Part shown: in pieces, positions 1 through 64,000 of the stretch
How the letters are laid out: every line of letters begins with the position of its first letter
Position numbering within the stretch: position 1 is the stretch's first letter
DNA from: an uncultured Prevotellaceae bacterium
Lineage (GTDB): Bacteria; Bacteroidota; Bacteroidia; Bacteroidales; Bacteroidaceae
Direction of reading: 5' to 3'
DNA length: 64,000 bases
Assembly: GCA_947167515.1 (NCBI GenBank)
Contig: CAMVIM010000009.1
Span: 8,522-72,521 of the forward strand
Translations under genes and position numbers: made by a program
The notes under the pieces: model-generated
The model's input: the letters and a program-made list of their open reading frames with translations, nothing else
The model's database searches: none
What the model was told of the DNA's origin: nothing

Positions 1-664
1 CGTTCATCTTCGACACGCCTTCCACGCGGTTGACGAAGACAACGGGCACCTCCTTGATGCGGAAGCCGCATTTGTAGGTGGTGAATTTCATCTCAATCTG
101 GAAAGCGTAGCCCTTGAAACGGATGTTGTCGAGGTCGATGGTTTCCAGCACACGGCGGCGGTAGCACTTGAAGCCCGCCGTGGTGTCGTGTACCTTGAAA
201 CCCGTGACAAAGCGTACATATTTGGAGGCAAAATAGGACATGAGCACACGTCCCATCGGCCAGTTGACCACATTCACGCCCGAGATGTAGCGGCTGCCGA
301 TAGCGAGGTCGTAGCCCTCGTCGGCGCAGGCGGCATAGAGTCGTGGCAGGTCGCTGGGGGCATGGGAAAAATCGGCATCCATCTCGAAGATGTAGTCGTA
401 CTGGCGGGCCAGTCCCCACTTGAAACCTGCAATGTAGGCTGTGCCAAGCCCCAACTTCCCTTTGCGCTCCATGATGAAGAGGCGGTCGGCAAACTCTGTT
501 GCCATCAAGCCCTTCACGATGGTGGCTGTGCCATCGGGAGAACCGTCGTCAATCACGAGCACATGAAAACATTTCTCCAACGCAAAAATGGCGCGGATGA
601 TTTTCTCGATGTTTTCCTTCTCGTTGTAGGTCGGTATGATAACTATGCTGTCGCTTTCGTGCAT
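1..664 (-). CDS. Family-2 glycosyltransferase, polyprenol/dolichol-phosphate mannosyltransferase-like. The 3' end runs off the window.
   Basis: My own translation of the minus strand from ATG at 664-662 gives MHESDSIVIIPTYNEKENIEKII...VLVIDDGSPDGT...EMDADFSH...GSRY. This is the classic GT2/DPM1-like pattern. The frame is open to position 1, so it is not in the ORF track. Confidence 0.85.
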   Translation of the reverse strand, partial: MHESDSIVIIPTYNEKENIEKIIRAIFALEKCFHVLVIDDGSPDGTATIVKGLMATEFADRLFIMERKGKLGLGTAYIAGFKWGLARQYDYIFEMDADFSHAPSDLPRLYAACADEGYDLAIGSRYISGVNVVNWPMGRVLMSYFASKYVRFVTGFKVHDTTAGFKCYRRRVLETIDLDNIRFKGYAFQIEMKFTTYKCGFRIKEVPVVFVNRVEGVSKMN

Positions 665-1009
665 GCTGATTGGGTATATCGCTTTCTTCTTGCAAAGTTA
701 ATGCACTTTGGGCATTTGACCAAATAAAAGCGTGTTTTTTTGGATTTTTTACCATTCTGAAGGCTTTTTCGCCACTTGAACGAGGGACGGAACGGGCTTT
801 CTGAAATAGGCTGAATGTATATGCCTTGGAAGGGGGTGTGTCGAGGTGGCGGTTTGGGAGCATGGGAAGAAGGGGAAGTGGAGACGATGAGGGAGTGAAA
901 CCTCATTTTTACGATGTGTGGGGATAACATGATGGTTAAAAATGTGTTAAAAGCACCAAGCGAACATAAATGTGGTACAATGGATAAATGAGGATTGCGC
1001 ATTTTTCCG

Positions 1010-1017
1010 TACCTTTG
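1010..1017 (+). promoter_or_regulatory. Bacteroidetes -7 promoter box (TAccTTTG) for the inositol-phosphate synthase gene
   Basis: tacctttg lies about 50 nt upstream of the ATG at 1067 and matches the TAnnTTTG consensus. Confidence 0.5.
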
Positions 1018-1066
1018 TACGATTTTTGAGAATAATAGATAGCTACTAATTATTATAAAAACAGAA

Positions 1067-2395
1067 ATGGAAAATCAAAATGTGGAGCCTGCAGAAGGTA
1101 ATTTAGGCATCATGGTCGTAGGACTTGGTGCCGTTACTTCCACCTTCATGACAGGCGTGTTGATGGCTCGCAAGGGACTTGCCAAGCCAGTGGGTTCAAT
1201 GACTCAGTATGACAAAATTCGTGTTGGAAAGGGTGCTGATAAGAAGTATCTTTCTTATGGAGAGATTGTTCCAATGGCAAAGTTGGATGACATCGTGTTT
1301 GGTGCGTGGGACGTTTATCCAGCCAACGCTTTCCAAAGTGCCATGTATGCAGAGGTGCTTCAAGAGAAAGACATCCTGCCCGTGAAGGACGAACTGGAGA
1401 AGATTGTGCCCATCAAAGCTGCTTTTGACAAAAACTTCGCCAAGCGGCTCGATGGCGACAACGTGAAGGACTGCAAGACCCGTTGGGATATGGTGGAACA
1501 GATTCGTGCCGACATTCGCAAGTTTAAGGCCGAAAACAACTGTGCCCGCATCGTTGTGGCTTGGGCTGCTTCAACCGAGATTTATGTGGAGCCGAACATG
1601 CAGGTACATGACACCTTGGAGCATCTGGAGGCTGCCATGAAGGCTGACGACCGTGTGAACATCGCCCCTTCCATGTGCTACGCATACGCTGCTCTGGCTG
1701 AAGGCGCACCTTTCATCATGGGTGCCCCCAACACCACGGTCGATATTCCAGCCATGTGGGAAATGTCGGAGAAATTAGGCCTGCCCATCGCCGGCAAAGA
1801 CTTCAAGACGGGACAGACACTGGTGAAGTCAGGCTTTGCCCCCATCATCGGCACTCGCTGTCTGGGCCTCAGCGGTTGGTTCTCTACCAACATCCTCGGC
1901 AACCGCGACGGACTTGTGCTCGACGAGCCAGCCAATTTCCGCACGAAGGAAGTCAGCAAACTCTCCACTCTCGAAACCATCCTCAAGCCCGATGCACAGC
2001 CCGACCTCTACGGCCACGGCAACGACACCGACGACCAGTACTACCACAAGGTGCGCATTAACTACTATCCTCCACGCAACGACAACAAGGAGGGATGGGA
2101 TGCCATTGACATCTTCGGTTGGATGAACTACCCCATGCAGATCAAGATTAACTTCCTCTGCCGCGACTCCATCCTTGCCGCACCGCTGCTGCTCGACCTC
2201 TGCCTGCTCAGCGACCTCGCTGCCCGTGCCGGTCGTAGCGGTATCCAGCGTTTCCTCTCCTTCTTCCTCAAGGCGCCCATGCACGACTACACCAAGGGCG
2301 AGGAACCCGTCAACCACCTCTTCCAGCAATACACCATGCTGAAGAACGCCCTCCGCGAAATTGGTGGCTATGAGGCTGACGAGGAGATAGACTGA
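1067..2395 (+). CDS. ino1: myo-inositol-1-phosphate synthase
   Basis: 442 aa. N-terminal Rossmann motif GIMVVGLGAVTST, and overall resemblance to bacterial/archaeal MIPS (..SYGEIVP.., ..NILGNRDG.., ..YYHKVRINYYPPRNDNKEGWD..). Confidence 0.85.
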   Translation: MENQNVEPAEGNLGIMVVGLGAVTSTFMTGVLMARKGLAKPVGSMTQYDKIRVGKGADKKYLSYGEIVPMAKLDDIVFGAWDVYPANAFQSAMYAEVLQEKDILPVKDELEKIVPIKAAFDKNFAKRLDGDNVKDCKTRWDMVEQIRADIRKFKAENNCARIVVAWAASTEIYVEPNMQVHDTLEHLEAAMKADDRVNIAPSMCYAYAALAEGAPFIMGAPNTTVDIPAMWEMSEKLGLPIAGKDFKTGQTLVKSGFAPIIGTRCLGLSGWFSTNILGNRDGLVLDEPANFRTKEVSKLSTLETILKPDAQPDLYGHGNDTDDQYYHKVRINYYPPRNDNKEGWDAIDIFGWMNYPMQIKINFLCRDSILAAPLLLDLCLLSDLAARAGRSGIQRFLSFFLKAPMHDYTKGEEPVNHLFQQYTMLKNALREIGGYEADEEID

Positions 2396-2451
2396 CACTT
2401 CATGTGACAGAGATTGACGAGCGTTGTAAAACTCCATTTTTTAAACAGCGG

Positions 2452-2532
2452 ATTACACAAATTACACGATTTCCACCCCGAGTTGTTCCTTATCAGGAAA
2501 CTCCTTGAGTGGAAATCGTGTAATCGTGTAAT
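2452..2532. terminator. Long hairpin between convergent genes (probable bidirectional terminator)
   Basis: ttacacgatttccac (2462-2476) pairs perfectly with gtggaaatcgtgtaa (2509-2523). A 7-bp attacac extension pairs across a small bulge. The loop holds a second hairpin, gttcc-ttatca-ggaac. Confidence 0.5.
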
Positions 2533-2567
2533 GGACTTCGCTATAGGTTTGTGGAAGGAAACCGTTG

Positions 2568-3110
2568 TTACTGTTCGTTGCCCGCCACAAATAGTACCCG
2601 CGAGCCGCCACGTGCTTCCTCCACAGCCCCACCATCGTTCTTCACACGAATGATGCCCGTGGAGATGTCGCGGCTCTTCGGATAAACGTCGTAGGCACAG
2701 CTGGCATACTGCTTCAGCACAAACTCCTGCAGCTTGCCCCTTCCTCGGTCGGGGTCGGTAAGTGTGGCGTTCAGCACACCCTCCTCGTCCGATTCGGAGA
2801 AAGTCCACACGGCGCCGTTCTCACTCTCGTAGGGAACTCCCAAGATGGGCAGCACATCCTCCATGTCAGACTCGATGTCCTCCTCGCGCTCCATTTGGTC
2901 GTAAACCACATTGCGCATCACAACACTCCCGATGGGGGGCAGGCTGCTCTTCTCTTCCGACGGTTCCTCGGTTTCTTCTGTCTCCCATCCTTGCGAACCG
3001 CCACCCTTTGGCAACAGTCCGTCGCATGCTGTCAGCAGCATCGCTGCCAAGACCATTAAGAAGCCAGCCATCGTGGCAAGCCCCTCACTCCTTCTTTTCC
3101 CTTTTTCCAT
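2568..3110 (-). CDS. Hypothetical lipoprotein
   Basis: I prefer the internal start MEKGKRRSEGLATMAGFLMVLAAMLLTAC (lipobox LLTAC) at 3110. The mature part is acidic. No family recognised. Confidence 0.55.
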   Translation of the reverse strand: MEKGKRRSEGLATMAGFLMVLAAMLLTACDGLLPKGGGSQGWETEETEEPSEEKSSLPPIGSVVMRNVVYDQMEREEDIESDMEDVLPILGVPYESENGAVWTFSESDEEGVLNATLTDPDRGRGKLQEFVLKQYASCAYDVYPKSRDISTGIIRVKNDGGAVEEARGGSRVLFVAGNEQ

Positions 3111-3264
3111 AAGCTTTTGTTTTTTCAGAGGTTTGTATTTGTTCGATTCGAGCATCCCACAGGAATGTTCGTGCACAAATGTACGTACAAAAACTGTACA
3201 CCGCAAATGTTCAGGAGTAAAAAAGCGGAAAAAAGTGGAATTCGCGACAAAAGACATGGCTTTT

Positions 3265-4437
3265 TCACTGCCGAACCAGTACTTGCGTCATGCAGTGGGC
3301 ACAGCCGTTGCCTTCGGTCAGTTCGTCCAGTTTGATGTATTCGACCTTGACTTGGTTGCGCTCCATTTTCGTTCTGAAGTCATCCGACACGTTGTCTGTA
3401 GCCATGATGTGACGCGGGGCGATGCACAGATAGTTGCTGCCAAAGTGCAGCTCGTCTTCATCGCTGAGCGGAATGATCTGTATGCCTCTGCCTTGCAAGA
3501 ACTTGACAAGGCTCCCATTGGTGGTGATTTGTTTGTATTTCAGCCTTCCTGGTGCGCGGGCGTAAATGTCGATAGCAACATAGTTGGCCTCACCTGCTTG
3601 TGCGTTCATGCGGGCAGAGGGCAGGGTGACGAGATGGCTGTCGATGATGTTGAAATAGGTGTCGAGGTGCATCTGTGAAGTGTTGTGGAGCACATCCTTC
3701 ACTACGACGATAGTGTCGTGTCCGATAGCATCTGCCTGTAGCAATTCCTCGATGGCTGCACGGTTGGTGCGCAGACCTTCTCCGATGAATGAGAGTGTGC
3801 CGAAGGGAAGGTAGTCACCGCCTTCCAGATAGGCATTGTTCCCTTCAATCGTATAGGCAATCTTCTCCCCTAACTGTTCATAGCACAGGGCTATCAATGC
3901 CGGCTCATGTTTTCGGTGGACGAGTCGCATCTTGCCCATGACGTGTCCTCGGGGCGTGGTGATGCTTTGGTCTCGTGTGAAGTAGAGTCCTTTCATTGGG
4001 GGCGTATCGAGTATATGGCGAATCAACAGTTCTTTGTCCATCTGACTGATATCTTCCGAGGAAATGGACTGTGCTATTGTTTGCAGGCGGCTCATGGGCG
4101 CATTCCTCAACAAGTCAATCACCTCATGCACCTCTATCCCATTCTTCTGTAGGGCATGGATGAATGCAAGGTGCTCCTCTTTCATCCCTTCCACATCGAA
4201 CTGCTTATGCAACCCGTATGACCCTTGGTTTTCATTACCGGGAGTGTGCATGAGAATGGTTGTTGCGTACATGTACTCAGCCAAATGAGTGTATGTGGCA
4301 TCTGCTGCGACAAAATCCGCCTCATCCTGCTCGTTGTCAGTGCTGCATCCTGCCAAAAGGATGCAGTAAACAAAACACCATGCCCACCAACGGAGGGACA
4401 TGGGTTTCCTTTTATGGCTGGGCGTATGAATCTTCAT
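3265..4437 (-). CDS. Arginine deiminase-family (guanidino-modifying) enzyme with a lipoprotein signal
   Basis: ADI-type motifs occur in order: YFTRDQ, LEGGDY, MHLDTYFN, and a C-terminal GCAHCMTQ with the catalytic Cys. The N-terminus MSLRWWAWCFVYCILLAGC is a lipobox (alternative start at 4401). Confidence 0.7.
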   Translation of the reverse strand: MKIHTPSHKRKPMSLRWWAWCFVYCILLAGCSTDNEQDEADFVAADATYTHLAEYMYATTILMHTPGNENQGSYGLHKQFDVEGMKEEHLAFIHALQKNGIEVHEVIDLLRNAPMSRLQTIAQSISSEDISQMDKELLIRHILDTPPMKGLYFTRDQSITTPRGHVMGKMRLVHRKHEPALIALCYEQLGEKIAYTIEGNNAYLEGGDYLPFGTLSFIGEGLRTNRAAIEELLQADAIGHDTIVVVKDVLHNTSQMHLDTYFNIIDSHLVTLPSARMNAQAGEANYVAIDIYARAPGRLKYKQITTNGSLVKFLQGRGIQIIPLSDEDELHFGSNYLCIAPRHIMATDNVSDDFRTKMERNQVKVEYIKLDELTEGNGCAHCMTQVLVRQ

Positions 4438-4490
4438 GTGTTTTATGGTTTCTTTTTGTTTCGGTCAAGTAATGATATAGTTTCATTATT

Positions 4491-7400
4491 TTATTTATTC
4501 TCCATCGCTTCCAGCACGCTCAGCGCTCCGTCCATCGTGCTGATATTCTTAATCAGCAGCGACTTGCGCTCTCCATCGCGCAGGGTGCAGGCACGTCCGT
4601 GACTACCTACATAGTTGAGCACTTTCTCGAAGGCACGGCTTTGGAAGTAGGCATCTTCGAGGGCGAAGTAGAGTATCATGCGTCCCATCTTGAGCACCAC
4701 CTTCTCGATGCCGAGGCGCTGGGCTGCCCACTTGATGGGCATGACGGTGAGGAGTGATTCGCCCACAGGTGGTATTTGTCCGAAGCGGTCGATGAGGCGT
4801 TTCTTGTAGTCTTCCAATTGCTTGGGTGTGGTGAGGGAGTCGAGTTCTCGGTAGAGACTCATGCGCTCACCGCTGCTGGGCACATATTCTTCGGGGAAGT
4901 AGCCTTGGATGTCGCTTTCGATGTTGGTTTCCGTCACAAACTTCTCACCGCTGATTCTGCCCTCTTCATCCTTCTCGTCTTCGGTGAACAATTCGCCCAA
5001 TTCGTGAAATTCGTTGTGCAGTTCTGCCACCGCTTCATTCAGAATCTTCTGATAAGTCTCATAGCCAAGGTCGGTGATGAATCCGCTCTGTTCAGCACCC
5101 AGCATATTGCCGGCACCACGGATGTCGAGGTCTTGCATGGCGATGTGGATGCCGCTGCCGAGGTCGCTGAAGTTCTCCACGGCTTGCAGACGGCGACGGG
5201 TCACATCGTTCAGGGCAACGAGTGGGGGAGCGATGAGGTAGCAGAAGGCCTTGCGGTTGCCGCGTCCCACGCGTCCACGCATCTGGTGGATGTCGGAGAG
5301 TCCGTAGTTCTGTGCGCTGTTGATGATGATGGTGTTGGCATTCGGCACGTCGATGCCGTTCTCCACAATCGTTGTGGAGAGCATCACGTCGTAGTCGTAG
5401 TTCATGAAGTCGAGGATAATCTTCTCCAACTCCTGCGGATTCATCTGCCCGTGCCCCACACATACGCGCGCATCGGGTACATATTTATGAATCATCTCCT
5501 CCAACTCGTGCAGATTGCTGATTTTGTTGTTCACGATGAACACCTGTCCGTTGCGGCTCATCTCGAAGTTGATGGCTTCAGCGAATATCTCGGGCGAGAA
5601 AGTGTGTATCTCTGTCTGGATAGGGTAGCGGTTGGGGGGAGGAGTCTGGATGATGGAGAGGTCTCTGGCTCCCAACAATGAGAACTGCAAGGTGCGGGGA
5701 ATGGGGGTTGCGGTCATGGTGAGGGTGTCCACATTCACTTTCATGGCACGAAGCTTCTCCTTGGTCGATACGCCAAACTTCTGTTCCTCATCGATGATGA
5801 GCAGTCCCAAGTCCTTGAACTGCACTTGCTTGCCGATGAGTTTGTGGGTGCCGATGATAATATCGACCTTGCCCTCTTTCAAATCGTCCAGCACCTCTTT
5901 CGTTTCTTTGGCAGTACGGGCACGGGTAAGGTATTCCACCCTGACGGGAAATTCTTTCAGTCGTGAGGAGAAGGTCTGGTAGTGCTGATAGGCCAACACC
6001 GTTGTGGGCACCATCACCGCCACTTGCTTCCCGTCGGTGGCTGCCTTGAATGCTGCACGTATTGCCACTTCTGTCTTTCCGAAGCCCACATCGCCACATA
6101 CTAGGCGATCCATCGGACGGGGTTTCTCCATGTCTGCCTTCACGTCTTGCGTGGCTTTCAGCTGGTCGGGTGTGTCCTCGTAGGCAAAACTGGCTTCCAG
6201 CTCATGCTGCATGAAGCCGTCCTTGCTGTAGGCAAAGCCCTTTTCTTTCATTCGGGCTGCATAGAGACGGATGAGGTCGCGGGCGATGTCCTTCACCTTT
6301 GTCTTCACACGCTCCTTCATGCGCTCCCATGCACCGCCACCAATTCTGTTCAGCGCGGGCGGTTCACCTTCCTTACCCTTATACTTCGACACCTTGTGCA
6401 GTGCGTGGATGGACACATACACCGTGTCCTCGTTCTTGTAGATGATTTTAATCATCTCCTGCATCACATTGCCTTGAGGCACTCGCACCAGGCCACCGAA
6501 GCGTCCCACGCCGTGGTCGATATGCACCACGTAGTCGCCAATCTCAAACTGCTGTATCTCTTTGAGTGTCAGCGCCACCTTTCCCCGATGTGCCTTGTCA
6601 CTCTTCAGGTTGTACTTGTGGAAGCGGTCAAAGATTTGGTGGTCGGTGAAGAAGCATACCTTCAGCGTGTGGTCGATAAAACCTTCGTGGATGGCTCGGT
6701 TGACAGGGGTGAAATGAATGGCATCGGCTTCCGTCTGTGCTATCTCCTCGAAAATGTTTTGCAAACGGGCAATCTGCTTTTCGCTGTCGGCAAAGATGTA
6801 TATCTTATAACCCTCGCTGATGAGTCGGTGGAACTCCTGGCTGACCAGTTCAAAATTCTTGTGAAAGAGCGGTTGTACTGCGGTGTTGAAGTGGAGAGCG
6901 GAACCATCCTCAGCCTTCTCTGAAGGGAGGCCCTTTTTGTTCTTCAGTTCCAAGTGGCGGAATTGTACGATTTGTTTCAAGAACGTTTCCTCATCGATGA
7001 TGAACTGGGCAGCTAATGTCTCAGCATTCGTCTCCGCCTCAAACTGTGCTTGGCTCGAAAAGCCCTCGTCATGTATCTGGACAATCTTGTCGCACACAAA
7101 CGCAAAGTTCTGTGTCACAATCAGTGTGTCCTTTGGCAAGAACTCCAAAAACGAGATGTATTCGTTCCATTCGCAACATTCGTTGTTGGGCACAATCGTC
7201 ATCATCTCCACCTTCTCCTGACTCAACTGGCTCTGCACATCGAACGAACGGATGCTGTCCACCTCGTCGCCAAAGAAGTCAATGCGGTAAGGCATGTCCG
7301 ACGAAAACGAATACACATCGACGATGCTGCCTCTCACCGCAAACTGTCCAGGCTCATACACATAATCCACCCGTTCAAAACCCAACTCAAAGATGTCCTT

Positions 7401-7886
7401 CTCCAACTGGCTGATGTCGAACTCGTTGCCCACCTTCACCGTCAGCGTGTTCTCGTCAAGTTCCTGCTTCGACACCACACGTTCAGCCAACGCATCGGGG
7501 TAAGTAACCACAATAAGCCCCCCGACCCCCGAGGATGGGCTTACTTTCGTCAGCACTTCCGTCCTCAGTATCTCATTCCCTGCATCCTTTTGATTGTACT
7601 TGATGGCTCTTCTGTACGACGAGGGGAAGAAGAGCACCCGCTCCTCACCCATCATCTGCGTCAGGTCGTGATACACATACCCCGCATCGTCCAGGTCGTT
7701 CATCACCACCAGCATGTTCGGGCAGTTGGCTTTGCCATTCATGATGCTCGCCAACACCAAAGCAGCCGACGAACCGCACAGTCCGTCAGCTTTCACTTGT
7801 TTGGCCTTGCCGTTTCTGATACGCTTAGCCAATTCCTTGGCTTCATCCGACGAAGCCAAGAGCGAAAGAACCTTACTTGTTTCCAA
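4491..7886 (-). CDS. mfd: Transcription-repair coupling factor
   Basis: 1131 aa with a UvrB-like N-terminus and a CarD-like segment (GDYVVHIDHGVGRF). Superfamily-2 helicase motifs are present: GDVGFGKTEVA, DEEQKFGV, MTATPIPRT, QMRGRVGR. Confidence 0.95.
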   Translation of the reverse strand: METSKVLSLLASSDEAKELAKRIRNGKAKQVKADGLCGSSAALVLASIMNGKANCPNMLVVMNDLDDAGYVYHDLTQMMGEERVLFFPSSYRRAIKYNQKDAGNEILRTEVLTKVSPSSGVGGLIVVTYPDALAERVVSKQELDENTLTVKVGNEFDISQLEKDIFELGFERVDYVYEPGQFAVRGSIVDVYSFSSDMPYRIDFFGDEVDSIRSFDVQSQLSQEKVEMMTIVPNNECCEWNEYISFLEFLPKDTLIVTQNFAFVCDKIVQIHDEGFSSQAQFEAETNAETLAAQFIIDEETFLKQIVQFRHLELKNKKGLPSEKAEDGSALHFNTAVQPLFHKNFELVSQEFHRLISEGYKIYIFADSEKQIARLQNIFEEIAQTEADAIHFTPVNRAIHEGFIDHTLKVCFFTDHQIFDRFHKYNLKSDKAHRGKVALTLKEIQQFEIGDYVVHIDHGVGRFGGLVRVPQGNVMQEMIKIIYKNEDTVYVSIHALHKVSKYKGKEGEPPALNRIGGGAWERMKERVKTKVKDIARDLIRLYAARMKEKGFAYSKDGFMQHELEASFAYEDTPDQLKATQDVKADMEKPRPMDRLVCGDVGFGKTEVAIRAAFKAATDGKQVAVMVPTTVLAYQHYQTFSSRLKEFPVRVEYLTRARTAKETKEVLDDLKEGKVDIIIGTHKLIGKQVQFKDLGLLIIDEEQKFGVSTKEKLRAMKVNVDTLTMTATPIPRTLQFSLLGARDLSIIQTPPPNRYPIQTEIHTFSPEIFAEAINFEMSRNGQVFIVNNKISNLHELEEMIHKYVPDARVCVGHGQMNPQELEKIILDFMNYDYDVMLSTTIVENGIDVPNANTIIINSAQNYGLSDIHQMRGRVGRGNRKAFCYLIAPPLVALNDVTRRRLQAVENFSDLGSGIHIAMQDLDIRGAGNMLGAEQSGFITDLGYETYQKILNEAVAELHNEFHELGELFTEDEKDEEGRISGEKFVTETNIESDIQGYFPEEYVPSSGERMSLYRELDSLTTPKQLEDYKKRLIDRFGQIPPVGESLLTVMPIKWAAQRLGIEKVVLKMGRMILYFALEDAYFQSRAFEKVLNYVGSHGRACTLRDGERKSLLIKNISTMDGALSVLEAMENK

Positions 7887-8175
7887 AAATCATCAACTGG
7901 TTTATGCCAGACCCATGACAGTTTGTGGGTCATACATTCGTGCAAACAACTGCAGAAAGAACAGCGTGTCTTTCGATGGACGTGCAATCTTACTCGTCAT
8001 GTTCAGAATCGTCGATGTAGCTTTGTGTGCTGGAGTAGAATCATTCATAGGCAATCTGCTTTTTGCTATTACGTTTTCTCTTTCTATATTACTAATAACG
8101 AACTCGAAATCCATTTATTATAACACACGCAACTTTTATTTTCCTATTTTCTTTGTTTTTATTCGTGTTTTCTTT

Positions 8176-8183
8176 TATCTTTG
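8176..8183 (+). promoter_or_regulatory. -7 promoter box (TAtcTTTG)
   Basis: tatctttg lies about 37 nt upstream of the ATG at 8220. Confidence 0.45.
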
Positions 8184-8219
8184 CAAAACCTAAAACGATT
8201 CACCAACCTTTAACTCAAT

Positions 8220-8666
8220 ATGAATATGGAAAATATAACCTTTCAACTGTCCGATGTGCCAGGCAATTTCACCCTGTGCCTCAATGCCGACTGCCCCTTG
8301 GCGGAGCGGTGTCTGCACCAGATGGTGAGGAGAATGATTCCGACGGACGAACTGGTGCTGCACGTGTATAACCCTGAAGCCGTGAAGGGCGGAGAGAACT
8401 GTAAGTTTTTCCGAGCGCTGAAACTGGATCGTTATGCCAAGGGATTCTCTCGTTTCCAAGAAGAGATGGTGCCGAGGCAATATGCGGTGTTTAGCAGGTC
8501 GCTGATGCACTACTTCGGCCGAAATCCTTACTATGAACGGCGGCGCGGGGAGAGGTCGCTCTCACCAGCCGAGCAGGAAGTGGTGCTCCAAGCGTTGCGC
8601 AAGGCTGGCATAGAAGAAGACCTTGAGTTTGACGGCTATGAATACCGCATCAATTGGATTGATTGA
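8220..8666 (+). CDS. Conserved hypothetical protein (Cys-containing N-terminus)
   Basis: 148 aa with good coding appearance, its own promoter and a downstream hairpin. No family assigned with confidence. Confidence 0.55.
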   Translation: MNMENITFQLSDVPGNFTLCLNADCPLAERCLHQMVRRMIPTDELVLHVYNPEAVKGGENCKFFRALKLDRYAKGFSRFQEEMVPRQYAVFSRSLMHYFGRNPYYERRRGERSLSPAEQEVVLQALRKAGIEEDLEFDGYEYRINWID

Positions 8667-8784
8667 CGGGTGTTTCCATCTGTATTTGTTTGTCAATATT
8701 TAAGTACTTGTTAATCAGTACTTCGGTGCTTGTTTGTCAGTACCGTTGTACTCATTCGTCAATACTCCAGAACTCGTTTGCCAA

Positions 8785-8860
8785 TACTCCAGTACTCCTT
8801 CGTCAGTACTCTAATACTGCTGCGGCAGTACTTCAGTACTGACGAAGGAGTACTGGAGTA
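8785..8860. repeat. 26-bp perfect inverted repeat (hairpin) built from AGTACT-containing units, probably a bidirectional terminator
   Basis: 8785-8810 tactccagtactccttcgtcagtact is the exact reverse complement of 8835-8860. The 24-nt loop contains a further tactgc/gcagta stem. Degenerate direct copies of the unit ttcgtcaatact / tttgccaatact run from about 8690. Confidence 0.75.
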
Positions 8861-8929
8861 CTTTTGAAGGCATACAAAAGTGAGTACAGGCGTCGGAAAA
8901 AGGAGGATATGCGTGAGGGATGTAGGTTG

Positions 8930-9761
8930 TTACGGCTTCTTCATGCGATGCTTCCTGAGTGTCGGCACTTCCTCGCAGAGGGCATCGGCCAGCAGACGAG
9001 CCACGACGGTGGCGCCATAGACGTTGTAGTGGGTGTTGTCCTGCCGCCCTTCGGGGAGGCTTGGCTCTTCACCGGGACGGAACCACATGTGGAGCCGTTT
9101 GGAGCCTTCGCGCCCCAAGCCCTGCTCCAACTGGTGTGTGATGCGGTTGGCATCGACGAAGGGGACGTGCATCCGTTCGGCCACCTGTCGGGGAGCCACC
9201 CCGGTAGAGGCCGTGGGTGTCGATGAGGCTGTCCCCTTCCACCATCTTCACGCCGTCCTTGAAGGTCGTCTCGCGGAGCAACTCGTCATCGTCATTTTCG
9301 GGTGCCTTGACGAAGAAGTTGCGGCGCACCACGCTGTTCATCAGGATGGGGATGCCGCCCCGCTGGCGTGTCTCGCGCACGAACCGCTCCAGGTTGGCAT
9401 CGAACGTGCTGCCCGGTTCCGTGTGGCGGTCGGGCTTGGGCTTCTCGTCGTTGTGGCCGAACTGAATCACCACATAGTCGCTGGGCTGCATCAGTTCCAG
9501 CACCCGTGCCCATCGGCCCTCGTTGATGAAAGAGAGCGATGAACGTCCGTTCACTGCGTGATTATCTACTCGGATGCCGTCGTCGAAACACGCTTGGAGC
9601 ATCATGCCCCAACCCCGTTCTTGCTTGCCGTTTGTGGTGTCTTTGTTGGCCATCGTCGAGTCGCCAATCAGAAAGATGGTCACCGCTCGGCGTGGTGTGA
9701 AGGCCGTGAGGAGGCACCACGCGGCGATGCACAACATCAGCATGTTCGTTGTCCGTTTCAT
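8930..9761 (-). pseudogene. SGNH/GDSL hydrolase (rhamnogalacturonan acetylesterase-like), split by a frameshift near 9197-9203
   Basis: ORF 9069-9761 carries block I (GDSTMA), block II (NHAVNGRS) and block III (GHND). The block V DxxH motif (DNTHY) lies in ORF 8930-9199 in another frame. The frames switch at the run accccgg (9197-9203). Confidence 0.75.
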
Positions 9762-9823
9762 TTTAGTGGAAGTGCTTTCTGTGAAAAAATCGTGTCATTC
9801 GTGGTTAAGAAAAACTGGAGATT

Positions 9824-10165
9824 TCAGGGGTTCAGTTTGGGGTTGCTCCTGTGCCGCTCCTTGTCTCGGAGTGTCTTCTTTTCGAGGTTCTTCCGAAAGG
9901 CATCCGTGAGGTCCACTCCTGTCTGGTTGGCCAGGCAGAGGAGCACCCAAAGCACGTCGGCCATCTCGTCGGCTGGGTCTTGCGGTTCGCCGGGCTTGAA
10001 AGACTGCTCGCCGTATTTCCGTGACATGATGCGGGCCAGTTCGCCCACCTCTTCGGTCAGGATGGCCATGTTGGTCAGTTCGGAGAAGTAGCGCACCCCA
10101 TAGGTGCGAATCCACTCATCCACTTGTTCTTGTGCCTGTTGCAGGGTCAGTGTCGTTTTATCCAT
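9824..10165 (-). CDS. MazG-like nucleotide pyrophosphohydrolase
   Basis: 113 aa with the EExGE motif (LTEEVGELA) and a downstream acidic helix (ADEMADVLW), typical of the small MazG/YpjD family. Confidence 0.8.
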   Translation of the reverse strand: MDKTTLTLQQAQEQVDEWIRTYGVRYFSELTNMAILTEEVGELARIMSRKYGEQSFKPGEPQDPADEMADVLWVLLCLANQTGVDLTDAFRKNLEKKTLRDKERHRSNPKLNP

Positions 10166-10277
10166 GTGTGTCAGTTCTTTTTGTCTTCGTGTGGCAAAGA
10201 TAGCGATTCCTGAGCGGAAAAAGGGAAAAGCACGAGTTTTTTGTGGTGGAGTGGCGAGAAAAGTGCTGGATTTTGAT

Positions 10278-10285
10278 TATCTTTG
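10278..10285 (+). promoter_or_regulatory. -7 promoter box (TAtcTTTG), presumably the ancestral luxS promoter
   Basis: tatctttg lies about 43 nt upstream of the ATG of the luxS fragment (ATG at 10328). Confidence 0.5.
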
Positions 10286-10325
10286 CAACCGATAAGTATT
10301 CATTATTCATATATCTATACCACTT

Positions 10326-10401
10326 CTATGGAAGTCATACAAAGTTTCACGATGATTATACCTGCTTGAAACCAGGCATCTATGTGTCGCACATAGATAG
10401 G
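10326..10401 (+). pseudogene. Duplicated 5' fragment of luxS (about the first 25 codons, frameshifted)
   Basis: 10326-10401 aligns with 11831-11908 (the start of intact luxS) with 3 substitutions and 1 single-base indel over ~77 nt. Confidence 0.85.
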
Positions 10402-10742
10402 AGCCTCCCAGTCAAACTATTAATAATAGAAGTTGCGCTCGATACGAATCAGGACATAAGAAAATGAAGAAAAAATGATTGCTATTTGGTAGCCGTAATG
10501 AGCATCTGTGCCATCACTTTCATCTTCGTGAATACGGCACGGGCAACAGAGAACACTATGGGGGGAGGAACATGGCGACGGTCACTGCCGCAAGTGTGGA
10601 ACAAAGAATGGACATTATCGCTGTAGGGCTTTTTGTCCGATTAAAGGTCAGCCTACGGATTGTACTTGTGGACACAGCAAGAACTAGCATGCTTGCACAA
10701 ACTAAAATCATCCCAACTAGACTTGCCTGCAAAACAGAAGAA

Positions 10743-10799
10743 AGAGCGGGAACCTATGCCGACATCCTCGGCCTCGGTGTCCGCTCTTTTTCTGTCTTT
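10743..10799 (+). terminator. Terminator-like hairpin plus T-rich tail inside the non-coding part of the insertion
   Basis: agagcgg (10743-10749) pairs with ccgctct (10781-10787), followed by tttttctgtcttt. Confidence 0.4.
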
Positions 10800-10845
10800 A
10801 TCAAAGAATTTCCTAACAAGAGGCTGTTGTCTGAGAAAAGTTTTG

Positions 10846-10853
10846 TAAATTTG
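10846..10853 (+). promoter_or_regulatory. -7 promoter box (TAaaTTTG) for the three-gene cassette
   Basis: taaatttg lies about 24 nt upstream of the ATG at 10877. Confidence 0.45.
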
Positions 10854-10876
10854 CAACCGTTAAAAGCGATTGAAGT

Positions 10877-11092
10877 ATGAGAACGGAGCATTTGGATTTC
10901 ATCACCTTCTGTGTTGGCAGCCTGTCGGACGCGCTTCATAAGAGTGCATCGCAAGTGTATGGTGCCCTGCGCTCGTCGGGAGTGCTGAACGACTATATTG
11001 TGCCATGTTACGACGTGCTGCACACGTTCAGCAAGGACTATCTCGTGGAGGAACTGACGGAGGTGCTAAAGGAAAGGGGGGCTCTGGCATGA
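10877..11092 (+). CDS. Small DUF3791-like protein (copy 1)
   Basis: 71 aa. It shares a C-terminal pattern [LM]H-x2-S-x-[DE]-Y-L-x-[DE]-E-L with the 72-aa ORF at 11566. Its stop overlaps the next start (ATGA at 11089-11092). Confidence 0.6.
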   Translation: MRTEHLDFITFCVGSLSDALHKSASQVYGALRSSGVLNDYIVPCYDVLHTFSKDYLVEELTEVLKERGALA

Positions 11093-11562
11093 GACTATAT
11101 CACGCATCGACATTGGTCATCGAAAAGCCTGACGTGCTTCATTCGCGCGACAAACTTGACTTCGGTAGAGGATTCTATCTGACCGCTATTCCTGAACAGG
11201 CGGTGCGCTATGCCGAACGTTTTACTCGCAGGGGCAAAGAGGCTTTTATTAACGAGTACGAACTTGACGAGGAAACACCAGACTTTAACATCAAGTCTTT
11301 CCCAAGTTACGACGAGGAATGGCTTGACTATGTGGCAGTTTGCAGGAAGGGAGGGGAACCGCAGTCGTCTTATGATGCCGTGTCTGGTGGTGTGGCCAAC
11401 GACAAGGTGTTCAATACCGTTGACCTGTATTTTGCTGGTGTCATTTCCAAGGATGAGGCGTTGGGGCGTTTGAAATACGAGAAGCCCAATCATCAGTTGT
11501 GTATTCTCAACGGTCAGATGCTTGACCGCCATCTTCATTTCATCAAGGCTGAAAGGGTTTAG
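11089..11562 (+). CDS. DUF3990-like protein (possible ADP-ribosyltransferase-fold toxin)
   Basis: I prefer the internal start MRLYHAS at 11089. Motifs seen: YHAS, FGRGFYLT and a late NHQLCIL. From memory, the size (157 aa) and FGxGFY motif match the DUF3990 family. Confidence 0.65.
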   Translation: MRLYHASTLVIEKPDVLHSRDKLDFGRGFYLTAIPEQAVRYAERFTRRGKEAFINEYELDEETPDFNIKSFPSYDEEWLDYVAVCRKGGEPQSSYDAVSGGVANDKVFNTVDLYFAGVISKDEALGRLKYEKPNHQLCILNGQMLDRHLHFIKAERV

Positions 11563-11565
11563 ACG

Positions 11566-11784
11566 ATGGAAGCGAACAAGACGATACTTCAAATGAAATA
11601 TGCAAGGATTGTGGCAATCTTTGCGCAGGAGTCTGGGCTCTCGCTGGAAGATGCCCTTTCGTTCTTCTATGATTCCGACACGTATCAACTCATCAGTGAA
11701 GGGGTTGCAGACATGCACTGCCGCAGTGACGAGTATCTGGCAGACGAACTGATGCTGGAGTACAACGAAAAGGATGCCAGATAA
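11566..11784 (+). CDS. Small DUF3791-like protein (copy 2)
   Basis: 72 aa. It starts 3 nt after the previous stop and is paralogous to the 10877 ORF (MHCRSDEYLADEL vs LHTFSKDYLVEEL). Confidence 0.6.
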   Translation: MEANKTILQMKYARIVAIFAQESGLSLEDALSFFYDSDTYQLISEGVADMHCRSDEYLADELMLEYNEKDAR

Positions 11785-11832
11785 GTCCCTTTTTCACATC
11801 CCACAAATCTTAACTATATTACAATTATACCT

Positions 11833-12327
11833 ATGGAAGTCATACAAAGTTTCACGATTGATCATACCTGCCTGAAACCAGGCATCTATGTGTCGCGCAT
11901 AGATAGGGGCTTCACCACGTTCGACCTGCGCATCACCGAACCCAACAAGGAGCCGGCTGTGGCTCCTGCTGCCATGCACAGTCTGGAGCATCTCATGGCC
12001 ACATGGTTTCGCAACAGCGAGGCGAAGGACGATGTGGTGTATGTGGGGCCGATGGGGTGTCTCACGGGCATGTATGTCATCATGACAGGTGCATACACCG
12101 TGGAGGACATGCGTCGTCTCACCATCGAGTGTCTGGAGTGGATTCTCACGCAGACGGCTGTGCCAGCCACGGAACCTGCGACTTGCGGCAACTATCTGCT
12201 CCATGACTTGCCCATGTGCAAGTGGGAGAGCCGCCGCTATCTCGACCGCTTACAGCACGATTTCCACAGCGAGTACACTCAGTTGCGTGTCACTCTCGAA
12301 GACGGCAAGACATTTGCCGACGCATAG
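11833..12327 (+). CDS. luxS: S-ribosylhomocysteine lyase
   Basis: 164 aa with the metal-binding HSLEH motif and GCLTG, and the typical N-terminus SFTIDHT.L.PG.Y. Confidence 0.95.
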   Translation: MEVIQSFTIDHTCLKPGIYVSRIDRGFTTFDLRITEPNKEPAVAPAAMHSLEHLMATWFRNSEAKDDVVYVGPMGCLTGMYVIMTGAYTVEDMRRLTIECLEWILTQTAVPATEPATCGNYLLHDLPMCKWESRRYLDRLQHDFHSEYTQLRVTLEDGKTFADA

Positions 12328-12354
12328 GGCATCCATCCCAAATAGAGTTGAAAC

Positions 12355-13740
12355 ATGATTGATTCGAGCATATTGCAAGGCAAGAAAGCGGCGTACTTCA
12401 CGCTGGGCTGCAAACTGAACTTCGCGGAAACAAGCACCGTGGCGCAGCAGTTGGCGCGTTATGGGGTGACGAAGGCGCAGAAAGGTGAGGTGGCTGACAT
12501 CGTGGTGGTGAACACGTGCAGCGTGACCGAGGTGGCTGACCACAAATGTCGGCAGGCGATTCATCGGTTGGTGAAGCAACACCCTGGGGCTTTCGTCGTC
12601 GTCACTGGCTGCTATGCGCAGTTGAAGCCACAGGAAATCGTGGAAACGGAAGGGGTGGACCTCGTGCTGGGGAGTGAGCAGAAGGGGAACATCATACCGA
12701 TGATTATGGAGACCCTCTCCCTAACCCTCCCCCGTAATGGGGAGGGAACCCATCCGGTGAGTTCCTCAACGGCAAAGAACCCGAAAGGCCTCCCTCCCCA
12801 TTATGGGGGAGGGTCGGGAAGAGGGTCTTTTTCCCCTGCTTGTTCCCGTGGCGACCGCACTCGCTATTTCCTGAAGGTGCAGGACGGCTGCAACTACTAC
12901 TGCACCTATTGCACCATCCCGATTGCCCGTGGACGAAGCCGCAACGGGAGCATTGCCTCGCTGGTGGAGCAAGCCGAAGAGGTGGCCCGCGAGGGGGGCA
13001 AGGAGATTGTCATCACGGGTGTGAACATCGGTGACTTCGGACGCTCCACGGGAGAGACCTTCTTCGACCTCGTGAAGGCACTCGATGGGGTGGAGGGCAT
13101 TGAACGCTACCGCATCTCGAGCATCGAGCCGAACCTGCTGACCGATGAAATCATCGAGTACTGTGTGCAGTCGAGGGCTTTCATGCCGCATTTCCACATC
13201 CCCTTGCAGAGTGGTTGCGATGAGGTGTTGAGGCTTATGCACCGCAAGTACGACACAGCCCTTTTCGCCCATAAGATAGAGAAGATACGCTCCGTGATGC
13301 CCGATGCTTTCATCGGTGTGGATGTCATCGTAGGCACTCGTGGCGAGACACAGGAGTATTTTGAGAAAGCCTATGACTTCATGCAGCGTGTCGATGTATC
13401 CCAGTATCACGTCTTCTCCTACTCCGAACGGGCTGGCACCAAAGCCTTGGAAATCCCTCATGTGGTCACGCCGCAGGAAAAGCACCAGCGCAGTCAGCGT
13501 GTCCTCGCTCTTTCGGCGCAGAAGACTCACGACTTCTACAGCCGGTTCATCGGCACCACGCGGTCTGTGCTGCTCGAACATGCCTCGCCTCGCAAGCCTC
13601 TGATGAACGGCTTTACCGACAACTACATCCGTGTGGAAGTGCCCAACCAACCTCACCTCGACAACCAGATTGTGCCAGTGCGATTGGATGGATTTAACGA
13701 AGCAGGGGATGCCTTGTGTGGGGAAATGATTAACAAATGA
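12355..13740 (+). CDS. mtaB: tRNA t6A37 methylthiotransferase (radical SAM MTTase)
   Basis: N-terminal MTTase domain (TLGCKLNFAETS, VVNTCSVT), radical-SAM CNYYCTYC and a C-terminal TRAM-like end. An extra palindromic element lies in the inter-domain linker. Confidence 0.9.
   Translation: MIDSSILQGKKAAYFTLGCKLNFAETSTVAQQLARYGVTKAQKGEVADIVVVNTCSVTEVADHKCRQAIHRLVKQHPGAFVVVTGCYAQLKPQEIVETEGVDLVLGSEQKGNIIPMIMETLSLTLPRNGEGTHPVSSSTAKNPKGLPPHYGGGSGRGSFSPACSRGDRTRYFLKVQDGCNYYCTYCTIPIARGRSRNGSIASLVEQAEEVAREGGKEIVITGVNIGDFGRSTGETFFDLVKALDGVEGIERYRISSIEPNLLTDEIIEYCVQSRAFMPHFHIPLQSGCDEVLRLMHRKYDTALFAHKIEKIRSVMPDAFIGVDVIVGTRGETQEYFEKAYDFMQRVDVSQYHVFSYSERAGTKALEIPHVVTPQEKHQRSQRVLALSAQKTHDFYSRFIGTTRSVLLEHASPRKPLMNGFTDNYIRVEVPNQPHLDNQIVPVRLDGFNEAGDALCGEMINK
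12710..12828. repeat. 119-bp palindromic (MITE/REP-like) element translated in-frame within mtaB
   Basis: The 38-nt arms 12710-12747 and 12791-12828 are reverse complements at 34/38 positions. Each arm also holds its own ccctcccc/ggggaggg hairpin. The element encodes ETLSLTLPRNGEGTHPVSSSTAKNPKGLPPHYGGGSGRGS. Confidence 0.8.
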
Positions 13741-13980
13741 TAGAAACAACTCAATAAAGAGAATTGTTATATGGAAAAAAATGCAAAAATAGGAATGATG
13801 CGTAGTCGAATAGAATTCTTCTATAATGAGTATCGTTTGAAAGCGATGGAGTCTTTGTCTTATGGAAGATACTATAGATATATGCTTTTATGGCAGGATT
13901 GATGGATGTGGATGAAAAAGAAATTGATGCTTATTGGAATATCGATTAGTAAAAGATTATTGTGAATTCGATAAATCTTA

Positions 13981-14080
13981 CGAATAATTCTGGGAAATCC
14001 GCTAAATTCGTTTCATCATCGCGAAGCGGTATGTTTTATATAACAAGTTCCTTTGGAACGATTGGACGGATTGAGCGGAT
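13981..14080 (+). repeat. Direct repeat, copy 1 (~90-100 bp), flanking the GxxExxY pseudogene
   Basis: cgaataat..atccg..tcatcgcgaagcggtatgtttt..caagttcctttggaacgatt..ggattgagcggat recurs at 14510-14598. It contains the hairpin gttcc-tttg-gaac. Confidence 0.75.
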
Positions 14081-14125
14081 TTTTTTGAGATAAAAGTAAT
14101 TGAAATAGATGAAAAATAGCAGATT

Positions 14126-14508
14126 ATGTTGATTCACGAGAACGAAACGTATCAGATTATTGGTGCGGCAATGGAAGTACACAAGACATTAGGGTGTGGG
14201 TTTACGGAGAAAGTGTACCAAGAGCATTAGAGAAGGAATTCCTTCGGCAAAGCATCCCTTTCGTACGTGAATCTTCCATGTAAGTTGTTTATAAAGAGGA
14301 AGTTTTATCTTCGACGTTTGTGCCAGATTTTGTGTGCTATAATAAGATAATAGTGGAATTGAAGGCAGTGGAAGAGTTGTCGGGCTTGCATGAGTCACAG
14401 GTGATTAATTATGCACATGTGGCAGACATGAAAGTGGCTTTGCTGATAAACTTTGGGACGGAGGCATTAGAATATAAGCGTTTGTTTAATCCAAATGGTG
14501 TCAAATAA
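14126..14508 (+). pseudogene. GxxExxY-family (PD-(D/E)xK-like) gene, decayed by a frameshift and stops
   Basis: My translation from ATG at 14126 gives [34 protein letters not shown] then a stop. The rest of the family pattern (..DFVCYNKIIVELKAV..SQVINY..LLINFG..) continues in another frame, in ORF 14320-14508. Confidence 0.7.
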
Positions 14509-14509
14509 T

Positions 14510-14598
14510 CCGAATAATCTGCTCAATCCGTTCAATCATCGCGAAGTGGTATGTTTTCTAGACAAGTTCCTTTGGAACGATTAAAGGGATTGAGCGGA
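14510..14598 (+). repeat. Direct repeat, copy 2
   Basis: See copy 1. The central ~65 bp are about 90% identical by eye. Confidence 0.75.
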
Positions 14599-14680
14599 TG
14601 TTCCTCATAGCTTCCCTGGTTGAAGAGAGAATAATAAAAGGATAAAATGGTCGTAAATACAAAAAAATGAACAAGAATCT

Positions 14681-15772
14681 ATGAAACAGTTATTATTAGT
14701 CATCTTCTGTCTGCTGAGTTTTCAGGTTCAGGCTCAGAATCAGCAGGAGCAGCTTCAGCACATCCGCAAGATGTATGCCGATGCCAAGGAACAGATAGCC
14801 CAGAATGGGAAGAACGGCATGGCTCCCCTGGATGTGAAAGTCAGCATCAGCGACGGGACGCAAGTGGACGAGGACTTTTTCCTTGACGATGAGACGGAAC
14901 TCACCTTCTATTTCAACAAATATCGTGTCAATGCAGAATTGGACTATCCCGATGCTTCCAGTTGCTATTTTGTCGTGGAGAACTGGACATCGCATGGACA
15001 CCTCCGCTATCGTGAGATACTCTTTGACCCCAATGAGGGCAATCTGCTCTTCTGCTACATGCGGCAGGAGACGGATGCGGGCTTTGTGGTAGAGACCCGC
15101 TACTATTATGATGCTGACGGAAAACTCATCGACCAAAAGCATAAGGTGGGAGGTGCGGATGCTGAGCCTGGTGCTCACGATTGGAACAATGGCGAGAGTG
15201 AAAAGGCGCAGGCCATGCTGTATCTGAATGCCTTCGAGACTCTGATGAATGCCAAAGGGGGCACATCAGCGCAGAACCGAGTGAAAAAGCCCACTACCCC
15301 CAAGGCTGATAGACTGGCATTCATCCGCAGCATCTATGCCCAAGCCAAGCAGAAGGTTGCTGACAATGCCAAGTCGGAGGTGCCTCATGACATGCAGATT
15401 GTGGTTCGTGACCAGTCATGGGGACCACCATCAATCACGGAACTGCATTTCTACTTTGAACCCGTGGCAGGTCAAGCAGGGGCTGATGGCAACAGTTGCT
15501 ATTTCATCTCCAGACATTTTCATCATAACAACATGGGGCCCGACCACTATAACGAATACCTGTTAGCCCCTCAGAGCCAAGACCTCCTCTTCTCCTACAC
15601 CTCTGCCAAAGAAGAGGGTGAGAAGTTCGAGTGGCGGTACTACTACGACGAGAACGGAAAGTGCATCGAGGTGAAGACCGATGCTGACGGTGGAGATGAC
15701 GGAGTCGGCGACAAGGCTGCCGTCCAGCGGTATCTCAAGTTGTTCAACATGCTGGTCAACCCCTCTGATTGA
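14681..15772 (+). CDS. Secreted hypothetical protein with an internal two-fold duplication
   Basis: Signal peptide MKQLLLVIFCLLSFQVQAQ. The two halves share IRKMYADAKEQIAQNGK / IRSIYAQAKQKVADNAK and RYYYDADGKLI / RYYYDENGKCI. Confidence 0.65.
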   Translation: MKQLLLVIFCLLSFQVQAQNQQEQLQHIRKMYADAKEQIAQNGKNGMAPLDVKVSISDGTQVDEDFFLDDETELTFYFNKYRVNAELDYPDASSCYFVVENWTSHGHLRYREILFDPNEGNLLFCYMRQETDAGFVVETRYYYDADGKLIDQKHKVGGADAEPGAHDWNNGESEKAQAMLYLNAFETLMNAKGGTSAQNRVKKPTTPKADRLAFIRSIYAQAKQKVADNAKSEVPHDMQIVVRDQSWGPPSITELHFYFEPVAGQAGADGNSCYFISRHFHHNNMGPDHYNEYLLAPQSQDLLFSYTSAKEEGEKFEWRYYYDENGKCIEVKTDADGGDDGVGDKAAVQRYLKLFNMLVNPSD

Positions 15773-15782
15773 AAGGAAAAAG

Positions 15783-16841
15783 ATGAAGAAACTTGCCATC
15801 GTCATATTGAACTGGAACGGTGCGGACATGATGCGCCGGTATTTGCCCTCGGTGTTGGAAAACAGCGTGGGCGATGTCATCGTGGCAGACAATGCCTCCA
15901 CCGACGGAAGCGTGCAGATGCTCCTGAAGGAATTTCCCGATGTGCCTGTGTTGGTGCTCGAACAGAATTTCGGCTTTGCCGAGGGGTATAACCGTGCCCT
16001 TGCCCAACTCCCCGACTACGAGTATTACCTGCTGCTCAACTCCGATGTGGAGATACGGCAGAAAGACTGGGATGCACCGCTGGTCAAGTATCTGGACGCA
16101 CATCCCGAATGTGCCGCCTGCCAACCGAAAATCCTGGCTCTGCAGCCCCCACAGGAAGTTGACTCTGAGAAAAAAGACGCCCAGCGCGTGGGCTGGTTTG
16201 AATATTCAGGTGCTGCTGGTGGTTTCCTCGACAAGTACGGCTACCCCTTCTGTCGGGGCAGGGTGATGGACACGGTGGAGAAGGACGAGGGGCAGTATGA
16301 CGAAGTCGTGTCCCTGCTCTGGTGTGCAGGAGCTGCATTGACCATACGAGCCACCGACTGGCGGGCGAGTGGGGGGCTTGACAACCGCTTCTTTGCCCAC
16401 ATGGAGGAGATTGACCTATGTTGGAGGCTCCGCACAATGGGCAAGGATATCGTCTGCATCTCGGAAACCAAGGCCTATCATCTGGGAGGTGCCACACTTA
16501 CGACAGGCTCTCCTCGCAAGACCTTCCTCAACTTCCGCAACAACCTCCTCATGCTCTACAAGAACCTGCCCGACCACGAACTCAAGCGTGTGATGTGCAT
16601 GCGTTGCCTCCTCGACTACCTTGCCGCATTCCATTTTCTGCTCAAGGGAGAGACCAAGAACTTTGCGGCTGTCTTCAAGGCTCGGCGTGCCTTTCACAAG
16701 ATGCGTCCCGACTTCGACAAAGATCGCCGCCGCATCCAGCAGCAGCGGCAGAACGAGCGAGTCCCTCAGCGAGTTGAATTCTCCCTCCTCTGGCAGTACT
16801 ATGTGAAGGGCAAGAAAACCTTCAAAGCCTTGATGGGATGA
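15783..16841 (+). CDS. Family-2 glycosyltransferase
   Basis: I prefer the start MKKLAIVILNWNG at 15783. Also IVADNASTDGS and the DxD-like NSDVE, which are GT2 (rhamnosyltransferase-like) hallmarks. Confidence 0.8.
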   Translation: MKKLAIVILNWNGADMMRRYLPSVLENSVGDVIVADNASTDGSVQMLLKEFPDVPVLVLEQNFGFAEGYNRALAQLPDYEYYLLLNSDVEIRQKDWDAPLVKYLDAHPECAACQPKILALQPPQEVDSEKKDAQRVGWFEYSGAAGGFLDKYGYPFCRGRVMDTVEKDEGQYDEVVSLLWCAGAALTIRATDWRASGGLDNRFFAHMEEIDLCWRLRTMGKDIVCISETKAYHLGGATLTTGSPRKTFLNFRNNLLMLYKNLPDHELKRVMCMRCLLDYLAAFHFLLKGETKNFAAVFKARRAFHKMRPDFDKDRRRIQQQRQNERVPQRVEFSLLWQYYVKGKKTFKALMG

Positions 16842-17842
16842 AACGGATGCTGTACATATTGGCCGTCCTGCTCTTCCTCAGCCACCCTCATGCCCAGGCT
16901 GATGTCCATGAGGACTTCTCCATCGTCGGCGTGTGGATGATGAAGAGCGAGACCGCCCCCGACGGCAAGGTGACACCCTCCATCTACACAGGCTATACGC
17001 GCTGCAAGATTTACGACCCCGACAGCACCTACTACACCGTGCAACTCCACTCCGTGGGCGACGACATGATGATTATCGCCCACGAAATGGGACGCTACCA
17101 TTGGGATGGCAAGACCTACACAGAGAGCGGTCGCACCATGCCCCTGAAGGTGGTCAACGACTCCACCTTCATTTCCACCTTCCGAGGCTATCAGGAACTC
17201 ATGGTCCGCTCCACCACCATGACCGAAGAGCGCAAGCAAGAGATTCGCGACTTGGTGAAGAAATATCCCCAGGATGGCGATGCCCCTGTCAAGCATTTCG
17301 TCCTTTCCACCACCGAGCGGAAACTGAAGACCGAGAACCGCCTGTTCCTATACATTATTATAATCATGGGCATCGTGGCAGTCGGAGTGGCGGTCTATGT
17401 CTATCGCCTGCGGAAACGGAAACGCAAGGTGGAGCGCAAACTGGCGGAGATAGAAGAGGAACACACGCTGCGTCCTGAGGTGGTGGCAGATGCCATGCGG
17501 CAGGTGGAAAGCGAGTTCTTCCAGTCAGACTACTACATCGCCTTGCGCCGCCACATCGAGCAAGGCCACAACATCAAGCCCTCCGAGTGGAAAGAACTGG
17601 AGCAACGGCTGAAGGTCGTCTATCCCCGATTCGGCAGCAGCCTCTACGGACTCTACAATCTCTCTCCCACCGAGTACCAACTCTGTCTCCTGCTCAAGAT
17701 TCGCACCGCCCCTGCCGAGATAGCCACGGTGCTCAACAAGGACAAAAGCACCATCAGCAGCATCCGAAAGCGGCTCTACAAGAAAGTTTTTGGCAAGGAA
17801 GGAACAGGAAAAGACTGGGACGAGTTCGTTCTTTCGCTCTGA
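16838..17842 (+). CDS. Membrane-anchored LuxR/GerE-type HTH regulator with an exported N-terminal domain
   Basis: Signal peptide, a ~150-aa extracytoplasmic domain, a TM segment (LFLYIIIIMGIVAVGVAVYVY) and a C-terminal LSPTEYQLCLLLKIRTAPAEIATVLNKDKSTISSIRKRL. The start overlaps the GT2 stop (ATGA). Confidence 0.7.
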   Translation: MKRMLYILAVLLFLSHPHAQADVHEDFSIVGVWMMKSETAPDGKVTPSIYTGYTRCKIYDPDSTYYTVQLHSVGDDMMIIAHEMGRYHWDGKTYTESGRTMPLKVVNDSTFISTFRGYQELMVRSTTMTEERKQEIRDLVKKYPQDGDAPVKHFVLSTTERKLKTENRLFLYIIIIMGIVAVGVAVYVYRLRKRKRKVERKLAEIEEEHTLRPEVVADAMRQVESEFFQSDYYIALRRHIEQGHNIKPSEWKELEQRLKVVYPRFGSSLYGLYNLSPTEYQLCLLLKIRTAPAEIATVLNKDKSTISSIRKRLYKKVFGKEGTGKDWDEFVLSL

Positions 17843-17873
17843 TGGACGATTTTCTGACAATGAAATAGTTACA

Positions 17874-17907
17874 GGGAGTTTGCAAACTATTTGCAAACTC
17901 CCTTTTT
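17874..17907 (+). terminator. Rho-independent terminator
   Basis: gggagtttgcaaa-cta-tttgcaaactccc forms a 13-bp perfect stem, followed by ttttt. Confidence 0.7.
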
Positions 17908-17971
17908 GTGTCTTCAAGAGAAAGTCAACAAATTGCCAACTCCGATTCTTGGCAAGAAAGAACGGGTTTTG

Positions 17972-17979
17972 TACTTTTG
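17972..17979 (+). promoter_or_regulatory. -7 promoter box (TActTTTG)
   Basis: tacttttg lies about 35 nt upstream of the ATG at 18014. Confidence 0.45.
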
Positions 17980-18013
17980 CAAAAGAATTGACAAACCTAA
18001 AACCTCAAAAAAA

Positions 18014-19102
18014 ATGAAAAGGATTCTCTTTCTATTCGCCTTGTTGCTGGCTGTGTCGGCACAGGCACAAGAGTCTGCCAAGGCTCAACAAGTGAAGTAC
18101 ACCGTCAAGGGTGTCAGCAAGGAAAACGGCAAGACGGTCTATCTGGAAGACAAGTTGACCTCCAAAGTGGTGGACAGCATCGTCGTAGCCAAAGGCAAGT
18201 TCGTGTTCAAAGGGGTGGCAGATAAGGATGCCATTTTTGCCATCACCTTCGACAAAGACAACTGGCAGAGTTGGCACACCCTGTTCTTCAACGACGGCAA
18301 GACCATCCTTGTCAACATGAACGACAGCACACTGAAAGGTTCGCCGCTGAACGAACGGCTGGCCTACTATAACAAGGAAATTCTGGGTCTGCCGGGCAGT
18401 TATTATCCAGAGTATAAATATAAGATGGTCAAGAAGATGTTTGAAGAGGAACACGAAACGTTGCTGCCTGCTGCGCTCATCGTGGAAGGCCAAAGGACTT
18501 TTGGGTCAAAAGGATTGCTTCGTATGTTGGAAAAGAAGCCCGCCTATGCTGAGCATCCAAAGGTCAAACAATATGCGGAGGGGATAAAGAGGATGGCTAC
18601 GGCAACAGTTGTCGTGACATCGGGCAGAACAGATGAGCAGAAAGCAGCCGACAGGGATGCGAAGGATGCCTTCATCGGTCAGCAGTTCACCGACTTCGAG
18701 ATGGTGGACACGTTGGGAAACACCCACAAACTCAGTGAGTACGTTGGCAAAGGGCGTTGGGTGCTCGTCGATTTCTGGGCCTCATGGTGTGGTCCCTGTC
18801 TTCGTGAGATGCCTAACGTGGTGGCTGCCTACGAGAAATACCACACAAAAGGACTTGACATCGTTGGCGTGTCCCTTGATGGAAACAGGATTCCGTGGGT
18901 GAAAGCCATCGCCAGTCTAAAGATGCCGTGGGTGCATCTTTCTGACCTGAAGGGAAGGGAATCGCTGGTCACCAAAGTGTATAAAATCAACGCCATCCCC
19001 GACAACCTGTTCATCGACCCGCAAGGCAAGATTGTGGCGCGCGACCTTATGGGAGAAGAATTGTACACCAAATTAGCAGAAATCTTTGATGGGAAAAATT
19101 AG
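18014..19102 (+). CDS. TlpA-like thiol:disulfide oxidoreductase (exported thioredoxin fold), paralog 1
   Basis: Start MKRILFLFALLLAVSAQAQ at 18014. It has an N-terminal DUF4369-like beta domain and the C-terminal motif VLVDFWASWCGPC. Confidence 0.8.
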   Translation: MKRILFLFALLLAVSAQAQESAKAQQVKYTVKGVSKENGKTVYLEDKLTSKVVDSIVVAKGKFVFKGVADKDAIFAITFDKDNWQSWHTLFFNDGKTILVNMNDSTLKGSPLNERLAYYNKEILGLPGSYYPEYKYKMVKKMFEEEHETLLPAALIVEGQRTFGSKGLLRMLEKKPAYAEHPKVKQYAEGIKRMATATVVVTSGRTDEQKAADRDAKDAFIGQQFTDFEMVDTLGNTHKLSEYVGKGRWVLVDFWASWCGPCLREMPNVVAAYEKYHTKGLDIVGVSLDGNRIPWVKAIASLKMPWVHLSDLKGRESLVTKVYKINAIPDNLFIDPQGKIVARDLMGEELYTKLAEIFDGKN

Positions 19103-19200
19103 ATTTATGAACATTCGTGGGCATTATATGGACATTATATGTTTGAGATTTAACACGAATGGTCATATAATGCCCACGAATGTTCATAAATATTTTTTGT
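19103..19200 (+). terminator. 28-bp perfect-stem hairpin plus T-run
   Basis: 19103-19130 atttatgaacattcgtgggcattatatg is the exact reverse complement of 19164-19191, followed by attttttgt. Confidence 0.65.
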
Positions 19201-19216
19201 AAAGTATAAGACCAAT

Positions 19217-20305
19217 ATGAAAAGGATGATGATTGTAGTGATGTGCTTCGGTGTGTTGTCGTGCCTACACACAGCGTCTGCACAGGATGTCTTGGAAGTG
19301 AATTTTCCGACGGGAACGGAAGGCTTCGTGGAAGTGACTTACGGTATAGGAGGGGAGCAGTGCGATACGCTTCCGATTGTAAACAGTAGATTGGTGATAG
19401 AGAAGGACAGGAACGACTTGCCGGAGATAGTGACCCTGAAGTATAAGAAAGAGCGAGATGACAGCAATAAGGCGTGGCTGTCCGTGCAAATCAACTCTGC
19501 CCGATGGGCAAACTTCCCCATAGGGTATGGTCGAACGGTTGTCACGTTCGATTCTCTTGCTTTTCCTCGGTCGGTAGGTACCATTACTGATGAATATGGC
19601 GATGCCGAGGCAGATGATGTATTCTTTCATGACCGCCAACGCTTTCGGAGTCAAGACTTCCTGAAAGCCCATTCTGAAAGCGTCCAGGCATTGCACCTCT
19701 TGTCGAAATCGTGGGATGCCGACACCTTGCAGATGGCTCTGGATTGTTTCTCCCCGTCGTTGCGCAACTCAGACAAAGGGCAAGAACTGCAGCAACTCAT
19801 TTTGGCTCGTAAAGAGCGGGGTGGGGTGGCAAGGCTTTTCCCCATGTGGGACACGGCAGGGAGAGCCCATACTTTCGAGGAGTGTCTGAATGGGAAGGAG
19901 TATATGCTGCTGAACCTGTGGGCGAGTTGGTGCGGCCCCTGTCGTGCCGAGATACCCGAACTGATAGCATACGAGGAAGAATGTCGTGACCGTGTGGCAT
20001 TTGTCAGCGTGACCATCGACGAAGACAGAGACGCTTGGCTGAAAGCGGTGGATGAACTGCCGAAATGCGCATGGGCAAATCTCTCCACGAAGTTTGATGG
20101 CAGCCCAGAAGGACGACCACGTCCCCCTCTCTTCAATAATGGCTTCGTTCCTTTCTTCTACATCCTCGACAGAGACGGGAACACGGTTTACAGTTCGTTG
20201 GAATGTGGAGGTGGAAAACCTTTGGACGATGCAAAAGAAAGGCTCAATGAATTGTTGGCTTTTGACACCAAGGCGTCTCGAAAAACGATAATTACCAATA
20301 ATTGA
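19217..20305 (+). CDS. TlpA-like thiol:disulfide oxidoreductase, paralog 2
   Basis: Signal peptide MKRMMIVVMCFGVLSCLHTASAQ and the motif MLLNLWASWCGPC. Confidence 0.75.
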   Translation: MKRMMIVVMCFGVLSCLHTASAQDVLEVNFPTGTEGFVEVTYGIGGEQCDTLPIVNSRLVIEKDRNDLPEIVTLKYKKERDDSNKAWLSVQINSARWANFPIGYGRTVVTFDSLAFPRSVGTITDEYGDAEADDVFFHDRQRFRSQDFLKAHSESVQALHLLSKSWDADTLQMALDCFSPSLRNSDKGQELQQLILARKERGGVARLFPMWDTAGRAHTFEECLNGKEYMLLNLWASWCGPCRAEIPELIAYEEECRDRVAFVSVTIDEDRDAWLKAVDELPKCAWANLSTKFDGSPEGRPRPPLFNNGFVPFFYILDRDGNTVYSSLECGGGKPLDDAKERLNELLAFDTKASRKTIITNN

Positions 20306-20356
20306 CGATAATTTTGTCCGAAAATTTATTTGAACGGTTACTTAATATGTGTTAAT

Positions 20357-21292
20357 ATGAGAAAGATTTTTGTTTCTATGTGTGTTTTCGTGTTGGCGAT
20401 GTCGGCACAGGCACAAAAGAGAGTGATTGTGAACCCCGACTACGACAAGCCAGAGGGGGTTGCTCATTTGGAACTCAAACGTGTGGAACTGACCGATACG
20501 GCCACGGTGATACACCTGAGTGCCAACACCAATTTTTCACCGTTAATGATGTGGAACATTTGGCTGAAAGCCGATGGCAAAAAGTATGCATTACGAGGAG
20601 GAAGACGAATCAGCACATGGGGGCAGGGAAAAACTGCCTACGAGAAAGATGAGACGATACCATTCTACAATAGCAAAGGCGATACAGTCTTCACTGCACT
20701 TGTGCCTAAAGAAGAGCCTTTTGTGGAGAACAAGAAATACGAGCACACCAGTTTGGCCGATTCGTTGGTGCTATGGTTTGAGCCATTACCTGCCGATGCA
20801 ACCGTGTTCGACTTCTCCAATGACATCCACAACATCAGCCTCATCAAGACGGTGCAGACTTCCACCGACCTGAATATCTTGCCAATGCCCGATGCTACGC
20901 CCGACCATTGCATCGAAGCCATCGCTGGCATGTTCCCAGGAAAAGTAGTCTTCATCGACCTGTGGGCAACGTGGTGTGGCCCCTGCAAGTATGGTATAGA
21001 AAAGATGGCACCCATGAAGGAGGAACTGAAGGGCAAGGACGTGGTGTTTGTCTATCTGACGAACGAAACGAGTGATAAAGAACTCTGGAAAAAGAGCGTG
21101 GCCAACACCAAGGGTTACCATCTGATGCTGCCCAACGAGTATTGGGGCCAACTGCCCTGCATCGTTGCTTTTAGCGGCATCCCTCAGTATTTCCTCTATG
21201 ACCGTCAGGGTAAGCAGGTCCTCCATCAAATCGGTTTTGCCGACGGGGCAGAACTGCACTTCAAGGATGAAATAGAGAAGCACCTGCAATAA
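20357..21292 (+). CDS. TlpA-like thiol:disulfide oxidoreductase, paralog 3
   Basis: I prefer the ATG at 20357 (MRKIFVSMCVFVLAMSAQAQ); the ORF-track start at 20330 is TTG. Motif VVFIDLWATWCGPC. Confidence 0.75.
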   Translation: MRKIFVSMCVFVLAMSAQAQKRVIVNPDYDKPEGVAHLELKRVELTDTATVIHLSANTNFSPLMMWNIWLKADGKKYALRGGRRISTWGQGKTAYEKDETIPFYNSKGDTVFTALVPKEEPFVENKKYEHTSLADSLVLWFEPLPADATVFDFSNDIHNISLIKTVQTSTDLNILPMPDATPDHCIEAIAGMFPGKVVFIDLWATWCGPCKYGIEKMAPMKEELKGKDVVFVYLTNETSDKELWKKSVANTKGYHLMLPNEYWGQLPCIVAFSGIPQYFLYDRQGKQVLHQIGFADGAELHFKDEIEKHLQ

Positions 21293-21357
21293 GGCAGTTA
21301 AAGCACCTCCAAGTCCATCCTGCCACATCCTCCAAAACGATGCTTCCACAGCCTCTA

Positions 21358-21426
21358 AACCGACGTCCCCGATGTCGGTCAACCGATGTCCCCGATGTCG
21401 GTCGACCGATGTCCCCGATGTCGGTT
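21358..21426 (+). repeat. 3 x 23-bp tandem repeat, each unit a small stem-loop, with the last followed by TTTT
   Basis: The three units are aaccgacgtccccgatgtcggtc, aaccgatgtccccgatgtcggtc and gaccgatgtccccgatgtcggtt, followed by tt. Each unit has accga...tcggt arms. Confidence 0.8.
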
Positions 21427-21591
21427 TTAAGGCAGTGAAAGAGGGGAACACGAGGCATTGGCGTTTCGTCAGAGCAGGGAGTGGAGGAAAGGCTTTTCAG
21501 TCATTGTGCCATGTGGAGTCGTCGAATTGGAAAAAAATGACTCATGGGTTAGCATTTTCCTTGTTTGAAGGGTATTGCAATAAACGACGTG

Positions 21592-22062
21592 ATGGAAAAG
21601 ATGGAAATTCAGCGGCTGTTTCAGCAGCACTATGCCAAGATGTTGAGGGTGGCGCGCACCTTCCTCTACGACGAGCAGGAGAGCCAAGATGTGGTCAGCG
21701 ACATCTTTGCCCATCTGCTTCGTGGGCAGACGGTGCTGCTGGCTGGCACGGAAGAGGGCTACTTGCTGACGAGTGTCCGCAACCAGTGCCTGAAGCGGCT
21801 GCGCCACGAAGAACTGAGGCGGAGGATGGAGGACGTGGCTGTGGAGCCAGATTCCACAGAGCCATGTGACGAACGGCTGACAGACATTGACGAGTTTGTC
21901 ACCACTCACCTTTCGCCACAGGAGCAGCGCATCTTCCGACTTCGCTTTGCCGACGGATACCGCTACGACGAGATTGCCGCCTCGGAAGGCATCAGCCGTG
22001 TGGCTGTCTGGAAGCATCTTTCCCACGCCCTGAACCTCATCCGTAACCATTTCAAACAGTAA
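21592..22062 (+). CDS. ECF-type RNA polymerase sigma factor
   Basis: Region 2 (LFQQHYAKMLRVARTFLYDEQESQDVVSDIF) and region 4 HTH (YDEIAASEGISRVAVWKHLSHAL). The start is uncertain (21565, 21592 or 21601). Confidence 0.8.
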   Translation: MEKMEIQRLFQQHYAKMLRVARTFLYDEQESQDVVSDIFAHLLRGQTVLLAGTEEGYLLTSVRNQCLKRLRHEELRRRMEDVAVEPDSTEPCDERLTDIDEFVTTHLSPQEQRIFRLRFADGYRYDEIAASEGISRVAVWKHLSHALNLIRNHFKQ

Positions 22063-22067
22063 GGATT

Positions 22068-22622
22068 ATGCAAACGAACGACAACCGACAACTGTACCTC
22101 GACATGCAGGAGCATCCCGAACGGTACACCGCCCCAGAACTGGAGGCCATGATGGACGAACTCGACCGTGAGCCTGATGTGGAAGAAGCGTGGCAACGGC
22201 TTGAAGCCACACACCACACAAGCAAGACTTCCTCACGCCGATGGCTCAAGATAGCCGCCATGTTTGCAGGAGTCATCCTCATGGCTGGCATCGCCTTGGC
22301 TGCCATCCACCTTGTCAGCACGAAACGAATGGCACCTGCTGCCGTAGAGGTGCAACCTCTCAAGCAGGAACCGACTTCCCCTGTCCAGTTTGACAACGTG
22401 CCGCTTGATAGCGTTCTCAGTGTGGTCGCTGCCCACTATCGGAAGGTTGTCTTGTTCCGCGACGAGGCACCGCGCCACATGAAACTCATCATGACGTGGC
22501 AATCTGACGCGCCGCTGGGCGATTTTCTCGACCGCCTCAATGCGTTCGATGGGTTGAGCCTTCGCTTGCAGGGCGACACCATTTTTGTGGAAACCACGAC
22601 AGGAGAGGAGGACAAGCCATGA
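22068..22622 (+). CDS. FecR-like anti-sigma factor (single TM)
   Basis: 184 aa with the TM segment WLKIAAMFAGVILMAGIALAAIHL and a short periplasmic C-terminal domain. It sits between the ECF sigma and the receptor genes. Its stop overlaps the next start. Confidence 0.65.
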   Translation: MQTNDNRQLYLDMQEHPERYTAPELEAMMDELDREPDVEEAWQRLEATHHTSKTSSRRWLKIAAMFAGVILMAGIALAAIHLVSTKRMAPAAVEVQPLKQEPTSPVQFDNVPLDSVLSVVAAHYRKVVLFRDEAPRHMKLIMTWQSDAPLGDFLDRLNAFDGLSLRLQGDTIFVETTTGEEDKP

Positions 22623-25600
22623 AGTACATTCTGACTTTCTTGCTGCTGGCGGCATCTCTGGTGAGCCATGCCCAAATCACCCACGACTTTCGCAACACTC
22701 CTCTGCTCGAAGCCCTCCAGACCATCGGCTGTGAGCAGACGGACTACACCATCGACATCCTTTCCGACAGTCTCGGCAACCTGCACACCTCGGCCAAGGT
22801 GAAAGACCTCTCTGTGCCTGATGCTGTGAAGCGCATCTGCAAGGGACAACCCGTGAAGGTGAAACGGAGCGGTAAGCACATCTTCATTCAGTACAGACCC
22901 GAGAAGGATTTCACGAACAGGACCATCCATCTTTCGGGCGAAGTGTTGGACGAATTTCTGAAGATTCCGCTGCCCAAAGCCAAAATCTCCGTTTTGAGGG
23001 CAGACAGTTCGGTGGTGGTGGATTCTGCCGACATGGTGAATTTCTACCGGAGCAACATGCAACTGGTGAAGGTGGTGTTCGGGGCAGAGGTGAAGGCGAC
23101 GGAGAAGACTTTCTGGGTTCGTGCCCAACTGGACGGCTATGGCGATGTGTGGCAACGGGTGGACATCACCGATCCCTCGCAGGCAGACGTGGATGTGCCA
23201 GCACTGAAGATGCGCAAGATGCCGAGCCGGATGCTGAAAGGGGTGACCGTGACAGCCACGAGAATCAAGATGTTCTATCGGGGCGACACCATCGTCTATG
23301 ATGCCACCGCCTTCCAACTGCCCGAAGGCTCGATGCTCGACGAACTCATTCGTCAGTTGCCGGGGGTGAAGATGAACGAGAATGGTGAAATCTTTGTGAA
23401 CGGGCGCAAGGTAGATGAACTGCTGTTGGGCTCACGCACGTTCTTTGGCGGCAACAAAAAGGTGCTGATGGAGAATCTGCCCTACTATACGGTGAAGCAT
23501 CTGAAAGTGTATGAGAAGCAGACGGATAGAAGTGTGGCATTGGGCTACGATGTGGAGCCGCGCAGTTATGTGATGGATGTGATACTGAAAGACGAGTACA
23601 GCCAAGGCTACATTGCCAATGCCGAAGTGGCTGGAGGAACGGAAGATCGATGGTTGGGACGTGCTTTCCTGCTGGGCTTCACCGACCGTTTGCGCCTCAC
23701 GCTGCTGGCGAATGGGAACAATGTGAACGAGTCGCGTCATGTGGGGCAGACGGGGCAATGGAGTCCTGACCGTGCGCCCAAATCGTTGCTGACCACTCGC
23801 AGTGTGGCGGGAGAAATCAACTACCAATCGGAGGGCGACAAACTGAAAGAGACGCTGCGAACGGAATATACCGCTTCGACCGATGAGCAGACCATGAATC
23901 AGCGGCGTGAGCAGTTCTTGGAGGGACTGGCTCCGACCTCCCTCACGGAGTCGTATAACCGTGCGGGCAACAAGAAATGGACGGTGAATAATACACTTGT
24001 CCTGTCCAAACCCATGTATCTCCGCACTGAAGCCCACTTCGACTATGCCAAGCGCGACGGGTGGTCCCATTCCGCTTTCGACGAATGGAGCGAATCGCTG
24101 TCCGTGTCGCAACGCACCATCGGCATGAGTGAAGGCAAGGCATGGGCTGCCTATCTGGAGGCATCGGGCAGTTTCAACATCAACAAGCAGAAGCAACAAC
24201 ACCTCACCTTCTATGCCAAGGTGGAACGCAACAACGACGAGAGCCGCCAAGCCCAACGCTATACCCAAACCATCCAGCCCAATGCCTCCCAGCCCCTGCG
24301 CTCGACGGTTTCCCCGTCGAGTCAAACCCAACGCAACACCCACGACTTCTTCCGCCGCTTCACCTGGGCTGCTGGCGACCTCGGCTACAACCTCCATTTC
24401 GCCAAAGACATCAACCTCCTCTTCACCGATTTCTTCAACATCAGAAGAGAACACACCCGCGACTTCCTCTACCATCCCGAAGGGCTACGGGGAGGCGACG
24501 ATACGCAGGAAGTCTCGCTCCTGCTCCCCTCTCAGATAGAAGCCTTGACCGCCATCACCGACCCCGGCAACTCCTACGAAAGTCGTCGGAATGACTGGAC
24601 GAACAACTTGACCATCCGTCTGATGAGGACTGCTAGTATCATGCGTGCTGACTTTCACATGAAGATGACATATGAGCGATGGTGCCTGTACATTCGCACC
24701 CCGATACATCATGACGAACTGCACTATCAGCGCGGAGTGCTTGACACGTTGGCCCGTCAGACGGACTTCCTGCCCAACTTCTCTTTCGACTATAAAAATT
24801 ACTGGAAAGGAGCACGGCGTAATGTCCGTGTCGGTCTCAGTTTTAATCAGGAATGGCCACTCATCTCTGACCGCATCACCTTCCGCGATGACAGCCAGCC
24901 GCTCATCGTCAAACTCGGCAATCCCGACCTGAAAGGAAAGGCATACACGAAGTTTGAAGCGGAATACTTCGACGATGCAGGACCCAATCATGGCAACAGT
25001 CACCTGTCTGCCTCCTTCAACTATCACCATCGCGATGTGGCACAGTCGCTTACCTACAATCCTGCCAATGGCGTTTACACCTATAAGCCCATGAACGTGA
25101 GCGGTGCTTGGGGTGCCCTAGCCAACTTCAGCATCGACCGAAACATCGGCGAGAAACGCTACTGGTCGTGGCATGCAAACGCCCACGCTCTTTGGGACCA
25201 TGCCAAAGACCATGCCATGCTGGAGCGGGAAGGGGATGGTGGCTCTGGTTCAGGAATGGTGGAAAGCCATGTGAACACCGTCAACACCCTTGGACTCAAG
25301 GGTGGTGCTCACATCAAATATAACAAAAATGCTTTCAACATCCGTGCAACGGGACAAGGCTACTGGCGACACTCCACTGGCAGGATGTATGACTTTAAGA
25401 CACTCGATGTCTTCGACTTTGAATATGGCTTTGATGCCCGCTACACACTGCCTCGGCTGAAAACCTCCTTGGTGGCCGATGCCACCATGTACAGCCGTCG
25501 TGGCTATGGCAGCAGCAGTCTCAACACCAACGACTTCATTGTCAATGCCTCGGTGAGCCAGCCGTTCTGCAAAGGCAAACTCATCGCCCGCCTTGAAGCC

Positions 25601-25741
25601 TTCGACCTGCTGCATCAGTTGTCGAACACGGGCTATATGGTGAACGCTCAAGGTCGCACCGTGACGTGGTACCGCTCTCTGCCGCACTACGTGATGCTGC
25701 ACGTGGTGTATCACTGGAGCAAGAACCCGAAAAAGAAGTGA
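22619..25741 (+). CDS. Outer-membrane beta-barrel receptor (TonB-dependent-receptor-like) with an N-terminal signalling (STN-like) domain
   Basis: 1040 aa. In order: signal peptide, an STN-like segment (FRNTPLLEALQTIG...), a carboxypeptidase-regulatory-like domain, a plug-like LPGVKMNENGEIFVNGRKV, and a long Y/N/G-rich barrel ending in an aromatic residue-rich C-terminus. Confidence 0.7.
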   Translation: MKYILTFLLLAASLVSHAQITHDFRNTPLLEALQTIGCEQTDYTIDILSDSLGNLHTSAKVKDLSVPDAVKRICKGQPVKVKRSGKHIFIQYRPEKDFTNRTIHLSGEVLDEFLKIPLPKAKISVLRADSSVVVDSADMVNFYRSNMQLVKVVFGAEVKATEKTFWVRAQLDGYGDVWQRVDITDPSQADVDVPALKMRKMPSRMLKGVTVTATRIKMFYRGDTIVYDATAFQLPEGSMLDELIRQLPGVKMNENGEIFVNGRKVDELLLGSRTFFGGNKKVLMENLPYYTVKHLKVYEKQTDRSVALGYDVEPRSYVMDVILKDEYSQGYIANAEVAGGTEDRWLGRAFLLGFTDRLRLTLLANGNNVNESRHVGQTGQWSPDRAPKSLLTTRSVAGEINYQSEGDKLKETLRTEYTASTDEQTMNQRREQFLEGLAPTSLTESYNRAGNKKWTVNNTLVLSKPMYLRTEAHFDYAKRDGWSHSAFDEWSESLSVSQRTIGMSEGKAWAAYLEASGSFNINKQKQQHLTFYAKVERNNDESRQAQRYTQTIQPNASQPLRSTVSPSSQTQRNTHDFFRRFTWAAGDLGYNLHFAKDINLLFTDFFNIRREHTRDFLYHPEGLRGGDDTQEVSLLLPSQIEALTAITDPGNSYESRRNDWTNNLTIRLMRTASIMRADFHMKMTYERWCLYIRTPIHHDELHYQRGVLDTLARQTDFLPNFSFDYKNYWKGARRNVRVGLSFNQEWPLISDRITFRDDSQPLIVKLGNPDLKGKAYTKFEAEYFDDAGPNHGNSHLSASFNYHHRDVAQSLTYNPANGVYTYKPMNVSGAWGALANFSIDRNIGEKRYWSWHANAHALWDHAKDHAMLEREGDGGSGSGMVESHVNTVNTLGLKGGAHIKYNKNAFNIRATGQGYWRHSTGRMYDFKTLDVFDFEYGFDARYTLPRLKTSLVADATMYSRRGYGSSSLNTNDFIVNASVSQPFCKGKLIARLEAFDLLHQLSNTGYMVNAQGRTVTWYRSLPHYVMLHVVYHWSKNPKKK

Positions 25742-25799
25742 TGGAGGGCAATTGTAAAAAAAGATTAGTAAAAGATCAGTTAATCAAGTGTACACACCT

Positions 25800-25834
25800 T
25801 CCCCATCTGTAGCGATACGTATGGGGAGTTTTTG
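25800..25834 (+). terminator. Rho-independent terminator
   Basis: tccccat (25800-25806) pairs with atgggga (25821-25827), followed by gttttt. Confidence 0.55.
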
Positions 25835-25910
25835 TTTAGAAAAGTGGTTATATTGTAGTTTGTCGGTATTTTTTTTCTCTTGGAAGTGTACAAGTTAAAA
25901 GAAAAATTTG

Positions 25911-25918
25911 TACTTTTG
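25911..25918 (+). promoter_or_regulatory. -7 promoter box (TActTTTG)
   Basis: tacttttg lies about 18 nt upstream of the ATG at 25936. Confidence 0.45.
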
Positions 25919-25935
25919 TGGCGAACTAACCGTAT

Positions 25936-28872
25936 ATGATGAAACGAAACATCCTACTTCTTTCTTTGGTGCTCCTTACAGCACCTGTTGAGGCACAGAA
26001 GAAGAGTGCCGTCTCGTTCGACTCCTACGAGTATGACTTCGGCACCGTCAATGCGGCAGAAGGCGCTATCTGCCATACATTCACCTTCAAGAACAAGTCG
26101 AAGGCACCCGTTGCCATCGGCGAGGCAAAACCCAGCTGTGAATGCATTCAAGCACAGTATGCCGGCGAGGCTGTCCAACCAGGAAAGTCCGCCGCCGTGT
26201 TGGTCGTGTTCAATCCTGCCAAGTCTGTGGGTAAGAGCTTCCGCAGCGTGGAACTGCTCGACAAGCAGGGTAACACCCTTGGTGCCCTCTCCATCAAGGC
26301 GGTGGTCTGCGAAGGGCCTGCTCCGCAGAAGTACCCCTATCAGGACACCTCTCTTTCCAATGCGGAGCGAGTGGAGAATCTCCTTTCACTGCTCACACCT
26401 GAAGAGAAGGTGGGGCTGATGATGAACAAGTCCATCTCGGTGGATCGTCTGGGCATCCCCTCCTACAATTGGTGGAGCGAGGCCTGTCACGGTGTGCGTC
26501 AGGGTGGCTACACCGTCTATCCGCAACCCATAGGCATGGCGGCAGCCTTCAATCCTCAGCAGATGTATGACGTGTTCTCCACCGTCTCGGACGAAGCACG
26601 TGCCAACTGGAACCGTACCAACCACAGCGATCCCAAGCTCTTCAACGTCCCGATGGGTGTCACTTACTATCCAGGTAATCCGGAACTGACCTTCTGGTGC
26701 CCCAACGTGAACATCTTCCGCGACCCCCGTTGGGGACGTGGTCAGGAGACTTGTGGCGAAGACCCTTATTTGAATGCTGTCTTGGGTGTACAGACCGTGC
26801 TGGGCATGCAGGGCAACGACGACAAGTACTTCAAGACCCATGCCTGTGCTAAGCACTATGCTGTGCATAGCGGTCCTGAGCCTTTGCGCCACACCTACAA
26901 CGCCTCCGTGTCGATGCGCGACCTCTGGGAGACTTACCTTCCTGCCTTCAAGGCGTTGGTCAAGAAGGGCAACGTGCGTGAGGTGATGTGTGCCTACAAC
27001 CGCTACGAGGGCAAGCCCTGCTGCACCAGCGACCGTCTGCTTGTTGACATCCTTCGTCGCAAGTGGAACTACGATGCCATTGTGCTCACCGACTGCGACG
27101 CCATCAATAACTTCTACAACCGTGGTCAGCATGAGACCCACCCTGGTCCTCTGGAGGCTTCGGTCGATGCGGTGCTGAACGGTACCGACCTCGAGTGTGG
27201 CAAGGTGTTCATGGTGCTCACCGAGGCTTTGGAGAAGGGGCTCATTCAGGAGAGCACCCTCGACTATCACCTTCGCAAGACCCTCTATGGACGTTTCGAA
27301 CTGGGCATGTTCGACCCAGCCGAGATGCTTCCTTGGGCCAATCTCGCTCCAGAGGTTATCAGCAGCGAGTCCAACAACGAACTGGCTATCCAGGCAGCAC
27401 GTGAGTCGATGGTGCTGCTTGACAACAGCAAGGGCGTTCTGCCCCTCTCAAAGAACCTCAAGCGCATTGCCGTGTTAGGCCCAAATGCCAACGATGTGGA
27501 CTTGCTCAACGGCAACTATGGCGGCACTCCCACCAAGGAGCATCAGCACTCTTTGCTCGAAGGTATCCAGCAGGCACTTCCCAACACCGAGGTGTTCTAC
27601 AAGAAAGCCTGCGAACTGGCCGATGAATACGCCACCATCCACCATTTGCAGGAGTTCAACGGCGGCAAGGGCATCAAGGCAGAGTTCTTCAACAACAACA
27701 GCTTGAGCGGCACCCCTGTCGTGACCAACTACTACAACGAACTGAACTTCTCCACCTTCGGTGCATGGGGCTTTGCGCAGGGAGTGAGCAAGGACACCCT
27801 CTCCGTGCGCCTCTCTGGTCAGTACAAGGCCACCTTCACCGGCGACATGCAATACACCCTCTCTACCGACAACGGCTATGTGCTCCGCGTGAACGGCAAC
27901 GTGGTGGAGGAAGCCAAAGGCGGCAATGGACGTGGTGGTTTCCGACGTGGAGTGCCCAACTACAAGTCCTTCCCCGTCAAGGCTGGCGAGACCTACAACA
28001 TCGAGATAGAATACAAGCACGGCAACGGCAACTTCGCCATGTTGCGTGGCGACATCTGCGAGCGCAAGCTGGTTGAATTTGACGACCTTGCCAACGAGGT
28101 GAAGGATATGGATGCCATCATCATCATCGGTGGCATCTCCGCCCGTATGGAGGGTGAAGGCGGCGATAAGGCCACCATCGAACTTCCCGTCGTGCAGCAG
28201 CGTCTTCTTCGTGCCATGCACGCCACAGGCAAGCCCGTCATCTTCGTCAACTGCTCTGGCTCAGCCATTGCCTTTGGCAGCGTGGAGGGACAGTACGACG
28301 CACTCCTTCAGGCATGGTATCCAGGTCAGGGTGGGGCGAAAGCATTGGCCGAGGTGCTCTTTGGCGACTTCAACCCCAGCGGCAAGCTGCCCGTCACCTT
28401 CTATCGTTCCAACGACGACCTGCCCGACTTCCTCGACTACTCGATGGAGAATCGCACCTACCGCTACTTCCGCGGAGAACCCCAGTTCGCCTTTGGCTAT
28501 GGACTTTCCTACACCACCTTCCAGTGTGGTCAGGGCAAACTCTCCAAGACCTCCATGCCTGCCGACGGCAAGGTGACGCTCACCGTACCCGTCACCAACA
28601 CAGGCAACCGCGAAGGAGCCGAGGTGGTGCAGGTGTATGTGAAAGCACTCGACTATCCTGATGCACCCATCAAGTCCCTCCGAGGCTTCCAGAAGGTGTA
28701 CATCAACGCGGGTCAAACCACGCAGGCAACCATCACCCTCGATGGCGAGGCTTTCGAATACTACGACCCCTCCATCGACGAACTTTCCACTCGTCCAGGC
28801 CGTTATCAGATACTCTATGGCACATCCTCGCTCGACAAAGACCTCCAGCGCCTCGACTTCGTGGTGAAATGA
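25936..28872 (+). CDS. GH3 beta-glucosidase/beta-xylosidase with an N-terminal DUF1573-like domain and a PA14-like insert
   Basis: GH3 patterns are present (KHYAVHSGPE, TDCDAI, the fibronectin-like C-terminus). An N-terminal ~110-aa Ig-like module has a CEC motif. A PA14-like segment reads GIKAEFFNNNSLSG...YVLRVNG. Confidence 0.85.
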   Translation: MMKRNILLLSLVLLTAPVEAQKKSAVSFDSYEYDFGTVNAAEGAICHTFTFKNKSKAPVAIGEAKPSCECIQAQYAGEAVQPGKSAAVLVVFNPAKSVGKSFRSVELLDKQGNTLGALSIKAVVCEGPAPQKYPYQDTSLSNAERVENLLSLLTPEEKVGLMMNKSISVDRLGIPSYNWWSEACHGVRQGGYTVYPQPIGMAAAFNPQQMYDVFSTVSDEARANWNRTNHSDPKLFNVPMGVTYYPGNPELTFWCPNVNIFRDPRWGRGQETCGEDPYLNAVLGVQTVLGMQGNDDKYFKTHACAKHYAVHSGPEPLRHTYNASVSMRDLWETYLPAFKALVKKGNVREVMCAYNRYEGKPCCTSDRLLVDILRRKWNYDAIVLTDCDAINNFYNRGQHETHPGPLEASVDAVLNGTDLECGKVFMVLTEALEKGLIQESTLDYHLRKTLYGRFELGMFDPAEMLPWANLAPEVISSESNNELAIQAARESMVLLDNSKGVLPLSKNLKRIAVLGPNANDVDLLNGNYGGTPTKEHQHSLLEGIQQALPNTEVFYKKACELADEYATIHHLQEFNGGKGIKAEFFNNNSLSGTPVVTNYYNELNFSTFGAWGFAQGVSKDTLSVRLSGQYKATFTGDMQYTLSTDNGYVLRVNGNVVEEAKGGNGRGGFRRGVPNYKSFPVKAGETYNIEIEYKHGNGNFAMLRGDICERKLVEFDDLANEVKDMDAIIIIGGISARMEGEGGDKATIELPVVQQRLLRAMHATGKPVIFVNCSGSAIAFGSVEGQYDALLQAWYPGQGGAKALAEVLFGDFNPSGKLPVTFYRSNDDLPDFLDYSMENRTYRYFRGEPQFAFGYGLSYTTFQCGQGKLSKTSMPADGKVTLTVPVTNTGNREGAEVVQVYVKALDYPDAPIKSLRGFQKVYINAGQTTQATITLDGEAFEYYDPSIDELSTRPGRYQILYGTSSLDKDLQRLDFVVK

Positions 28873-28969
28873 TGAAGGGATGAAAGTAACAAAGGAACAT
28901 AATTTTTTGTTATTTTGTTATTTTTTGCGATTTTTCTATACGAATAGTTGTTTTTTCATAAAAAAGTGG

Positions 28970-28977
28970 TAGATTTG
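28970..28977 (+). promoter_or_regulatory. -7 promoter box (TAgaTTTG)
   Basis: tagatttg lies about 39 nt upstream of the ATG at 29016. Confidence 0.4.
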
Positions 28978-29015
28978 CAATCTGATTAAACTTTGTGTTG
29001 GCTTCTTTTCCGATT

Positions 29016-30740
29016 ATGATGCAACGAAACTTCTTCTTCTCTTCTCTTGTGGCGCTGCTGTGTGCCATCCTGCCTTGCGAGGCGTGGGGACAGGAACGTG
29101 ATTTGTTGATGCCGAACTTCGGACAGCTGTCGTCGGCTCATGTGAGGGTGCTGTTTCAGGATAGCGAAGGCTATATGTGGTATGGCATGAAGTCGGACGG
29201 ACTCTATCGCGACGATGGCTACAATCTTATGAGTGTGAGGGCTGACTTCCTCCATCCTGAGGTGCAAATCAATAATAATATCACGGCTATCTGCGAGGAC
29301 AGCAGGAACCGACTTTGGATTGGCACGAAACGAGGGCTGTACATCCTCGACAAGACGGACTATAGCGTCCGCCCGACGGGTGACAACACGCTGCAAATAT
29401 GGACGTTTGATGCGTTGAAGGCGAGCATGGGCGACTCGGTGTGGGCGTATGCCAACAAGCATGTGCTGGTGTATGACAGCGAGGGACGATGTATCAGCCA
29501 GCAGCCTGTGGATAAGAATCCGCTGACCACCCAGAACCGAAAGGAGGTGACGGACAAGAGGGGCAACTTCTGGCATATTGATGATAATGGAGTGCCTTTT
29601 GTGACCATCAATCCTGTGATGGAACTGGAGGAGGTGGACATCACGAAGCAGCCGCTGTGCTTCAATGTGCCGAATGAGCGGTCGGGCATGACTGAGGAAC
29701 ATAAGATTCATAGTGTGTGGGCGATGTCGGACAGCACGAAGTTGGTGAGCACCAGTCTGGGCATGTGGATGGTGAGGGGCGGACAGAAGGATGCGGAGCC
29801 TGAGCAGGTGGGACCGAATTTCGGAGTGGTGAACACGTCGTCGCCTGGAGAGGATGGCCTGATCTACATGAACACGGAATGGCAGGGCCTGATCAGCTAT
29901 AAGGATGGGCGGATAGAGAAACTGGACTCCACCATCCGCAATGCTTACGATATCTTTTATGATGACGGCAGGCTGTGGATCTGCACCAGCGACGGCAGGC
30001 TGCTGCAGTATGATGTGAAGAAGAAGGAGAAGATGGATATGTCGGAGGTGTGCTGTCTGGAGGGCGATGCCCCGATTGGCATTGTGGTGCTGAACTCGAA
30101 GGTGTGGCTGCTGTTCAACCAGCGCCTGCTCATCTTTACGCCTTACAGGGATCCGAAGGCAAAGCCCGTGATACGCTATGTGTTCCCTTCTGACCTCGAC
30201 CCTCGTCCGATGTTCTTCCGAAGACTGTATTCCGATGGTGTCAACCGCATTTTTGTGGAGTGTGAAGACAAGTGCTTCGAGTTGAAGATGAAGGAGGAGT
30301 TTCTGAGAAAGAAGCCTGCTGCGAAGATTGCCCTTTCATCTTATCAGACGATTCACGGTGTGAAATATCCTGGCATGGACACACACGAGCTGAATCTGCA
30401 ACCTGACGAGCGCGTGGTTCATCTCTTCTTCACCACGTTTGACCACATGAACACGCAGCATGTCCGCTTTGCCTACCGCTATCAGGGTGAACAGAACTGG
30501 AACTATCTGGAGATGGGAAAGAATGATGTGCACCTCACCCGAATCTCTGGGGGCAGTCAGACCATTGAGGTGATTGCCACGAACATGGATGGACAATGGG
30601 TGGAACAGGTGTTCACCCTGACGCTGAACCGTGAACCGTACTGGTGGGAGACGGTCTGGGCATATATAGCCTATGCGGTGGTGGCTCTGCTGTTGCTCGG
30701 CTTCAGCTTCAGCGTGGGACGGAGGATGGAGCGCCGTTGA
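29016..30740 (+). CDS. Two-component-regulator propeller + Y_Y_Y sensor domain protein ending just after its TM helix (no kinase or receiver part)
   Basis: Propeller-type repeats (VLFQDSEGYMWYGMKSDGLYRDDG, ICEDSRNRLWIGTKRGLYILDK), a Y_Y_Y-like segment (RFAYRYQGEQNWNY) and a terminal TM (VWAYIAYAVVALLLLGFSF), then a stop. Confidence 0.7.
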   Translation: MMQRNFFFSSLVALLCAILPCEAWGQERDLLMPNFGQLSSAHVRVLFQDSEGYMWYGMKSDGLYRDDGYNLMSVRADFLHPEVQINNNITAICEDSRNRLWIGTKRGLYILDKTDYSVRPTGDNTLQIWTFDALKASMGDSVWAYANKHVLVYDSEGRCISQQPVDKNPLTTQNRKEVTDKRGNFWHIDDNGVPFVTINPVMELEEVDITKQPLCFNVPNERSGMTEEHKIHSVWAMSDSTKLVSTSLGMWMVRGGQKDAEPEQVGPNFGVVNTSSPGEDGLIYMNTEWQGLISYKDGRIEKLDSTIRNAYDIFYDDGRLWICTSDGRLLQYDVKKKEKMDMSEVCCLEGDAPIGIVVLNSKVWLLFNQRLLIFTPYRDPKAKPVIRYVFPSDLDPRPMFFRRLYSDGVNRIFVECEDKCFELKMKEEFLRKKPAAKIALSSYQTIHGVKYPGMDTHELNLQPDERVVHLFFTTFDHMNTQHVRFAYRYQGEQNWNYLEMGKNDVHLTRISGGSQTIEVIATNMDGQWVEQVFTLTLNREPYWWETVWAYIAYAVVALLLLGFSFSVGRRMERR

Positions 30741-30972
30741 CATAGGCGTACTGGTTCTTCCGCTGGTATTGCTCTAATAGCTCCAGCAGTTTCTTGAACA
30801 TCTCGCTGCGTTGGGGGCTGAGTTGGCCTTGAGCGAGACATTTCTTTTGGTATTTCAACCAATTGTGCATTTGGCGCTCTTCTGGATTGTATTTGGAAGG
30901 GCGCCTTTTTTCGTTCATCATGAAAGCCATGATGTGGCGGTAGTTTTGTTCCCAAAGTTCGTCATGTGTCAT
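30709..30972 (-). CDS. Small helicase-associated (HA)-domain-like protein
   Basis: 87 aa. The W..NY..I..F....RRPSKY.PEE..M..WL..Q pattern resembles the HA domain. It overlaps the comEC 3' end by 11 nt and the convergent sensor gene by 32 nt. Confidence 0.5.
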   Translation of the reverse strand: MTHDELWEQNYRHIMAFMMNEKRRPSKYNPEERQMHNWLKYQKKCLAQGQLSPQRSEMFKKLLELLEQYQRKNQYAYVNGAPSSVPR

Positions 30973-32479
30973 GGATGTTCCGTTTTTTAGGGTTGTTTTT
31001 TATACGGTAAGTGAGAAGGAGCAAGACCAGATAGCAAAGGAGGGTGGTGAGGAGGTCTGGATGCCATTTGAGGGTGGCGTAGGGTAGGGATGAAATGGTT
31101 TCGACGATAGTGTTCATGGTGGAGGCTGTCCAGTTGAGCAGGTCGGTGAGGATGCTGTGGACGGGAACGCACCAGAGGAAGACCCACCAAAGGATGCTGG
31201 TGAACATGAGGAGATAGACGAAGGGGGTGAGGATGAGGTTGCTTGCGATGGCGAGGAGTGGAATGCGGCCGAAGTGGTAAGCCACAAGCGGAGCGGTGAA
31301 AAGGGTGCAGAGAGCTGTGATGCAGAGGAGGCTTTGCAGAAAGTGCAAAATGCCATTGCGAATGGGATTCTCTGCCATGATTTGCTGACTGAAGAGGCTG
31401 ATGCTGGCCACGGAGAGGAAGGAGAGCTGGAATCCTATATCGTGCAGATAGAAGGGATTGATGCACAGCATGACGAGAAAGGCTATGGCACAAGAATGGG
31501 ATGACAGGTTGTCGCGGAAGATGGATTGGCAAAGCAGCAGGAGGGTGAACATGAGGGTGGCACGAATGAGGGAGGGTGGCATGCCCGTCATGAAGGCGTA
31601 GCACCAGAGGGTAACGATGATGAGGAGGTTGCTGACCCGCTGCCAACGGAGGGGAAGCACGTTCTTAAGGAAGAAGGCTTGTATGAACATGACGATGATG
31701 CCGACATGGAAGCCCGATAGAGCCAATACGTGACTGACACCTGCGTGTTCGTAAGCATTTCGGGTCTTTTGTGGTATATCCGTCTTTCGTCCGATGGTCA
31801 TGGCTTCAACGATGGTGCTGGCTTCTTGGTTGAGTCCGTTGTCTTCGTAGATGTGGTGTAGGTCGGTCTGTATCTCTTTGGCGAAAAGGGTGAGGCTTTG
31901 GTGCTGTCTGCCTGGTTTGAATGTCCATTGTCCGCAAGTCGCATAGGCTGTAGCGCAGATGCCGTGATGGAACAGATGTTTTCTAAAAGCTCCGAATTCC
32001 CCCTCCCCGTTTTCTGTCCCTTCAAGATGTCTGGTGAGGGCAAGGATGGTGTCGCCTATGTGCAACGAGGCATAGAGGATGGAGTCATTTTCAGGTACCT
32101 TCCCATTTTTTCCTATATATAATAAGATGTGTGTTCCATCATCCTGCTGTAAGTTGAGTGCCCACGAATGAGGTTTGGGAGTGGGGAGTTCGGAGAGAAG
32201 GCCTTGACAGAAGGTGGTGTCTTGTGGTGTGCTGTCAGCCATGCTGTGGTGCTTTCGGGTGTAGAGCGTCATGCCGACGAGGAAGGAGAACGTCATGGCT
32301 GCGATGCCAAACGTCAGGTCTTGAGGTTTTAAGGTCTTGAGAAGGAAAAACGAGAGGGCGAGAACGATACAACAGAGGATGAGCAGGAGGGGTGTGCTCA
32401 TGTAACTGACAAAAAGATTCGCCCCTATCATGCCCAGCGTGAAGGGAATGATGAGGCGAAGGAGGGGATAGTTTTTCAA
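30962..32479 (-). CDS. comEC: ComEC/Rec2-family competence membrane protein
   Basis: 505 aa and polytopic. It has an N-terminal OB-like (DUF4131-type) segment followed by the competence domain (GVSHVLALSGFHVGII). Confidence 0.85.
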   Translation of the reverse strand: MKNYPLLRLIIPFTLGMIGANLFVSYMSTPLLLILCCIVLALSFFLLKTLKPQDLTFGIAAMTFSFLVGMTLYTRKHHSMADSTPQDTTFCQGLLSELPTPKPHSWALNLQQDDGTHILLYIGKNGKVPENDSILYASLHIGDTILALTRHLEGTENGEGEFGAFRKHLFHHGICATAYATCGQWTFKPGRQHQSLTLFAKEIQTDLHHIYEDNGLNQEASTIVEAMTIGRKTDIPQKTRNAYEHAGVSHVLALSGFHVGIIVMFIQAFFLKNVLPLRWQRVSNLLIIVTLWCYAFMTGMPPSLIRATLMFTLLLLCQSIFRDNLSSHSCAIAFLVMLCINPFYLHDIGFQLSFLSVASISLFSQQIMAENPIRNGILHFLQSLLCITALCTLFTAPLVAYHFGRIPLLAIASNLILTPFVYLLMFTSILWWVFLWCVPVHSILTDLLNWTASTMNTIVETISSLPYATLKWHPDLLTTLLCYLVLLLLTYRIKNNPKKRNIHDT

Positions 32480-33129
32480 TTCTTCAATGCTTTCAGTTCT
32501 TTGATGCGTTCTTCTGGGTTTTCAGCTCCAAACACATAGCTGCCTGCCACGAGGACATCGACTCCTGCTTCAACAAGCCGTCGGCCTGTTTCGCCGTTGA
32601 CACCACCATCCACTTCGATGAGAGCGTGACTGCCTGTCTTCTGTATCAGTTCCTTGAGTCTGCGCACTTTGTCGATGGAGTGCTCGATGAACTTCTGACC
32701 ACCAAAGCCAGGGTTAACGGTCATGAGCAACACCATATCAACGTCTTGGATGATGTCGTCGAGCACACAGACGGGTGTGTGGGGATTGAGCGTGACACCT
32801 GCCTTCATGCCTGCATCGTGTATCTGCTGGATGGTGCGGTGCAGGTGGGGACAGGCTTCGTAGTGGACGTTCATCATGTAGGCTCCGAGGGCTTTGACCT
32901 GTTGGGTGAATTTGCCTGGATCAACAATCATCAGGTGCACGTCGAGGGGTTTCTTGCAAATCTTGGCGACGGCTTCAAGCACGGGGAATCCGAAGCTGAT
33001 GTTGGGCACGAAGACGCCGTCCATCACATCGAGGTGGAGCCAGTCGGCTTCACTGCGGTTAATCATGTCGATGTCCTTGGTCAGGTTGGCAAAGTTGGCT
33101 GCCAAGAGGGAAGGGGATATTGTGGTCAT
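32476..33129 (-). CDS. rpe: Ribulose-phosphate 3-epimerase
   Basis: 217 aa with the motifs SLLAANF, HLDVMDG.FVPN, VNPGFGGQKF and VDGG. Confidence 0.95.
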   Translation of the reverse strand: MTTISPSLLAANFANLTKDIDMINRSEADWLHLDVMDGVFVPNISFGFPVLEAVAKICKKPLDVHLMIVDPGKFTQQVKALGAYMMNVHYEACPHLHRTIQQIHDAGMKAGVTLNPHTPVCVLDDIIQDVDMVLLMTVNPGFGGQKFIEHSIDKVRRLKELIQKTGSHALIEVDGGVNGETGRRLVEAGVDVLVAGSYVFGAENPEERIKELKALKN

Positions 33130-34061
33130 TTTAACGTGAAACTTGTTTGTCCAATCATTTGTTTGTCACAGAAGATGAAGAGCTTGTAGGTGCCAGCTTC
33201 GAGGAACTCGGTCACGTCGCTGTACATGGTCACTTTCTCTTCCTCGCCTGTGTAGTCAATGTATTTCTTTTCGGTGTATTCAAGTTCGGTGTTCTCGTAG
33301 GGGAACGTGCCTTTCTTGCCCATCACTGAGTTGTCGGGCTTGAGGATGCGGGCATAGACGATGCGCTGTCCGTTCTGTGCTGTCACATTTTTCACGATGG
33401 TGAAGCCAAAGGCCAGTTTCTTCACGTCCTTTACCTTCTGCGTGTCCTTGCTCTTCTTGTTTTTCGGAGTCACCCAGAACCCCGTGGCATCCAGCTGCGC
33501 GGCAATGTTCACCTTGTCTTTCAGTTGGTTGCGCTCGGTGGAGAGGTTGGTGATTTGAGCGGTCTGCTCAGCCATCTGCGTTTTGATTTGTGTGTTCTCC
33601 TCGTTGAGCGACTGGTTCAGGCGGTTGAGCGAATCGACCTGCATAATGTAGCTTTGTAGTACTGCACGGAGAGATGCGATTTCTGCTTTCAGTCGTTTGA
33701 TTTCGGCAGCATCGGTGGCCTTGGTGCGTTCCAGCTCTTCAAGCAGTTGCTGCGTGTGGCGACGTTCGTTCTCAATCTGTGCGATGAGGCTGTCGTTCTT
33801 GATGGTGCGCTGCAACTGCTCATACTGCAAGTCAAATTCCTTATACTGGTTCTCCATCTCCTGCTTCTCCAGCTCTGCCAGTTCCTTCAGGTCTTGGTTC
33901 TCTTCAAGAAGTGGCTTTGTGTAGAGTTCGTGATACAACAGCACGGCTGCAGCGATGGCAATGAGTGCCACCATGATGGCAATGACAATAATTCCTGTGT
34001 AACCTTTCTTTGGAGCTTTTCCTGAATGTAGCTCTCTATTCGTTTCGTTAGTTTCCTCCAT
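33126..34061 (-). CDS. Membrane-anchored coiled-coil protein, function unknown
   Basis: An N-terminal TM (GIIVIAIMVALIAIAAAVLLY), ~150 aa of heptad-rich E/Q/L sequence, then a beta-rich C-terminal domain. Its stop overlaps the rpe start (ATGA). Confidence 0.6.
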   Translation of the reverse strand: MEETNETNRELHSGKAPKKGYTGIIVIAIMVALIAIAAAVLLYHELYTKPLLEENQDLKELAELEKQEMENQYKEFDLQYEQLQRTIKNDSLIAQIENERRHTQQLLEELERTKATDAAEIKRLKAEIASLRAVLQSYIMQVDSLNRLNQSLNEENTQIKTQMAEQTAQITNLSTERNQLKDKVNIAAQLDATGFWVTPKNKKSKDTQKVKDVKKLAFGFTIVKNVTAQNGQRIVYARILKPDNSVMGKKGTFPYENTELEYTEKKYIDYTGEEEKVTMYSDVTEFLEAGTYKLFIFCDKQMIGQTSFTLK

Positions 34062-34144
34062 GAGTTTTTGGTTGTTTTTCTTATTCTTTGCAAAGATAAT
34101 AAAGAATTAGGAATTAGGAATTAGGATTTAGAAATTATTTTTCA

Positions 34145-34152
34145 TACCTTTG
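34145..34152 (+). promoter_or_regulatory. -7 promoter box (TAccTTTG)
   Basis: tacctttg lies about 25 nt upstream of the ATG at 34177. The ORF-track start at 34150 is the TTG inside this box. Confidence 0.5.
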
Positions 34153-34176
34153 CAAAAAATAACAGAAAAGACCTAC

Positions 34177-35328
34177 ATGCTGAAGAAAAAGATAACGCCG
34201 CAAGAAGTGGCCATCGTGAAGAAAGACTTTGAAACGAGTAGGAATGTTGTCATTGTTTGCCACACCTCGCCCGACGGTGATGCCATCGGTTCATCGCTGG
34301 GGTTGTATGAGTATATGAAGCGGAAGGGCAAGCAGGTGACGGTTATCGTGCCGAACTACTTTCCCGACTTTCTGCACTGGATGAAAGATGCTGACAAAAT
34401 TGTCCGCTTTGACTGGCAGAAGACCGCCTCTTACACAGCTCTGAAGATGGCCGACCTTATTTGCTGCCTCGACTTCAACGACATGCGCCGCATTGATGAC
34501 CTTGGTGTGGCGGTGATGCGGATGCGCTGCAAGCGTCTGCTCATCGACCACCATCTTGACCCAAACCGTCAGCAGTTCGGTCACATCATCTCCCATCCCG
34601 AAATGAGCAGCACAAGCGAACTGCTCTTCCGTCTGCTCGATGCGATGGGCGAACTGAATAGCTTGACCTTTGCGGGAGCTGAAGACATCTATGCGGGCAT
34701 GGCGACCGACACGGGTTTCTTTTCCTTCAATAGCAACGACCCCGACATCTTCCTCATCATCAGTGAATTGCTCCGAAGGGGCATTGATAAGGACAAAATC
34801 AACCGCAACATCCAGAACAACTACTCTCCCGACCGCTTGCGGCTGATTGGTTATGTGCTGTATGAGAAGTTGCAGGTCTTTCCGGAACTCCACGCCTCGC
34901 TTTTTGCCATCAAGAAGGAGGAACTGACTCAGTTCCACTATCTGAAGGGCGACATGGAAGGCATCGTGAATATGCCGTTGCAAATCAAGGGGCATAAGTT
35001 GAGCATCTGTCTACGCGAAGACACAGAGCGTCCGCTCATTCGTGTATCAACGCGTTCGGTCGATGATTTCCCCTGCAACGAGTTCTGCACGGAGTTCTTC
35101 AATGGCGGTGGTCATAAGAATGCAGCGGGTGGCACGTTGGAGTGTACGATGGAAGAAGCTATCGACATAGCTATGAAGGGCTTGGAGACTTGGCATGACC
35201 GACTCGCTGATGTGCCTTCAAAGGAAGAAGACAAGAAGGACGCAAAGGAGGCAACCACGATGGAATCCGTGACAGGAATAGAGGACGATAAGAAGGAAGA
35301 CAAGTCAGAGGAAACGAAAGAAAAATAA
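34177..35328 (+). CDS. nrnA: DHH/DHHA1 phosphoesterase (NrnA-like oligoribonuclease/pAp phosphatase)
   Basis: Motifs CHTSPDGDAIGS, DHH (LLIDHH) and GGGHKNAAG. There is also an unusual K/E/D-rich ~45-aa C-terminal tail. Confidence 0.85.
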   Translation: MLKKKITPQEVAIVKKDFETSRNVVIVCHTSPDGDAIGSSLGLYEYMKRKGKQVTVIVPNYFPDFLHWMKDADKIVRFDWQKTASYTALKMADLICCLDFNDMRRIDDLGVAVMRMRCKRLLIDHHLDPNRQQFGHIISHPEMSSTSELLFRLLDAMGELNSLTFAGAEDIYAGMATDTGFFSFNSNDPDIFLIISELLRRGIDKDKINRNIQNNYSPDRLRLIGYVLYEKLQVFPELHASLFAIKKEELTQFHYLKGDMEGIVNMPLQIKGHKLSICLREDTERPLIRVSTRSVDDFPCNEFCTEFFNGGGHKNAAGGTLECTMEEAIDIAMKGLETWHDRLADVPSKEEDKKDAKEATTMESVTGIEDDKKEDKSEETKEK

Positions 35329-35345
35329 ACTTAAAACCAACCGAT

Positions 35346-37409
35346 ATGAAACGAAACCTGTTGTTTTTGTCGCTGTTGCTGGCGGCAGTGGGCACGAATG
35401 CTCAGGTAGCCTCGGTGACGAGTCCCGATGGTCGCCTGAAAGTGAATCTGGATGTGAAGGCAGGAAAGCCTGTCTATGAAGTGTTCTACGATGGAAAGCA
35501 GATGCTGGACGAGAGTCCGCTGGGTTTTGTGGCCGACAATGGCGACTTTTCGCAAGGCATCACCTTCGAGGGCATGAAAGAGACTCACCTGGAATTTAAC
35601 TACGATCTGCGTGCCAGCAAGCAGAGCCATGTGCATGTGGATGCAAACCAGCTGGTGGTGACGCTGAAGAACGCACAGGGAAATCCCTTCGATGTGGATT
35701 TCCGTGTGAGCAACAACGATGTGGCATTCCGCTACGCCATTCCCAACCATCCCAGCCGTGCGAACGAGAAGAAGTTCTCCATCCGCATCATGAAGGAGGC
35801 TACTGGCTTTGACCTGCCTGGCGGAACCACCACGTTCCTCACCCCTCAATCGCATGCCATGATTGGCTGGAAGGGTACAAAACCCAGTTATGAAGAGGGG
35901 TATGGCTATGATGAACCGATGGACAAGAAGAGTGGTTATGGGCATGGATATACGTTCCCTTGTCTGTTCCGCATACCCTCCCTCCTGCAGGGAAAGGAGA
36001 GGGGAGCGGATGGGTGGGTGCTCATCTCCGAGACAGGTGTGGATTCCCGCTACTGTGCCTCCCGCCTCTCCGACATGAAGGGCGATGGACTCTATACGGT
36101 GGAGTTCCCGATGCCAGAAGAGAACAACGGCAATGGCACTGTGGAACCTGCTTTTGCTTTGCCGGGCGTGACTCCTTGGCGCACCATCACGGTGGGCGCA
36201 TCGCTCAAGCCGATTGTGGAAACAACGGTGCCGTGGGATTATGTGACTCCTCGCTACGACACTCCCCATCATTATGAATACGGAAAAGGCACATGGAGTT
36301 GGATTGTTTGGCAGGACAACTCCATCAACTACGATGACCAGGTGAAGTACATCCAGTTGGCTAAGGCAATGGGCTTCAAGTATGTGCTCATAGACAACTG
36401 GTGGGACACGAACATTGGCGTGGAGAAGATGGAGCAGTTGGTGAAGTATGCACAGAGCCAGGGCGTGGATGTGTTCCTGTGGTACAGTTCCAGCGGATGG
36501 TGGAACGACATCGAGCAAGGCCCGATCAACATCATGAGTGACCCCATCAAACGTAAGCAATATATGCGCTGGATGAACCTGATTGGTGTGAAGGGCATCA
36601 AGGTCGATTTCTTCGGAGGCGACAAGCAGGAGACGATGCGTCTGTATGAGGAGATTCTCTCCGATGCCGACGACAACCACATCATGGTCATCTTTCACGG
36701 CTGCACCATTCCTCGTGGTTGGGAGCGTATGTACCCCAACTATGTGGGCAGCGAGGCTGTGCTGGCATCTGAAAACATCTACTTCGGACAAGGCGCTGCC
36801 GACAAGGAGGCGAAAGATGCGGCCACGCACCCCTTCATCCGCAATGCCATCGGTTGCATGGAGTTTGGCGGCTGCTTCATGAACCGTCACATCCACAAGG
36901 GCAACAAGGGAGGCACCACGCGCCGCACCACTGACTGCCACGAACTGGCCACTTGCGTCCTCTTCCAAAACCCCATCCAGAACTTCGCCATTACCCCCGA
37001 AAACCTTCCTGCCCATGCACTGGGTGAGGATTCCGCTGCGGACAGCAAGGCTTCGGAAACCATCGATTACAATGCCCCTGGAGCACCTGCTCCTGCCATC
37101 AGCATGGACTTCCTGCGTCAGGTGCCCACCACGTGGGACGAGACCGTTTTCATCGATGGCTATCCGGGTAAGTATTGTGTGCTCGCCCGTCGTCATGGCG
37201 ACACTTGGTACATCGCTGGCAACAATGCCACAGGTGCTCCTCTCACGCTCAAACTCAACCTCCCCATGCTCCAGAAGGGCGATAAGGCCACGCTCTACAG
37301 CGACAACCTCAAAGACCGTGAACCCCGAAAGTCTGAACTGAAGGTGAGCAACCCCAAGGCTGTCAGCGTGACCATGGCTGACCAAGGAGGCTTTGTGGTG
37401 GTGAAATGA
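35346..37409 (+). CDS. GH97 alpha-glucosidase (SusB-like)
   Basis: 687 aa with a signal peptide. The N-terminus SPDGRLKVNLDVKAGKPVYEVFYDGKQMLDESPLGF and the central KGIKVDFFGGDKQ are typical of GH97. Confidence 0.85.
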   Translation: MKRNLLFLSLLLAAVGTNAQVASVTSPDGRLKVNLDVKAGKPVYEVFYDGKQMLDESPLGFVADNGDFSQGITFEGMKETHLEFNYDLRASKQSHVHVDANQLVVTLKNAQGNPFDVDFRVSNNDVAFRYAIPNHPSRANEKKFSIRIMKEATGFDLPGGTTTFLTPQSHAMIGWKGTKPSYEEGYGYDEPMDKKSGYGHGYTFPCLFRIPSLLQGKERGADGWVLISETGVDSRYCASRLSDMKGDGLYTVEFPMPEENNGNGTVEPAFALPGVTPWRTITVGASLKPIVETTVPWDYVTPRYDTPHHYEYGKGTWSWIVWQDNSINYDDQVKYIQLAKAMGFKYVLIDNWWDTNIGVEKMEQLVKYAQSQGVDVFLWYSSSGWWNDIEQGPINIMSDPIKRKQYMRWMNLIGVKGIKVDFFGGDKQETMRLYEEILSDADDNHIMVIFHGCTIPRGWERMYPNYVGSEAVLASENIYFGQGAADKEAKDAATHPFIRNAIGCMEFGGCFMNRHIHKGNKGGTTRRTTDCHELATCVLFQNPIQNFAITPENLPAHALGEDSAADSKASETIDYNAPGAPAPAISMDFLRQVPTTWDETVFIDGYPGKYCVLARRHGDTWYIAGNNATGAPLTLKLNLPMLQKGDKATLYSDNLKDREPRKSELKVSNPKAVSVTMADQGGFVVVK

Positions 37410-37497
37410 TGGAGAAATGATGGTGAAATGATAGGATATAAGCGAAAAAACTTCAATACACTCTTTTTTTATTAACCCTAAAAACATTAAAAACGAA

Positions 37498-38553
37498 ATG
37501 AAAAAGAATTTTCTGATGCTTGCAGTGGCACTGATGTGCTTCTTTGCAGATCTGAACGCACAGTGCAACTGTGCTGGTGGCAATGGTGGTGGCGTGAAGC
37601 GTCAGCCTGTCAACATGATTCTTGATGCCGACTTTGGCAGCTCGACAGACGACCTTGTTGCGCTGATGATGTTGAACCACTACATCGACGAGGGGCTGGT
37701 TGACCTCAAGGGTGTCGTGGTGGATCGCGAAGGCGAGAACAACGCTGGTGTGGTGGACATCTTCAACACTTACTACGGTCACCCCTACATCCCCGTCGGT
37801 TTGGAGCGTAATGGCGTGAAGAATCCTCGCGTGTTCATCCCTTACAATGGCATTTGCGACCTGAAAGATGCACAGGGCAACCCGCTCTTCAAGCGCAGCT
37901 TTGATGCCAGCAAGTGCATGGATGGTTGGAAGCTTTATCGCAAGCTGTTGAGCAAGGCTGAAGACAAGTCTATCGTGATTGTGGCTATCGGTTTTGCCAC
38001 TTCGCTGGCGCAGCTGATGGAGTCGAAGGCCGACGAGTACTCCAAGCTCAGCGGTGTTGACCTCTTCGCCCAGAAGGTGAAGGCCGTGTATGTGCAGGCA
38101 GGTCGTTTCGAACCTGAAGACAGCACGAGTGGCTACAACATGCGCGCTGCTTCGAAGCAGGCTGCTGTGTTCTACGACAAGTTGCCTGAGAGTGTGGAAC
38201 TGATTATGTCGCCAAGTTATGTGGGTGAGAGCATGAACTATCTGCCAGAGGATGTGATTGCCGACCTCTCATGGACAGACCACAACCCCATCAAGGCGGT
38301 GTACACGAACTATACTTGCGATACAGGCCAGCGTATGTGGGATGTGAACTGTGTGACGAACGCTATCTTTGGCGATGGTGGCTTCAACATGTCGGCTCCA
38401 GGCTTTGTGACTTTCGTGGACAAGGGTGAAGAATCTCTTATGCTTTTCAAGCAAGACCCTTACGGCAACGCCCGTTATCAGCTTCCTTTTGACACTTACG
38501 GCAGCATGGAGAAACTGATGGAGATGCGTCGCCACAACAGAATGAGAAAGTAA
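37498..38553 (+). CDS. Exported nucleoside-hydrolase-like protein
   Basis: Signal peptide followed by the IUNH-type aspartate cluster ILDADFGSSTDDLVAL. Confidence 0.65.
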   Translation: MKKNFLMLAVALMCFFADLNAQCNCAGGNGGGVKRQPVNMILDADFGSSTDDLVALMMLNHYIDEGLVDLKGVVVDREGENNAGVVDIFNTYYGHPYIPVGLERNGVKNPRVFIPYNGICDLKDAQGNPLFKRSFDASKCMDGWKLYRKLLSKAEDKSIVIVAIGFATSLAQLMESKADEYSKLSGVDLFAQKVKAVYVQAGRFEPEDSTSGYNMRAASKQAAVFYDKLPESVELIMSPSYVGESMNYLPEDVIADLSWTDHNPIKAVYTNYTCDTGQRMWDVNCVTNAIFGDGGFNMSAPGFVTFVDKGEESLMLFKQDPYGNARYQLPFDTYGSMEKLMEMRRHNRMRK

Positions 38554-38560
38554 AAACTAA

Positions 38561-38656
38561 TGTAAAAGTGAAAAATGAGAGATTTGCTACCGCAGCAGTA
38601 GGTCATCTTATTGACTTACCCGTGCGGTAGCAAATCTCTCATTTTTCACTTTTACA
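38561..38656. repeat. Hairpin element, copy 1: 34-bp perfect stem and 28-nt conserved loop
   Basis: 38561-38594 tgtaaaagtgaaaaatgagagatttgctaccgca is the exact reverse complement of 38623-38656. The loop is gcagtaggtcatcttattgacttacccg. It sits between convergent genes. Confidence 0.85.
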
Positions 38657-38675
38657 TTTTTCTTCTCTTCAATTG

Positions 38676-39722
38676 TTATCCTTCCCTGAAAAAGTCCAGC
38701 ATTTCGAAGATTTCCTCTTTGTTGGCTGTCTGATTGATGCGGATGTCGCCTATGCCCGCCAATAGGGTGAAGTTGATGATGCCTGCGGTGTTTTTCTTGT
38801 CGTGCGTCATGTAGCCATATAATTCCTCGTAGTCATCGCAGGTGATGGGTAATGTACCGTAGTTTCCCTTAATGAATCGAACCGTTTGACGCATCTTGTC
38901 TGTTGGAAATCCTGTCTTGATGCAGGAGAGGTAGAGTTCGCAGATGAGTCCCCAAGCCACAGCATAGCCATGCAGGTAGGGTTTGCGATTGAGTGCCCAA
39001 CTCTCGAAAGCGTGTCCTGCCGTATGTCCAAGGTTGAGTGCCTTGCGGATGCCGTGTTCCAGGGGGTCTTCTTTCACAATATGTTCCTTGATGGCGACAG
39101 AGGTGCCAACCATCTGGCCAAGGTGCAGGTAGTCGATGTTATCCACGTCGAACGTGAGCAGTTCTGCGAAGTTCTTGTCGTTCGAAATCAATCCATGTTT
39201 CAGCATTTCTGCATAGCCGGAGAGGACATTCTCGTGGTCAAGAGTTTTCAGGAACTCAGTGTCGATGATGACTGTTTCAGGGGCATTGAACACGCCAATC
39301 TCATTCTTCAAGCCATTGAAATTGATGCCTGTCTTGCCACCCACACTGGCATCGACCATGCTCAATAGCGTTGTGGGCACGTTGATGTACTTGATGCCTC
39401 GCTTGAAGGTGCTGGCAGCAAAGCCTCCGAGGTCGGTCACCATGCCACCTCCGAGGTTGACCAGCAGCGAATGACGGGTGCCGCCACCATTGCCCAACTC
39501 TGTCCATACACCTGCCAGCGTGTCCAGCGTCTTGTGGGTGTCGGTGGCACCGATTGTGATGTGCACAGCCTCTGCCAAACAGGGAATGTCCTTTACTAGA
39601 GGAAGGCACAATTGGTGGGTGGTTTCGTCAGTCAGCAGGAAGAGTTTGTCGTGCTTCACCTCCTCCACCGCCGCAGTCAACGTCTGCATGATATGGGTTG
39701 AAATAACTACTTTATTTGCCAT
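38676..39722 (-). CDS. aroB: 3-dehydroquinate synthase
   Basis: 348 aa with NLGGGMVTDLGGF, VPTTLLSMVDASVGGKTG and the HGHTAGHA metal site. Confidence 0.9.
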   Translation of the reverse strand: MANKVVISTHIMQTLTAAVEEVKHDKLFLLTDETTHQLCLPLVKDIPCLAEAVHITIGATDTHKTLDTLAGVWTELGNGGGTRHSLLVNLGGGMVTDLGGFAASTFKRGIKYINVPTTLLSMVDASVGGKTGINFNGLKNEIGVFNAPETVIIDTEFLKTLDHENVLSGYAEMLKHGLISNDKNFAELLTFDVDNIDYLHLGQMVGTSVAIKEHIVKEDPLEHGIRKALNLGHTAGHAFESWALNRKPYLHGYAVAWGLICELYLSCIKTGFPTDKMRQTVRFIKGNYGTLPITCDDYEELYGYMTHDKKNTAGIINFTLLAGIGDIRINQTANKEEIFEMLDFFREG

Positions 39723-39742
39723 GAATGAGTGATAATTTGATG

Positions 39743-39750
39743 CAAAGGTA
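39743..39750 (-). promoter_or_regulatory. -7 promoter box (TAccTTTG on the minus strand) for aroB
   Basis: caaaggta on the plus strand, about 21 nt upstream of the aroB ATG at 39722. Confidence 0.5.
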
Positions 39751-39866
39751 AGAAAACTAAAAACTAAAAACTAAAAACTGAAAATAAAAGTATGTGTTTG
39801 GAGGATAAAAAGGTCTGGTAACTTAAACTTTTAGTCTATAGTTTTTAGTTTTTAACTCAAATTCCG

Positions 39867-39874
39867 TACCTTTG
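39867..39874 (+). promoter_or_regulatory. -7 promoter box (TAccTTTG) for rfbC
   Basis: tacctttg lies about 25 nt upstream of the ATG at 39899. Confidence 0.5.
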
Positions 39875-39898
39875 CATCACATTTAATAAGGAATAGTT

Positions 39899-40471
39899 AT
39901 GATTCATGTGATTGACACCGCTATTGAAGGTGTGAAGATTATTGAGCCTAAACTTTTTGGCGATGCTCGGGGATACTTCTTCGAGTCGTTTTCGCAGCGT
40001 GAGTTTGAGGAGAAAGTTTGCAAGACCGTGTTTGTACAGGACAACGAAAGTCAGTCGGTGGCAGGTGTGGTTCGTGGTTTGCATTTCCAGAAGCCTCCGT
40101 TTACCCAAGCCAAGTTAGTGCGTGTGGTGAAGGGATCTGTGCTGGATGTGGCTGTCGATATTCGCAAGGGAAGTCCTACGTTCGGCCAGCATGTGGCCGC
40201 TATGCTTTCTGCTGAGAACCATCTCCAGTTCTTCGTGCCACGTGGTTTTGCGCATGGCTTTGCCGTATTGAGTGAAGAGGCTGTGTTCCAGTACAAGTGT
40301 GACAACTACTATGCTCCCCAGAGTGAAGGTGCCATAGCATGGGATGACCCCGACCTTGGTATTGATTGGATGGTGCCGATGGAAAATCGCATTTTGTCAG
40401 AAAAAGATGCACACCATCCAAGATTGAAAGATGCCGAATTGGTGTTCGACATCAACGTTCCGTTATATTGA
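39899..40471 (+). CDS. rfbC: dTDP-4-dehydrorhamnose 3,5-epimerase
   Basis: 190 aa with FGDARGYFFESF, RGLHFQ and PRGFAHGF. Confidence 0.95.
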   Translation: MIHVIDTAIEGVKIIEPKLFGDARGYFFESFSQREFEEKVCKTVFVQDNESQSVAGVVRGLHFQKPPFTQAKLVRVVKGSVLDVAVDIRKGSPTFGQHVAAMLSAENHLQFFVPRGFAHGFAVLSEEAVFQYKCDNYYAPQSEGAIAWDDPDLGIDWMVPMENRILSEKDAHHPRLKDAELVFDINVPLY

Positions 40472-40482
40472 AACGAAGAAGT

Positions 40483-40560
40483 AGAAGTGAAAAATTTGCT
40501 ACCGTAGCAGTTGGTCATCTTATTGACTTACCCGTGCGATAGCAAATTTTTTACTTTCCA
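40483..40560. repeat. Hairpin element, copy 2 (imperfect stem, loop 27/28 identical to copy 1)
   Basis: agaagtgaaaaatttgctaccgta ... tgcgatagcaaattttttactttcc. The loop gcagttggtcatcttattgacttacccg differs from copy 1 at one base. Confidence 0.75.
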
Positions 40561-40577
40561 TTTTTCCCTTTTGCCTT

Positions 40578-42161
40578 TTACCTTACAATCGTGAAATTTT
40601 CGTTGAGTGTGAAAGTCTTCTCATAATTTTTTGTCTTGACAGTGTAAGTGTTGCCCATCTCGAACATGGAAATGCTGAGCAAGCTGGAACAGCGTTGTAG
40701 GGAGAAGGGCACGGTGATGGTGTCGAGCAGTTTTCCCTTGGGGTCATAGAGGTGGATGGGTTGGTTTTCTGAAATGTCGATGCCGATGAGAAGGGCGGTG
40801 GGTTGTTTGGCTGTGTAGGTGGTGGGTACGGAAGGCATGTCGCCCATTCCTGCACCAACGGAAAAGACGCGGCCACCCGAAATGGCGATGGGGGAGAAGT
40901 CACAGTCAAGCCCTTCTTCGGGTGCACCTGCCTGGCTCCAAGCAAAGACCGTTCCATCGGTGATGATGATGGCAGGGTCTTGCTGTTCATGTTGCTGTTG
41001 GTTTCCGAAGGGCATGAAGAAAGCACCGGCAAGGTTCGCATCGACGGCATCGTTTGTCGTGCTGATGGCTACCACGTATGCACCGTCAAACTCGATGGGG
41101 GCATTGGCATTGATGGCATCATCGACAGCGGTCACATGCACGTTGCCGCTGTTGAAATCAACGCCTTCCTTTCCCTCGATGCCTTCAGCGCCAGACGAGG
41201 AAGTCTTCACGGTCACGTTGCCGCTGTTTACGATGACCTGCCCCAAGGATTTGATGCCTTTGGCGGTGCTGATATATTTGCGCTTGCCACCAAAACCACC
41301 CCCTGGAGGCATCATGCCGCCTTCGCCTTGAGGAGGGAAGCCACCTTGGATGCTGTCATTGCCTTCAAATTGTGGTCTTCCGAAACCACCCATGAAGCCA
41401 CCACGACGGGTAGTATCATTGAACTCACCACGTGGGCCACCAAAACCACCCATGGGAAATTCGCCGTTTTCCCTCATCTCTTCGAACCGTTGGCGCATTT
41501 CCTCCATCTGAGCCTTAGCCTCCTCGGGCAGGTCGTCAAAACTGAAATTAGCTGGAGGACCACCAAAACCCATCATGCGTGTGGTGTCTTCGCCAAGGTT
41601 GTTGCCTGTGGTTTCCACGTTCAAGGTCAATTCCTCAATGGTGATGTCGTCCTTGCATCGGATGCCCTTGCAACCATCGCCTTTGGCAAGGACATTCAGC
41701 GTTCCCGTACCCGAAAATTTCACCTTGTCCTTTGCCCAAATGACAGCCGCCTTGTGGTTGGCGGTGTCGTTGCAGGCAGCAATCGTGAGGGTGTTCTCTG
41801 TGCCCTTAGCTGCCGTAATCTCAACCTTCTTCTTGTTTTTCAGCCAGATGGGGGCACCTTCTTGAGAAGTGAGCGTAAGTCCTTTCATCTTCACTTTGGC
41901 CTTACCAGCTGTTTTCAAGATGAGTTGTCCATCTTCACTTTTGCCGCTCATCAACACCGTGAGTTTGTGTGTCTGATAGGTGCTGACCACACTCACATGC
42001 GCCCCATTCACTTCCACGCTCACACTGTCTTTTGCCTGTTGTTCCACCTTCGCCGTCGTACCATTGAAGCGAATGGTGATGTCTTCTGCATGGCACACAC
42101 TCCCCATCATCAGGGATAGTGTCCATGCCATCATGATCTGTCTTCTCATGTCAACTTTCAA
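40578..42161 (-). CDS. Secreted beta-helix carbohydrate-binding protein (Cthe_2159-like) with a Gly/Phe/Pro-rich insert
   Basis: Signal peptide, then repeated V.V.G..V.I/T beta-helix-like strands. An internal low-complexity stretch reads GFGGPRGEF..GGFMGGFGRPQFEG..GGFPPQGEGGMMPPGGGFGG. Confidence 0.55.
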   Translation of the reverse strand: MKVDMRRQIMMAWTLSLMMGSVCHAEDITIRFNGTTAKVEQQAKDSVSVEVNGAHVSVVSTYQTHKLTVLMSGKSEDGQLILKTAGKAKVKMKGLTLTSQEGAPIWLKNKKKVEITAAKGTENTLTIAACNDTANHKAAVIWAKDKVKFSGTGTLNVLAKGDGCKGIRCKDDITIEELTLNVETTGNNLGEDTTRMMGFGGPPANFSFDDLPEEAKAQMEEMRQRFEEMRENGEFPMGGFGGPRGEFNDTTRRGGFMGGFGRPQFEGNDSIQGGFPPQGEGGMMPPGGGFGGKRKYISTAKGIKSLGQVIVNSGNVTVKTSSSGAEGIEGKEGVDFNSGNVHVTAVDDAINANAPIEFDGAYVVAISTTNDAVDANLAGAFFMPFGNQQQHEQQDPAIIITDGTVFAWSQAGAPEEGLDCDFSPIAISGGRVFSVGAGMGDMPSVPTTYTAKQPTALLIGIDISENQPIHLYDPKGKLLDTITVPFSLQRCSSLLSISMFEMGNTYTVKTKNYEKTFTLNENFTIVR

Positions 42162-42344
42162 TTATATATAATAATGTGTCATATTCTGTTTAGATGTGTT
42201 CCCGTTTCAATGGCTTAAACCTCCATCGCTTTTTTAGGAATATTTAAACAAAGAGCAGAAAAGCATTTGCAAAGTTATGAAAAAAAACGGGATTATTTGC
42301 CTATCTACTGAAAAAGCCGTTACTTTGCTGAAAATAGCAATCGT

Positions 42345-44687
42345 ATGGCTGATTATTTTGATATAGCATCGCAAGAAGATGTGTTTTCCTCCTATGCCGC
42401 AGAGAATGGAATGCAGGAGCACAACCGCGAAATGAACTTGGCGTGGCAGTTTGTGACAGGCACGAACGTGTCGGTCTTTCTGACGGGTAAGGCAGGAACG
42501 GGGAAGACAACGTTTCTGCGGACACTGAGGGAACGGACGCCCAAACGGATGGTGGTGCTGGCTCCTACGGGGGTGGCTGCCATCAATGCACAGGGACAAA
42601 CCATCCACTCGTTCTTCCAGTTGCCCTTTGGCCCCATCGTGCCGGGCATGACACAGGGAGAGCGCAAGAGCCACTTCAAGATGAGCAAGGAGAAGAAGAA
42701 TCTCATCAAGACGTTGGACCTGCTGGTGATTGACGAAATCTCGATGGTCAGATGCGACGTGCTCGATGCGGTGGATCAGGAACTGCGAAAATATCGTGAC
42801 CGCAGCAAGCCGTTTGGAGGTGTGCAGCTGCTGCTCATTGGCGACTTGCAGCAGTTGGCTCCTGTGGCTCAAGAACGGGAATGGTCGCTGCTTTCCCCAT
42901 ACTATTCAACTCCCTATTTCTTTGGCAGCAAGGCCTTGCAGCAGATTCAGTATGTGACGATTGAACTGATGCACATCTACCGTCAGCAGGATGCGGCCTT
43001 CATCGGTCTTTTGGCGAAAATTCGCAATAATCAGGTGGACACGCCTACGATGAATGCCCTCAATGCAAGGTTTGTGCCTGATTTCATGCCACCGAAGAAT
43101 GAGGATTGGATTCGTCTGACCACACATAATCGCATGGCTCAAGCCTACAATGAAACTCAACTTGATGCCTTGAAGACGAGGGAGGTGGCCTTCATGGCAG
43201 AGATTCACAAGAACTTCCCTGAAAGCAGCTATCCTGCCGAAGAACGCCTCGTGCTGAAAGAGGGTGCGCAGGTGATGTTCATCAAGAATGACCCCAATCC
43301 TGGCAAGGAATACTACAACGGAAAGATTGGTACGGTGAAGGGATTTGTGTGGAACGATGACAGCGACGAACGGCTGATTGTCGTGCATTGCAAGGAGGAT
43401 GACCGCATGATTTATGTGCCTCAGCTGACATGGGAAAACACCAAGTATGTGATTGACGAGGAAACAAAGGAGATTCGTGAGGAGGTGGAAGGCACCTTCA
43501 GACAATATCCTTTGCGACTCGCATGGGCCATCACGGTACACAAGAGCCAAGGCCTGACGTTCGACCATGCTGTGCTCGACATCACCGACTCCTTCACGCA
43601 TGGGCAGGTGTATGTGGCACTGAGCCGTTGCCGCACCCTCGAAGGCATGGTGCTGGCGCGTCCGTTGATGGCAGGGTCGGTCATCACCGATGCCTCGGTG
43701 AACGCCTATATTGACCGCGAACTGGCGGAGGCGCAGCAGACGGAGGGTAAATTGCCGCAGATGAAGTATGACTATTTCATGACGTTGCTCAACGAACTTT
43801 TCGATTTCCAGACGTTGAGGCATGACACACAGTATCTCTACAGGGTGGTGAACGAGCACCTTTATTCCTCCTATCCCGACTATCTTTCGACCCTTCAGCA
43901 GGTGCTTCCCGAAGTGGATGCCCAAGTGATGGCTGTTGCCGTGAAGTTCCGTCAGCAGTATGTGCTGCTCATGCAGCAGAGCGGTGCTTCCTTTGCCCGC
44001 AATGAGCATCTGCAAGAACGGCTGAAGGCAGCCATGGGTTATTTTGACGATAAGCTTCATGAACTTTTCGACCCCGTGGTGGCTGCCTCGAAAGTGAACA
44101 TCAACAACAAGCAGGTGGTCACTCAATACAACAATGCCCTTGATGCTTTCATGCTCTCGCTGAAACTGAAAATCGGTGTGTTCAGCCGTCTGCAACCCAC
44201 AGGCTTCAATGTACGGGACTTTCTCAATGCCAAGGCAAAAGCGGTGCTGGATGAAGTGAAGACCCTCTCCCCATCCCTCTCTCATCATGGGGAGGAATAC
44301 CGTCCGGATGGCTCTCCCCGTAGAGGGGATGATGTCCGCAGGACAGAGAAAGTCTCTAAGAACAGGACCGAGAGAGCCTCTAAGAAGGAGAAGGTGGATA
44401 CCAAACGCGAGACCCTCAAACTCTTTCTCGACGGCAAGCCCATCAAGGAAATTGCAGCTCAACGTTCCCTCACCGTTGGCACCATCGAGAACCACCTCGC
44501 TCATTTTGTGGAACTGGGCGAACTGAAAGTGGACGATGTGGTGAGTACGCCCCATCAGAAAATCATCCGTGGCATCGTCAAGTCCTTCAGCAAAGCCTAT
44601 TCACTCTCCGAGGTGAAAAACCTCCTCCCCAGCGACTACACCTATGCGGAAATCAAACTGGTGATTGCGGACATGAACAAAAAGTGA
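42345..44687 (+). CDS. PIF1/RecD-like superfamily-1 helicase with a C-terminal HTH domain
   Basis: Walker A (LTGKAGTGKTT), DEISMV, GDLQQLAPV and TVHKSQGLTFD, with a C-terminal helicase-HTH-like region (TVGTIENHLAHFVELGEL). Confidence 0.85.
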   Translation: MADYFDIASQEDVFSSYAAENGMQEHNREMNLAWQFVTGTNVSVFLTGKAGTGKTTFLRTLRERTPKRMVVLAPTGVAAINAQGQTIHSFFQLPFGPIVPGMTQGERKSHFKMSKEKKNLIKTLDLLVIDEISMVRCDVLDAVDQELRKYRDRSKPFGGVQLLLIGDLQQLAPVAQEREWSLLSPYYSTPYFFGSKALQQIQYVTIELMHIYRQQDAAFIGLLAKIRNNQVDTPTMNALNARFVPDFMPPKNEDWIRLTTHNRMAQAYNETQLDALKTREVAFMAEIHKNFPESSYPAEERLVLKEGAQVMFIKNDPNPGKEYYNGKIGTVKGFVWNDDSDERLIVVHCKEDDRMIYVPQLTWENTKYVIDEETKEIREEVEGTFRQYPLRLAWAITVHKSQGLTFDHAVLDITDSFTHGQVYVALSRCRTLEGMVLARPLMAGSVITDASVNAYIDRELAEAQQTEGKLPQMKYDYFMTLLNELFDFQTLRHDTQYLYRVVNEHLYSSYPDYLSTLQQVLPEVDAQVMAVAVKFRQQYVLLMQQSGASFARNEHLQERLKAAMGYFDDKLHELFDPVVAASKVNINNKQVVTQYNNALDAFMLSLKLKIGVFSRLQPTGFNVRDFLNAKAKAVLDEVKTLSPSLSHHGEEYRPDGSPRRGDDVRRTEKVSKNRTERASKKEKVDTKRETLKLFLDGKPIKEIAAQRSLTVGTIENHLAHFVELGELKVDDVVSTPHQKIIRGIVKSFSKAYSLSEVKNLLPSDYTYAEIKLVIADMNKK
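44260..44333. repeat. Degenerate second copy of the mtaB palindromic element, in-frame inside the helicase linker
   Basis: agaccctctccccatccctctctcatcatggggaggaataccgtccgg resembles the left arm plus centre of the 12710 element (agaccctctccctaaccctcccccgtaatggggagggaacccatccgg). Confidence 0.45.
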
Positions 44688-44744
44688 ATCCTCTTTTCTG
44701 CCATTTTTGAATCCTCAACGCTTGGAAAAGTCCTCCTTTTTCCC

Positions 44745-44752
44745 TACCTTTG
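44745..44752 (+). promoter_or_regulatory. Orphan -7 promoter box (TAccTTTG) with no protein gene downstream
   Basis: tacctttg lies 58 nt after the helicase stop. The next ~900 nt contain no convincing ORF. Confidence 0.4.
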
Positions 44753-44856
44753 CATACGGGAAGAGAATTGTTTTTGTGCTCTCGGTGTTAAAACTCCCTT
44801 TCTTTCTGTAAAGATGCACCTTTTAGCCGAAAGCACCCCTTCTTTTCTTAAATTCA

Positions 44857-44940
44857 TTCTATGAATTATATAATCCATTCTTAGAATTGTGTAATCCATA
44901 CTATGAATTATATAATCCATACTATGAATCTAAAGTGGAA
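44857..44940 (+). repeat. 4 x 21-bp tandem repeat
   Basis: The units are ttctatgaattatataatcca, ttcttagaattgtgtaatcca, tactatgaattatataatcca and tactatgaatctaaagtggaa. Confidence 0.8.
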
Positions 44941-45110
44941 ACGACGCTGAGTAAGAAGAGGTTGTTGCACTGAGGCAAAAGAGAATACGGCACAAGGGCA
45001 ATGGTGGATATTCCACATTAGCGATGGTGTATATTCCATAGAGGTGATGGTGAACACCTCACACAAAAATCATAGAGAACACAGAAAAGATGGAGTGGCT
45101 TTTTCGATTG

Positions 45111-45146
45111 CCTAAATTCCGCGCGGAATTTGGGCTTTTCTCTTTT
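45111..45146 (+). terminator. Terminator-like hairpin plus T-rich tail
   Basis: cctaaattccgc/gcggaatttggg forms a 12-bp stem. The one G-U pair forms only in a plus-strand transcript. The hairpin is followed by cttttctctttt. Confidence 0.5.
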
Positions 45147-45181
45147 AACTCAAAAAAACGTGAGCAATCTACTTCGCTTAC

Positions 45182-45302
45182 GTTGTTCGAGGTATTGGGG
45201 ATAACCTTGGTGGCTTAAACGAGTAAATGCCCACGCCGAGCGGCGTGAACTATCTACTTCAGTCCTTGCTACTGTTGTCTAATTCCCCAATTATCGAACA
45301 AC
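45182..45302 (+). other. ~120-nt element with long-range closing stems (candidate structured RNA or MITE remnant)
   Basis: gttgttcga (45182-45190) pairs with tcgaacaac (45294-45302), and attgggga (45194-45201) with tccccaat (45284-45291). An internal hairpin is cacgcc-gagc-ggcgtg (45232-45247). Confidence 0.4.
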
Positions 45303-45343
45303 AAGAATCAAAAGTGGATATTCAGTCCTCCTTATCTTATTTT
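45288..45343 (+). repeat. Island-flanking direct repeat, left copy
   Basis: caattatcgaacaacaagaatcaaaagtggatattcagtcctccttatcttatttt aligns with 50791-50847. The exact 19-bp core aacaagaatcaaaagtgga is at 45300-45318. Confidence 0.8.
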
Positions 45344-45410
45344 AACGTGAGTTCGATGTAAGGGCTTCCGTAGATGGGGAATTTGTGCGGTTCCACATAT
45401 ACCACGAACG

Positions 45411-45552
45411 CACACCCGTATCCACCGCCATCGCACACCTGCATCCTCCACCATCGTACACCCGTATCCACCGCCATCTCACACCCGTATCAACCTCGCC
45501 CTGTCACCCGTATCAACCTCAGGCTGTCACCCGTATCAACCTCGTACCGTCA
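45411..45552 (+). repeat. Iteron-like array of ~6 x 23-bp tandem repeats
   Basis: cacccgtatc[ca]acc recurs at about 45414, 45460, 45483, 45506 and 45529, with spacing of 46 then 23, 23, 23 nt. A degenerate unit fills the 46-nt gap. Confidence 0.8.
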
Positions 45553-45681
45553 CTCTTCATCACCGTCAATGAAACGACTGACAGGAGTGTGAGATGATGC
45601 CTGCGAGATGGACGAAGACATGAGTGGGCAAAGGGAGTGGATGCGGCTCTCTGTTGTTTCTTATACCGAATTCGCGTAGTT

Positions 45682-46332
45682 TTAGCACTTTTTTATATTT
45701 TCACGATGGTTCTTCAATGTCTTGTAGAAATCTACCACCTCTCGCATTGAGGCGATATACATTTTTAGTCGCCTACCATTGAGCGGTGTCCGCTTGCCAT
45801 CCATCCAACTCAGTTCTTGGAACTCCCGGCAGAATGTCTCGTAGTCAATCTTCCCTTGCTGATACCATAGCAACGCGTCGGCATAGACAGAGTAATACAA
45901 ATTGCAGAACGGCTTGAAGAAGATGAAGTGCTCATCGTCTGCATACACCTTCTTGCAAAACTCCTCCACCACGTTTGGCACGAAATACTCATCAGCATAT
46001 TCATCCACAAGTTGCCTGAACTCCTTGTAGGTGTCAATGCATTCATTCACGCTTTCCTCCTTGGTTTGCAAGAAGTCTGACGGCGATGAATGAATGATAG
46101 TCATCTGATTCATCATTGCTGCCATCCGTTCTGCCTGCTGATAGGAAGTCTTCTCTTCACTCATGAATAACTCTCTATGAAGCATCGCCAAGTGATATTT
46201 ACCGTAAGTTTGTGTCAACTTACAGGCCAGCGTCACATCAAGCGCACGACGTTGATAGCGTTCTGGCAACCCTTGTTGTAGTTTTATGTGACTGAGTGTT
46301 TTCTCAGAGAAATAGTTGTTTGGTGATTTCAT
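45682..46332 (-). CDS. Hypothetical protein (island gene 5)
   Basis: 216 aa, helical and aromatic/acidic-rich. No motif recognised. It lies 70 nt downstream of the nuclease gene on the same strand. Confidence 0.6.
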   Translation of the reverse strand: MKSPNNYFSEKTLSHIKLQQGLPERYQRRALDVTLACKLTQTYGKYHLAMLHRELFMSEEKTSYQQAERMAAMMNQMTIIHSSPSDFLQTKEESVNECIDTYKEFRQLVDEYADEYFVPNVVEEFCKKVYADDEHFIFFKPFCNLYYSVYADALLWYQQGKIDYETFCREFQELSWMDGKRTPLNGRRLKMYIASMREVVDFYKTLKNHRENIKKC

Positions 46333-46402
46333 TTCACAACTGTATTTCTAACTGTTGCCTTTTGAAAAATTGGTTATGCATGTTGTTAATTGCTTGAAAC
46401 AA

Positions 46403-48370
46403 TTATTTGTGGCATTTTGGACATTTATGTCCCTTTGTTCTTTTATTTATGGAAACTTCCCATTCATATCCGCAATGATGACATATCCAATTTGCACGAT
46501 AACTTGAACCTGCAGAATAGTCATTGGGTGTACCCTCGTTTTTCGAATAATCCCAGTCCTTTATCAAATGAGGGTGGGTATCTGCGAAAGCCCCCTTTAA
46601 TTCTACGATTCTTTTACGTTGAGAAAGAATTCTTTGTTTATCTGCACATTGGTTGCAACCCCGACCCTTTGCTCTTGCATCCATTGTTGCCTGCCAGGAA
46701 TGGCCACAAGTTCTGCATATCCACCATACTTTTTTACCACAATGTGGGGGAAGCGTTTGGGGGTCTAACCCTCTATTTCTAACATAATCCCATTCTTTCA
46801 ACAAATGTGGATAATTATCTGCGAATGATCCCTTAAATGCTATGATTCTTTTGTGTTTGGAAAGAGTTCTTTGCTTATCTGCACATTTGGGACATCCTTC
46901 CCCCTTATTACGATGACCAACTCCAACTGCCCAATGGTGACCACAAGTCTTACATACCCACCATACTCTCTTACCGTTATTGACTGTAATCTTATCAGGT
47001 GTAAGGTCTCCATTTCTATCATAATCCCATTCTTTTACAAGTTCTGGATTTTGAGATAGCAAGTCATTCTCTCCAGGGGATAAAATAATCCCTGCACAAT
47101 ATGGGCAGCCATGCCCCTTAAGGCGAGTGTTAACTTGTGCCTTCCACGAATGTCCTTTTTCACATTTCCAGTAAAATTTCTTTGTACTTGTACAAAGTAT
47201 ATATTCTGGTTTAATGTCGCCATTCTTTTCATAATCCCACTGTTTAGCCACTTCGGGGATTCGGGCTACTATACTGTTTTCTTTCTCTGATTGTATATAA
47301 AGTGCATATATTTGATTCCTATCTCTTTCAATATCAATGTCTAATTGATCAATGTACTCTTCTTTACCACATAACTTAAGTATTTCGTTTATAGCCCATT
47401 TTAGATAAGTGTGGTCACCTTGATATTTTACATAAATAATACCATTAGACACTTTGTCGTAATCACCTTCTTTTATCCTTATCAGTCTTATACCATTATC
47501 TGCTAAAAGCTGGTTCTTCTTTTTTTCTCTATTTTGAGACTTTAAGGTTGAATGGTAATAGGCACCATCATATTCTATAGCAGTATTCCATTCTTTTTCG
47601 CCTAAAAAAATGTCTATTTCCTCCCCTTTGAATATATACCTATTTTGTGCTGTTGTCACTTTTCTAAGATAAAAATATATTGCTTGCTCTGGGAAAGAAG
47701 TTCCCCATTCTTTTTTACAATATGGGCAGCCTACATTTAGATTTGCACGAACACTAACGTATTGAGCCCAATGATGGCCTTTGTGACAAATCCAATTAAC
47801 GCGCTTATAAAGATGCGCAGTTACATTATATGGAGTCAATTCTCCATTTTTCTTATAATCCCATTCGTCTGCTAATTGAGGATGAGACTCAACAAGTGTT
47901 TTATTGCCAAATCTCTTTAATTGTTTATCTTTGTATGAGCATTTTTCACAGCTAAATATGGCTTTTGCATGCGAGACGACCATACTTTCCCACTCATAAC
48001 CACAAACATGACATTTCCAATAAACTCTAATGTTTGATCCGGCAGTAACTTGGGTAGGTAAAAGTTCACCATTTTTTTCGTAATCCCAATCTTTTGCTCT
48101 TTCTGGAAAAATGTCTGCAAAACTACCTTTCTTGTTTATTCTTTCAGTGTTCACATTCTTTAAACTGCAATTTGGACATCTGAAACCTTGAAGTCTCCTG
48201 CGACTAGGAGCAGCTTGCCAGCTATGTCCGCATACAGAACACTTCCACCATACTTTATGGGAACTTCCTGCAGTTAGGGTATTTGGATTATGATCTTTGT
48301 TTTTTTCATAATCCCATTCTTTTATATAGTCGTCATACTTGGCAATGGGTAAAAGTTTTGTGTATCTCAT
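46403..48370 (-). CDS. Multi-zinc-ribbon protein with a central PD-(D/E)xK (Vsr/DUF559-like) nuclease domain (island gene 4)
   Basis: Seven modules of the form [ED]WDY.[KR]N...(W|Y)W.C..(C)GH.W......R..G.GCP.C: three before and four after the segment EEIDIFL...NTAIEYDGAYYHS...GIRLIRIKE. Confidence 0.75.
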   Translation of the reverse strand: MRYTKLLPIAKYDDYIKEWDYEKNKDHNPNTLTAGSSHKVWWKCSVCGHSWQAAPSRRRLQGFRCPNCSLKNVNTERINKKGSFADIFPERAKDWDYEKNGELLPTQVTAGSNIRVYWKCHVCGYEWESMVVSHAKAIFSCEKCSYKDKQLKRFGNKTLVESHPQLADEWDYKKNGELTPYNVTAHLYKRVNWICHKGHHWAQYVSVRANLNVGCPYCKKEWGTSFPEQAIYFYLRKVTTAQNRYIFKGEEIDIFLGEKEWNTAIEYDGAYYHSTLKSQNREKKKNQLLADNGIRLIRIKEGDYDKVSNGIIYVKYQGDHTYLKWAINEILKLCGKEEYIDQLDIDIERDRNQIYALYIQSEKENSIVARIPEVAKQWDYEKNGDIKPEYILCTSTKKFYWKCEKGHSWKAQVNTRLKGHGCPYCAGIILSPGENDLLSQNPELVKEWDYDRNGDLTPDKITVNNGKRVWWVCKTCGHHWAVGVGHRNKGEGCPKCADKQRTLSKHKRIIAFKGSFADNYPHLLKEWDYVRNRGLDPQTLPPHCGKKVWWICRTCGHSWQATMDARAKGRGCNQCADKQRILSQRKRIVELKGAFADTHPHLIKDWDYSKNEGTPNDYSAGSSYRANWICHHCGYEWEVSINKRTKGHKCPKCHK

Positions 48371-48485
48371 ACTGTTCGTTTCTTTAAAATCTGATTGATA
48401 TTAGTTGTCGAGAGGCCTAAACACAACGTAAAATCCTTGTTGTTCCATATTATTCTATCTGATATTATACACATGTTCTAAGATT

Positions 48486-49394
48486 TCATTTCTCGCTGTC
48501 GCCACCATTCATTATCGAATCAATACGTTGTCTTTCTTCTTTAATACAACTTTGGCTTAATGTCCGAAACGCTTCTAAAATGTCAGTTAATGGTTTAATG
48601 AGTTGATGGGCTAATTCAGAGTACTGGTTAGAATCCATATTCTTTGAATCTATGCCCATTTCTGCTATTAGATGGTTCAGATTGTCTGAAGCCTCGTTGG
48701 ATATGGGAGTTTTGTTATAATAGAGACATGCAAGCATTTGTATGTCATTGACAACAGACATGTAGCAAGCGTAATTATCTGCTAGCTTCTTTTGGTATGT
48801 ATCACTTATCGTAGTCTTTCTGTTCTCACTGATTACAAGATTGAGAGTTGTATCAGCTTGCTTAAGGGTCTTATATACGGCTTTAATCTTTTGTTGAATA
48901 GATTCAAAAGATGACACCGGAATGGAATTGATGATTTCCCATATTTCGTTCTCCTGAAAGGCTGAGATGTATTTGGCAAGTGCCTCGCGTAAAACATTAA
49001 GCCATTGTATCTCTTGCTGATATAAGAATAAGTTTCTTTGGAGTTGTCGATTCTTTTGGTTCTCCAATCTATTGTTTTCAACTAATTTTGTATACCCGCT
49101 ATTTATATGCATCCGGTTTTTTCCATCATCTCTTTGCTTCTCAAACCTAAGTGAAGCCATTTCTTCTTTATGATTCTTTTGCTGAATAAATAAGATAATA
49201 AAGGCGGTCAATGAACTAATGGTTGCGCCGAGATAGCTCCCCCAGAACGACATCCAATCTTGTAATGTACCTACACTTAATTGGCTTGTTGGCATGAAAA
49301 CCAAAAAGTTCAATAGAATAGGCAATCCGATTATAAAAATTGCAATAACAATTATCCACCAATACTTTTTCATGTAGTTTTTCATTTCTTTCAT
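48486..49394 (-). CDS. Two-TM membrane protein with a ~210-aa helical cytoplasmic domain (island gene 3)
   Basis: TM1 is YWWIIVIAIFIIGLPILLNFLVF and TM2 is FWGSYLGATISSLTAFIILFI. The remainder is Q/N/K/E-rich and helical. Its start is 1 nt after the upstream gene's stop. Confidence 0.65.
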   Translation of the reverse strand: MKEMKNYMKKYWWIIVIAIFIIGLPILLNFLVFMPTSQLSVGTLQDWMSFWGSYLGATISSLTAFIILFIQQKNHKEEMASLRFEKQRDDGKNRMHINSGYTKLVENNRLENQKNRQLQRNLFLYQQEIQWLNVLREALAKYISAFQENEIWEIINSIPVSSFESIQQKIKAVYKTLKQADTTLNLVISENRKTTISDTYQKKLADNYACYMSVVNDIQMLACLYYNKTPISNEASDNLNHLIAEMGIDSKNMDSNQYSELAHQLIKPLTDILEAFRTLSQSCIKEERQRIDSIMNGGDSEK

Positions 49395-49395
49395 T

Positions 49396-50151
49396 TTATG
49401 CTTCTTTTCTATTTTTTGTTACTTTAAGCTGTTTGTCTGCACGGCTTTGAGCCTCTTTCGCTGCTTGTTTTGCAAGTACTGCTGTTTGTTCTGCCTTTTT
49501 ATGGGATGAACGCCCTTTGTTGGTACCTAATATCAAGTCCATTTTTTTACCCAACTCTGCAATGTCGCATCTTACCTCTTCTCTGAAAATAGCCTGTTCA
49601 CGCAACAAGGTTGCAATGTCATGAAGAATAGCAGCGTATTCAGATGATTGTGCAGTGATTTCCTTTTGTTCCTTTATATTAGCATTGGGGGAATTCGGGT
49701 CAACAATGAAATCAAAAACATTCAGGGTGAATGTGGTGCAGAATTTAAGTAAACGGACGACAGGAAGCCTATGAATTGCAAGGAGCGACTCTTTAACACG
49801 GTTTGGGTGTAAACCAACGAAAGGTGCAGCATCACGATACGAAGATATCATACCAGAACTTATTACTTTTTGGATTGCATCTCTATCATAGTAGCACTTT
49901 TTGTAACCACTATATACAATATAGTCCTTATGTTGAGAGACTATATTCTTGTCATCCATGGAGATGAAACGACTGACGGGAACCTGTAAACCATTGGCGA
50001 GGTCTAAAAGCTGTTGAACTGATATTTTTGATGGGGTCTGAACAATACGATACCATGTGGCAATAGCAATGTTTGACTGTTTAGAGATTGCCCCATGTGT
50101 CATAAATAAAACACGAGGTAACTCTTTCAATAATTTTTCATTCAGTTGCAT
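49396..50151 (-). CDS. Tandem-HTH DNA-binding protein with a basic coiled-coil tail (island gene 2)
   Basis: I prefer the ATG at 50151 (MQLNEKLL); the ORF-track start at 50175 is the TTG of the promoter box. Two HTH-like segments are ISVQQLLDLANGLQVPVSRFI and PVVRLLKFCTTFTLNVFDFI. Confidence 0.6.
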   Translation of the reverse strand: MQLNEKLLKELPRVLFMTHGAISKQSNIAIATWYRIVQTPSKISVQQLLDLANGLQVPVSRFISMDDKNIVSQHKDYIVYSGYKKCYYDRDAIQKVISSGMISSYRDAAPFVGLHPNRVKESLLAIHRLPVVRLLKFCTTFTLNVFDFIVDPNSPNANIKEQKEITAQSSEYAAILHDIATLLREQAIFREEVRCDIAELGKKMDLILGTNKGRSSHKKAEQTAVLAKQAAKEAQSRADKQLKVTKNRKEA

Positions 50152-50172
50152 AAGTTTATAGATTTGTGAGTG

Positions 50173-50180
50173 CAAAGGTA
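50173..50180 (-). promoter_or_regulatory. -7 promoter box (TAccTTTG on the minus strand) for the four-gene island operon
   Basis: caaaggta on the plus strand, about 22 nt upstream of the ATG at 50151. Confidence 0.5.
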
Positions 50181-50308
50181 ATTATAAACTATCATATCAA
50201 CAAGAAAATTCTCAAAAAAGTTTGTTTTAACAATCATTTTTGTAGTTAAACTAAACTATATTACCTTGTTTTTGATAGTTCTTGTAATTTTTCCGTAATT
50301 CTACAGAT

Positions 50309-50346
50309 GAAAAAGAAACCCACGTTGCAGTGTTGCAGCGTGGGTA
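50309..50346 (-). terminator. Rho-independent terminator after island gene 1
   Basis: On the minus strand, acccacg-ctgcaacactgcaa-cgtgggt is followed by ttctttttc. Confidence 0.6.
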
Positions 50347-50396
50347 ATAGTCAACAGCGATTGTTGATGGCGGATTCCGCCTCAGTGGGACATTAT

Positions 50397-50750
50397 TCAC
50401 CAGACAATTCCCAACTTGTTCAATGCCTTCTTGGTGCGAAGTAATGTCTCGTAGCCAACGCCTTCCAAGTCCAACAGTTCGCCTGGGGTAAGCGACAAAA
50501 ATTCTTCCAGTGTTTTGATATTCCGTCTCTGGAGAGCAGTCTTTAATCGATATGCCAAAGATTTCTTTTTCCCGAACTCCTTGTACAAATCTTCTAACGT
50601 ATGTCCAACCTTGAAGTCAGATTCCAAAGGTAAAGGAAATCCGACAGGAGCCACCTGTTCACTATCATTCAGAGAAAGGTACTCCCGAATCTCCTTCACC
50701 TCTCTCTCAACACTCTCTAATTTGTCAATAAGTTCCTTTCTAGTCATCAT
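50397..50750 (-). CDS. Small protein with an RNA polymerase alpha-CTD-like helix-hairpin-helix domain (island gene 1)
   Basis: 117 aa. The C-terminus IKTLEEFLSLTPGELLDLEGVGYETLLRTKKALNKLG resembles the RpoA CTD / HhH motif. Confidence 0.55.
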   Translation of the reverse strand: MMTRKELIDKLESVEREVKEIREYLSLNDSEQVAPVGFPLPLESDFKVGHTLEDLYKEFGKKKSLAYRLKTALQRRNIKTLEEFLSLTPGELLDLEGVGYETLLRTKKALNKLGIVW

Positions 50751-50790
50751 AAAATCATATAAGCATTGTTATGGCTTTCCGTAAAACTGT

Positions 50791-50847
50791 CAATTGTCGG
50801 AAAACAAGAATCAAAAGTGGACGTCCAGTCTTATGTCTTATTATTTT
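50791..50847 (+). repeat. Island-flanking direct repeat, right copy
   Basis: caattgtcggaaaacaagaatcaaaagtggacgtccagtcttatgtcttattatttt. The exact 19-bp core is at 50803-50821. Confidence 0.8.
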
Positions 50848-50910
50848 TTATCTATCCATTGGATTATCTGTTTAATGATTACATATTGATATATATTACT
50901 TTCGATTCTT

Positions 50911-51181
50911 TCAGAATAAGTCGGAATGGGTTCCAGTTCCTGTGAACAAGAGTGTCTGTTCTGTATCGTTCTGCTCCCAAATCAAGAGCCAATCAGGTTT
51001 AAGGTGACATTCCCAGCATTCGCCATATTGTCCCGAAAGTTTGTGAGGGTGGTAATTCATAGGAAGTTGACCGTCGGCTTCAGCAAACGGATGGCGGTTT
51101 TGAGTAGTTCCATGTCATATCCGCGCTTACGACATCGTTCCGTGTCTTTGCGGAACGTCTTGGTCATTCTGATTTCGTACA
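50911..51181 (-). pseudogene. yafQ: YafQ/RelE-family toxin gene inactivated by a -1 frameshift
   Basis: My translation gives MYEIRMTKTFRKDTERCRKRGYDMELLKTAIRLL and reaches a stop at 51057-51059. The family continuation EADGQLPMNYHPHKLSGQYGECWECHLKPDWLLIWEQNDTEQTLLFTGTGTHSDLF lies in another frame. The switch is at the A-run 51086-51088. Confidence 0.75.
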
Positions 51182-51188
51182 TGGGTGC

Positions 51189-51392
51189 TCAGATTCCTAA
51201 TGACTTGAACATTTCCTCAGATGAAGAGAATTTCTCCACGCGACCAGCCTGTTTGTCTTCTTGAGAACGTAAGTAACTGCTCTTAGCCTTTGGTGTAACC
51301 TTGGATACGAGCACACCCAATGCCTCCAGATAGGCCATGAGGGCCTTACCGGTGGAAGTTCGCTCGTTCAATGTAATTGTATAAGTTGCCAT
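51189..51392 (-). CDS. Putative antitoxin partner of the decayed YafQ toxin
   Basis: 67 aa, ending 7 nt upstream of the toxin start. No fold assigned; the call rests on position only. Confidence 0.5.
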   Translation of the reverse strand: MATYTITLNERTSTGKALMAYLEALGVLVSKVTPKAKSSYLRSQEDKQAGRVEKFSSSEEMFKSLGI

Positions 51393-51583
51393 TGGTCTTG
51401 AATACGATTGTTACGATTACTATTTTTCCTTTGAATCTACATTTTAAGTAGAATCCGTTGCAAAAATACTAAAAAGAAGTCAAAATGAAGTGTGAATTGC
51501 AGAAAAACTTTATCGTAGAGGCAAAAATAGTAGCATTTTGTACTCTTTTTATAAGGGTAAGGCGGAAAGCACTCTCTCCAAAA

Positions 51584-51625
51584 GCATACCCCTCGACTAC
51601 GAGATGCCGTAGTCGAGGGGTATGC
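51584..51625 (-). terminator. Rho-independent terminator (18-bp perfect stem) after the GH105 gene
   Basis: gcatacccctcgactacg (51584-51601) pairs with cgtagtcgaggggtatgc (51608-51625). On the minus strand the hairpin is followed by ttttgg. Confidence 0.7.
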
Positions 51626-51649
51626 CATGCCGTAGCAAAAGGGTACGGT

Positions 51650-52927
51650 TCATTTCACATAGAAGATAGGTTCATCGGTCTGTGGGTCTTCGGGGTAGAA
51701 GTGGGTGGCTGAGTCGTTGAGTTTGATGTGGTGGGTTTTCACGAGTTGGTAAATCTCTGCACCTGCCCAAAGGGTGGGGCCGTAGCCGTGGGCTGCGAAG
51801 TTGTTGACGGGACGGTAGGCGTAGAAGGCGGGGTCGAAGGCAAGGCCTGTGCCCACGCAGGTGCCCTCCACCTGACCTTGTGTGTTCACGTGCGCATTGA
51901 CGTAGTTCCATGCAAGGAGGGCTTGTGCGCCATAAGTTTCGGCATCGAGCCACCCCTTGTTGATGGCGTGGGCGATGCAGTAGCAGTAGATGGCGGTGCA
52001 GGACGTTTCGAGGTAGGTGTCGGGACGGTCGAGCAACTGATGCCAAGCTCCGTCGTGGTGCTGCAAGGGGAGCAGGCCGTCGAGGTGTTCCTTGAAGTAG
52101 CTGAGGATGAGTGCCGACTCCTTCACGTCTAAGAGTTCGCAAGCGGTCAAGAGTGCCCAACCGTTGGCGCGTCCCCAGAAGAACGAGGGGTGATGCTCTC
52201 CTGGCACCCATCCGTGGCGGTACAGGTGCTTCTCTGCCACCCACATCTTGTCGTGGAAGAGTTGGAACTGGCGTTGTGCCTTCTCCACCTCGTCGTGCCA
52301 AGCCAAAGCAGGGATACCCATGAACATGTCGTCGAGCCATACGGTGTTCTTCACGGGGCGCAGACGGGCAAAGGTGCCGTCTTTGTAACGATATTGCTTG
52401 TTGGCGATGAAGTCGTAGTAAGTGTCAATCCTGTCTTTCAACTTGGCATCCTTTGCTTTCAGCATGGCCGCACAAATGGCTCCGGCATCGTCGAGGGCTT
52501 CGGGCTTCACCACTTGGTGCATCAGCGGGTCAATTTCCTCACCTCGGTCGAGTCGTGCCTTAAAGTCGGGTGCAAGCTTTGCCAAGTATTCCATGCGGTC
52601 GATGGCGTAGCGGGTGTAGGAAGCGTCGCCTGTCACCTCACCAGCACGCAGCATGGCTGAGTAGGTGACACCCCACTCGTAGGAGGTGAGTCGGAAGGTG
52701 CCGCGTCGGAGCATCTTGCCCGTCTCGTCCAGCTGCATGAAGGTGGTGGCATCGAGGTAGTTCTTCACTCTGTCCATGGTGGCTTTCACGTCCTCTGCCT
52801 TAGGCACTCCGTAGGGAATCTTGTAGGCAGGTTTCATCAGGTGGAGCGGGGCGGTGGCATCGTTCTGCACTTCTTGGGCATAGCCGAGAATCGGCATGAG
52901 GGTGAGTAGGAAAAGAAATTTCTTCAT
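51650..52927 (-). CDS. GH88/GH105-family unsaturated (rhamno)galacturonyl/glucuronyl hydrolase
   Basis: 425 aa with a signal peptide. (alpha/alpha)6-type motifs: YEWGVTY, WLDDMFMG, FWGRANGW. Confidence 0.75.
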   Translation of the reverse strand: MKKFLFLLTLMPILGYAQEVQNDATAPLHLMKPAYKIPYGVPKAEDVKATMDRVKNYLDATTFMQLDETGKMLRRGTFRLTSYEWGVTYSAMLRAGEVTGDASYTRYAIDRMEYLAKLAPDFKARLDRGEEIDPLMHQVVKPEALDDAGAICAAMLKAKDAKLKDRIDTYYDFIANKQYRYKDGTFARLRPVKNTVWLDDMFMGIPALAWHDEVEKAQRQFQLFHDKMWVAEKHLYRHGWVPGEHHPSFFWGRANGWALLTACELLDVKESALILSYFKEHLDGLLPLQHHDGAWHQLLDRPDTYLETSCTAIYCYCIAHAINKGWLDAETYGAQALLAWNYVNAHVNTQGQVEGTCVGTGLAFDPAFYAYRPVNNFAAHGYGPTLWAGAEIYQLVKTHHIKLNDSATHFYPEDPQTDEPIFYVK

Positions 52928-52928
52928 A

Positions 52929-52955
52929 TTTCTTATTTGGTATTTGGCGTTTGTG
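52929..52955 (-). promoter_or_regulatory. Copy A of a recurring ~27-nt motif (minus strand: AAACGCCAAATACCAAATAAGAAAT), abutting the GH105 start codon
   Basis: The same motif, with 1-3 changes, occurs at 56029-56061 in the same orientation and at 55906-55935 inverted. Confidence 0.45.
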
Positions 52956-52961
52956 AGGCTG

Positions 52962-55814
52962 TCACTTGCTGATGGTTTCTTTCAGGAAGATGGCATCGAG
53001 TGTCCATGTGGCGCAATCGTTTGTCCAGATGGTTTGTTTGTTCGTGAGCGGCAAGTGGTTGAGCAGGTCGTTCCATGCTTGCTGTTTCAGCGATTCGTCA
53101 CCCAGTCGCCATCCTGCGTAGGCGGAGAGTCGGGGGATGAGGAAACGGTGCTTCTTGATGTTCCATGCCTTTTGTTTGTATTGGCGGTTGTGGTCGAGCC
53201 ATGCCTCGTAGAACTTCGGGTGTTCAATCATCGGCTCCAGTTCGTTGAGCATCTCGAAGCCGCCCATGATGGCCATGAGGTGGTTGGTGTCTTGCAGGGA
53301 GTCAAGGTCGGTGCTGATGATGCCTGTGGCAGGGTCGTAGCCGAGGGCGAGCGGGCCTTGGAAGAAGCCGTGAGGGAGGGAGGCGACGGAGGTCATGCCG
53401 GCCTTTAATTTTTGGAGGTATGGGAACTGCAGCGGTGTAGCGGTGTAGCAGTTTCTGCGTTCCCATTCGGTGAGCCAGTTGCTGGCATAAGCCATCCAAT
53501 CGGGGCCGATGCGCAGACGTGCAGGGGCGGTGCAGGGGTAGAGGTCGCGTGGCTGGGCGAGGCGCATGGGGTCTAAGGTATATAATAAGGTGTCGGCATC
53601 AGCCACTTCGTGCATGATGTCGCCTGTGCGCTCGTCGGCTGTGAGGTAGTAATAGAAACGGTTCCACCACGCTTCGCTCACACGTGCTTCCTTGGCTCCA
53701 CATCCCCAGTGGAGAACGTTGTGGCGGGTGCCTAAACCCGCATGCGGCCCCAGGTGGTAGGTGTCCACCTCGCTGCAATGGCGGGTCATCGCTTCTGCCA
53801 TGCGCCACATGGCGGGGTCGCCTGTGCGGAGGAACTGATACCATAGCATGGCAGGTGTGCCCAGTTCGGTGTTGTCCCATGCAAATCCGCCTACGTCGTA
53901 ACGCCACTCATTGCGTGAAGCATCGTAGGCATGCATCACGTCGCCATAGTTGAAGAAGCCATACCAGCCGTTGCGCTCAATTTCTGTCTGATAGAACTTC
54001 ATGATTTCCTGCAATTTGCCTTCGATGAGGCTGTCACGCTCTGTCTCAACGGTGGGAAGGCTCCAGATGCCGAAAGCACGTTTGCGGTGGAGGTATTCGG
54101 GGGTGGGGGCGAGGTGGTACTCCTCAGAACTGTTGATGAGGATGGTGCTGGTGCGCCCGATGCCCCATGCGGTGCTCATGTCTGGCTGCACATCCTCGTA
54201 GGAGGCTTCAAGCCCGTGGGGGATGGTGTCGTAGTGCTCAAACGAATAGGGTTCCGCTTCGGGCGAGTAAAGGCTGATGGTGACGGTGGCTGTGTCGCCT
54301 CGCATGCCGCTTGTCTGGAGGGTGGAGGGGTAGGATTGCCAAAAGTCTTTGAGGCGGAAAGAGACGTGGGAGGTGCTGTCGCCGAGGGTCACGATGCCTT
54401 CGGAACGATGTCCTTCCATTGTGCCTATCCAAGGCGATTCATGGGTGGCCCGTTTGCGGATGCTATAGCCGTTGGGCGAGAGTTGTGAGAGCCGGAAGTC
54501 GTCCCATTGGGCGATGTTTGCCAACACCATGCGCGTGATGGTGTCCATGCGCTGGAGGTCGATGGGACGGCGCGCGATGAGGGGCTGGACGGACATCTCC
54601 TTGTCGCCGAACGAGACAAAGCGTTCGTAGGGTTTTCCGTGCAGCGGCACTCGGAAATGGATGCTGAGTTCGTGTAGGCCGTCGTGGTTGAGGGCGCTAT
54701 CGACGAGGAGGGTGTGGACGAGCTTCGCCTCCCGTGCGCCAGCATACTGGTAGGTGCGGATGATGAAGTTGCGGCCGGTGTATTTGTGTACTTCGCGAGA
54801 GTGGATGCCGTTCTTGGCCTTTTCCTCCACCTCATGGGTGATAACCGAATCGATTCTTCCGTTTAGGGTCACGTGGAACGGCGGCATTTCGCCCAATGGC
54901 AGGGACGGGACATACCGAAGCCGAGTGCTTGGTTGCTTCAGCAGCAGCACGGAGTCGCACCCCTCGGGGATGAACGTGGAGAATGCTTGCCACTTGGCGC
55001 TGCCGTCGGGCCACGATGCCAGTCGCCATGTGTCGTACGAGCAATACTGATGGTCGCCAATCTGCAACTTGAAATCGTCGGTGGTCACTTCCCCCTGGTC
55101 GAATGGCACGCCGAAGGTGGCCCATCCATGCCCCTTCCCGCCTATCCATTTCAGCACCACGGGTTGGTCTTTCCCTTCGCTGGTGTAGCGGAAGTTTCTG
55201 AGTTGTGCCACGGCCATCGTGGTGCGGAATCCGAAGTACCCTTCGCGCAAGGGCTTCGGGTCAACATAATCCACCAGCAGTTCCCCGTCGATGTAGTAGC
55301 GTGCGTGTCCGTCCCTCTGCTCCAGGCGAATCTTGTACCATCGGTTGCCCTCCAGCAGATGCGCCTTGTCGGTGTATTCCTTCAAGACCTTCGGACGATA
55401 CGCCACGCTGTCTGTTCCCCGAGTGTCCCCCGTGTATCGGCGGAACCGCGTGGTCGTGTTCCAGTTGCCGCCAAAGCCAACGTAGTACGTCTGCAAGGCA
55501 TAATTATCGACGAATCGCCCTCCGTGCCCGCCGCATTGGTCGGCCATCCAGAAGCAGTTCATGTCGCTCACGCGCACATGCCCTTGTTCATCCTTGAAAC
55601 GCTTGTCGGCCACGATGCGGGCCTCATACTCCACCGCCACATTTCCCTCCATCTTCTGCTCGCACCAGAGCGTCAAGCCCTTCGGAGCCACGATGGTTGC
55701 TGTGCCCGACTTCCACACCACGCTCGATGCGGCATCCTCGGCCTCCACGCGCCACGTCTGCGCATGCACAACCATAGAAAACAACAACAATAATATGAAA
55801 AGAATGAACCTCAT
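52962..55814 (-). CDS. Large secreted protein with an N-terminal concanavalin/LamG-like domain and a ~700-aa uncharacterised (probably glycan-active) domain
   Basis: I prefer the start MRFILFILLLLFSMVVHAQ at 55814, because the TAacTTTG box covers the upstream ATG. The gene lies 34 nt upstream of GH105 on the same strand. Confidence 0.6.
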   Translation of the reverse strand: MRFILFILLLLFSMVVHAQTWRVEAEDAASSVVWKSGTATIVAPKGLTLWCEQKMEGNVAVEYEARIVADKRFKDEQGHVRVSDMNCFWMADQCGGHGGRFVDNYALQTYYVGFGGNWNTTTRFRRYTGDTRGTDSVAYRPKVLKEYTDKAHLLEGNRWYKIRLEQRDGHARYYIDGELLVDYVDPKPLREGYFGFRTTMAVAQLRNFRYTSEGKDQPVVLKWIGGKGHGWATFGVPFDQGEVTTDDFKLQIGDHQYCSYDTWRLASWPDGSAKWQAFSTFIPEGCDSVLLLKQPSTRLRYVPSLPLGEMPPFHVTLNGRIDSVITHEVEEKAKNGIHSREVHKYTGRNFIIRTYQYAGAREAKLVHTLLVDSALNHDGLHELSIHFRVPLHGKPYERFVSFGDKEMSVQPLIARRPIDLQRMDTITRMVLANIAQWDDFRLSQLSPNGYSIRKRATHESPWIGTMEGHRSEGIVTLGDSTSHVSFRLKDFWQSYPSTLQTSGMRGDTATVTISLYSPEAEPYSFEHYDTIPHGLEASYEDVQPDMSTAWGIGRTSTILINSSEEYHLAPTPEYLHRKRAFGIWSLPTVETERDSLIEGKLQEIMKFYQTEIERNGWYGFFNYGDVMHAYDASRNEWRYDVGGFAWDNTELGTPAMLWYQFLRTGDPAMWRMAEAMTRHCSEVDTYHLGPHAGLGTRHNVLHWGCGAKEARVSEAWWNRFYYYLTADERTGDIMHEVADADTLLYTLDPMRLAQPRDLYPCTAPARLRIGPDWMAYASNWLTEWERRNCYTATPLQFPYLQKLKAGMTSVASLPHGFFQGPLALGYDPATGIISTDLDSLQDTNHLMAIMGGFEMLNELEPMIEHPKFYEAWLDHNRQYKQKAWNIKKHRFLIPRLSAYAGWRLGDESLKQQAWNDLLNHLPLTNKQTIWTNDCATWTLDAIFLKETISK

Positions 55815-55836
55815 GCAGCCTTCTTGTTTATACATG

Positions 55837-55844
55837 CAAAGTTA
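55837..55844 (-). promoter_or_regulatory. -7 promoter box (TAacTTTG on the minus strand)
   Basis: caaagtta on the plus strand, about 23 nt upstream of the ATG at 55814. Confidence 0.45.
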
Positions 55845-55905
55845 CGAAAAATAATCCAAACCTCCAACTGTCTGGCCGATATTTTTACGTAAAAATAAGC
55901 GTCCA

Positions 55906-56061
55906 AAAACGCCAAACGCCAAATGCCAAATAAGCGTGAAGGGGTGGTTGTTGTATATTATATAGTTCCTATCCATTTACTTCTATCCCTATTAATATTA
56001 AATATATATATATAAGGGCGCATTTTTCCTTATTTCTTATTTGGCATTTGACGTTTGGCAC
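55906..56061. repeat. Inverted pair of the CCAAACG[CT]CAAATGCCAAATAAG motif flanking ~95 bp of AT-rich DNA
   Basis: 55912-55935 gccaaacgccaaatgccaaataag matches the reverse complement of 56038-56061 (cttatttggcatttgacgtttggc) with one mismatch. Confidence 0.65.
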
Positions 56062-56294
56062 TTCTCCCCTCCATAACGTCCACAACGCCCTCGCCTCCAC
56101 AACCCAAATTACCCCTGCGCCGCTACCGTAATTACGCCTACGTCGCTACCGTAATTACCTCTGTGGAGGGGGTGATGTTGCGATGATGAAGAAAAAACGC
56201 AACTAAGGATGACGGAGGAACGGACGTGGGAGAAATGAAATGGGGGTAAACACATTTTTTTCTTGTTTTGTTTGTAGGGTTTCCGACTTTTTTG

Positions 56295-56302
56295 TATCTT
56301 TG
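56295..56302 (+). promoter_or_regulatory. -7 promoter box (TAtcTTTG) for ilvE
   Basis: tatctttg lies about 40 nt upstream of the ATG at 56342. Confidence 0.5.
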
Positions 56303-56341
56303 CAACACAAAACGCAACAACAACAAAACAACAAGAAAGAT

Positions 56342-57364
56342 ATGGAACAAATGGATTGGTCGAACTTGGGTTTCGGCTATCGCAAGACAGATTACAACGT
56401 GCGCTGTTACTACCGTGACGGCAAGTGGGGCGAGATAGAAGTGTGCTCCGAAGAGACGATTCCACTCCACATGGCAGCCACCTGCCTGCACTACGGACAG
56501 GAGGCTTTTGAGGGATTGAAGGCTTATCGTTGCCCAGACGGCAAGGTGCGCGTGTTCCGCTCGGACGAGAATGCAGCACGTCTGCAGAGCACTTGCCGCG
56601 GCATTCTGATGCCCGAACTGCCTACGGAGAAGTTTAACGAGATGGTGGACAAGGTGGTGCGCCTGAACGAGAGGTTCATCCCACCCTACGAGACTGGTGC
56701 CACGCTCTACATCCGTCCGCTGCTCATCGGTACGAGCGCACAGGTGGGTGTGCATCCTTCTCAGGAGTATCTGTTCATGATTTTCGTCACTCCGGTAGGT
56801 CCTTACTTCAAGGGCGGCTTCTCGTGCAACGACTACGTCATCATCCGCGAGTATGACCGTTCGGCTCCTCTCGGCACAGGCATCTACAAGGTGGGTGGCA
56901 ACTACGCTGCATCGCTGCGTGCCAACAAGATGGCGCACGACCTCGGCTATGCCTGCGAGTTCTACCTCGACGCCAAGGAGAAGAAGTACATGGACGAGTG
57001 TGGTGCTGCCAATTTCTTCGGCATCAAGAACAACACCTACGTGACTCCGAAATCGACTTCCATCCTCCCCTCCATCACCAACAAGTCGCTCATGCAGTTG
57101 GCTGAAGACCTCGGCTTGAAGGTGGAACGCCGTCAGATTCCAGAGGACGAACTGGCCACGTTTGAGGAGGCTGGTGCATGCGGCACAGCTGCCGTCATCT
57201 CGCCCATCGGCAAGATTGACGACCTTGAGGAGAAGAAGTCCTTCCAAATCTCGAAGGACGGCAAACCGGGTCCTATCTCCGAGAAGCTGTACAACAAGCT
57301 GCGTGGCATCCAGTATGGCACAGAACCTGATGTGCACGGATGGACACGTGTGGTGATTGAATAA
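56342..57364 (+). CDS. ilvE: Branched-chain amino acid aminotransferase
   Basis: I prefer the start MEQMDWSNLGFGY at 56342. Class IV aminotransferase pattern (YGQEAFEGLKAY, YIRPL, GGNYAASL). Confidence 0.9.
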   Translation: MEQMDWSNLGFGYRKTDYNVRCYYRDGKWGEIEVCSEETIPLHMAATCLHYGQEAFEGLKAYRCPDGKVRVFRSDENAARLQSTCRGILMPELPTEKFNEMVDKVVRLNERFIPPYETGATLYIRPLLIGTSAQVGVHPSQEYLFMIFVTPVGPYFKGGFSCNDYVIIREYDRSAPLGTGIYKVGGNYAASLRANKMAHDLGYACEFYLDAKEKKYMDECGAANFFGIKNNTYVTPKSTSILPSITNKSLMQLAEDLGLKVERRQIPEDELATFEEAGACGTAAVISPIGKIDDLEEKKSFQISKDGKPGPISEKLYNKLRGIQYGTEPDVHGWTRVVIE

Positions 57365-57425
57365 ATAGCCCATGCGCTGGGCGTATGTCAAAAACTAATA
57401 GTTCAAAACTAATAACTAATCAACT

Positions 57426-58346
57426 ATGAAACCAACTCTTTTCCTCCTTGCTGCGGGAATGGGCAGCCGCTACGGTGGCTTGAAGCAGCTTGACGGTCTT
57501 GGACCTAACGGTGAAACCATCATGGATTACTCCATCTACGACGCTGTGAAGGCAGGCTTCGGCAAAATCGTGTGGGTGATTCGTAAGGATTTCGAGGAGC
57601 AGTTCCGCACACAGATTCTCTCCAAGTATGAGGGTGTGGTGCCTTGCGAACTCTGCTTCCAGAGCCTCGACAGCCTTCCTGAGGGCTTCAAGTGCCCAGA
57701 AGGACGTGTAAAACCTTGGGGTACGAACCACGCCGTGCTGATGGGTAAGGACGTGATTAAGGAGCCATTCGCTGTCATCAACTGCGACGACTTCTATGGC
57801 CGCGATGCCTTCATGTCCATCGGCAAGTTCCTGAGCAACTTGCCCGAAGGCTCGAAGAACAAGTATGCAATGGTGGGCTTCCGCTGCTGCAACACACTCT
57901 CTGAGAACGGTTCTGTGGCTCGTGGCGTGTGCATGTACGACGACAACCGTCACCTCGTGGATGTGGTGGAGCGCACCGAAATCATGCGTCAGGCAGACAA
58001 GGGCAACGCCATCTGCTACAAGGACGAGCAGGGCGAGTGGATTCCTCTGGAGGAGAACGTGCCTGTATCGATGAACATGTGGGGCTTCACTCCCGACTAC
58101 TTCGAGTACAGCGAAGAGTACTTCAAGGAGTTCCTCAGCGACCCCAAGAACATGGAAAACCTGAAGGCCGAGTTCTTCATCCCATTGATGGTGAACAAGC
58201 TCATCAACGAGGGCACCGCATCTGTGGAAGTGCTCGACACCACCTCCGTTTGGTTCGGCGTGACCTATGCTGCCGACCGCGAGGCAACAGTTGAACGCAT
58301 CGCCAAGCTTGTGGCTGACGGTGTGTATCCCAACAAGCTGTTCTAA
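57426..58346 (+). CDS. Sugar-phosphate nucleotidyltransferase-family protein
   Basis: N-terminal LAAGMGSRYGGLKQ (GxGxR signature) and a DDFY acidic motif. Confidence 0.7.
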   Translation: MKPTLFLLAAGMGSRYGGLKQLDGLGPNGETIMDYSIYDAVKAGFGKIVWVIRKDFEEQFRTQILSKYEGVVPCELCFQSLDSLPEGFKCPEGRVKPWGTNHAVLMGKDVIKEPFAVINCDDFYGRDAFMSIGKFLSNLPEGSKNKYAMVGFRCCNTLSENGSVARGVCMYDDNRHLVDVVERTEIMRQADKGNAICYKDEQGEWIPLEENVPVSMNMWGFTPDYFEYSEEYFKEFLSDPKNMENLKAEFFIPLMVNKLINEGTASVEVLDTTSVWFGVTYAADREATVERIAKLVADGVYPNKLF

Positions 58347-58488
58347 GCAGAAAACAGAAGGAATTGTTATAACTGATTTATATAACTGAATGTGATAAAA
58401 AGCCCTTGTGCAACGATTGCATGGGGGCTTTTTGTGTGGAAGTGTCTAAAAAGTGGCTGATTTCTTGTGCTGAATGTGAAGGTTTTTG

Positions 58489-58496
58489 TACATTTG
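58489..58496 (+). promoter_or_regulatory. -7 promoter box (TAcaTTTG) for rfbA
   Basis: tacatttg lies about 28 nt upstream of the ATG at 58524. Confidence 0.5.
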
Positions 58497-58523
58497 CATC
58501 ATCAAATAAAAGAACGATAGCTT

Positions 58524-59417
58524 ATGAAAGGAATAGTTTTGGCTGGCGGTTCGGGTACACGGCTTTACCCCATCACCAAGGGTGTGAGCAAGCAGCTCAT
58601 CCCCATCTTCGACAAGCCGATGGTGTATTACCCCATCTCTGTGCTGATGCTGGCAGGCATCCGCGACATCCTCATCATCTCCACTCCGTATGATTTGCCA
58701 GGTTTCAAGCGTCTGTTGGGCGATGGCAGCGACTACGGAGTTCACTTCGAGTATGCCGAGCAACCTTCACCCGACGGATTGGCACAGGCGTTCATCATCG
58801 GCGAGAAGTTTGTGGGCAACGATGATGTGTGCCTTGTGTTGGGCGACAACATCTTCCATGGCCGCGGTTTCTCAGGCATGCTCAAGGAGTGTGTGGAGAA
58901 CGCCAAACAGGGCAAGGCAAGCGTCTTCGGCTATTGGGTGCAAGACCCTGAACGTTACGGCGTGGCAGAGTTTGACAAGGAGGGCAACTGCCTCTCCATC
59001 GAAGAGAAGCCCAAGCAACCCAAGAGCAACTATGCCGTGGTGGGCCTCTACTTCTATCCCAACAAGGTGGTCGAAGTGGCAAAGAACATCAAACCCTCTC
59101 CACGTGGCGAGCTGGAAATCACCACGGTGAATCAGGAATTCCTCAACGAGAAGAACCTCAAGGTGCAACTCTTGGGACGTGGTTTCGCATGGCTCGACAC
59201 AGGCACCCACGACTCACTCTCCGAGGCATCCACCTTCATCGAGGTGCTGGAGAAGCGCACAGGCCTTAAGATTGCCTGCTTGGAAGGCATCGCCTACCGT
59301 CAGGGCTGGATAACGGCCGAGAAGCTGCGCGAGCTGGCACAACCGATGATCAAGAACCAGTATGGGCAATATCTGCTGAAACTGGCCGACACGAAGTACT
59401 TTGGCGAAGTGAAGTAA
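58524..59417 (+). CDS. rfbA: Glucose-1-phosphate thymidylyltransferase
   Basis: 297 aa with the motifs [29 protein letters not shown] and [10 protein letters not shown]. Confidence 0.95.
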
Positions 59418-59487
59418 TAGAAAAGGCTGCAAGTCGCTGAGGTGGTGGCTTCCAGCAAATCTTTGAATAAGGAATATTTAAAATCAC

Positions 59488-60444
59488 ATGACGATGAATG
59501 GTTTAAGTCTTGTTAGCTTGGGTGCATTGCTGCTGGCAACCTGCATCGGAAACAAAAGTGCGGCAACAGAGGTCACAGGTGAGAACGGCGCGGATATGGT
59601 GGCTGCCGATGTGGCTGCGGAGGCGACACCCGACACGCTGGTGTTCGAAATGGTGGAGTGCCGCGATTCCATAGAGTATAAGGTGAAGGTGGTGGATTAT
59701 AGCAGCGATGAAGAACCTGCTCCCTACACGGTGGAAAAGGTGGCCGACACGTGGGAGGTGAATACGCTCATAGCGGTGAATGGTCCTGCAGAGGCGGCGA
59801 AATTCGTCAACCAGTGGCTGCTGATTGATGTTGCAGGTGGCGATTCCTATAGTGTCCACACGGCTGACGAGGTGGCACAGGCGTATGAGAATCTGACGAA
59901 GACGATGGGCGTGACGGATGTACGTTCGGTTTTGGCAAAGAAGAAAAACGCTACTGACGCAGATGCTGCCTCGGAGAATGAGGGCGAGATGATGGAGATT
60001 GCCTTTAAGTCGGCCAACGAGTTTAGTTCGTCCACCACGGTGATGTGGCAGAAGAAGAATCTGCTTACGCTGTGGAATTCTGGCTACGATTATGCAGCAG
60101 GTGCGGCTCACGGAATGCCGTGGGGAGTTGGCAAGACGTTCGACCTGAAAAACCTGCGCATCCTCACTTTAGACGACATCATCCTGCCTGAAGGCAAGAA
60201 TGCCGTGCTTAAGATACTGATCGCCCAACTGAAAAAGGAGTATGCCGATGTGTGGGACATGGCTACACAAGCCGTAGATTTCCCCAGTTCAGACCCCTCG
60301 CTGGATGGTGACGGTGTGCGCTTTGACTATGGAGCTTACGAGATAGGTGCCTACGCGATGGGAATGCCTGGCGTCGTGGTTCCTTATAAAAAAATCCAGA
60401 AGTATCTCACACCAGAGGTGAAGATACTGCTGGAATTGAAGTAG
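59488..60444 (+). CDS. Lipoprotein with a DUF3298/DUF4163-like (RsiV/PdaC-type) domain
   Basis: Lipobox LLATC. C-terminal pattern YDYAAGAAHGMPWGVGKTFDL...FDYGAYEIGAYAMG. Confidence 0.6.
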   Translation: MTMNGLSLVSLGALLLATCIGNKSAATEVTGENGADMVAADVAAEATPDTLVFEMVECRDSIEYKVKVVDYSSDEEPAPYTVEKVADTWEVNTLIAVNGPAEAAKFVNQWLLIDVAGGDSYSVHTADEVAQAYENLTKTMGVTDVRSVLAKKKNATDADAASENEGEMMEIAFKSANEFSSSTTVMWQKKNLLTLWNSGYDYAAGAAHGMPWGVGKTFDLKNLRILTLDDIILPEGKNAVLKILIAQLKKEYADVWDMATQAVDFPSSDPSLDGDGVRFDYGAYEIGAYAMGMPGVVVPYKKIQKYLTPEVKILLELK

Positions 60445-60463
60445 ATGTTCTCTTTTGTATTGG

Positions 60464-61144
60464 TTACTGCCCTGAATCGGCATTTTCGGCAAAACGGTTG
60501 AAAATGCGGATGGGGCGCATATCTTCAGGAAGTGGTTTGAGGGTACTGTCAGGAAGGACAATAGCCGTGGTGTCGGCTGTTGTGCCGTTCTGACGTGCAT
60601 TGGCATAGTAGTAATCGTAGTCGTTATAGTAGGGATTTGTGATTCCATCCACCCAATAGAGAATGGTGAACCCTTTGTCGGCGTAGAGCGCAGCATAGTC
60701 ATACCACTTGTAGTACTTCCACACCTTGTAGAGGTCGAACGGAGTGCCATGAATCTCCCCCGTGAAGTGATCCTTCTTCAGTTCATAATCATATCTGCTG
60801 ATGTAGGCATCGAGGGCGTGGTTTGCAGGATAGGTGATGAGGATGCGCTTGTTGTCCACCCTCCAATCAAAGTAGAAGCTCAACTGGGAGTATGGTCCAT
60901 CCTCATAGTAGTCCATTTGGTAGCCCGTGCCGAAGGTCTCGAAGTCGTCGGCGGGATAAAACTCCACGATGGAGTAGCTTGCGTCGTGGTCGTAGCCATA
61001 TCTGTCAGTGTATGACATGCCCCAGTTGCCCTTCCATCCGCCAGCCAGACGGTTGGCGATTTTCTCGTCCTTGCTGCATGAACTGAACGCCATGCTGAGA
61101 ATGAACATGGTCAGCAGGGTTGAAAGTGTAGTTGCTCTTTTCAT
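60464..61144 (-). CDS. Hypothetical lipoprotein (Tyr/Trp/Asp-rich)
   Basis: I prefer the start MKRATTLSTLLTMFILSMAFSSC at 61144, downstream of the TAacTTTG box at 61187-61194. Confidence 0.6.
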   Translation of the reverse strand: MKRATTLSTLLTMFILSMAFSSCSKDEKIANRLAGGWKGNWGMSYTDRYGYDHDASYSIVEFYPADDFETFGTGYQMDYYEDGPYSQLSFYFDWRVDNKRILITYPANHALDAYISRYDYELKKDHFTGEIHGTPFDLYKVWKYYKWYDYAALYADKGFTILYWVDGITNPYYNDYDYYYANARQNGTTADTTAIVLPDSTLKPLPEDMRPIRIFNRFAENADSGQ

Positions 61145-61321
61145 ATTCTGGTCTGTATTAAAGTGAATGGTTTTATGTTTCTGTGGCAAAGTTACGACAA
61201 TAAAACGTGATGGTGAAAGAAAAATTGCTATTATTTATAGGGGAAAGTCTCTTTTGCCGTAGGAAATGCTCTTTTTCTCTGATTTCGGTTGAAGGTATTC
61301 CTTCCCTTGTGTGGATGACAA

Positions 61322-64000
61322 TCATTCGTCAACGAGGATAAAGGCAGCCCAGAAATAGGGATCCTCACCTTTGATTTCTTTGCCGTTTCGCACGAAGATG
61401 TGGTGTCGAATCTCGTCTTGCGCGGCTTGGAGTGCCTGCTGCTTGGTGGCACCCTGTACATAGTGCTTGTAGAAGGAGGTCATAAGCAGTTGGGTGGCTT
61501 CGTCATCCACCTCCCAAAGGCTGAGCAGCAGGGATTGTACACCCGCTTTCTTGAAGGAGCGTTGAAGACCAAACACGCCTTCACCCGTCACTTCTCCTAA
61601 CCCTGTCTGGCAGGCAGAGAGCACCACCAAATTGGTGCCGATGAGGTTGAGGTGGGAGATTTCTTCTGCCGTCAGAATGCCGTCGTTGCTGTTGCTGGGA
61701 TTGCTGCTGCCCCTCAAAGAGCTGGAGGGGTTGCTGGCGTTGTTGAATGCCGCCCATTGCTTGTTGCCTCCCGTGAAAATCAGGCCTGAACGATGCAGGT
61801 TGGTGTCGCCGCCATTGTTGAAAAAGCCGTGAGTGGCCACATGGATGATGCCGATGTGGGTGTTGGATAAATCTCGGAAGAGTTGCTCGGTGCCGGCATT
61901 GCTGGTGTTCATGCTCACGTTGTATTTTGCCTTCTGCATGATGGGGGCGATGTCTTCCACTTCCTTGAGAGTGCCGGGCAGGTTTTTCCAGTAGGCGGTA
62001 CCGACCGTTCGCTGGTTGGTGCTGCTCTTGGTGCTCCGTCCTCGTGTGGCGGCAGCGGCCAGTTCGATGTCGTCGGCTGATGCGTTGTAGTTAAATCCTC
62101 CGAACAGCGCGATGGATTTAGGGGGTGTGATGTTACGGCTTCTTTTGCTGACAATTTCTCGGGTGGAGGAAACTCGGTGCATGTGGTAAATCTCGTTGAT
62201 CCGCTTGCCGTTGGGAAGGGGCATGTACTCGATGGGCATCATGTGGAGGGTACCCGATGGCGCGAAATAGATGTGGTCGTTGGGGTGGAAGAGTTGCAGC
62301 AGTTCATCAGGCCATACATGGGAACGAGCAAACTGGTTGAATTCTCCTTTTTCAGCTCCATGGGTCAATTCGTCTTTGGTGATGGTGAAGAGCTTGATGT
62401 GGTAGGGCTGCTTCATTTCTTTGCGAAGCACTTCGGCTGAATAGCAAAAGCTTCCGTCTTCGTTCTCGGCACAGACGAACTCCACCGCCACGCTTTGTGG
62501 GTCAAGGGCATCTTGCACGTCCTTCCATAGGATGTTGGTGTAATTGAGAAAATCGCCATATTTTCGTGCCTCGTTCTGCACTTCCAGTTCGAGGGCTTGG
62601 CATTCCTTTCGTTGTGCCATGCTGAGATTGCTTTGCATCATCACTTGCAGGTACCTCATTTTCTGCTGCAGTTGTGGTGTCCCTTTTTCTTCCACGATGT
62701 GAGCCAGATTAATGCTGGCTTCGAGCAATTGTCCTTTTTGCAAGAGGGAGGCATCGTAGAGCAGGGAACCAATGTCATTGCTGCCGTGTTCCTGCGAGTT
62801 GTTCTGTCTTAGGATGCTGACCATGCGTGAATGGTCGAGTATGGCGTAGTTGCTGCGTTGCTCTTCTGACAGGAAAAGGAAGTTCTGCTTGGTGATTTCA
62901 CGTTGGAGGTTGAGCGTCTGGTTGAAGTAGGGACATGCCTGCATCAGTTTCTTGTCCGACTGGTAGGTTCTTCCGATGGTGAGGTAATACTGTCTGAGGG
63001 CTCCCTTACTAGGATTGACGAGTGTCTTGATGATTTTCTCGTTGATGGGCTCACTTTTGTATACTTCTTTGTAGTTTTTCTCCACACGCTCTATTTCCAT
63101 GCTGAAACTGAGGGCGTTGATGAAGTGGTCGCCAGCGGTGTTGAGGTGGAATGTGGGAGATTCCATGACTTCCTTGATGCGCTTCTTTGCCTCTTTCTTT
63201 TGCTGGGTGAACCACAGAGGATAGATGGAGTAGGCACGGTTGTTGTAGACGGGAAAGGACTTCTTGCCACAGGTCACTTTGAATAACTCATACCCTGCAT
63301 CGAATGCTTGGGTTGCTTGACTGTAGTCACCGCTGTTGATGGAGATAAAACCTGCCAGATTCATGAGGTCGGCCATTTCGCCGCAACCTCTGAATCCGAG
63401 GTTTTGATAGGTGCTGAAGCTTTGGGTATAATACTCTGTGGCAGTAGATAGGTCGTTCATGGAGTAGTATATCCATGCAATCTCCTTGAGTGTGTAGGCG
63501 TAGAGGTGGTTGTTCTTGCCGATGGTGTTTTCGAGTGCTTGGAGCGATTCACGCCAGTAGTGTAGCGATTGCTCGTAGTCTTCGGTGTTTTTGTAGATGT
63601 TGGCATAGGCTTGGAGTGCCAAGATGTACTCGATGGTTTTTTGGGGGTCTTTTTCCAGAATGTCTCCGTAGGATTCCTGAATGTCTTTGGTGTATTTCTC
63701 TATGCTCTTGATGCATCCCAGATAGTCGCGGCTAATAAGGGATGCTGAATAGAGGAGTTGGTCAATGGTGATGTTGATGTAGATGGCTCTCATGGCCGTT
63801 TCTACATCCAGTTCTCCTCGGCTTTGGATGGCTTCAATCCATTGCTTGCATGACTTGAGCGCCTTTTCGTGGAGCGTGACTACTTCTTGAGGATTGATGA
63901 AGAGACGGTTGGACACTTCTGCCAGATTGCACAAGGCCCATGCGTAGTTGTTGAGCAGGTGGATGTTGGCCTTGCCCTGAGGCGTTTCGAGCAGGCGTTC
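61322..64000 (-). CDS. TPR-repeat CHAT-domain (caspase-like) protease. The N-terminus lies beyond the window.
   Basis: The C-terminal domain has the His/Cys dyad context HVATHGFF and LVVLSACQTGLG. The N-terminal ~450 aa are TPR-like. The frame stays open from 63934 to position 64000. Confidence 0.8.
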   Translation of the reverse strand, partial: ERLLETPQGKANIHLLNNYAWALCNLAEVSNRLFINPQEVVTLHEKALKSCKQWIEAIQSRGELDVETAMRAIYINITIDQLLYSASLISRDYLGCIKSIEKYTKDIQESYGDILEKDPQKTIEYILALQAYANIYKNTEDYEQSLHYWRESLQALENTIGKNNHLYAYTLKEIAWIYYSMNDLSTATEYYTQSFSTYQNLGFRGCGEMADLMNLAGFISINSGDYSQATQAFDAGYELFKVTCGKKSFPVYNNRAYSIYPLWFTQQKKEAKKRIKEVMESPTFHLNTAGDHFINALSFSMEIERVEKNYKEVYKSEPINEKIIKTLVNPSKGALRQYYLTIGRTYQSDKKLMQACPYFNQTLNLQREITKQNFLFLSEEQRSNYAILDHSRMVSILRQNNSQEHGSNDIGSLLYDASLLQKGQLLEASINLAHIVEEKGTPQLQQKMRYLQVMMQSNLSMAQRKECQALELEVQNEARKYGDFLNYTNILWKDVQDALDPQSVAVEFVCAENEDGSFCYSAEVLRKEMKQPYHIKLFTITKDELTHGAEKGEFNQFARSHVWPDELLQLFHPNDHIYFAPSGTLHMMPIEYMPLPNGKRINEIYHMHRVSSTREIVSKRSRNITPPKSIALFGGFNYNASADDIELAAAATRGRSTKSSTNQRTVGTAYWKNLPGTLKEVEDIAPIMQKAKYNVSMNTSNAGTEQLFRDLSNTHIGIIHVATHGFFNNGGDTNLHRSGLIFTGGNKQWAAFNNASNPSSSLRGSSNPSNSNDGILTAEEISHLNLIGTNLVVLSACQTGLGEVTGEGVFGLQRSFKKAGVQSLLLSLWEVDDEATQLLMTSFYKHYVQGATKQQALQAAQDEIRHHIFVRNGKEIKGEDPYFWAAFILVDE

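Follow-up and report, generated by a model that had tools for sequence, protein, structure and literature searches.

Some prophages and islands insert themselves within a gene and replace its lost end with a copy of their own, as phage 21 and e14 do in icd. Incoming DNA can also be joined to a genome by homology-facilitated illegitimate recombination (HFIR), or by circularisation and a single crossover, as described in Acinetobacter, Pseudomonas stutzeri, Streptococcus pneumoniae and E. coli (PMC3240628), and HFIR-type capture has been invoked for T6SS effector-immunity arrays (PMC5361080). A separate body of work concerns PDC-M13 (DUF3791-DUF3990-DUF3791), a candidate system predicted by ‘guilt by embedding’ (bioRxiv 10.1101/2024.01.29.577857) and reported to be abundant in rumen genomes, with 3324 loci (PMC13356809). 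Its DUF3990 component is assigned to the ADP-ribosyltransferase clan in Pfam (PMC7955679).

In the window analysed here, 64,000 nucleotides from an uncultured Prevotellaceae bacterium, a three-gene cassette of this type lies between two copies of the luxS 5' end, just as an earlier note on this DNA had described (Table 1). That note took the locus for a resident luxS cut off from its own promoter. We favour, with some reserve, the reading that a composite, lineage-specific insertion entered the mtaB leader and left the 82-bp repeat as its scar, and that the repeat does not mark an interrupted old luxS locus. A composite insertion that leaves a gene-end remnant is a known recombination outcome and is ordinary in kind.

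Table 1. Features of the mazG-mtaB region, in window positions
Feature	Position	Strand	Basis
mazG (nucleotide pyrophosphohydrolase), native left flank	9824..10165	-	Pfam MazG, E = 3e-14
Native mazG-mtaB intergenic DNA	10166..10289		collinear with relatives' intergenic region
Predicted mazG promoter box	10195-10202	-	consensus scan
Predicted ancestral mtaB promoter box TATCTTTG	10278-10285	+	consensus scan
36-nt leader, old mtaB box to luxS fragment	10290..10325	+	no significant similarity to empty site
Left repeat, decayed luxS 5' fragment (luxS -2 to +80)	10326..10407	+	alignment, blastn
Frameshifted small ORF, likely pseudogene; signal-peptide-like N-terminus, then Cys/His-rich tail	10466..10686	+	at least 2 frame changes in three-frame translation
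Terminator-like hairpin with U-rich tail, between old mtaB and cassette promoters	10734..10795	+	fold, inverted repeat I2
Conserved cassette unit including its own TAAATTTG box	10758..11773	+	shared with PDC-M13-type cassettes in other contexts
Cassette gene A, DUF3791, 71 aa	10877..11092	+	Pfam PF12668, E = 5e-21; PADLOC PDC-M13A, E = 7.3e-26
Cassette gene B, DUF3990, 157 aa, putative ADP-ribosyltransferase-clan/RES-like toxin	11089..11562	+	PF13151, E = 3e-48; PDC-M13B, E = 1.6e-56
Cassette gene C, divergent DUF3791-like, 72 aa	11566..11784	+	PADLOC PDC-M13C, E = 8.6e-35
46-nt spacer, cassette gene C to luxS repeat; no promoter box or stable hairpin	11785..11830	+	fold z = +1.1
Right repeat, 5' end of intact luxS	11831..11913	+	repeat search, MAFFT, blastn
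Intact luxS (S-ribosylhomocysteine lyase, 164 aa)	11833..12327	+	Pfam LuxS, E = 9e-46
27-nt luxS-mtaB spacer	12328..12354	+	no significant similarity to relatives' mtaB leaders
mtaB (tRNA ms2t6A methylthiotransferase), native right flank	12355..13740	+	TIGR01579, 375.2 bits, cut-off 357

The two copies of the repeat agree at 77 of 83 alignment columns (repeat search, MAFFT and blastn; blastn E = 6e-29) and differ at the other six, through five substitutions and the loss of 1 nt from the upstream copy; the positions are 10353/54 (the deletion), 10357, 10366, 10391, 10402 and 10405. The three substitutions and one deletion counted earlier over 10326-10401 are exact within those limits, and the true end of the repeat lies 6 nt further, at 10407. 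Its onset is 2 nt 5' of the luxS ATG. Four of the five substitutions (H11Y, R22H, G26S and F27L) fall at positions that are invariant, or so in all but one, among 79 other luxS genes. Because these changes strike (near-)invariant residues and the deletion shifts the frame, residue conservation shows the left copy to be the decaying one; it retains a 13-codon ORF (10328-10369) and is, as the note had it, a dead luxS fragment. The same structure and the same six differences recur in independently assembled contigs from 14 samples (L081-L096), several of which span both repeats and which come from different assemblers. Because the differences are identical throughout, the repeat is neither a product of chance nor an assembly artefact.

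The state of this site before the insertion is preserved in relatives. In four related lineages (P0004, P0006, P0002 and P0019, the four closest by MazG, represented by loci L097-L102, L204 and L205) mazG and mtaB are direct divergent neighbours, 136-160 bp apart, with neither luxS nor a cassette between them. The MazG homologues that adjoin mtaB in these relatives are 90-92% identical, and the wider gene order of Mfd, DUF6078, GT2 and thioredoxins is kept as well. The native intergenic segment of the window, including the box at 10278, is collinear with the intergenic region of L097, L100, L204 and L205 (local score 43, reached by 0 of 3000 shuffles), and this collinear homology stops at TTTGCAAC. 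In the relatives the mtaB ATG stands 16-39 nt downstream of the last base of the promoter box, beside mazG. These comparisons show the ancestral state to be a divergent mazG-mtaB pair with a predicted TAnnTTTG promoter ahead of mtaB. The box TAtcTTTG is present where the earlier note had placed it; however, because the DNA from 10166 to 10289 aligns collinearly with the mazG-mtaB intergenic region, it is the predicted ancestral mtaB promoter, orthologous to that of luxS-free relatives, and not a luxS promoter. The uninterrupted mazG-luxS allele that the note had expected to find by aligning related strains is replaced in the four closest MazG lineages by adjacent mazG and mtaB, without any luxS.

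The identity of luxS itself is clear: the protein matches NCBIfam NF002604 at full length and equivalog level (179.5 bits against a cut-off of 158), carries the HSLEH (metal-binding HxxEH) and CGN motifs, and is 86-98% identical to 80 Prevotella LuxS sequences. MtaB, whose TIGR01579 match is likewise at equivalog level, also matches Pfam UPF0004 and Radical_SAM. What is unusual is their proximity, as luxS lies near mazG or mtaB in none of the luxS loci of 79 other Prevotella species, and no luxS stands upstream of the genes for MtaB relatives (0 of 80 loci). Because the relatives' mazG-mtaB site lacks both luxS and cassette, and because none of the 79 other luxS loci adjoins either gene, the roughly 2.06 kb between promoter and mtaB (10290-12354) is, on comparative grounds, lineage-specific DNA. 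In other words, luxS is by the same comparison a newcomer between mazG and mtaB, and the picture of a native luxS locus severed from its own promoter gives way to one in which mtaB, now 2.07 kb from its ancestral promoter, is equally displaced. The whole insertion is present in the window's species, and the sister species UBA4301 has at least the right-hand junction between cassette and luxS, on a 2.8-kb contig that ends inside cassette gene C.

A changed context is not exceptional for this gene. luxS often shifts context in rumen Prevotella, where about half of the species have an mtnN-luxS arrangement (38 of 80) and the rest have luxS under its own promoter or in another context; this bears on attempts to infer AI-2 regulation from gene neighbourhood. 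Similarity among luxS loci of different contexts begins at the ATG. The 36-nt and 46-nt leaders, compared with the luxS upstream regions of 77 species, matched at chance level after multiple testing. A resemblance of the luxS 3' end to the promoter region of the empty site (TCTCGAAGA...) was marginal (p ~0.05), the luxS 3' end being typical of its family, and was rejected. An Rfam scan of 9800-12500 returned only a sub-threshold snoRNA match, which we take as chance.

Between the luxS fragment and the first cassette gene lie 475 bp, the length given in the earlier note, which had called this DNA non-coding; it is not featureless, as it holds a frameshifted small ORF and a strong hairpin. The small ORF has no homologue by word-based protein search, and the called 133-aa ORF has no Pfam match. 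Its weak tblastn matches (in L015, in L054 and at 49.5 kb in the window) were set aside because they lie within unrelated genes (ThiD-like, another frame). The hairpin has a folding energy of -33.7 kcal/mol (z = -5.2), and none of 200 shuffles was as stable; a simple terminator scan missed it, its stem-loop falling outside the limits of that scan.

The cassette resembles PDC-M13 in that three adjacent same-strand genes match the PADLOC A, B and C models in order, with the same sizes and the same tight coupling (A and B overlap by 4 nt and B and C are 3 nt apart). The match of gene C to Pfam DUF3791 is below threshold (E = 0.002), and that of gene B to DUF3990 covers profile positions 1-152 of 152 at 163.9 bits (cut-off 32.2). 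The box at 10846-10853 stands 23 nt upstream of gene A and is conserved in relatives, with which the unit shares 88% identity (L121-L123, from 10758), 85% (L105-L112, from 10832) or 78% (L113-L120, from 10835). Together the profile matches and conserved box show a PDC-M13-type unit with its own predicted promoter. Unlike the settings on which the PDC-M13 prediction was based, this cassette lies outside BREX, DISARM and R-M systems, upstream of two housekeeping genes. No defence system stands beside it, its neighbours over about 6 kb being Mfd, DUF6078, GDSL lipase, MazG, LuxS, MtaB, PDDEXK_3 and GT2, and the cassette proteins match nothing in PHROGs, NCBIfam or the PDB sequences.

The putative toxin of the cassette was compared with known structures. 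The AlphaFold2 model of the DUF3990 protein is of moderate confidence (pLDDT 64), and in a Foldseek search its best matches are the RES toxins 9r35 and 6gw6 (Pseudomonas putida; probability 0.99-1.0), followed by exotoxin A (ExoA), cholix toxin and tankyrase catalytic domains, which would place the predicted fold near Xre-RES and ART toxins. Residues that do not vary across 15 homologues include H5 and Y30. As in Xre-RES modules, the putative toxin gene overlaps or directly adjoins small partner genes, and a small partner coupled to a putative toxin gene behind its own promoter is also the arrangement expected of a type II toxin-antitoxin pair. Unlike Xre-RES, sequence identity to the matched toxins is about 9-10%, TM is only 0.47-0.50, and the partners are two DUF3791 proteins and not one Xre.

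Close relatives of the cassette occur in at least five other genomic contexts. One (L206) adjoins a methylase and a ResIII helicase, and those of L113 and L206 lie 10-190 nt upstream of same-strand genes. A 123-bp repeat from a neighbouring gene, which is split, flanks the cassette of L106 on both sides, and the cassette of L107 lies downstream of an integrase C-terminus. No flanking direct repeats were found around the related cassettes of L108, L113, L121/L122 and L206/L208, which make up four of the six sampled contexts.

We propose that the locus was assembled in three steps. First, luxS would have come to sit ahead of mtaB, downstream of the mtaB promoter. New DNA, from another luxS context, would then have arrived, carrying the small ORF and terminator, the cassette, the 46-nt spacer and a luxS start. 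Finally, this DNA may have been captured through luxS homology at its right end and joined illegitimately at luxS +80 at its left, either as a linear fragment, by homology-facilitated illegitimate recombination, or after ligation into a circle, by a single crossover. Capture through luxS homology would account for a repeat that begins 2 nt before the ATG, the point at which luxS genes of unrelated contexts become alike, and this starting point argues for homology-assisted capture of a fragment carrying cassette and luxS, and not for transposition. As in HFIR, a short homology, here at the luxS 5' end, would anchor the incoming DNA on one side, with an illegitimate join on the opposite side. 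What was left of the resident gene end would be displaced to a place beside the new module, and mobile-element enzymes would not be required; unlike the described cases, the event is here reconstructed from the final structure alone. An exact-pattern scan of metagenome contigs, which can detect only a near-identical allele, returned no intermediate with mtaB promoter, luxS and mtaB free of the cassette. Neither the 79 species representatives nor the six sampled cassette contexts include a donor in which a cassette immediately precedes luxS.

The lack of an intermediate would also fit a one-step import, in which the whole block of luxS fragment, small ORF, cassette and luxS stood ready-made in a donor and was inserted into the mtaB leader. 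We regard this as a lesser but real possibility, as the mfd-mtaB interval is variable, with different genes acquired there in almost all relatives, and the surroundings of luxS differ greatly across rumen Prevotella. However, under such an import the repeat would still have had to arise, in a different genome, and the block is not seen elsewhere: every contig with the cassette-luxS junction also has the flanks of this locus. We consider it improbable that luxS, with its own promoter, was native between mazG and mtaB and was split when one cassette insertion duplicated 82 bp and parted promoter from gene. The order of promoter box, luxS fragment, insert and luxS is as that history would have it, and the 42 nt from box to fragment ATG are promoter-like and resemble the spacing in L046. 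Yet four luxS-free lineages have the orthologue of the box, and of all DNA leftward of it, between their mazG and mtaB, the 36-nt leader has no significant similarity to other luxS leaders, and the surveys of 79 luxS loci and 80 MtaB-relative loci cited above offer no second case of such a neighbourhood.

A remnant of a site-specific integrative element strikes us as quite improbable. In that case an island targeting the luxS 5' end would have brought a surrogate luxS start, left att-like 82-bp repeats and later been mostly deleted. As with phage 21 and e14 in icd, there is a direct repeat of a gene end in which the copy on the element side keeps the gene intact and the other is a dead remnant, and the integrase C-terminus of L107 and the 123-bp repeat of L106 speak in the same direction. 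Unlike those prophages, this locus has no integrase, an insert of only 1.4 kb, a duplicated 5' and not 3' end, and no recurrence at luxS in other genomes. Direct repeats are present; however, the 1.42-kb insert and about 6 kb on either side contain no tyrosine or serine recombinase gene and no transposase. Neither terminal inverted repeats nor a short (2-14 bp) target duplication is present, and the earlier judgement that a transposase would not duplicate so long a target, here 82 bp, is upheld. The conserved unit of the cassette family ends well inside the insert, four of the six sampled cassette contexts lack flanking repeats, and no cassette relative is associated with luxS. The repeat could in principle have been made with no incoming luxS homology, by replication-based template switching or by a tandem duplication and a later deletion, and a tandem duplication in L040 that takes in the initial 20 nt of luxS indicates that local duplications of the luxS start do occur. 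We nonetheless hold this to be very improbable, as the DNA between the repeats is not copied from neighbouring DNA, the start of the repeat at the ATG is given no reason, and extra deletion steps are needed. An assembly artefact or chimeric contig may practically be dismissed: repeats can mislead assemblers, and the low-coverage contig L094 has a 32-bp deletion within the repeat, but the arrangement and its six differences are identical in the 14 samples.

Returning to the composite insertion, its most immediate consequence may be transcriptional. Promoters were assigned from a consensus scan only, in which the sole plus-strand TAnnTTTG boxes are those at 10278 and 10846, separated by the strong hairpin; from 10854 to 13740 there is none on the plus strand, and neither a box nor a stable structure precedes luxS or mtaB. 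Along A-B-C-luxS-mtaB the genes are spaced by -4, 3, 48 and 27 nt. The earlier observations that intact luxS has no TAnnTTTG box of its own and starts 48 nt after the last cassette gene are thus borne out, and its suggestion that luxS depends on the cassette promoter is plausible. Transcripts from the old mtaB promoter would meet the 13-codon remnant, the pseudogene and then the hairpin, and luxS and mtaB are probably the last two genes of a five-gene operon read from 10846. A match to TTCACA-16-TATATT at 11793-11820, upstream of luxS, leaves a non-canonical or alternative-sigma promoter within 11785-11832 possible.

For annotation, the box at 10278 is to be read as a stranded mtaB promoter and not as a luxS promoter. 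More broadly, the promoter of the cassette, a putative NAD-dependent toxin or defence module, probably drives both mtaB and luxS (with its roles in AI-2 and the activated methyl cycle) in this lineage of rumen Prevotellaceae, which would tie AI-2/methyl-cycle and tRNA ms2t6A functions to the expression of that module. If true, this is a concrete case of an accessory toxin-like module taking over the transcription of housekeeping genes.

A more far-reaching hypothesis, which we regard as a long shot, is that PDC-M13-type cassettes are self-promoting ‘promoter-swap’ units. Such units would spread by homology-assisted capture beside gene starts, bringing an upstream terminator and their own promoter, so that the housekeeping genes behind them, in this case luxS and mtaB, come to rely on them for transcription; this dependence would stabilise the toxin-like module against loss. 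Four of the six sampled contexts are without a flanking repeat, and the 123-bp repeat of L106 and the positions of L113 and L206 upstream of same-strand genes are compatible with the idea.

The two promoters also share a 14-nt repeat, TTTGCAACCG[A/T]TAA, at 10282 and 10850, which we considered as a recombination footprint and rejected. The form TTTGCAACC..TAA also occurs in the mtaB promoter of L205 and in the cassette promoters of relatives, and the repeat most likely reflects a general promoter architecture.

The luxS 5' duplication described in the earlier note was recovered by alignment and blastn (E = 6e-29): positions 10326-10407 repeat 11831-11913 with 77 identities over 83 columns, five substitutions and one T absent from the upstream copy. 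The same arrangement, with the identical six differences, occurs in same-species contigs from 14 samples built by several assemblers (L081-L096), which excludes the assembly error that the note had allowed for and indicates that the repeat-bearing structure is fixed in the species. One of these contigs (L094, 2x coverage) has a 32-bp deletion within the luxS 5' repeat (window 11848-11879) that would frameshift luxS; the deletion could be genuine or could reflect a slip of the assembler in the repeat.

Genes of the locus, with window positions
Gene product	Position	Strand	Evidence
MazG-type pyrophosphohydrolase	9824-10165	-	domain search
DUF3791; PADLOC PDC-M13A	10877-11092	+	E = 7e-26 (PDC-M13A)
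DUF3990; PDC-M13B	11089-11562	+	E = 2e-56 (PDC-M13B)
Divergent DUF3791-like; PDC-M13C	11566-11784	+	E = 9e-35 (PDC-M13C)
LuxS	11833-12327	+	equivalog-level match
MtaB	12355-13740	+	equivalog-level match

By its sequence, the left repeat is a decaying copy. It encodes just MEVIQSFTMIIPA*, and four of its five substitutions (H11Y, R22H, G26S and F27L) alter residues that are invariant, or invariant but for one, among 79 other LuxS sequences, in agreement with its original description as dead. The distance from this fragment to the first cassette gene is 475 bp, as first given. The 350 bp after the left repeat hold a small ORF whose start resembles a signal peptide and whose tail is rich in Cys and His; it is readable only via at least two frameshifts and has no homologue detectable in protein-level or translated searches. 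It is followed by a hairpin (-33.7 kcal/mol, z = -5.2) with a U-rich tail.

The uninterrupted mazG-luxS interval that the earlier note sought in relatives has a different counterpart. In the four lineages with the closest MazG (90-92% identical; P0004, P0006, P0002 and P0019, loci L097-L102, L204 and L205), mazG and mtaB are direct divergent neighbours 136-160 bp apart, and both luxS and the cassette are absent from the mazG-mtaB loci. The wider gene order of Mfd, DUF6078, then mtaB, GT2 and thioredoxins is common to these lineages and the window. Of 80 metagenome loci that encode MtaB relatives, not one had luxS upstream. Window positions 10166-10289 are collinear with the empty-site intergenic DNA (a score reached by 0 of 3000 shuffles), running from the mazG start through the mazG box to GATTTTGA.TA..TTTGCAAC, where similarity ends. 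Because of this collinear homology, the box at 10278, where TATCTTTG is indeed present, is on sequence grounds the orthologue of the mtaB promoter of luxS-free relatives, and not the luxS promoter for which it had been taken. In those relatives 16-39 nt separate the last base of the box from the mtaB ATG. The window carries about 2.06 kb of lineage-specific DNA (10290-12354), within which the 36-, 46- and 27-nt spacers match neither the empty-site loci nor other luxS upstream regions.

The host is a rumen Prevotellaceae bacterium whose nearest species representative is UBA4301 (contig L001; LuxS 98% identical). The genomic context of luxS across 79 other Prevotella species (L002-L080; LuxS 86-91% identical) is very variable, and in none of them does mazG or mtaB lie within 6 kb of luxS. 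In 38 of 80 loci mtnN immediately precedes luxS, in 20 of 77 an own TAnnTTTG box lies within 90 nt of luxS, and the other loci have unrelated upstream DNA. These loci are alike from ATG to stop codon only. A separate case occurs in the rumen Prevotella MAG RGIG8264 (L040:4789-6021), where a 378-aa esterase gene is tandemly duplicated directly upstream of luxS. Its 81-nt repeat (91% identical) takes in the first 20 nt of luxS, and the second esterase copy begins with the luxS-derived ATG region. Here the luxS start was duplicated independently and by another route.

In the window, the repeat ends after luxS nucleotide 80/81 and starts 2 nt ahead of the ATG, the point from which luxS genes of unrelated context are alike; this suggests the joining of two luxS genes that differed in their upstream DNA. 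We hypothesize that a resident copy stood behind the mtaB promoter and an incoming copy behind the cassette, that the right-hand join would have formed by homologous recombination within luxS, and that the left-hand join would have been illegitimate, at resident luxS +80. The route could have been homology-facilitated illegitimate recombination of a linear fragment, or the fragment could first have been ligated into a circle and then integrated by a single crossover; both are documented (PMC3240628), and the first route has also been proposed for comparable module insertions that leave remnants (PMC5361080). The insertion here behaves like such homology-assisted capture, and the repeat probably arose in this way. 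A serious rival is that the block was imported ready-made and whole, since we found neither a donor nor an intermediate allele, the latter sought by exact-pattern scan of metagenome contigs. An integrase-borne island does not fit, there being no integrase inside the insert or in its flanks out to about 6 kb. A transposon does not fit either: the same interval holds no transposase, terminal inverted repeats are missing from the insert, and the 82-bp repeat is, as originally argued, far beyond transposase target duplications.

The event is old: the fragment has diverged by 6% and the cassette-luxS junction is common to UBA4301 and the window, which differ by 3% in luxS nucleotides and by about 6% in MtaB protein. 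The UBA4301 contig (L001:1-235) is 100% identical to window 11663-11897, a match that spans the final 173 nt of the cassette region and the initial 65 nt of luxS. Past 11897 the two are 3-7% divergent, with three differences within 13 nt (11898-11910); this edge may mark a recombination breakpoint or a recent between-species cassette exchange.

The cassette belongs by sequence to PDC-M13, one of 145 candidate systems predicted by "guilt by embedding" (bioRxiv 10.1101/2024.01.29.577857) and reported to be among the commonest predicted systems of rumen genomes (PMC13356809), although here it does not lie within a defence system. DUF3990 falls in the Pfam ADP-ribosyltransferase clan (PMC7955679). 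Its AlphaFold model (pLDDT 64, moderate confidence) best matches RES toxins of Xre-RES toxin-antitoxin pairs, its closest fold likeness (probability 0.99-1.0, TM 0.47-0.50), followed by the catalytic domains of exotoxin A, cholix toxin and tankyrase. Clan and model matches together suggest that the cassette is most likely a putative toxin-plus-partners module acting on NAD. Cassettes of this type elsewhere are 78-88% identical in nucleotides from 10758 (or 10832) to about 11772, a unit that takes in its own promoter box, TAAATTTG at 10846. They occupy at least five other genomic contexts, including beside HlyIII and peptidase M15, beside an integrase remnant, 5' of a gene for an 824-aa protein, and 5' of one for a CCA-adding enzyme. 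Flanking repeats of neighbouring gene pieces occur in two of six sampled contexts (the window and L106, 123 bp), a number too small to support a general mechanism. In L106 (also L105), a cassette with 90% identical DUF3990 lies between direct repeats (984-1106 and 3592-3714; 96.7% identical), the two copies of which represent the 3' and 5' parts, with overlap, of a HATPase_c_4/HTH gene that has been split. Compared with L107, which has an integrase C-terminus upstream, the segment shows a circular permutation, and the arrangement suggests a circular or greater-than-unit-length intermediate. Downstream of another related cassette, paired G+C-rich 40-47-nt repeats (GCCCCCC...CCCCCGAGGGGGC), about 670 nt apart, sit within a called CCA-adding enzyme gene (L206:5153-5918); a shorter allele (L208) lacks them, and they may be a small repeat-element insertion.

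A consensus scan of 10100-13740 found only two + strand promoter boxes, at 10278 and 10846, with the hairpin between them. TAnnTTTG is absent from this strand from 10854 to the end of mtaB, which bears out the earlier note that intact luxS has no obvious box of its own. Gaps of -4, 3, 48 and 27 nt separate the five genes of 10877-13740, the 48 nt before luxS being as reported. No stable structure was folded in the luxS-proximal spacer, a terminator scan of the locus found no terminator-like site on the + strand, and an E. coli-type promoter match lies at 11793-11820. This match may be active, and promoters of other kinds may exist outside the scanned consensus. From the two boxes, the intervening hairpin, the tight spacing and the lack of a terminator-like site, we infer, on consensus scans only, that luxS and mtaB would both be expressed from the cassette promoter, which widens to mtaB the dependence first proposed for luxS. 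The old mtaB promoter would now give a short dead-end transcript. The rearrangement is well documented but ordinary; its modest interest is that a toxin-like accessory cassette appears to have come to drive the transcription of two housekeeping functions.

The mfd-mtaB interval (window 7887-12354) behaves as a plasticity zone, different in almost every relative. Its contents include a PrsW protease with MazG; DUF6078, an R-M system and MazG (L205); a 375-aa ORF; or nothing (about 400 bp, L135). A second variable spot follows mtaB at 13741-15782, where G+C is low at the start (0.32-0.45) and a PDDEXK_3 gene and a 363-aa ORF are found. UBA4301 has about 630 bp in its place. Of the empty-site relatives, some (P0006 type) have the PDDEXK_3 gene and others (P0004 type) lack it.

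Follow-up and report, generated by a model that had tools for sequence, protein, structure and literature searches.

A palindromic repeat read in frame within mtaB is probably one copy of a dispersed, hairpin-forming family in rumen and gut Prevotella-like Bacteroidales

Palindromic repeats that form part of protein-coding sequence have been regarded as peculiar to Rickettsia, apart from a few scattered intragenic REPs. The Rickettsia palindromic elements (RPEs) are still regarded as the exceptional in-frame case (PMC10969869). A 64,000-nucleotide stretch of DNA from an uncultured Prevotellaceae bacterium (GenBank assembly GCA_947167515.1, contig CAMVIM010000009.1, positions 8,522 to 72,521; hereafter the window) was described in a first-pass annotation as carrying a 119-bp palindrome within the open reading frame of mtaB. 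We asked what this palindrome is, how it came to lie in the gene and whether it is read as protein.

The two 38-nt arms described in that annotation (12710-12747 and 12791-12828) are reverse complementary at 34 of 38 positions, and the outer pairing extends to 48-nt arms that match at 40 of 48 (Table 1). Each arm also folds on itself as claimed, into the hairpins CCCTCCCCCGTAATGGGGAGGG and CCCTCCCCATTATGGGGGAGGG, whose stems are CCCTCCCC/GGGGAGGG in both arms. This nested-hairpin pattern was matched by none of 100 shuffled sequences, and none of 200 shuffles was as stable as the predicted RNA fold of the region (-85 kcal/mol, z = -7.3). A search of the 64-kb window against Rfam 15 gave no match at the gathering score; in E-value mode only generic miRNA-precursor hairpins matched, far below thresholds, and the same library returned nothing relevant for cross-phylum look-alike loci. 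The G-rich strand of the right arm, GGGGGAGGGTCGGGAAGAGGG, contains four G-runs. A G-rich stretch of the element, GGGGGAGGGTTGGGGAGAGGG, could possibly form a G-quadruplex as an alternative to the hairpin.

Table 1. Positions of the palindromic elements and their host genes in the window, and state of the mtaB site in relatives.
Feature	Position	Strand	Details	Evidence
mtaB, tRNA t6A37 methylthiotransferase, 461 aa	ORF 12355..13740	+		Pfam; homologs named MtaB; protein and DNA alignments
Full element, inverted doublet of two subtype A units, 119 nt	12710..12828		termini AGACCCTCTC...AAGAGGGTCT	inverted repeat, nhmmer
Left arm, one antisense unit	12710..12757	-	inner hairpin 12725-12746; read as TLSLTLPRNGEG	inverted repeat, nhmmer, frame statistics
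Central spacer	12758..12780		apex of long hairpin; varies between copies	doublet comparison
Right arm, one sense unit	12781..12828	+	inner hairpin 12792-12813; read as GLPPHYGGGSGRGS	inverted repeat, nhmmer
PIF1-like helicase with HTH_40 domain	ORF 42345..44687	+	second doublet in frame in linker	Pfam
Second, more degenerate doublet, A arm + C arm, 96 nt	44260..44355		read as KTLSPSLSHHGEEYRPDGSPRRGDDVRRTEKV	nhmmer, E = 1.6e-10
mtaB site, empty	relatives' loci L005, L126			alignments
mtaB site, single unit	relative's locus L127			alignments
mtaB site, two tandem units	relative's locus L004			alignments
mtaB site, subtype A doublet	window; relative's locus L001			alignments
mtaB site, subtype B doublets	relatives' loci L003, L128			alignments

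The placement of the palindrome between the N-terminal domain and the radical-SAM domain was borne out by Pfam, which assigns UPF0004 to residues 12-106 and Radical_SAM to residues 174-342 of MtaB. The frame is kept throughout, and the predicted Gly/Pro/Ser-rich peptide occupies residues 119-158, reading ETLSLTLPRNGEGTHPVSSSTAKNPKGLPPHYGGGSGRGS. In the AlphaFold model, residues 124-167 form a coil with pLDDT below 50 between the folded domains, in agreement with the flexible linker that had been proposed. Alignment of MtaB orthologs revealed no shared homologous peptide. In Bacteroidales, the majority of MtaB proteins (435-438 aa) are free of the element and read GAHTVKTADIR at its site, and palindromic DNA at this position is confined to a subset of close relatives, where it occurs in several versions. 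In the filled gene, about 12 native linker codons are absent and the element stands in their place.

The repeat unit that underlies the mtaB palindrome measures about 47 nt, CCGCATGGTCT-CCCTCCCCATTACGGGGGAGGG-TTGGGGAGAGGGTCT: its 5' segment (CCGCATGGTCT) is conserved and is followed by a G+C hairpin (CCCTCCCC-loop-GGGGGAGGG) and then by the G-rich tail (TTGGGGAGAGGGTCT). Some units stand alone and others are paired, tails outward, in inverted doublets of about 120 nt, and every doublet gave a minus-strand unit match on the left and a plus-strand match on the right. At mtaB these matches cover 12705-12770(-) and 12767-12833(+), each with an E-value of about 1e-17, and the architecture is the same as that of 30 doublets at other loci, which typically measure 117-124 nt (whole elements, 89 to 203 nt) and have spacers that vary in sequence and length. 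Single units with one terminus are as frequent as doublets and equally conserved. We distinguished subtypes A and B and an arm variant C, which combine in doublets as A+A, A+C and B+B; in A and B the G-rich strand carries four G-runs, and arm C has no G-quadruplex motif.

Copies at other places had been called for as a check on the annotation, and they were found both in the window and in dozens of related metagenome-assembled genomes (MAGs). The second doublet in the window lies in a helicase linker (Table 1); in the ortholog alignment, 13 relatives have a short Lys/Glu-rich linker instead of the element and one (P0127) has a related variant. A unit profile built for nhmmer gave 205 matches in the window and the related loci examined, three of them in the window, and a regular-expression scan added copies in loci of relatives. 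A genome scan returned at least 120 stretches, and among these listed matches about 80 were MAGs of Bacteroidaceae, Prevotellaceae or Bacteroidales with the unit flanks in common, dozens of Bacteroidaceae/Prevotellaceae MAGs from rumen and gut carried the family, and the largest yield from one MAG was 10 loci. At the protein level, an exhaustive search of cluster representatives with the peptide recovered two MtaB fragments and one small ORF containing the element, and a word-indexed search with the 40-aa low-complexity query gave no candidate; this census is bounded by a query that is too short and by 50% identity clusters that hide insert-bearing members. Two further matches of the peptide search were unrelated, one being a repeat protein and the other apparently a translated CRISPR array. 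We consider it likely, with a probability of about three in four, that the mtaB palindrome belongs to a hairpin-forming, non-autonomous repeat family that is dispersed in Prevotella-like Bacteroidales of the rumen and gut and spreads as selfish DNA. Our literature search turned up no earlier description of this Bacteroidales family.

The annotation had suggested a mobile or formerly mobile repeat, to which polymorphism, genome-specific variants and nested termini all point. The mtaB site itself is empty, singly filled or doubly filled in different relatives, with different subtypes (Table 1). Four sites in Mfd are polymorphic, one of them holding subtype A in loci L001 and L127 and subtype B in L003. 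In L003 an earlier element has left its termini on both sides of the subtype B element (AGACCCTCTC-AC-[B]-GGGTCT); L105, L114 and L117 show recurrent terminal stutters, and decayed remnants are also present. Units are 87.5% identical within genomes and 82.1% identical between them; all 12 units from two MAGs have an ATAAA loop, and a glycosyltransferase gene (L004) and an mtaB allele (P0015) of one lineage carry the same unusual B variant. Hairpins of arm C are 97% paired, and one pair is UA in 24 copies, CG in 6 and half-changed in none, the covariation as a whole being based on two base pairs. No target-site duplication or conserved target was visible at the 30 doublets. Every filled site examined lacks between 5 and 18 native codons, so that these events were not clean insertions, and because divergence between the empty and filled alleles in the comparison is 10-20%, their exact boundaries cannot be fixed. 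The lack of target-site duplication, the conservation of hairpins with some covariation, the genome-specific variants and the leftover termini together argue for selfish DNA of the REPIN/RPE type.

The likeliest route of spread would be recognition of single-strand hairpins by an HUH/Y1 (RAYT-like) transposase, as for REP/REPIN. Three observations lead us to favor this route: no target-site duplication is seen, a single unit has just one terminus, and it is local hairpins rather than sequence that are conserved. The replacement of one subtype by another at the same site would be explained by ectopic gene conversion or by re-insertion at occupied sites. In the 1.1 Mb examined, a tblastn search with an approximate IS200 TnpA query found no match, and a RAYT motif expression (HuH...Y[IV]xxNP) found none in this sample, outside which a single-copy gene could easily lie. 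No parent insertion sequence (IS) bounded by the element termini was found among unit pairs 250-5000 bp apart in the loci examined (1.1 Mb). One gene bracketed by units in L091 was considered as a transposase and proved to be leuC of the leu operon, to which the distant inverted unit pairs likewise led.

A classical MITE, that is, an internally deleted IS whose DDE transposase acts in trans on the 10-nt terminal inverted repeats (TIRs) AGACCCTCTC / GAGAGGGTCT, would share with our elements the short terminal inverted repeats, the typical size of about 120 bp and the presence/absence polymorphism at several sites. We nevertheless regard it as improbable. None of the 30 doublets has a target-site duplication, no parent IS with these termini was found in the 1.1 Mb examined, and one-terminus single units equal doublets in frequency and conservation. 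The free combination of arms as A+A, A+C and B+B is easier to reconcile with an element made of units than with one defined by its TIRs, and about 90% of bacterial MITEs are intergenic (PMC11602168), unlike this family.

The coding or intergenic position of the copies, a point the annotation had left to be counted, was such that about half of them lie in frame within unrelated housekeeping genes. A stop-free frame of at least 250 codons spans 76 of 111 units (68%), against 77% of random segments, and 56 of 111 (50%) are located well inside ORFs of 250 aa or more, as compared with 63% for random segments; these unit statistics are not fully independent because orthologous sites from related MAGs are included in the counts. 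The family is only mildly depleted from coding sequence, also occurs between genes and is placed roughly at random relative to them. Frame use is strongly biased (29, 4 and 0 on one strand; 11, 8 and 4 on the other): one frame is preferred, of which the reading TLSLTLPRNGEG of the left arm in mtaB is an instance as the family's most used frame, and the stop-containing frame is never used by intragenic copies. Pfam confirmed LeuRS, MutS2, topoisomerase, ThrA, a GltD-like protein and the PIF1-like helicase as hosts, and Mfd is also among them. Host proteins keep intact domain sets by Pfam, with the element in linkers or loops, often at domain boundaries.

The frame bias and the avoidance of the stop frame suggest that the copies are translated. 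They would then appear in the protein as a Gly/Pro/Ser-rich, probably disordered loop and would persist where such a loop is tolerated. Removal of the element from mRNA or protein was rejected as the default explanation, because the frame is kept, the stop frame is avoided and the frame bias acts at the peptide level.

The same frame preference could reflect a module selected by the host, in which an mRNA hairpin, a hairpin/G-quadruplex alternative on the G-rich strand or the Gly/Pro/Ser peptide is useful to the cell, for example in ribosome pausing at domain boundaries or as a supply of flexible linkers, and recombination spreads the copies. Such a module would account for the frequent position at domain boundaries, the conserved hairpins with compensatory changes, the very stable predicted RNA hairpin and the four G-runs on the G-rich strand of subtypes A and B. 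However, close relatives are polymorphic at the sites and most orthologs are element-free, the host genes are functionally unrelated, intergenic copies exist with placement roughly random relative to genes, decayed remnants are present, and arm C has no G-quadruplex motif. Moreover, purifying selection against harmful insertions would yield the frame bias and the linker location anyway, and we hold a host-selected module to be quite improbable. That the peptide is an ancestral, homologous MtaB linker whose coding DNA is self-complementary by chance has next to no probability, its sole support being the in-frame position, and it is refuted by the empty site in most MtaB orthologs, by DNA more than 80% identical in unrelated genes and between genes, and by the different subtypes among alleles at one site.

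With selfish spread as the preferred reading, the family can be set beside known systems. The annotation had drawn a parallel to RPEs, which stands for behavior and calls for refinement on the event and the build: about 12 native codons are missing at mtaB, where the insertion was not a clean one, and the 119 bp are a doublet of a unit of about 47 nt, which is REPIN-like. RPE-1 to RPE-10 (Ogata et al. 2000, 2002, via PMC10969869 and PMC3733652) share with the Bacteroidales family a palindrome of 100-150 bp in many copies per genome, a large share of in-frame copies in unrelated, unbroken housekeeping genes, a conserved encoded peptide that is thought to be tolerated at the protein surface, and no known transposase. 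RPE hosts are Alphaproteobacteria with reduced intracellular genomes, whereas the present hosts are Bacteroidota, free-living gut anaerobes. The Bacteroidales family also differs in being G+C-rich with nested local hairpins, in its unit that also occurs singly and in the replacement of subtypes at the same site. It may thus be described as RPE-like in behavior rather than filed as an RPE, as the host phylum differs.

REP/REPIN sequences resemble the family in having a short G+C hairpin unit that occurs singly or as inverted doublets folding into a long hairpin, several subfamilies per genome with genome-specific variants, compensatory stem changes and no target-site duplication. In contrast to REPs, neither foot of the stem in the unit consensus (...GGTCT-CCCTCCCC...GGGGAGGG-TTGG...) carries a GT[AG]G or CGTC tag, GTAG being present in subtype B only inside the loop, and a long conserved tail extends past the hairpin. 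The cognate RAYT gene of a REPtron, which is usually single-copy with repeats on its flanks, did not turn up in the 1.1 Mb examined. About half to two thirds of the Bacteroidales units lie in long ORFs, whereas intragenic REPs are a minority; some of the latter are known in frame in genes for repair proteins and tRNA synthetases, tnpA-REP itself being another such host (Di Nocera et al. 2013, PMC3733652). Among the Bacteroidetes TnpA(Y1) subclasses 2.4 and 2.6 described by Quentin et al. 2018 (PMC6006769), the Bacteroidetes-specific subclass 2.6 is associated with atypical hairpins without a GTAG tag. MITEs such as Correia elements, ERIC and BrickBuilt of Porphyromonas gingivalis are likewise small and non-autonomous with terminal inverted repeats, and sometimes form in-frame fusions; the Bacteroidales family differs from them in that no target-site duplication or parent IS was seen, half-elements are common and copies are not mainly intergenic.

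As its hosts are free-living Prevotella-like bacteria that dominate the rumen and gut ecologically, such a family would make coding palindromes a general phenomenon and untie them from reduced intracellular genomes. The in-frame insertions in essential enzymes (LeuRS, MutS2, Mfd, topoisomerase, ThrA, MtaB) amount to a natural experiment, and because there are many of them they reveal the places at which a protein can accommodate a loop of 16-40 residues. Ortholog groups are divided into length classes by the repeats, which also inflate and fragment protein clusters, favor recombination and breaks in metagenome assembly, and could act as strain markers; the family is also a handle on the still uncharacterised Bacteroidetes Y1/RAYT subclasses. 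A bolder version of the selfish reading, which we think rather unlikely, is that of an active Bacteroidota REPIN-like replicator, mobilised by Y1/RAYT, which colonises coding DNA almost as freely as intergenic DNA and keeps writing new, disordered Gly/Pro/Ser linkers into essential proteins of its abundant hosts, with swaps at the same sites. Its mobiliser would then be a Bacteroidetes-specific Y1/RAYT subclass that recognises atypical hairpins, and its colonisation of coding DNA would set it apart from all described REPINs. The cell might also have put its hairpin or G-quadruplex-prone structure to use, for instance in ribosome pausing at domain boundaries.

Viral sequences were a further place in which the repeat was sought. 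Among 2.9 million viral contigs, none contained subtype B and two contained subtype A with its tail, so that phages are at most occasional carriers. Three intergenic units lie in one of these two contigs, which is a genuine phage head module.

The 119-bp palindrome in mtaB is real and belongs to a repeat family that is new but of a known kind. The first-pass annotation had described a palindrome with a hairpin in each arm, placed in-frame between the N-terminal domain and the radical-SAM part of MtaB, the name that source databases give to homologs of the host ORF. Aligned to the window by BLAST, the element has 38-nt ends that are reverse-complementary at 34/38 positions, a repeat finder extended the arms to 48 nt with 40/48 matched, and the residues encoded by the element (119-158, ETLSLTLPRNGEGTHPVSSSTAKNPKGLPPHYGGGSGRGS) fall between the two Pfam domains, confirming both structure and placement. 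The inner-hairpin pattern was matched in 0/100 shuffles, and the RNA fold of the element region reached -85 kcal/mol (z = -7.3). AlphaFold, run on a 22-sequence alignment, folded both domains and left residues 124-167 with pLDDT <50 and no secondary structure, which fits a flexible loop, with the shallow alignment also depressing confidence.

Features of the window and states of the mtaB site in related loci (L-handles)
Feature	Window position	Strand	Loci	Detail
mtaB element	12710-12828
Left arm	12710-12757
Right arm	12781-12828
Left-arm inner hairpin	12725-12746			CCCTCCCCCGTAATGGGGAGGG
Right-arm inner hairpin	12792-12813			CCCTCCCCATTATGGGGGAGGG
Host ORF, MtaB, 461 aa	12355..13740	+		UPF0004 at residues 12-106, Radical_SAM at 174-342 (Pfam)
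Degenerate doublet, A arm + C arm	44260-44355			reads KTLSPSLSHHGEEYRPDGSPRRGDDVRRTEKV in helicase linker
Third nhmmer match	44254-44318			E = 1.6e-10
Empty mtaB site			L005, L126, most database matches of 435-438 aa	36 nt for GAHTVKTADIR(T)
mtaB subtype A doublet			window, L001, L002
mtaB single A unit			L127
mtaB two tandem units			L004
mtaB subtype B doublet			L003	inner hairpin CCCTCCC-TACA-GGGAGGG
mtaB subtype B doublet			L128	both inner loops altered in concert (CTGAAT / ATTCAG)

The annotation had also raised the question of further copies, which were found both in the window and beyond it. The second window copy lies in a PIF1-like helicase, whose orthologs have a short Lys/Glu-rich linker instead (e.g. 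VEDGKVKV..KKVKKEKVEKP); among relatives, the closest (P0127, at 82% identity) holds a variant of the element there and 13 others are empty. A loose inner-hairpin regex recovered more copies in loci of relatives, within and beside a large gene and also inside a glycosyltransferase gene, and CCCTCCCCATNANGGGGGAGGG occurred in at least 120 stretches of the species-representative genomes scanned. Of the stretches listed, about 80 belonged to Bacteroidaceae, Prevotellaceae or Bacteroidales MAGs of rumen or gut origin (animals: goat, roe deer, buffalo, sheep, reindeer and horse). After orienting, the common unit was ~47 nt, (AAAGACY)CCGCATGGTCT-CCCTCCCCATTACGGGGGAGGG-TTGGGGAGAGGGTCT, and the minus-strand match always lay left in close pairs, so the doublets are tail-out inverted pairs. 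Counting exact cores gave up to at least 10 loci per MAG among the matches listed, and a unit profile (nhmmer) made 205 matches across the DNA examined, three of them in the window (both mtaB arms and one more). Thirty doublets defined the full element, whose termini are AGACCCTCTC...GAGAGGGTCT and whose length is usually 117-124 nt, in some cases 150-200 nt; neither a target-site duplication nor a conserved flanking target was seen in these 30. A third arm variant, C, with two small hairpins (AGACCCTCTCTGTCCTGCGGACATCTCCCCCGTAATGGGGAGAG...), combines freely with A arms, so local hairpins and termini are conserved, not a perfect long palindrome. No Rfam family matched the repeat. On sequence grounds, the copies can be described as a dispersed, polymorphic, hairpin-based family with in-frame read-through.

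On the G-rich strand (window 12792-12828 and the unit consensus in loci L008-L125), subtypes A (GGGGGAGGGTTGGGGAGAGGG) and B (GGGAGGGTGAGGGGAGGG) have four G-runs forming a canonical G-quadruplex motif, which arm C lacks. Quadruplex and hairpin could compete, since the first two G-runs are sequestered by the hairpin. The 22-nt hairpin core also occurs outside Bacteroidales, once per locus (e.g. L007, L012, L014, L030, L064, L083, L093 and L103, within L006-L125), in Alphaproteobacteria, Chloroflexi, Planctomycetes, Nitrospirae, Desulfobacca, Schekmanbacteria and Daejeonella. There it has a different recurring flank, CACCCCCACCC(T/A)AA-CCCTCCCCATCAAGGGGGAGGG, or is followed by TTGGGAGGGGG; with its hairpin and two further C- or G-runs, this architecture is similar to the Bacteroidales unit beyond chance expectation, and Rfam holds no family for it. 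Only 2 of 2.9 million viral contigs were matched, making phages rare carriers that might serve as vectors. One phage-like contig (L129, IMGVR_UViG_3300028454_000589) has three units, all intergenic, at 243-415 and 3728-3763; its ORFs include terminase-, scaffold/protease- and capsid-like ones.

MtaB homologs at 82-94% identity sort into length classes, and site states were read from the protein alignment and the DNA of eight alleles (see the table). The 36 native nt are missing from every filled allele, indicating replacement, not clean insertion. The earlier interpretation as a mobile or formerly mobile palindromic repeat tolerated in a linker is supported and refined in three respects, the palindrome being a unit-based doublet, its arrival a replacement and not a pure insertion, and the site a recurrent hotspot with subtype turnover. 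L003 and L127 retain a few additional bases, (CA)TGGTCT, past the end of the element. The alleles are mosaic: at the 5' end the window matches L001 at 100% identity, and its identity to the empty allele L126 is 99% over the 3' third of the gene and 98-99% where part of the 3' region is compared, so between-strain recombination shuttles alleles. These mosaics (window vs L001, L003 and L126) indicate frequent homologous recombination between strains. In five homologs (P0005, P0008, P0034, P0035, P0091) the protein begins (MMQRYDYFSYLCTQSETE...) 18 residues before the conserved start, MIDSSILQ; these are probably mis-called start codons, adding a further spurious length class.

Several lines of evidence point to mobility or turnover of the copies. 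The element is present in some alleles and absent from others at mtaB, at four sites in Mfd, at one in MutS2, and in the glycosyltransferase and helicase genes. L001 and L003 have three or four copies in Mfd; L005, L126, L127 and L128 have fewer or none. Mfd site 2 holds an A/C element in L001 and L127 and a B element in L003, where B is flanked by leftover A/C-element termini (AGACCCTCTC-AC-[B]-GGGTCT). Site 4 holds B in L001 and L003 (left terminus duplicated), a single C unit in L128, a decayed remnant in L126 and elsewhere nothing; terminal stutters recur in L105, L114 and L117. An unusual B variant (...SLSPLGETGKGSG...) is present in two genes of one lineage, the L004 glycosyltransferase gene and mtaB allele P0015. 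An ATAAA loop marks 12/12 units of two Prevotellaceae MAGs, where units from elsewhere have ATTAC or ATTAT. Unit identity was 87.5% within genomes vs 82.1% between. Across 30 distinct C arms, 97% of cells were paired, and one pair was UA in 24 copies, CG in 6 and half-changed in 0; the covariation score, from two varying pairs in related sequences, exceeded all 500 shuffles and all slid controls. Compared with empty alleles, 5-18 native linker codons (often ~11-12) are absent at each filled site (mtaB, Mfd sites 2-4, MutS2 in L069 vs L087, the L004 glycosyltransferase gene and the window helicase), and may have been lost at insertion, or later after the native linker became redundant.

Coding sequence is only mildly depleted of units: a stop-free frame of at least 250 codons spans the whole unit in 76/111 (68%), vs 77% of random 66-nt segments from the same loci, and requiring at least 40 codons on both sides gave 50% vs 63%. 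Pfam domains confirm that host ORFs are real proteins, with the element just ahead of the anticodon-binding domain of LeuRS, between MutS_V and Smr in MutS2, between domains of a GltD-like protein, between helicase core and HTH_40 in the window helicase, and in loops within the domain envelope of topoisomerase and ThrA. Frame use among 56 deep units was strongly uneven, with p-values indicative only because some unit counts take in orthologous sites of related MAGs. The antisense frames ..TLSPTLP(R/H)NGEGDHA.. and ..RPSPQPSPIMGRE.. account for 29 and 4 units and the one with TAA for 0; the sense frames ..GLPPHYGGGLGRGS.., ..SLPITGEGRGEGL.. and ..SPSPLRGRVGERV.. account for 11, 8 and 4. From the kept frame, the avoided stop and the peptide-level frame bias, we infer that copies inside genes are translated.

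A full-text literature search of incomplete coverage found no prior description of the family, which is relevant to bacterial-repeat and protein-evolution research. It behaves like Rickettsia palindromic elements, an exceptional case in a 2024 MITE review that merely speculated on similar elements elsewhere (PMC10969869). Intragenic GTAG/CGTC REPs are described in several species, often in repair and tRNA-synthetase genes, so in-frame REPs are not unique to Rickettsia (Di Nocera et al., PMC3733652). The family shares the REP/REPIN architecture but tested negative for two defining features, a GT[AG]G or CGTC tag and an extragenic location. Against a MITE, no target-site duplication was seen at the 30 doublets and no parent IS was found in the loci examined, and the mild depletion from coding sequence differs from both REPs and MITEs; bacterial MITEs were 90.4% intergenic in a census of 183,232 genomes (PMC11602168).

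The family would be selfish DNA whose surviving copies are those with a harmless translated loop, so that survivors would be enriched in linkers or loops and more benign frames. For its spread we tentatively favour a candidate single-strand hairpin-recognising HUH/Y1 (RAYT-like) enzyme, which, taken on its own, we put at somewhat over one chance in three, because target-site duplications are absent, single units have one terminus only, doublets are REPIN-like and stems are maintained. No such gene, expected in single copy, was found in the 1.1 Mb examined. Some TnpA(Y1) subclasses are specific to Bacteroidetes; subclass 2.6 is flanked by atypical secondary structures without GT[AG]G that have copies elsewhere in the genome, and subclass 2.4 has REPs in-frame inside the transposase gene itself (Quentin et al., PMC6006769). 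Subtype swaps could arise by ectopic gene conversion between copies, anchored in common termini, or alternatively by re-insertion into occupied sites.

In the essential repair gene mfd (L001 2548-6177, L003 2759-6394), in-frame copies add ~100 residues; precomputed Pfam annotation gives no domains for these two proteins and annotates shorter orthologs normally, and inserts may thus degrade automatic annotation. In the leu operon of one MAG (leuA, leuC, leuD-like; L091 1685-3766), units occupy both intergenic gaps and one lies within the first codons of leuC (MKEYENTNKPDGSLPIMGE...), which suggests that copies also occur in 5' regions, where translation initiation could be affected. A 158-aa predicted protein, P0124, is made up of five evenly spaced copies of ISPHFGGGSGLK; it resembles a translated CRISPR array or some other DNA repeat, unrelated to the element.

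Follow-up and report, generated by a model that had tools for sequence, protein, structure and literature searches.

The five-gene AT-rich block described here, found in a 64,000-nucleotide stretch of rumen Prevotella DNA (the window), is a strain-variable accessory island. Such variable islands are a common type in rumen Prevotellaceae and are assembled from units, each headed by a portable element. This element, named EL, is a conserved promoter-plus-structured-RNA sequence of about 220 nt which is widespread and was not described before, and it is a more novel result than the question of defence raised by an earlier note on the same DNA. The locus as a whole is probably best explained as a variable island of EL-headed units in which EL acts as a cis leader and three of the genes (g2, g3 and g4) are a possible defence module.

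The island spans about 44690–51583 (Table 1), from the stop codon of a Pif1-like helicase gene to the terminator of a convergent GH88 gene. As the earlier note had observed, its GC content is lower than that of its neighbours (0.32–0.42 over 46000–51250 vs. 0.49–0.60 in the flanking helicase and GH88 genes); the portion with g5 and EL takes values in between, 0.46–0.48. The note had also regarded the segment as horizontally acquired and suggested looking for an empty site in related genomes. Such a site turned out to exist in a related metagenome contig (L114), where the helicase and GH88 genes lie about 105 bp apart with no island, and in three more loci (L115, L116, L046) other cargo of about 6 kb occupies the same place. 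The inverted repeat of the GH88 terminator is retained in both L114 and L115. At the helicase-proximal end, the TAccTTTG box has a counterpart at the matching position of L115, where it precedes a HipA_2 gene. A contig of the same species as the window (L002) shows a 1017-bp indel difference, and the 23-bp tandem array was found, among the fetched loci, only there. ORF calls and a domain search of the island interval revealed no integrase or transposase domain, in agreement with the note.

Table 1. Features of the island and its borders (window coordinates).
Feature	Position	Strand	Basis or remark
Helicase-proximal ORF-less island end	44688-45150	+	absent from empty site L114
TAccTTTG promoter-like box, helicase-proximal end	44746-44753	+	read from sequence
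21-bp tandem repeat, helicase-proximal end	44851-44929		tandem repeat search
Terminator-like hairpin and T-rich tail, helicase-proximal end	45110-45135	+	terminator scan
Complete EL, 5' part = left repeat	45152-45343	-	nhmmer E 5.7e-52; 81-89% identity with elements of unrelated loci
Left EL, T7 run	45158-45152	-	
Left EL, terminator hairpin	45182-45159	-	
Left EL, structured RNA, ~150 nt	closing stem from ~45302	-	
Left EL, -7-like box CACTTTTG	45316-45309	-	
Left EL, upstream X part	45343-45319	-	
23-bp tandem array, ~6 copies	45402-45553	strand-less	between g5 and full EL
g5, 216 aa, all-helical, family unknown	45682-46332	-	AF2 pLDDT 52, unreliable model
g4, 655 aa	46403-48370	-	three + four DUF4379 treble-clef zinc modules around nuclease core
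g3, 302 aa	48486-49394	-	N-terminal TM hairpin, long helix, cytoplasmic four-helix bundle (AF2 pLDDT 83)
g2, 251 aa, tandem XRE/Cro-C1-type HTH and C-terminal coiled coil	49396-50151	-	alignment of family
TAccTTTG box upstream of g2, candidate -7	50173-50180	-	sequence; 22 nt before g2 ATG
Intrinsic terminator of g1, hairpin then UUCUUUUUC	50309-50345	-	fold of 50305-50400: -30.9 kcal/mol, z = -4.1
g1, 117 aa, C-terminal RpoA-alphaCTD-like helix-hairpin-helix	50397-50750	-	Pfam RNA_pol_A_CTD E 1.7e-3, below cutoff
Promoter-only EL, core = right repeat	50791-50887	-	87.6% identical to L047 7500-7404
Right EL, CACTTTTG box	50819-50812	-	
YafQ-family toxin pseudogene	50914-51182	-	tblastn with intact homologues: two frames, 77-81% identity to L034 toxin
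Antitoxin, 67 aa, intact, partner of YafQ toxin	51189-51392	-	72% identical to protein upstream of L034 YafQ toxin
U region	51415-51499	-	blastn 80-85% to L047 and L093
TAttTTTG box in U region	51468-51461	-	sequence
Perfect 18-bp inverted repeat = GH88 terminator hairpin	51584-51625		core-genome border of island

EL is composed of a promoter-like box (cACTTTTG), an RNA of about 150 nt whose rod-like fold is conserved and covaries, and an intrinsic terminator, and has no match in Rfam. There are more than 90 copies in rumen Prevotellaceae genomes: the search with an exact EL 24-mer returned 92 stretches, almost all of them from these genomes, with up to 3–4 per MAG. Between loci EL retains 81–89% nucleotide identity, and the proteins of those loci are 40–75% identical. 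In 94 distinct copies 98.2% of the cells of the fold are paired, and 383 double-change cells were observed vs. 113 ± 11 in shuffles. The covariation score of 0.289 (vs. 0.111) was reached by 0 of 500 shuffles, slid controls giving 0.03–0.06; helices 5 and 6 are invariant in part owing to sampling, since the collecting 24-mer falls inside both. The conserved G–U pairs indicate that the RNA strand is the strand of the downstream genes.

Accessory genes in the same orientation nearly always follow EL closely, and toxin–antitoxin or defence pairs often stand directly upstream of the element. In about 89 of 96 copies a same-strand ORF starts 100–260 nt past the 24-mer, as determined with a simple in-house script for ORF calling and clustering; 49 ORFs behind EL fall in an LRR_5 cluster, and at least 60% have a signal peptide. 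The EL terminator is separated from the co-oriented start codon by 20–50 nt, and no conserved promoter was found in the gap of about 45 nt. Because this leaves neither space for nor a conserved signal of a separate promoter of the first gene, EL is most likely a cis promoter and structured 5′ leader with a conditional terminator. Transcription would start from the box, proceed through the structured leader and the conditional terminator, and then enter the first gene. In protein look-ups, which are blind to EL, every context of a g2 or g3 homologue was downstream of EL (L003, L006, L009, L109, L113), and so was L105, which was found through g5 and holds g4 and g5.

It is rather improbable that EL is instead an independently transcribed family of trans-acting sRNAs or a DNA-level site which, being multi-copy, serves mainly as a homology patch for the shuffling of accessory genes. 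Such a role would suit the copies without a co-oriented gene behind them (the window's full EL and those of L115 and L046), the element's own terminator with a T7 run, its multi-copy nature, the contig L001 that ends within EL, and the two 17-nt direct repeats inside EL, GAAGTAGAT[AT]G[TC]TCACG, as candidate binding sites. It is, however, at odds with the fixed short distance to a start codon on the same strand and with the lack of a conserved promoter in the gap, and the G–U pairs together with the compensatory changes suggest that it is the gene strand that folds, as RNA (or single-stranded). A second reading, which builds on the earlier note, has the five genes enter together as one discrete cassette through site-specific recombination, the repeats of about 56 bp being its att-type ends. 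Imperfect direct repeats do surround the AT-rich genes (45288–45327 and 50791–50830, 85% identity over 40 nt), their 19-bp core is exact and has only these two sites in 64 kb (0.02 expected; at least two matches in 0 of 100 shuffles), and the layout could be obtained by a single crossover between an incoming and a resident EL. Yet the repeats are not identical. They neither delimit the acquired DNA nor arose by duplication on insertion, but constitute the best-conserved stretch of EL, a multi-copy element present at more than 100 loci; their exact core is its invariant promoter block in every copy examined. They also lie well inside the true borders at 44690 and 51583; as judged by the empty site, the acquired DNA reaches about 600 bp and 740 bp beyond them. 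The two copies come from different EL lineages, the right one resembling L047 and the left one matching L050 in its variable stem. There is no recombinase, the right copy is explained by a deletion relative to L047, and when the upstream cassettes were checked for flanking repeats the result was negative (11.08 vs. 10.81 in controls). The att-type reading is very unlikely and already largely refuted.

That deletion is apparent from a comparison with L047. The right EL contains the full upstream X part, the box and some 20 nt from the start of the RNA; EL homology stops at 50791, and a stretch of about 790 bp with the RNA, the terminator and the gene of a 181-aa lipoprotein is missing from the window. 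A deletion that joined an EL promoter to g1 seems to have produced this copy. Comparable promoter-only copies in L113 and L084 would drive toxin–antitoxin pairs ahead of a full EL. The left EL folds with −59.2 kcal/mol (z = −5.3) and, with no gene behind it, is a complete copy without anything left to drive.

All five minus-strand genes were confirmed at the places given in the earlier note, and its descriptions of the proteins largely stood. The stand-alone RpoA-CTD/HhH-like g1 has a weak RNA_pol_A_CTD match and weak NCBIfam matches, with homologues of 75–90% identity in L009, L047, L093 and L105; its own terminator, a hairpin with a U-run, folds as predicted. The tandem-HTH protein g2 carries its two HTH units ahead of a coiled coil, and 16 of 36 family members match HTH_26 (Cro/C1). 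Its ORF spans 49396–50175, the likely start being the ATG at 50151, as called in L002. Its 89 homologues include an architecture of about 346–380 aa with the same N-terminal 150 aa. The sequence TAccTTTG, the Bacteroidetes −7 consensus, does precede the four-gene run. The g3 ATG lies 1 nt past the g2 stop, as described, and across loci the two genes are 1 nt apart or overlapping. The two transmembrane segments proposed for g3 appear as a hairpin in its AF2 model; in Foldseek this model matched nothing but generic helical bundles, never at E < 1e-3. The g3 family comprises 47 clusters, and the N-terminus matches PHROGs 16113 and 30577 weakly. The 216-aa g5, called an unknown in the note, has no match in Pfam, PDB or PADLOC. 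It is highly conserved, with 539 homologues (the best 120 at ≥73% identity; 219 representatives after clustering at 50%), and is usually the final island gene ahead of core genes.

Pfam confirmed the seven zinc modules around a PD-(D/E)xK core that had been read in g4: there are seven DUF4379 stretches (E 8.6e-126), and the core, of Vsr/MTES_1575 type, occupies residues ~223–308, with the MTES_1575/DUF2726-type match at 240–308. The protein matches PHROG 559 'HNH endonuclease' (2.4e-52), PHROG 681 (6.5e-40), PDB entry 3r3p (I-Bth0305I, 1.7e-3) and the PADLOC HEase model (9.4e-6), and shows 25–30% identity over 76–97% of its length to the 'Hef-like homing endonuclease' genes of phages AR9 and PBS1. 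I-Bth0305I is the prototype of the EDxHD homing family (PMC3239194), and a Vsr-like core is common to both proteins. Phage homing endonucleases are the nearest annotated relatives of g4. By these matches g4 belongs to a homing-endonuclease-type family, which makes a selfish, non-defensive role a live alternative.

The trio of g2, g3 and g4 is found in the window, L047, L036 and L109–112. As a block it recurs in four distinct settings, each time behind an EL and beside candidate or known defence genes. The neighbours include HEC-01A and HEC-01B (PADLOC 3e-130 and 4e-76), AbiLi-like/PDC-M38 (AbiLi 1e-58), McrBC, Abi_2 and Type ISP fragments, a protein with a weak DUF4238 match and many toxin–antitoxin pairs. 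The defence-type setting suggested by the earlier note was thus borne out, and so was its view that the genes are no named system: PADLOC matched no defence-system model to the five proteins except for the weak homing endonuclease match. The island is horizontally acquired and lies in a defence-island setting, and a defence role of its genes is plausible. The idea of the four-gene operon as one system fared less well. The g2-g3-g4 block does recur in defence-type islands, but it is not obligate, since g4 with g5, g3, and g5 also occur separately. In L009 g3 is followed by a nuclease with the same catalytic motif and different repeats, in L003 by a DUF723 protein and two NUMOD4-HNH_3 proteins placed between g3 and g5, and in L006 the g3 homologue has no nuclease neighbour. 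Genes g4 and g5 stand behind unrelated genes in L105 and L121, g5 immediately follows DUF4379/DUF723 proteins in L105, L106, L108 and L121, and it stands alone in L117 and L124. McrBC, too, has g2-like genes ahead of it (L084, L113), and McrBC operons headed by such genes end in g5.

It is possible, with somewhat less than even chances, that g2 and g3 form an anti-mobile-DNA module with the nuclease g4, g1 and g5 being accessory. In such a module g2 would bind DNA for control or sensing, the translationally coupled g3 would anchor the complex at the inner membrane via its TM hairpin, and g4 would cleave DNA, its Vsr-like core cutting and its seven zinc modules binding. Here g5 may be a conserved island-terminal gene, also found after McrBC. 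A less probable competitor treats g4, and likewise the other nucleases in its slot, as a free-standing selfish homing-endonuclease gene that homes into DNA beside g5, so that the island would be a mosaic of g1, g2-g3, g4 and g5 with no joint function. The matches of g4 noted above are in its favour, as are the classic phage homing-endonuclease architectures in the g3–g5 slot of L003, the loci in which g5 directly follows DUF4379/DUF723 proteins, and L117 and L124, which resemble nuclease-free alleles. Between loci g4 is also more conserved than g2 (84–95% vs. 47% identity), which fits independent movement. On the other hand, the adjacency of g3 to a nuclease is maintained across four nuclease types or contexts, and g5 also stands behind McrBC, which does not belong to the homing genes. 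There is neither an intron nor an intein (Rfam was negative), and no two alleles were found that share their flanks and differ only in the presence of g4. Phage genomes, besides, are the typical place of homing endonuclease genes, whereas the loci here are chromosomal islands rich in defence genes. A prophage or phage-satellite remnant is highly improbable. The PHROG matches of g3 and g4, a primase-like gene downstream of the g3 homologue in L006 and one EL copy on an IMG/VR contig point that way, but the window island lacks structural, packaging, lysis and integrase genes, on the sole IMG/VR contig there are integrases along with one radical-SAM and one LRR gene, and no virion genes, and EL has 1 match among 2.9 million viral contigs vs. 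92 in genomes.

Outside the right repeat the earlier note had seen a decayed YafQ toxin–antitoxin pair. This holds for the toxin, which is frameshifted near 51080–51087, but the antitoxin is intact. The antitoxin itself has no Pfam match; the intact toxin homologue in L034 matches Pfam YafQ_toxin with E 4.4e-32. In L047 the U region is contiguous with the upstream part of EL, so that the toxin–antitoxin pair of the window sits between U and EL.

The segment between the Pif1-like helicase gene and the GH88 gene is a variable island whose setting is that of a defence island. It consists of units headed by EL, an element of ~220 nt that comprises a promoter-like box, a structured RNA of ~150 nt and a terminator. 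The earlier note had described an AT-rich run of five minus-strand genes (g1-g5) with no recombinase, and this description holds: the sizes and spacing of the ORFs agree, GC is 0.32-0.42 over 46000-51250 vs. 0.49-0.60 in the flanking genes, and the ORF and Pfam survey of the interval revealed no recombinase domain. No tRNA or tmRNA target was found in the 64-kb window. A metagenome scan with the helicase as the query yielded three relatives. In one of them (L114), the helicase and GH88 are 76% and 86% identical to those of the window, and the two genes are only ~105 bp apart, with the GH88 terminator hairpin alone as the spacer. The empty site that had been suggested does exist, but it carries no EL. 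The other two relatives (L115, L116) and a genome contig (L046) contain a different ~6-kb island at the same site, encoding a HipA_2 kinase, a zeta-like ATPase, a 610-aa lipoprotein and a Gp49+HTH_3 fusion; there EL lies near the GH88 side, oriented as in the window. From the empty site and the alternative cargo it follows that the acquired DNA of the window spans ~44690-51583.

Further differences were seen inside the island. In a contig of the same species (L002), 1017 bp (5567-6583) are present in addition directly after the g5 stop, at window position 45677/45678; this strain-level indel encodes a 238-aa ORF with no Pfam match. Between g5 and the full EL copy, the window has an iteron-like tandem array, which among the 124 fetched loci is found only in L002. 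Past the helicase stop, and short of the EL terminator, lies a plus-strand unit (44746-45145); as it has no long ORF, it may be an sRNA or a gene in decay. A box equivalent to the one that opens this unit stands before the HipA_2 kinase gene in L115.

Positions of island features and flanking genes in the window
Feature	Position	Strand	Basis or remark
Pif1-like helicase	42345-44687	+	left flank
Island borders	helicase stop (~44690) / hairpin 51584-51625	.	empty-site comparison
TAccTTTG box, perfect	44746-44753	+	sequence
21-bp tandem repeat	44851-44929	+	sequence
Repeated mini-ORF-like ATGGTG(G/T)ATATTCCA motifs	44999-45036	+	sequence
Strong terminator-like hairpin, then T-rich tail	45110-45135	+	sequence
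Left EL copy, complete	45343-45152	-	alignment
23-bp tandem array, ~6 copies	45402-45553
g5	45682-46332	-
g4	46403-48370	-
g3	48486-49394	-
g2	49396-50151	-
g1	50397-50750	-
Right EL copy	50791-50887	-	upstream part, box and first ~20 nt of RNA only
YafQ toxin, frameshifted	50914-51182
Antitoxin	51189-51392
Conserved region U with TAttTTTG box	51415-51499
GH88	51650-52927	-	right flank

The direct repeats that seemed to bracket the five genes (45288-45327 and 50791-50830) are real, being 85% identical over 40 nt, but they turned out to be neither att ends nor island borders. Their shared exact 19-mer, which occurs twice in 64 kb vs. 0.02 times expected by chance, is the invariant promoter block of EL. 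The non-coding DNA at 45151-45343 (~190 nt), of which the left repeat is a part, recurs with 81-89% identity in every g3-homologue locus compared; the proteins encoded in those loci are only 40-75% identical. In L047, the gene order is EL, a 181-aa lipoprotein and g1-g2-g3-g4; the window matches this locus through the EL promoter (50887-50791), and the match then resumes 14 nt before g1. This break indicates that the window lacks ~790 bp, i.e., the RNA, the terminator and the lipoprotein gene, and the right copy looks like the outcome of a deletion that joined the EL promoter to g1. Promoter-only copies are also found in L113 and L084, where they precede DUF4160/DUF2442 pairs followed by a full EL. 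The two window copies are of different lineage, the right one being L047-like and the left one having a variable stem equal to that of L050; they are independent EL units, not a duplication made by insertion. The att-bounded cassette model that such a pair of repeats invites is poorly supported. A site-specific integrative island was rejected because there is no recombinase domain and the borders given by the empty site are not the repeats. In 59 loci, the upstream cassettes were examined for flanking repeats of the EL upstream edge, with a negative outcome (best match on average 11.08/14 vs. 10.81 for shuffled probes).

The toxin gene outside the right repeat is of the decayed YafQ type, as had been recognised: its frame is split near 51080-51087, and the antitoxin is intact. 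The family was assigned via an intact homologue (Pfam YafQ_toxin, 4.4e-32), and in view of the split frame the window pair is a decayed member of the type II toxin-antitoxin YafQ family. The conserved region U is contiguous with EL in L047; the toxin-antitoxin pair separates the two in the window and in L093. The pair is flanked by the imperfect repeat AATAGTAATCGTAAC / AATATGTAATCATTAAAC (51410-51428 and 50872-50889, minus strand), and its flanks are contiguous in L047. The repeat may be a mark of cassette insertion or of microhomology deletion.

On the gene strand, EL starts with a ~55-nt upstream part followed by the invariant block TCCACTTTTGATTCTTG, which includes the Bacteroidetes -7-like box cACTTTTG. 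Downstream of the box comes a long hairpin with imperfect pairing, closed by UUCCGA/UCGGA and GGGGAA/UUCCCC, and the 3' end is a terminator hairpin with a T-run. Copies were gathered from GTDB species representatives by an exact 24-mer from the hairpin. The search returned 92 stretches, nearly all from rumen Prevotella/Prevotellaceae MAGs, with two isolates, X. ruminicola KHT3 and Prevotellaceae MN60, among the matches; the Firmicutes/Lachnospiraceae labels on a few short contigs are probably binning errors. Some MAGs contain up to 3-4 copies, and these numbers are lower bounds, since most of the genomes are MAGs. A helicase-carrying contig of the same species (L001) ends inside EL (12797-12893), as is expected if a multi-copy EL breaks short-read assemblies.

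RNAalifold analysis of 94 distinct copies gave 40 pairs in 7 helices, with 98.2% of cells paired. Cells changed on both sides number 383 vs. 113 +/- 11 in shuffles, and the covariation score is 0.289 vs. 0.111, a value reached by 0/500 shuffles; with slid controls it is 0.03-0.06. Covarying pairs are found in helices 1-4 and in the terminator, none of which overlaps the collecting 24-mer; for helices 5 and 6, the lack of variation is in part an effect of ascertainment, as the seed was an exact match. Conserved G-U pairs fix the folding strand: it is the one on which the downstream genes lie. The fold of the window copy has -59.2 kcal/mol (z = -5.3). The Rfam 15 covariance models gave no gathering-score match anywhere in the 64-kb window, and at E<=10 over 44600-45700 the sole match overlapping EL is a chance-level snoRNA (E 7.2). 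In the searchable full-text literature, no paper was found with the EL core sequence, and nothing relevant was found on Prevotella ncRNA/LRR. EL is a new RNA motif, a ~150-nt covarying RNA absent from Rfam that heads ~100 sampled accessory loci. A 17-nt motif, GAAGTAGAT[AT]G[TC]TCACG, moreover occurs twice in EL in direct orientation, in the window at 45248-45232 and 45175-45159 (minus strand). The first is the 5' strand of the long hairpin, and the second spans the terminator loop and its 3' stem. Read from the alignment, either copy could pair with the invariant CGUGGGCAUUUACUC; for the second (GAAGTAGAT..YYCACG) this is a candidate alternative (antiterminator) pairing with a partner invariant in the alignment. 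Such pairing suggests a possible alternative fold or paired protein-binding sites.

The genes around EL were called with a simple ORF script of our own and grouped by BLAST clusters. A same-strand ORF follows the 24-mer by 100-260 nt in ~89/96 copies. Forty-nine of these first genes fall into one cluster, whose L006 member is an LRR_5 (BspA-like) protein, and the others encode mostly small proteins of the lipoprotein or secreted type; a signal peptide was detected in 59/96 first-gene products by a crude test that undercounts. No conserved promoter was found in the ~45-nt AT-rich gap between EL and the ATG. As in cis-regulatory leaders, the covarying fold lies between promoter and ORF, with the terminator directly before the start codon. 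Because the ORF follows at a short and fixed distance, and no promoter intervenes, EL would probably act in cis, supplying both a promoter and a structured leader with a terminator that transcription has to pass. The transcript would then start ~7 nt after CACTTTTG, giving a terminated ~150-nt RNA and read-through into the first gene. Upstream of EL, about a third of the loci have same-strand pairs of the toxin-antitoxin type (MNT/HepT, YafQ, DUF4160/DUF2442 or a Gp49-HTH fusion). The large proteins encoded upstream are heterogeneous, either housekeeping or ATPases, and include no conserved recombinase. EL is linked to BspA-like LRR proteins, toxin-antitoxin pairs and restriction-type modules; if this link holds, it could serve as a marker to find variable islands in metagenomes. 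Rumen Prevotella are dominant and poorly tractable gut bacteria, and the element bears on the regulation and exchange of their surface-protein and defence genes.

The earlier domain calls for g1-g4 hold. The g1 protein is RpoA-alphaCTD-like, albeit by a weak match, and its terminator folds as described. The tandem HTH of g2 is of the XRE type and is accompanied by a coiled coil. HTH_26 was found in 16/36 and HTH_3 in 14/36 members of its family, which places it among XRE/Cro-C1 HTH proteins; in the window protein itself, the Pfam HTH match is under the reporting threshold. The g2 family has 89 clusters and two architectures that share an N-terminal double HTH of ~150 aa. A TAccTTTG box does lie upstream of g2, 22 nt before the ATG at 50151, which is likely the true start, as in the L002 gene call. 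The g3 product has a TM hairpin and a helical bundle (AF2 pLDDT 83); Foldseek against PDB and BFVD retrieved generic helical bundles only, and the family is small (47 clusters). That of g5 is larger and strongly conserved, with 219 relatives from a profile search of 1.84 billion representatives; no domain could be recognised in it, ten divergent relatives are likewise free of Pfam domains, and the AF2 model is too poor for use (pLDDT 52). PDB sequence and profile searches gave nothing below E 0.06 for g2, g3 and g5, and NCBIfam was uninformative on the five proteins. As predicted, g4 has seven zinc modules (DUF4379, E 8.6e-126) around a nuclease core of the MTES_1575/DUF2726 type. This Vsr-like PD-(D/E)xK core is recognised by MTES_1575 (9.8e-6) and DUF2726 (9.3e-4), matches that are sub-threshold for Pfam cutoffs and agree with each other and with the 3r3p and PHROG 559 matches given below.

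Co-occurrence of the four-gene operon was borne out in part: g2-g3-g4 recur together (window, L047, L036, L109-112) among defence-type neighbours, but g4-g5 also follow unrelated genes, encoding proteins of 298 aa (L105) and 341 aa (L121). The former was considered as a divergent g3 and rejected (BLASTP E 0.022). The latter (L121, 5838-9696) starts with VYLLGAGASRG, a motif SIR2-like by eye, and has no PADLOC match. In L009, g1-g2-g3 are followed in the g4 position by a 472-aa protein (10971-12389) with the catalytic motif of g4 (EIDIW...IEYDGYYGHS) and different repeats. Where g4 has its zinc modules, this protein carries an unannotated repeat, (M)MNCGMEAEVIEDNG..DI.V.F.DG, in about six copies that flank the motif; as the protein has no Pfam match, the repeat may be a new DNA-binding one. 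L003 encodes an HTH/coiled-coil protein and g3, then DUF723, two NUMOD4-HNH_3 genes, a 223-aa gene and g5, and in L006 g3 comes after the LRR gene. A g2-like HTH gene (348 or 256 aa) heads McrB/McrC in L113 (10001-15097) and L084, and in L113 a 74% identical g5 homologue follows McrBC. Between the HTH gene and McrB, L084 has a further gene, whose 359-aa product carries a retropepsin-like DTGA motif. In L117, g5 is alone, beside HEC-01-type genes. EL lies upstream on the same strand in all contexts with a g2 or g3 homologue, and likewise in L105 with g4 and g5; no 3' flank after g5 is common to the loci. Neighbours match PADLOC HEC-01A/B and AbiLi/PDC-M38, and others include Abi_2 and Type ISP fragments, a weak DUF4238 match, HicB and DpnII restriction-modification genes.

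The gene block corresponds to no named system, as had been supposed. PADLOC-DB v2 recognises no system in g1-g5: g1, g2 and g3 have no matches, g4 matches only 'HEase' (9.4e-6) and PDC-S37 (1.9e-3), and g5 has a chance-level Cas9 match (0.0099). Nothing relevant was found in the literature on DUF4379 in defence. The coupling of g2 with g3, the repeated adjacency of g3 to a nuclease and the parallel with the g2-like/McrBC/g5 operons lead us to propose, tentatively, that g2-g3 with a swappable nuclease form a module against mobile DNA. The main rival, somewhat unlikely in our estimate, holds that g4 and its counterparts are selfish homing-endonuclease genes settling beside g5, with no joint gene function. 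Whole g4 matches PHROG 559 (2.4e-52) and PHROG 681 as well as phage genes annotated 'Hef-like homing endonuclease', and its residues 223-308 weakly match the solved core of 3r3p (I-Bth0305I; E 1.7e-3). I-Bth0305I is the Vsr-like prototype of the EDxHD homing-endonuclease family (PMC3239194). With EDxHD/Hef-like enzymes, g4 shares a Vsr-like PD-(D/E)xK core that has additional DNA-binding modules at its sides; unlike them, it is chromosomal, lies outside an intron or intein and has seven DUF4379 modules. Examined as a possible residence of a homing gene, the 64-kb window contains no intron detectable by Rfam. An upstream nuclease accompanies g5 in some loci and is missing in others (L117, L124), but the loci compared did not include a matched pair of alleles. 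That the block is a prophage remnant is poorly supported: despite the phage relatives of g4, EL has a single match in IMG/VR, on a contig where virion genes are absent. On the module reading, candidates for new defence components would be the g2-g3-nuclease block, which recurs, and the 'frame' that g2...g5 form around McrBC; alternatively, homing-endonuclease genes would here have colonised chromosomal islands, which is rare.

It is an established concept that defence islands and variable hot spots lie between core genes that are conserved. The window site resembles them in being occupied, empty or alternatively filled between the same core genes, and in low GC, toxin-antitoxin modules, restriction-type nucleases and candidate PADLOC systems. 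Unlike described hot spots, the window island has no integrase or tRNA target, and its units are headed by a structured-RNA element; we know of no conserved header of this kind in such sites. Zorya and Kiwa combine a membrane component with a nuclease. By analogy, the gene of a membrane-anchored helical protein here adjoins a nuclease gene, with a DNA-binding protein associated; however, neither in sequence nor in fold do the proteins match ZorA/B or KwaA/B, g3 has a TM hairpin only, and its association with g4 is not obligate. In L084 and L113, McrBC takes the position of the window's g3-g4, whereas the window has neither McrB nor McrC. Riboswitches, attenuators and processive-antitermination leaders such as EAR are structured 5' leaders with intrinsic terminators. 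EL shares with them the succession of promoter, covarying fold, terminator hairpin with U-run and ORF; unlike them, it has no Rfam family, its downstream genes are functionally heterogeneous, and some copies stand alone.

In the broadest reading, which we regard as improbable, EL would be a new portable RNA 'header' for surface-protein and defence genes and also a homology handle shuffling toxin-antitoxin pairs, LRR genes and nuclease modules between genomes of rumen Prevotella, an integrase-free functional analogue of the integron platform, with g2-g3 and the swappable nuclease as a new membrane-coupled anti-phage/anti-plasmid system. As in integrons, a promoter-bearing element heads co-oriented variable genes, toxin-antitoxin pairs are interleaved, and the repeated element has a folded hairpin; unlike in integrons, there is no integron integrase (IntI), no dense arrays and no repeats flanking the cassettes. 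EL was rejected as an attC site, its GTT being at the 5' end and AAC at the 3' end, the order opposite to that of attC (5' R'' ..AAC, 3' R' GTT..). In one MAG (L068), two EL copies lie 2.3 kb apart in direct orientation (2669-2835 and 4989-5172); in the first, the 5' part is replaced, and the DNA between the copies encodes two minus-strand genes.
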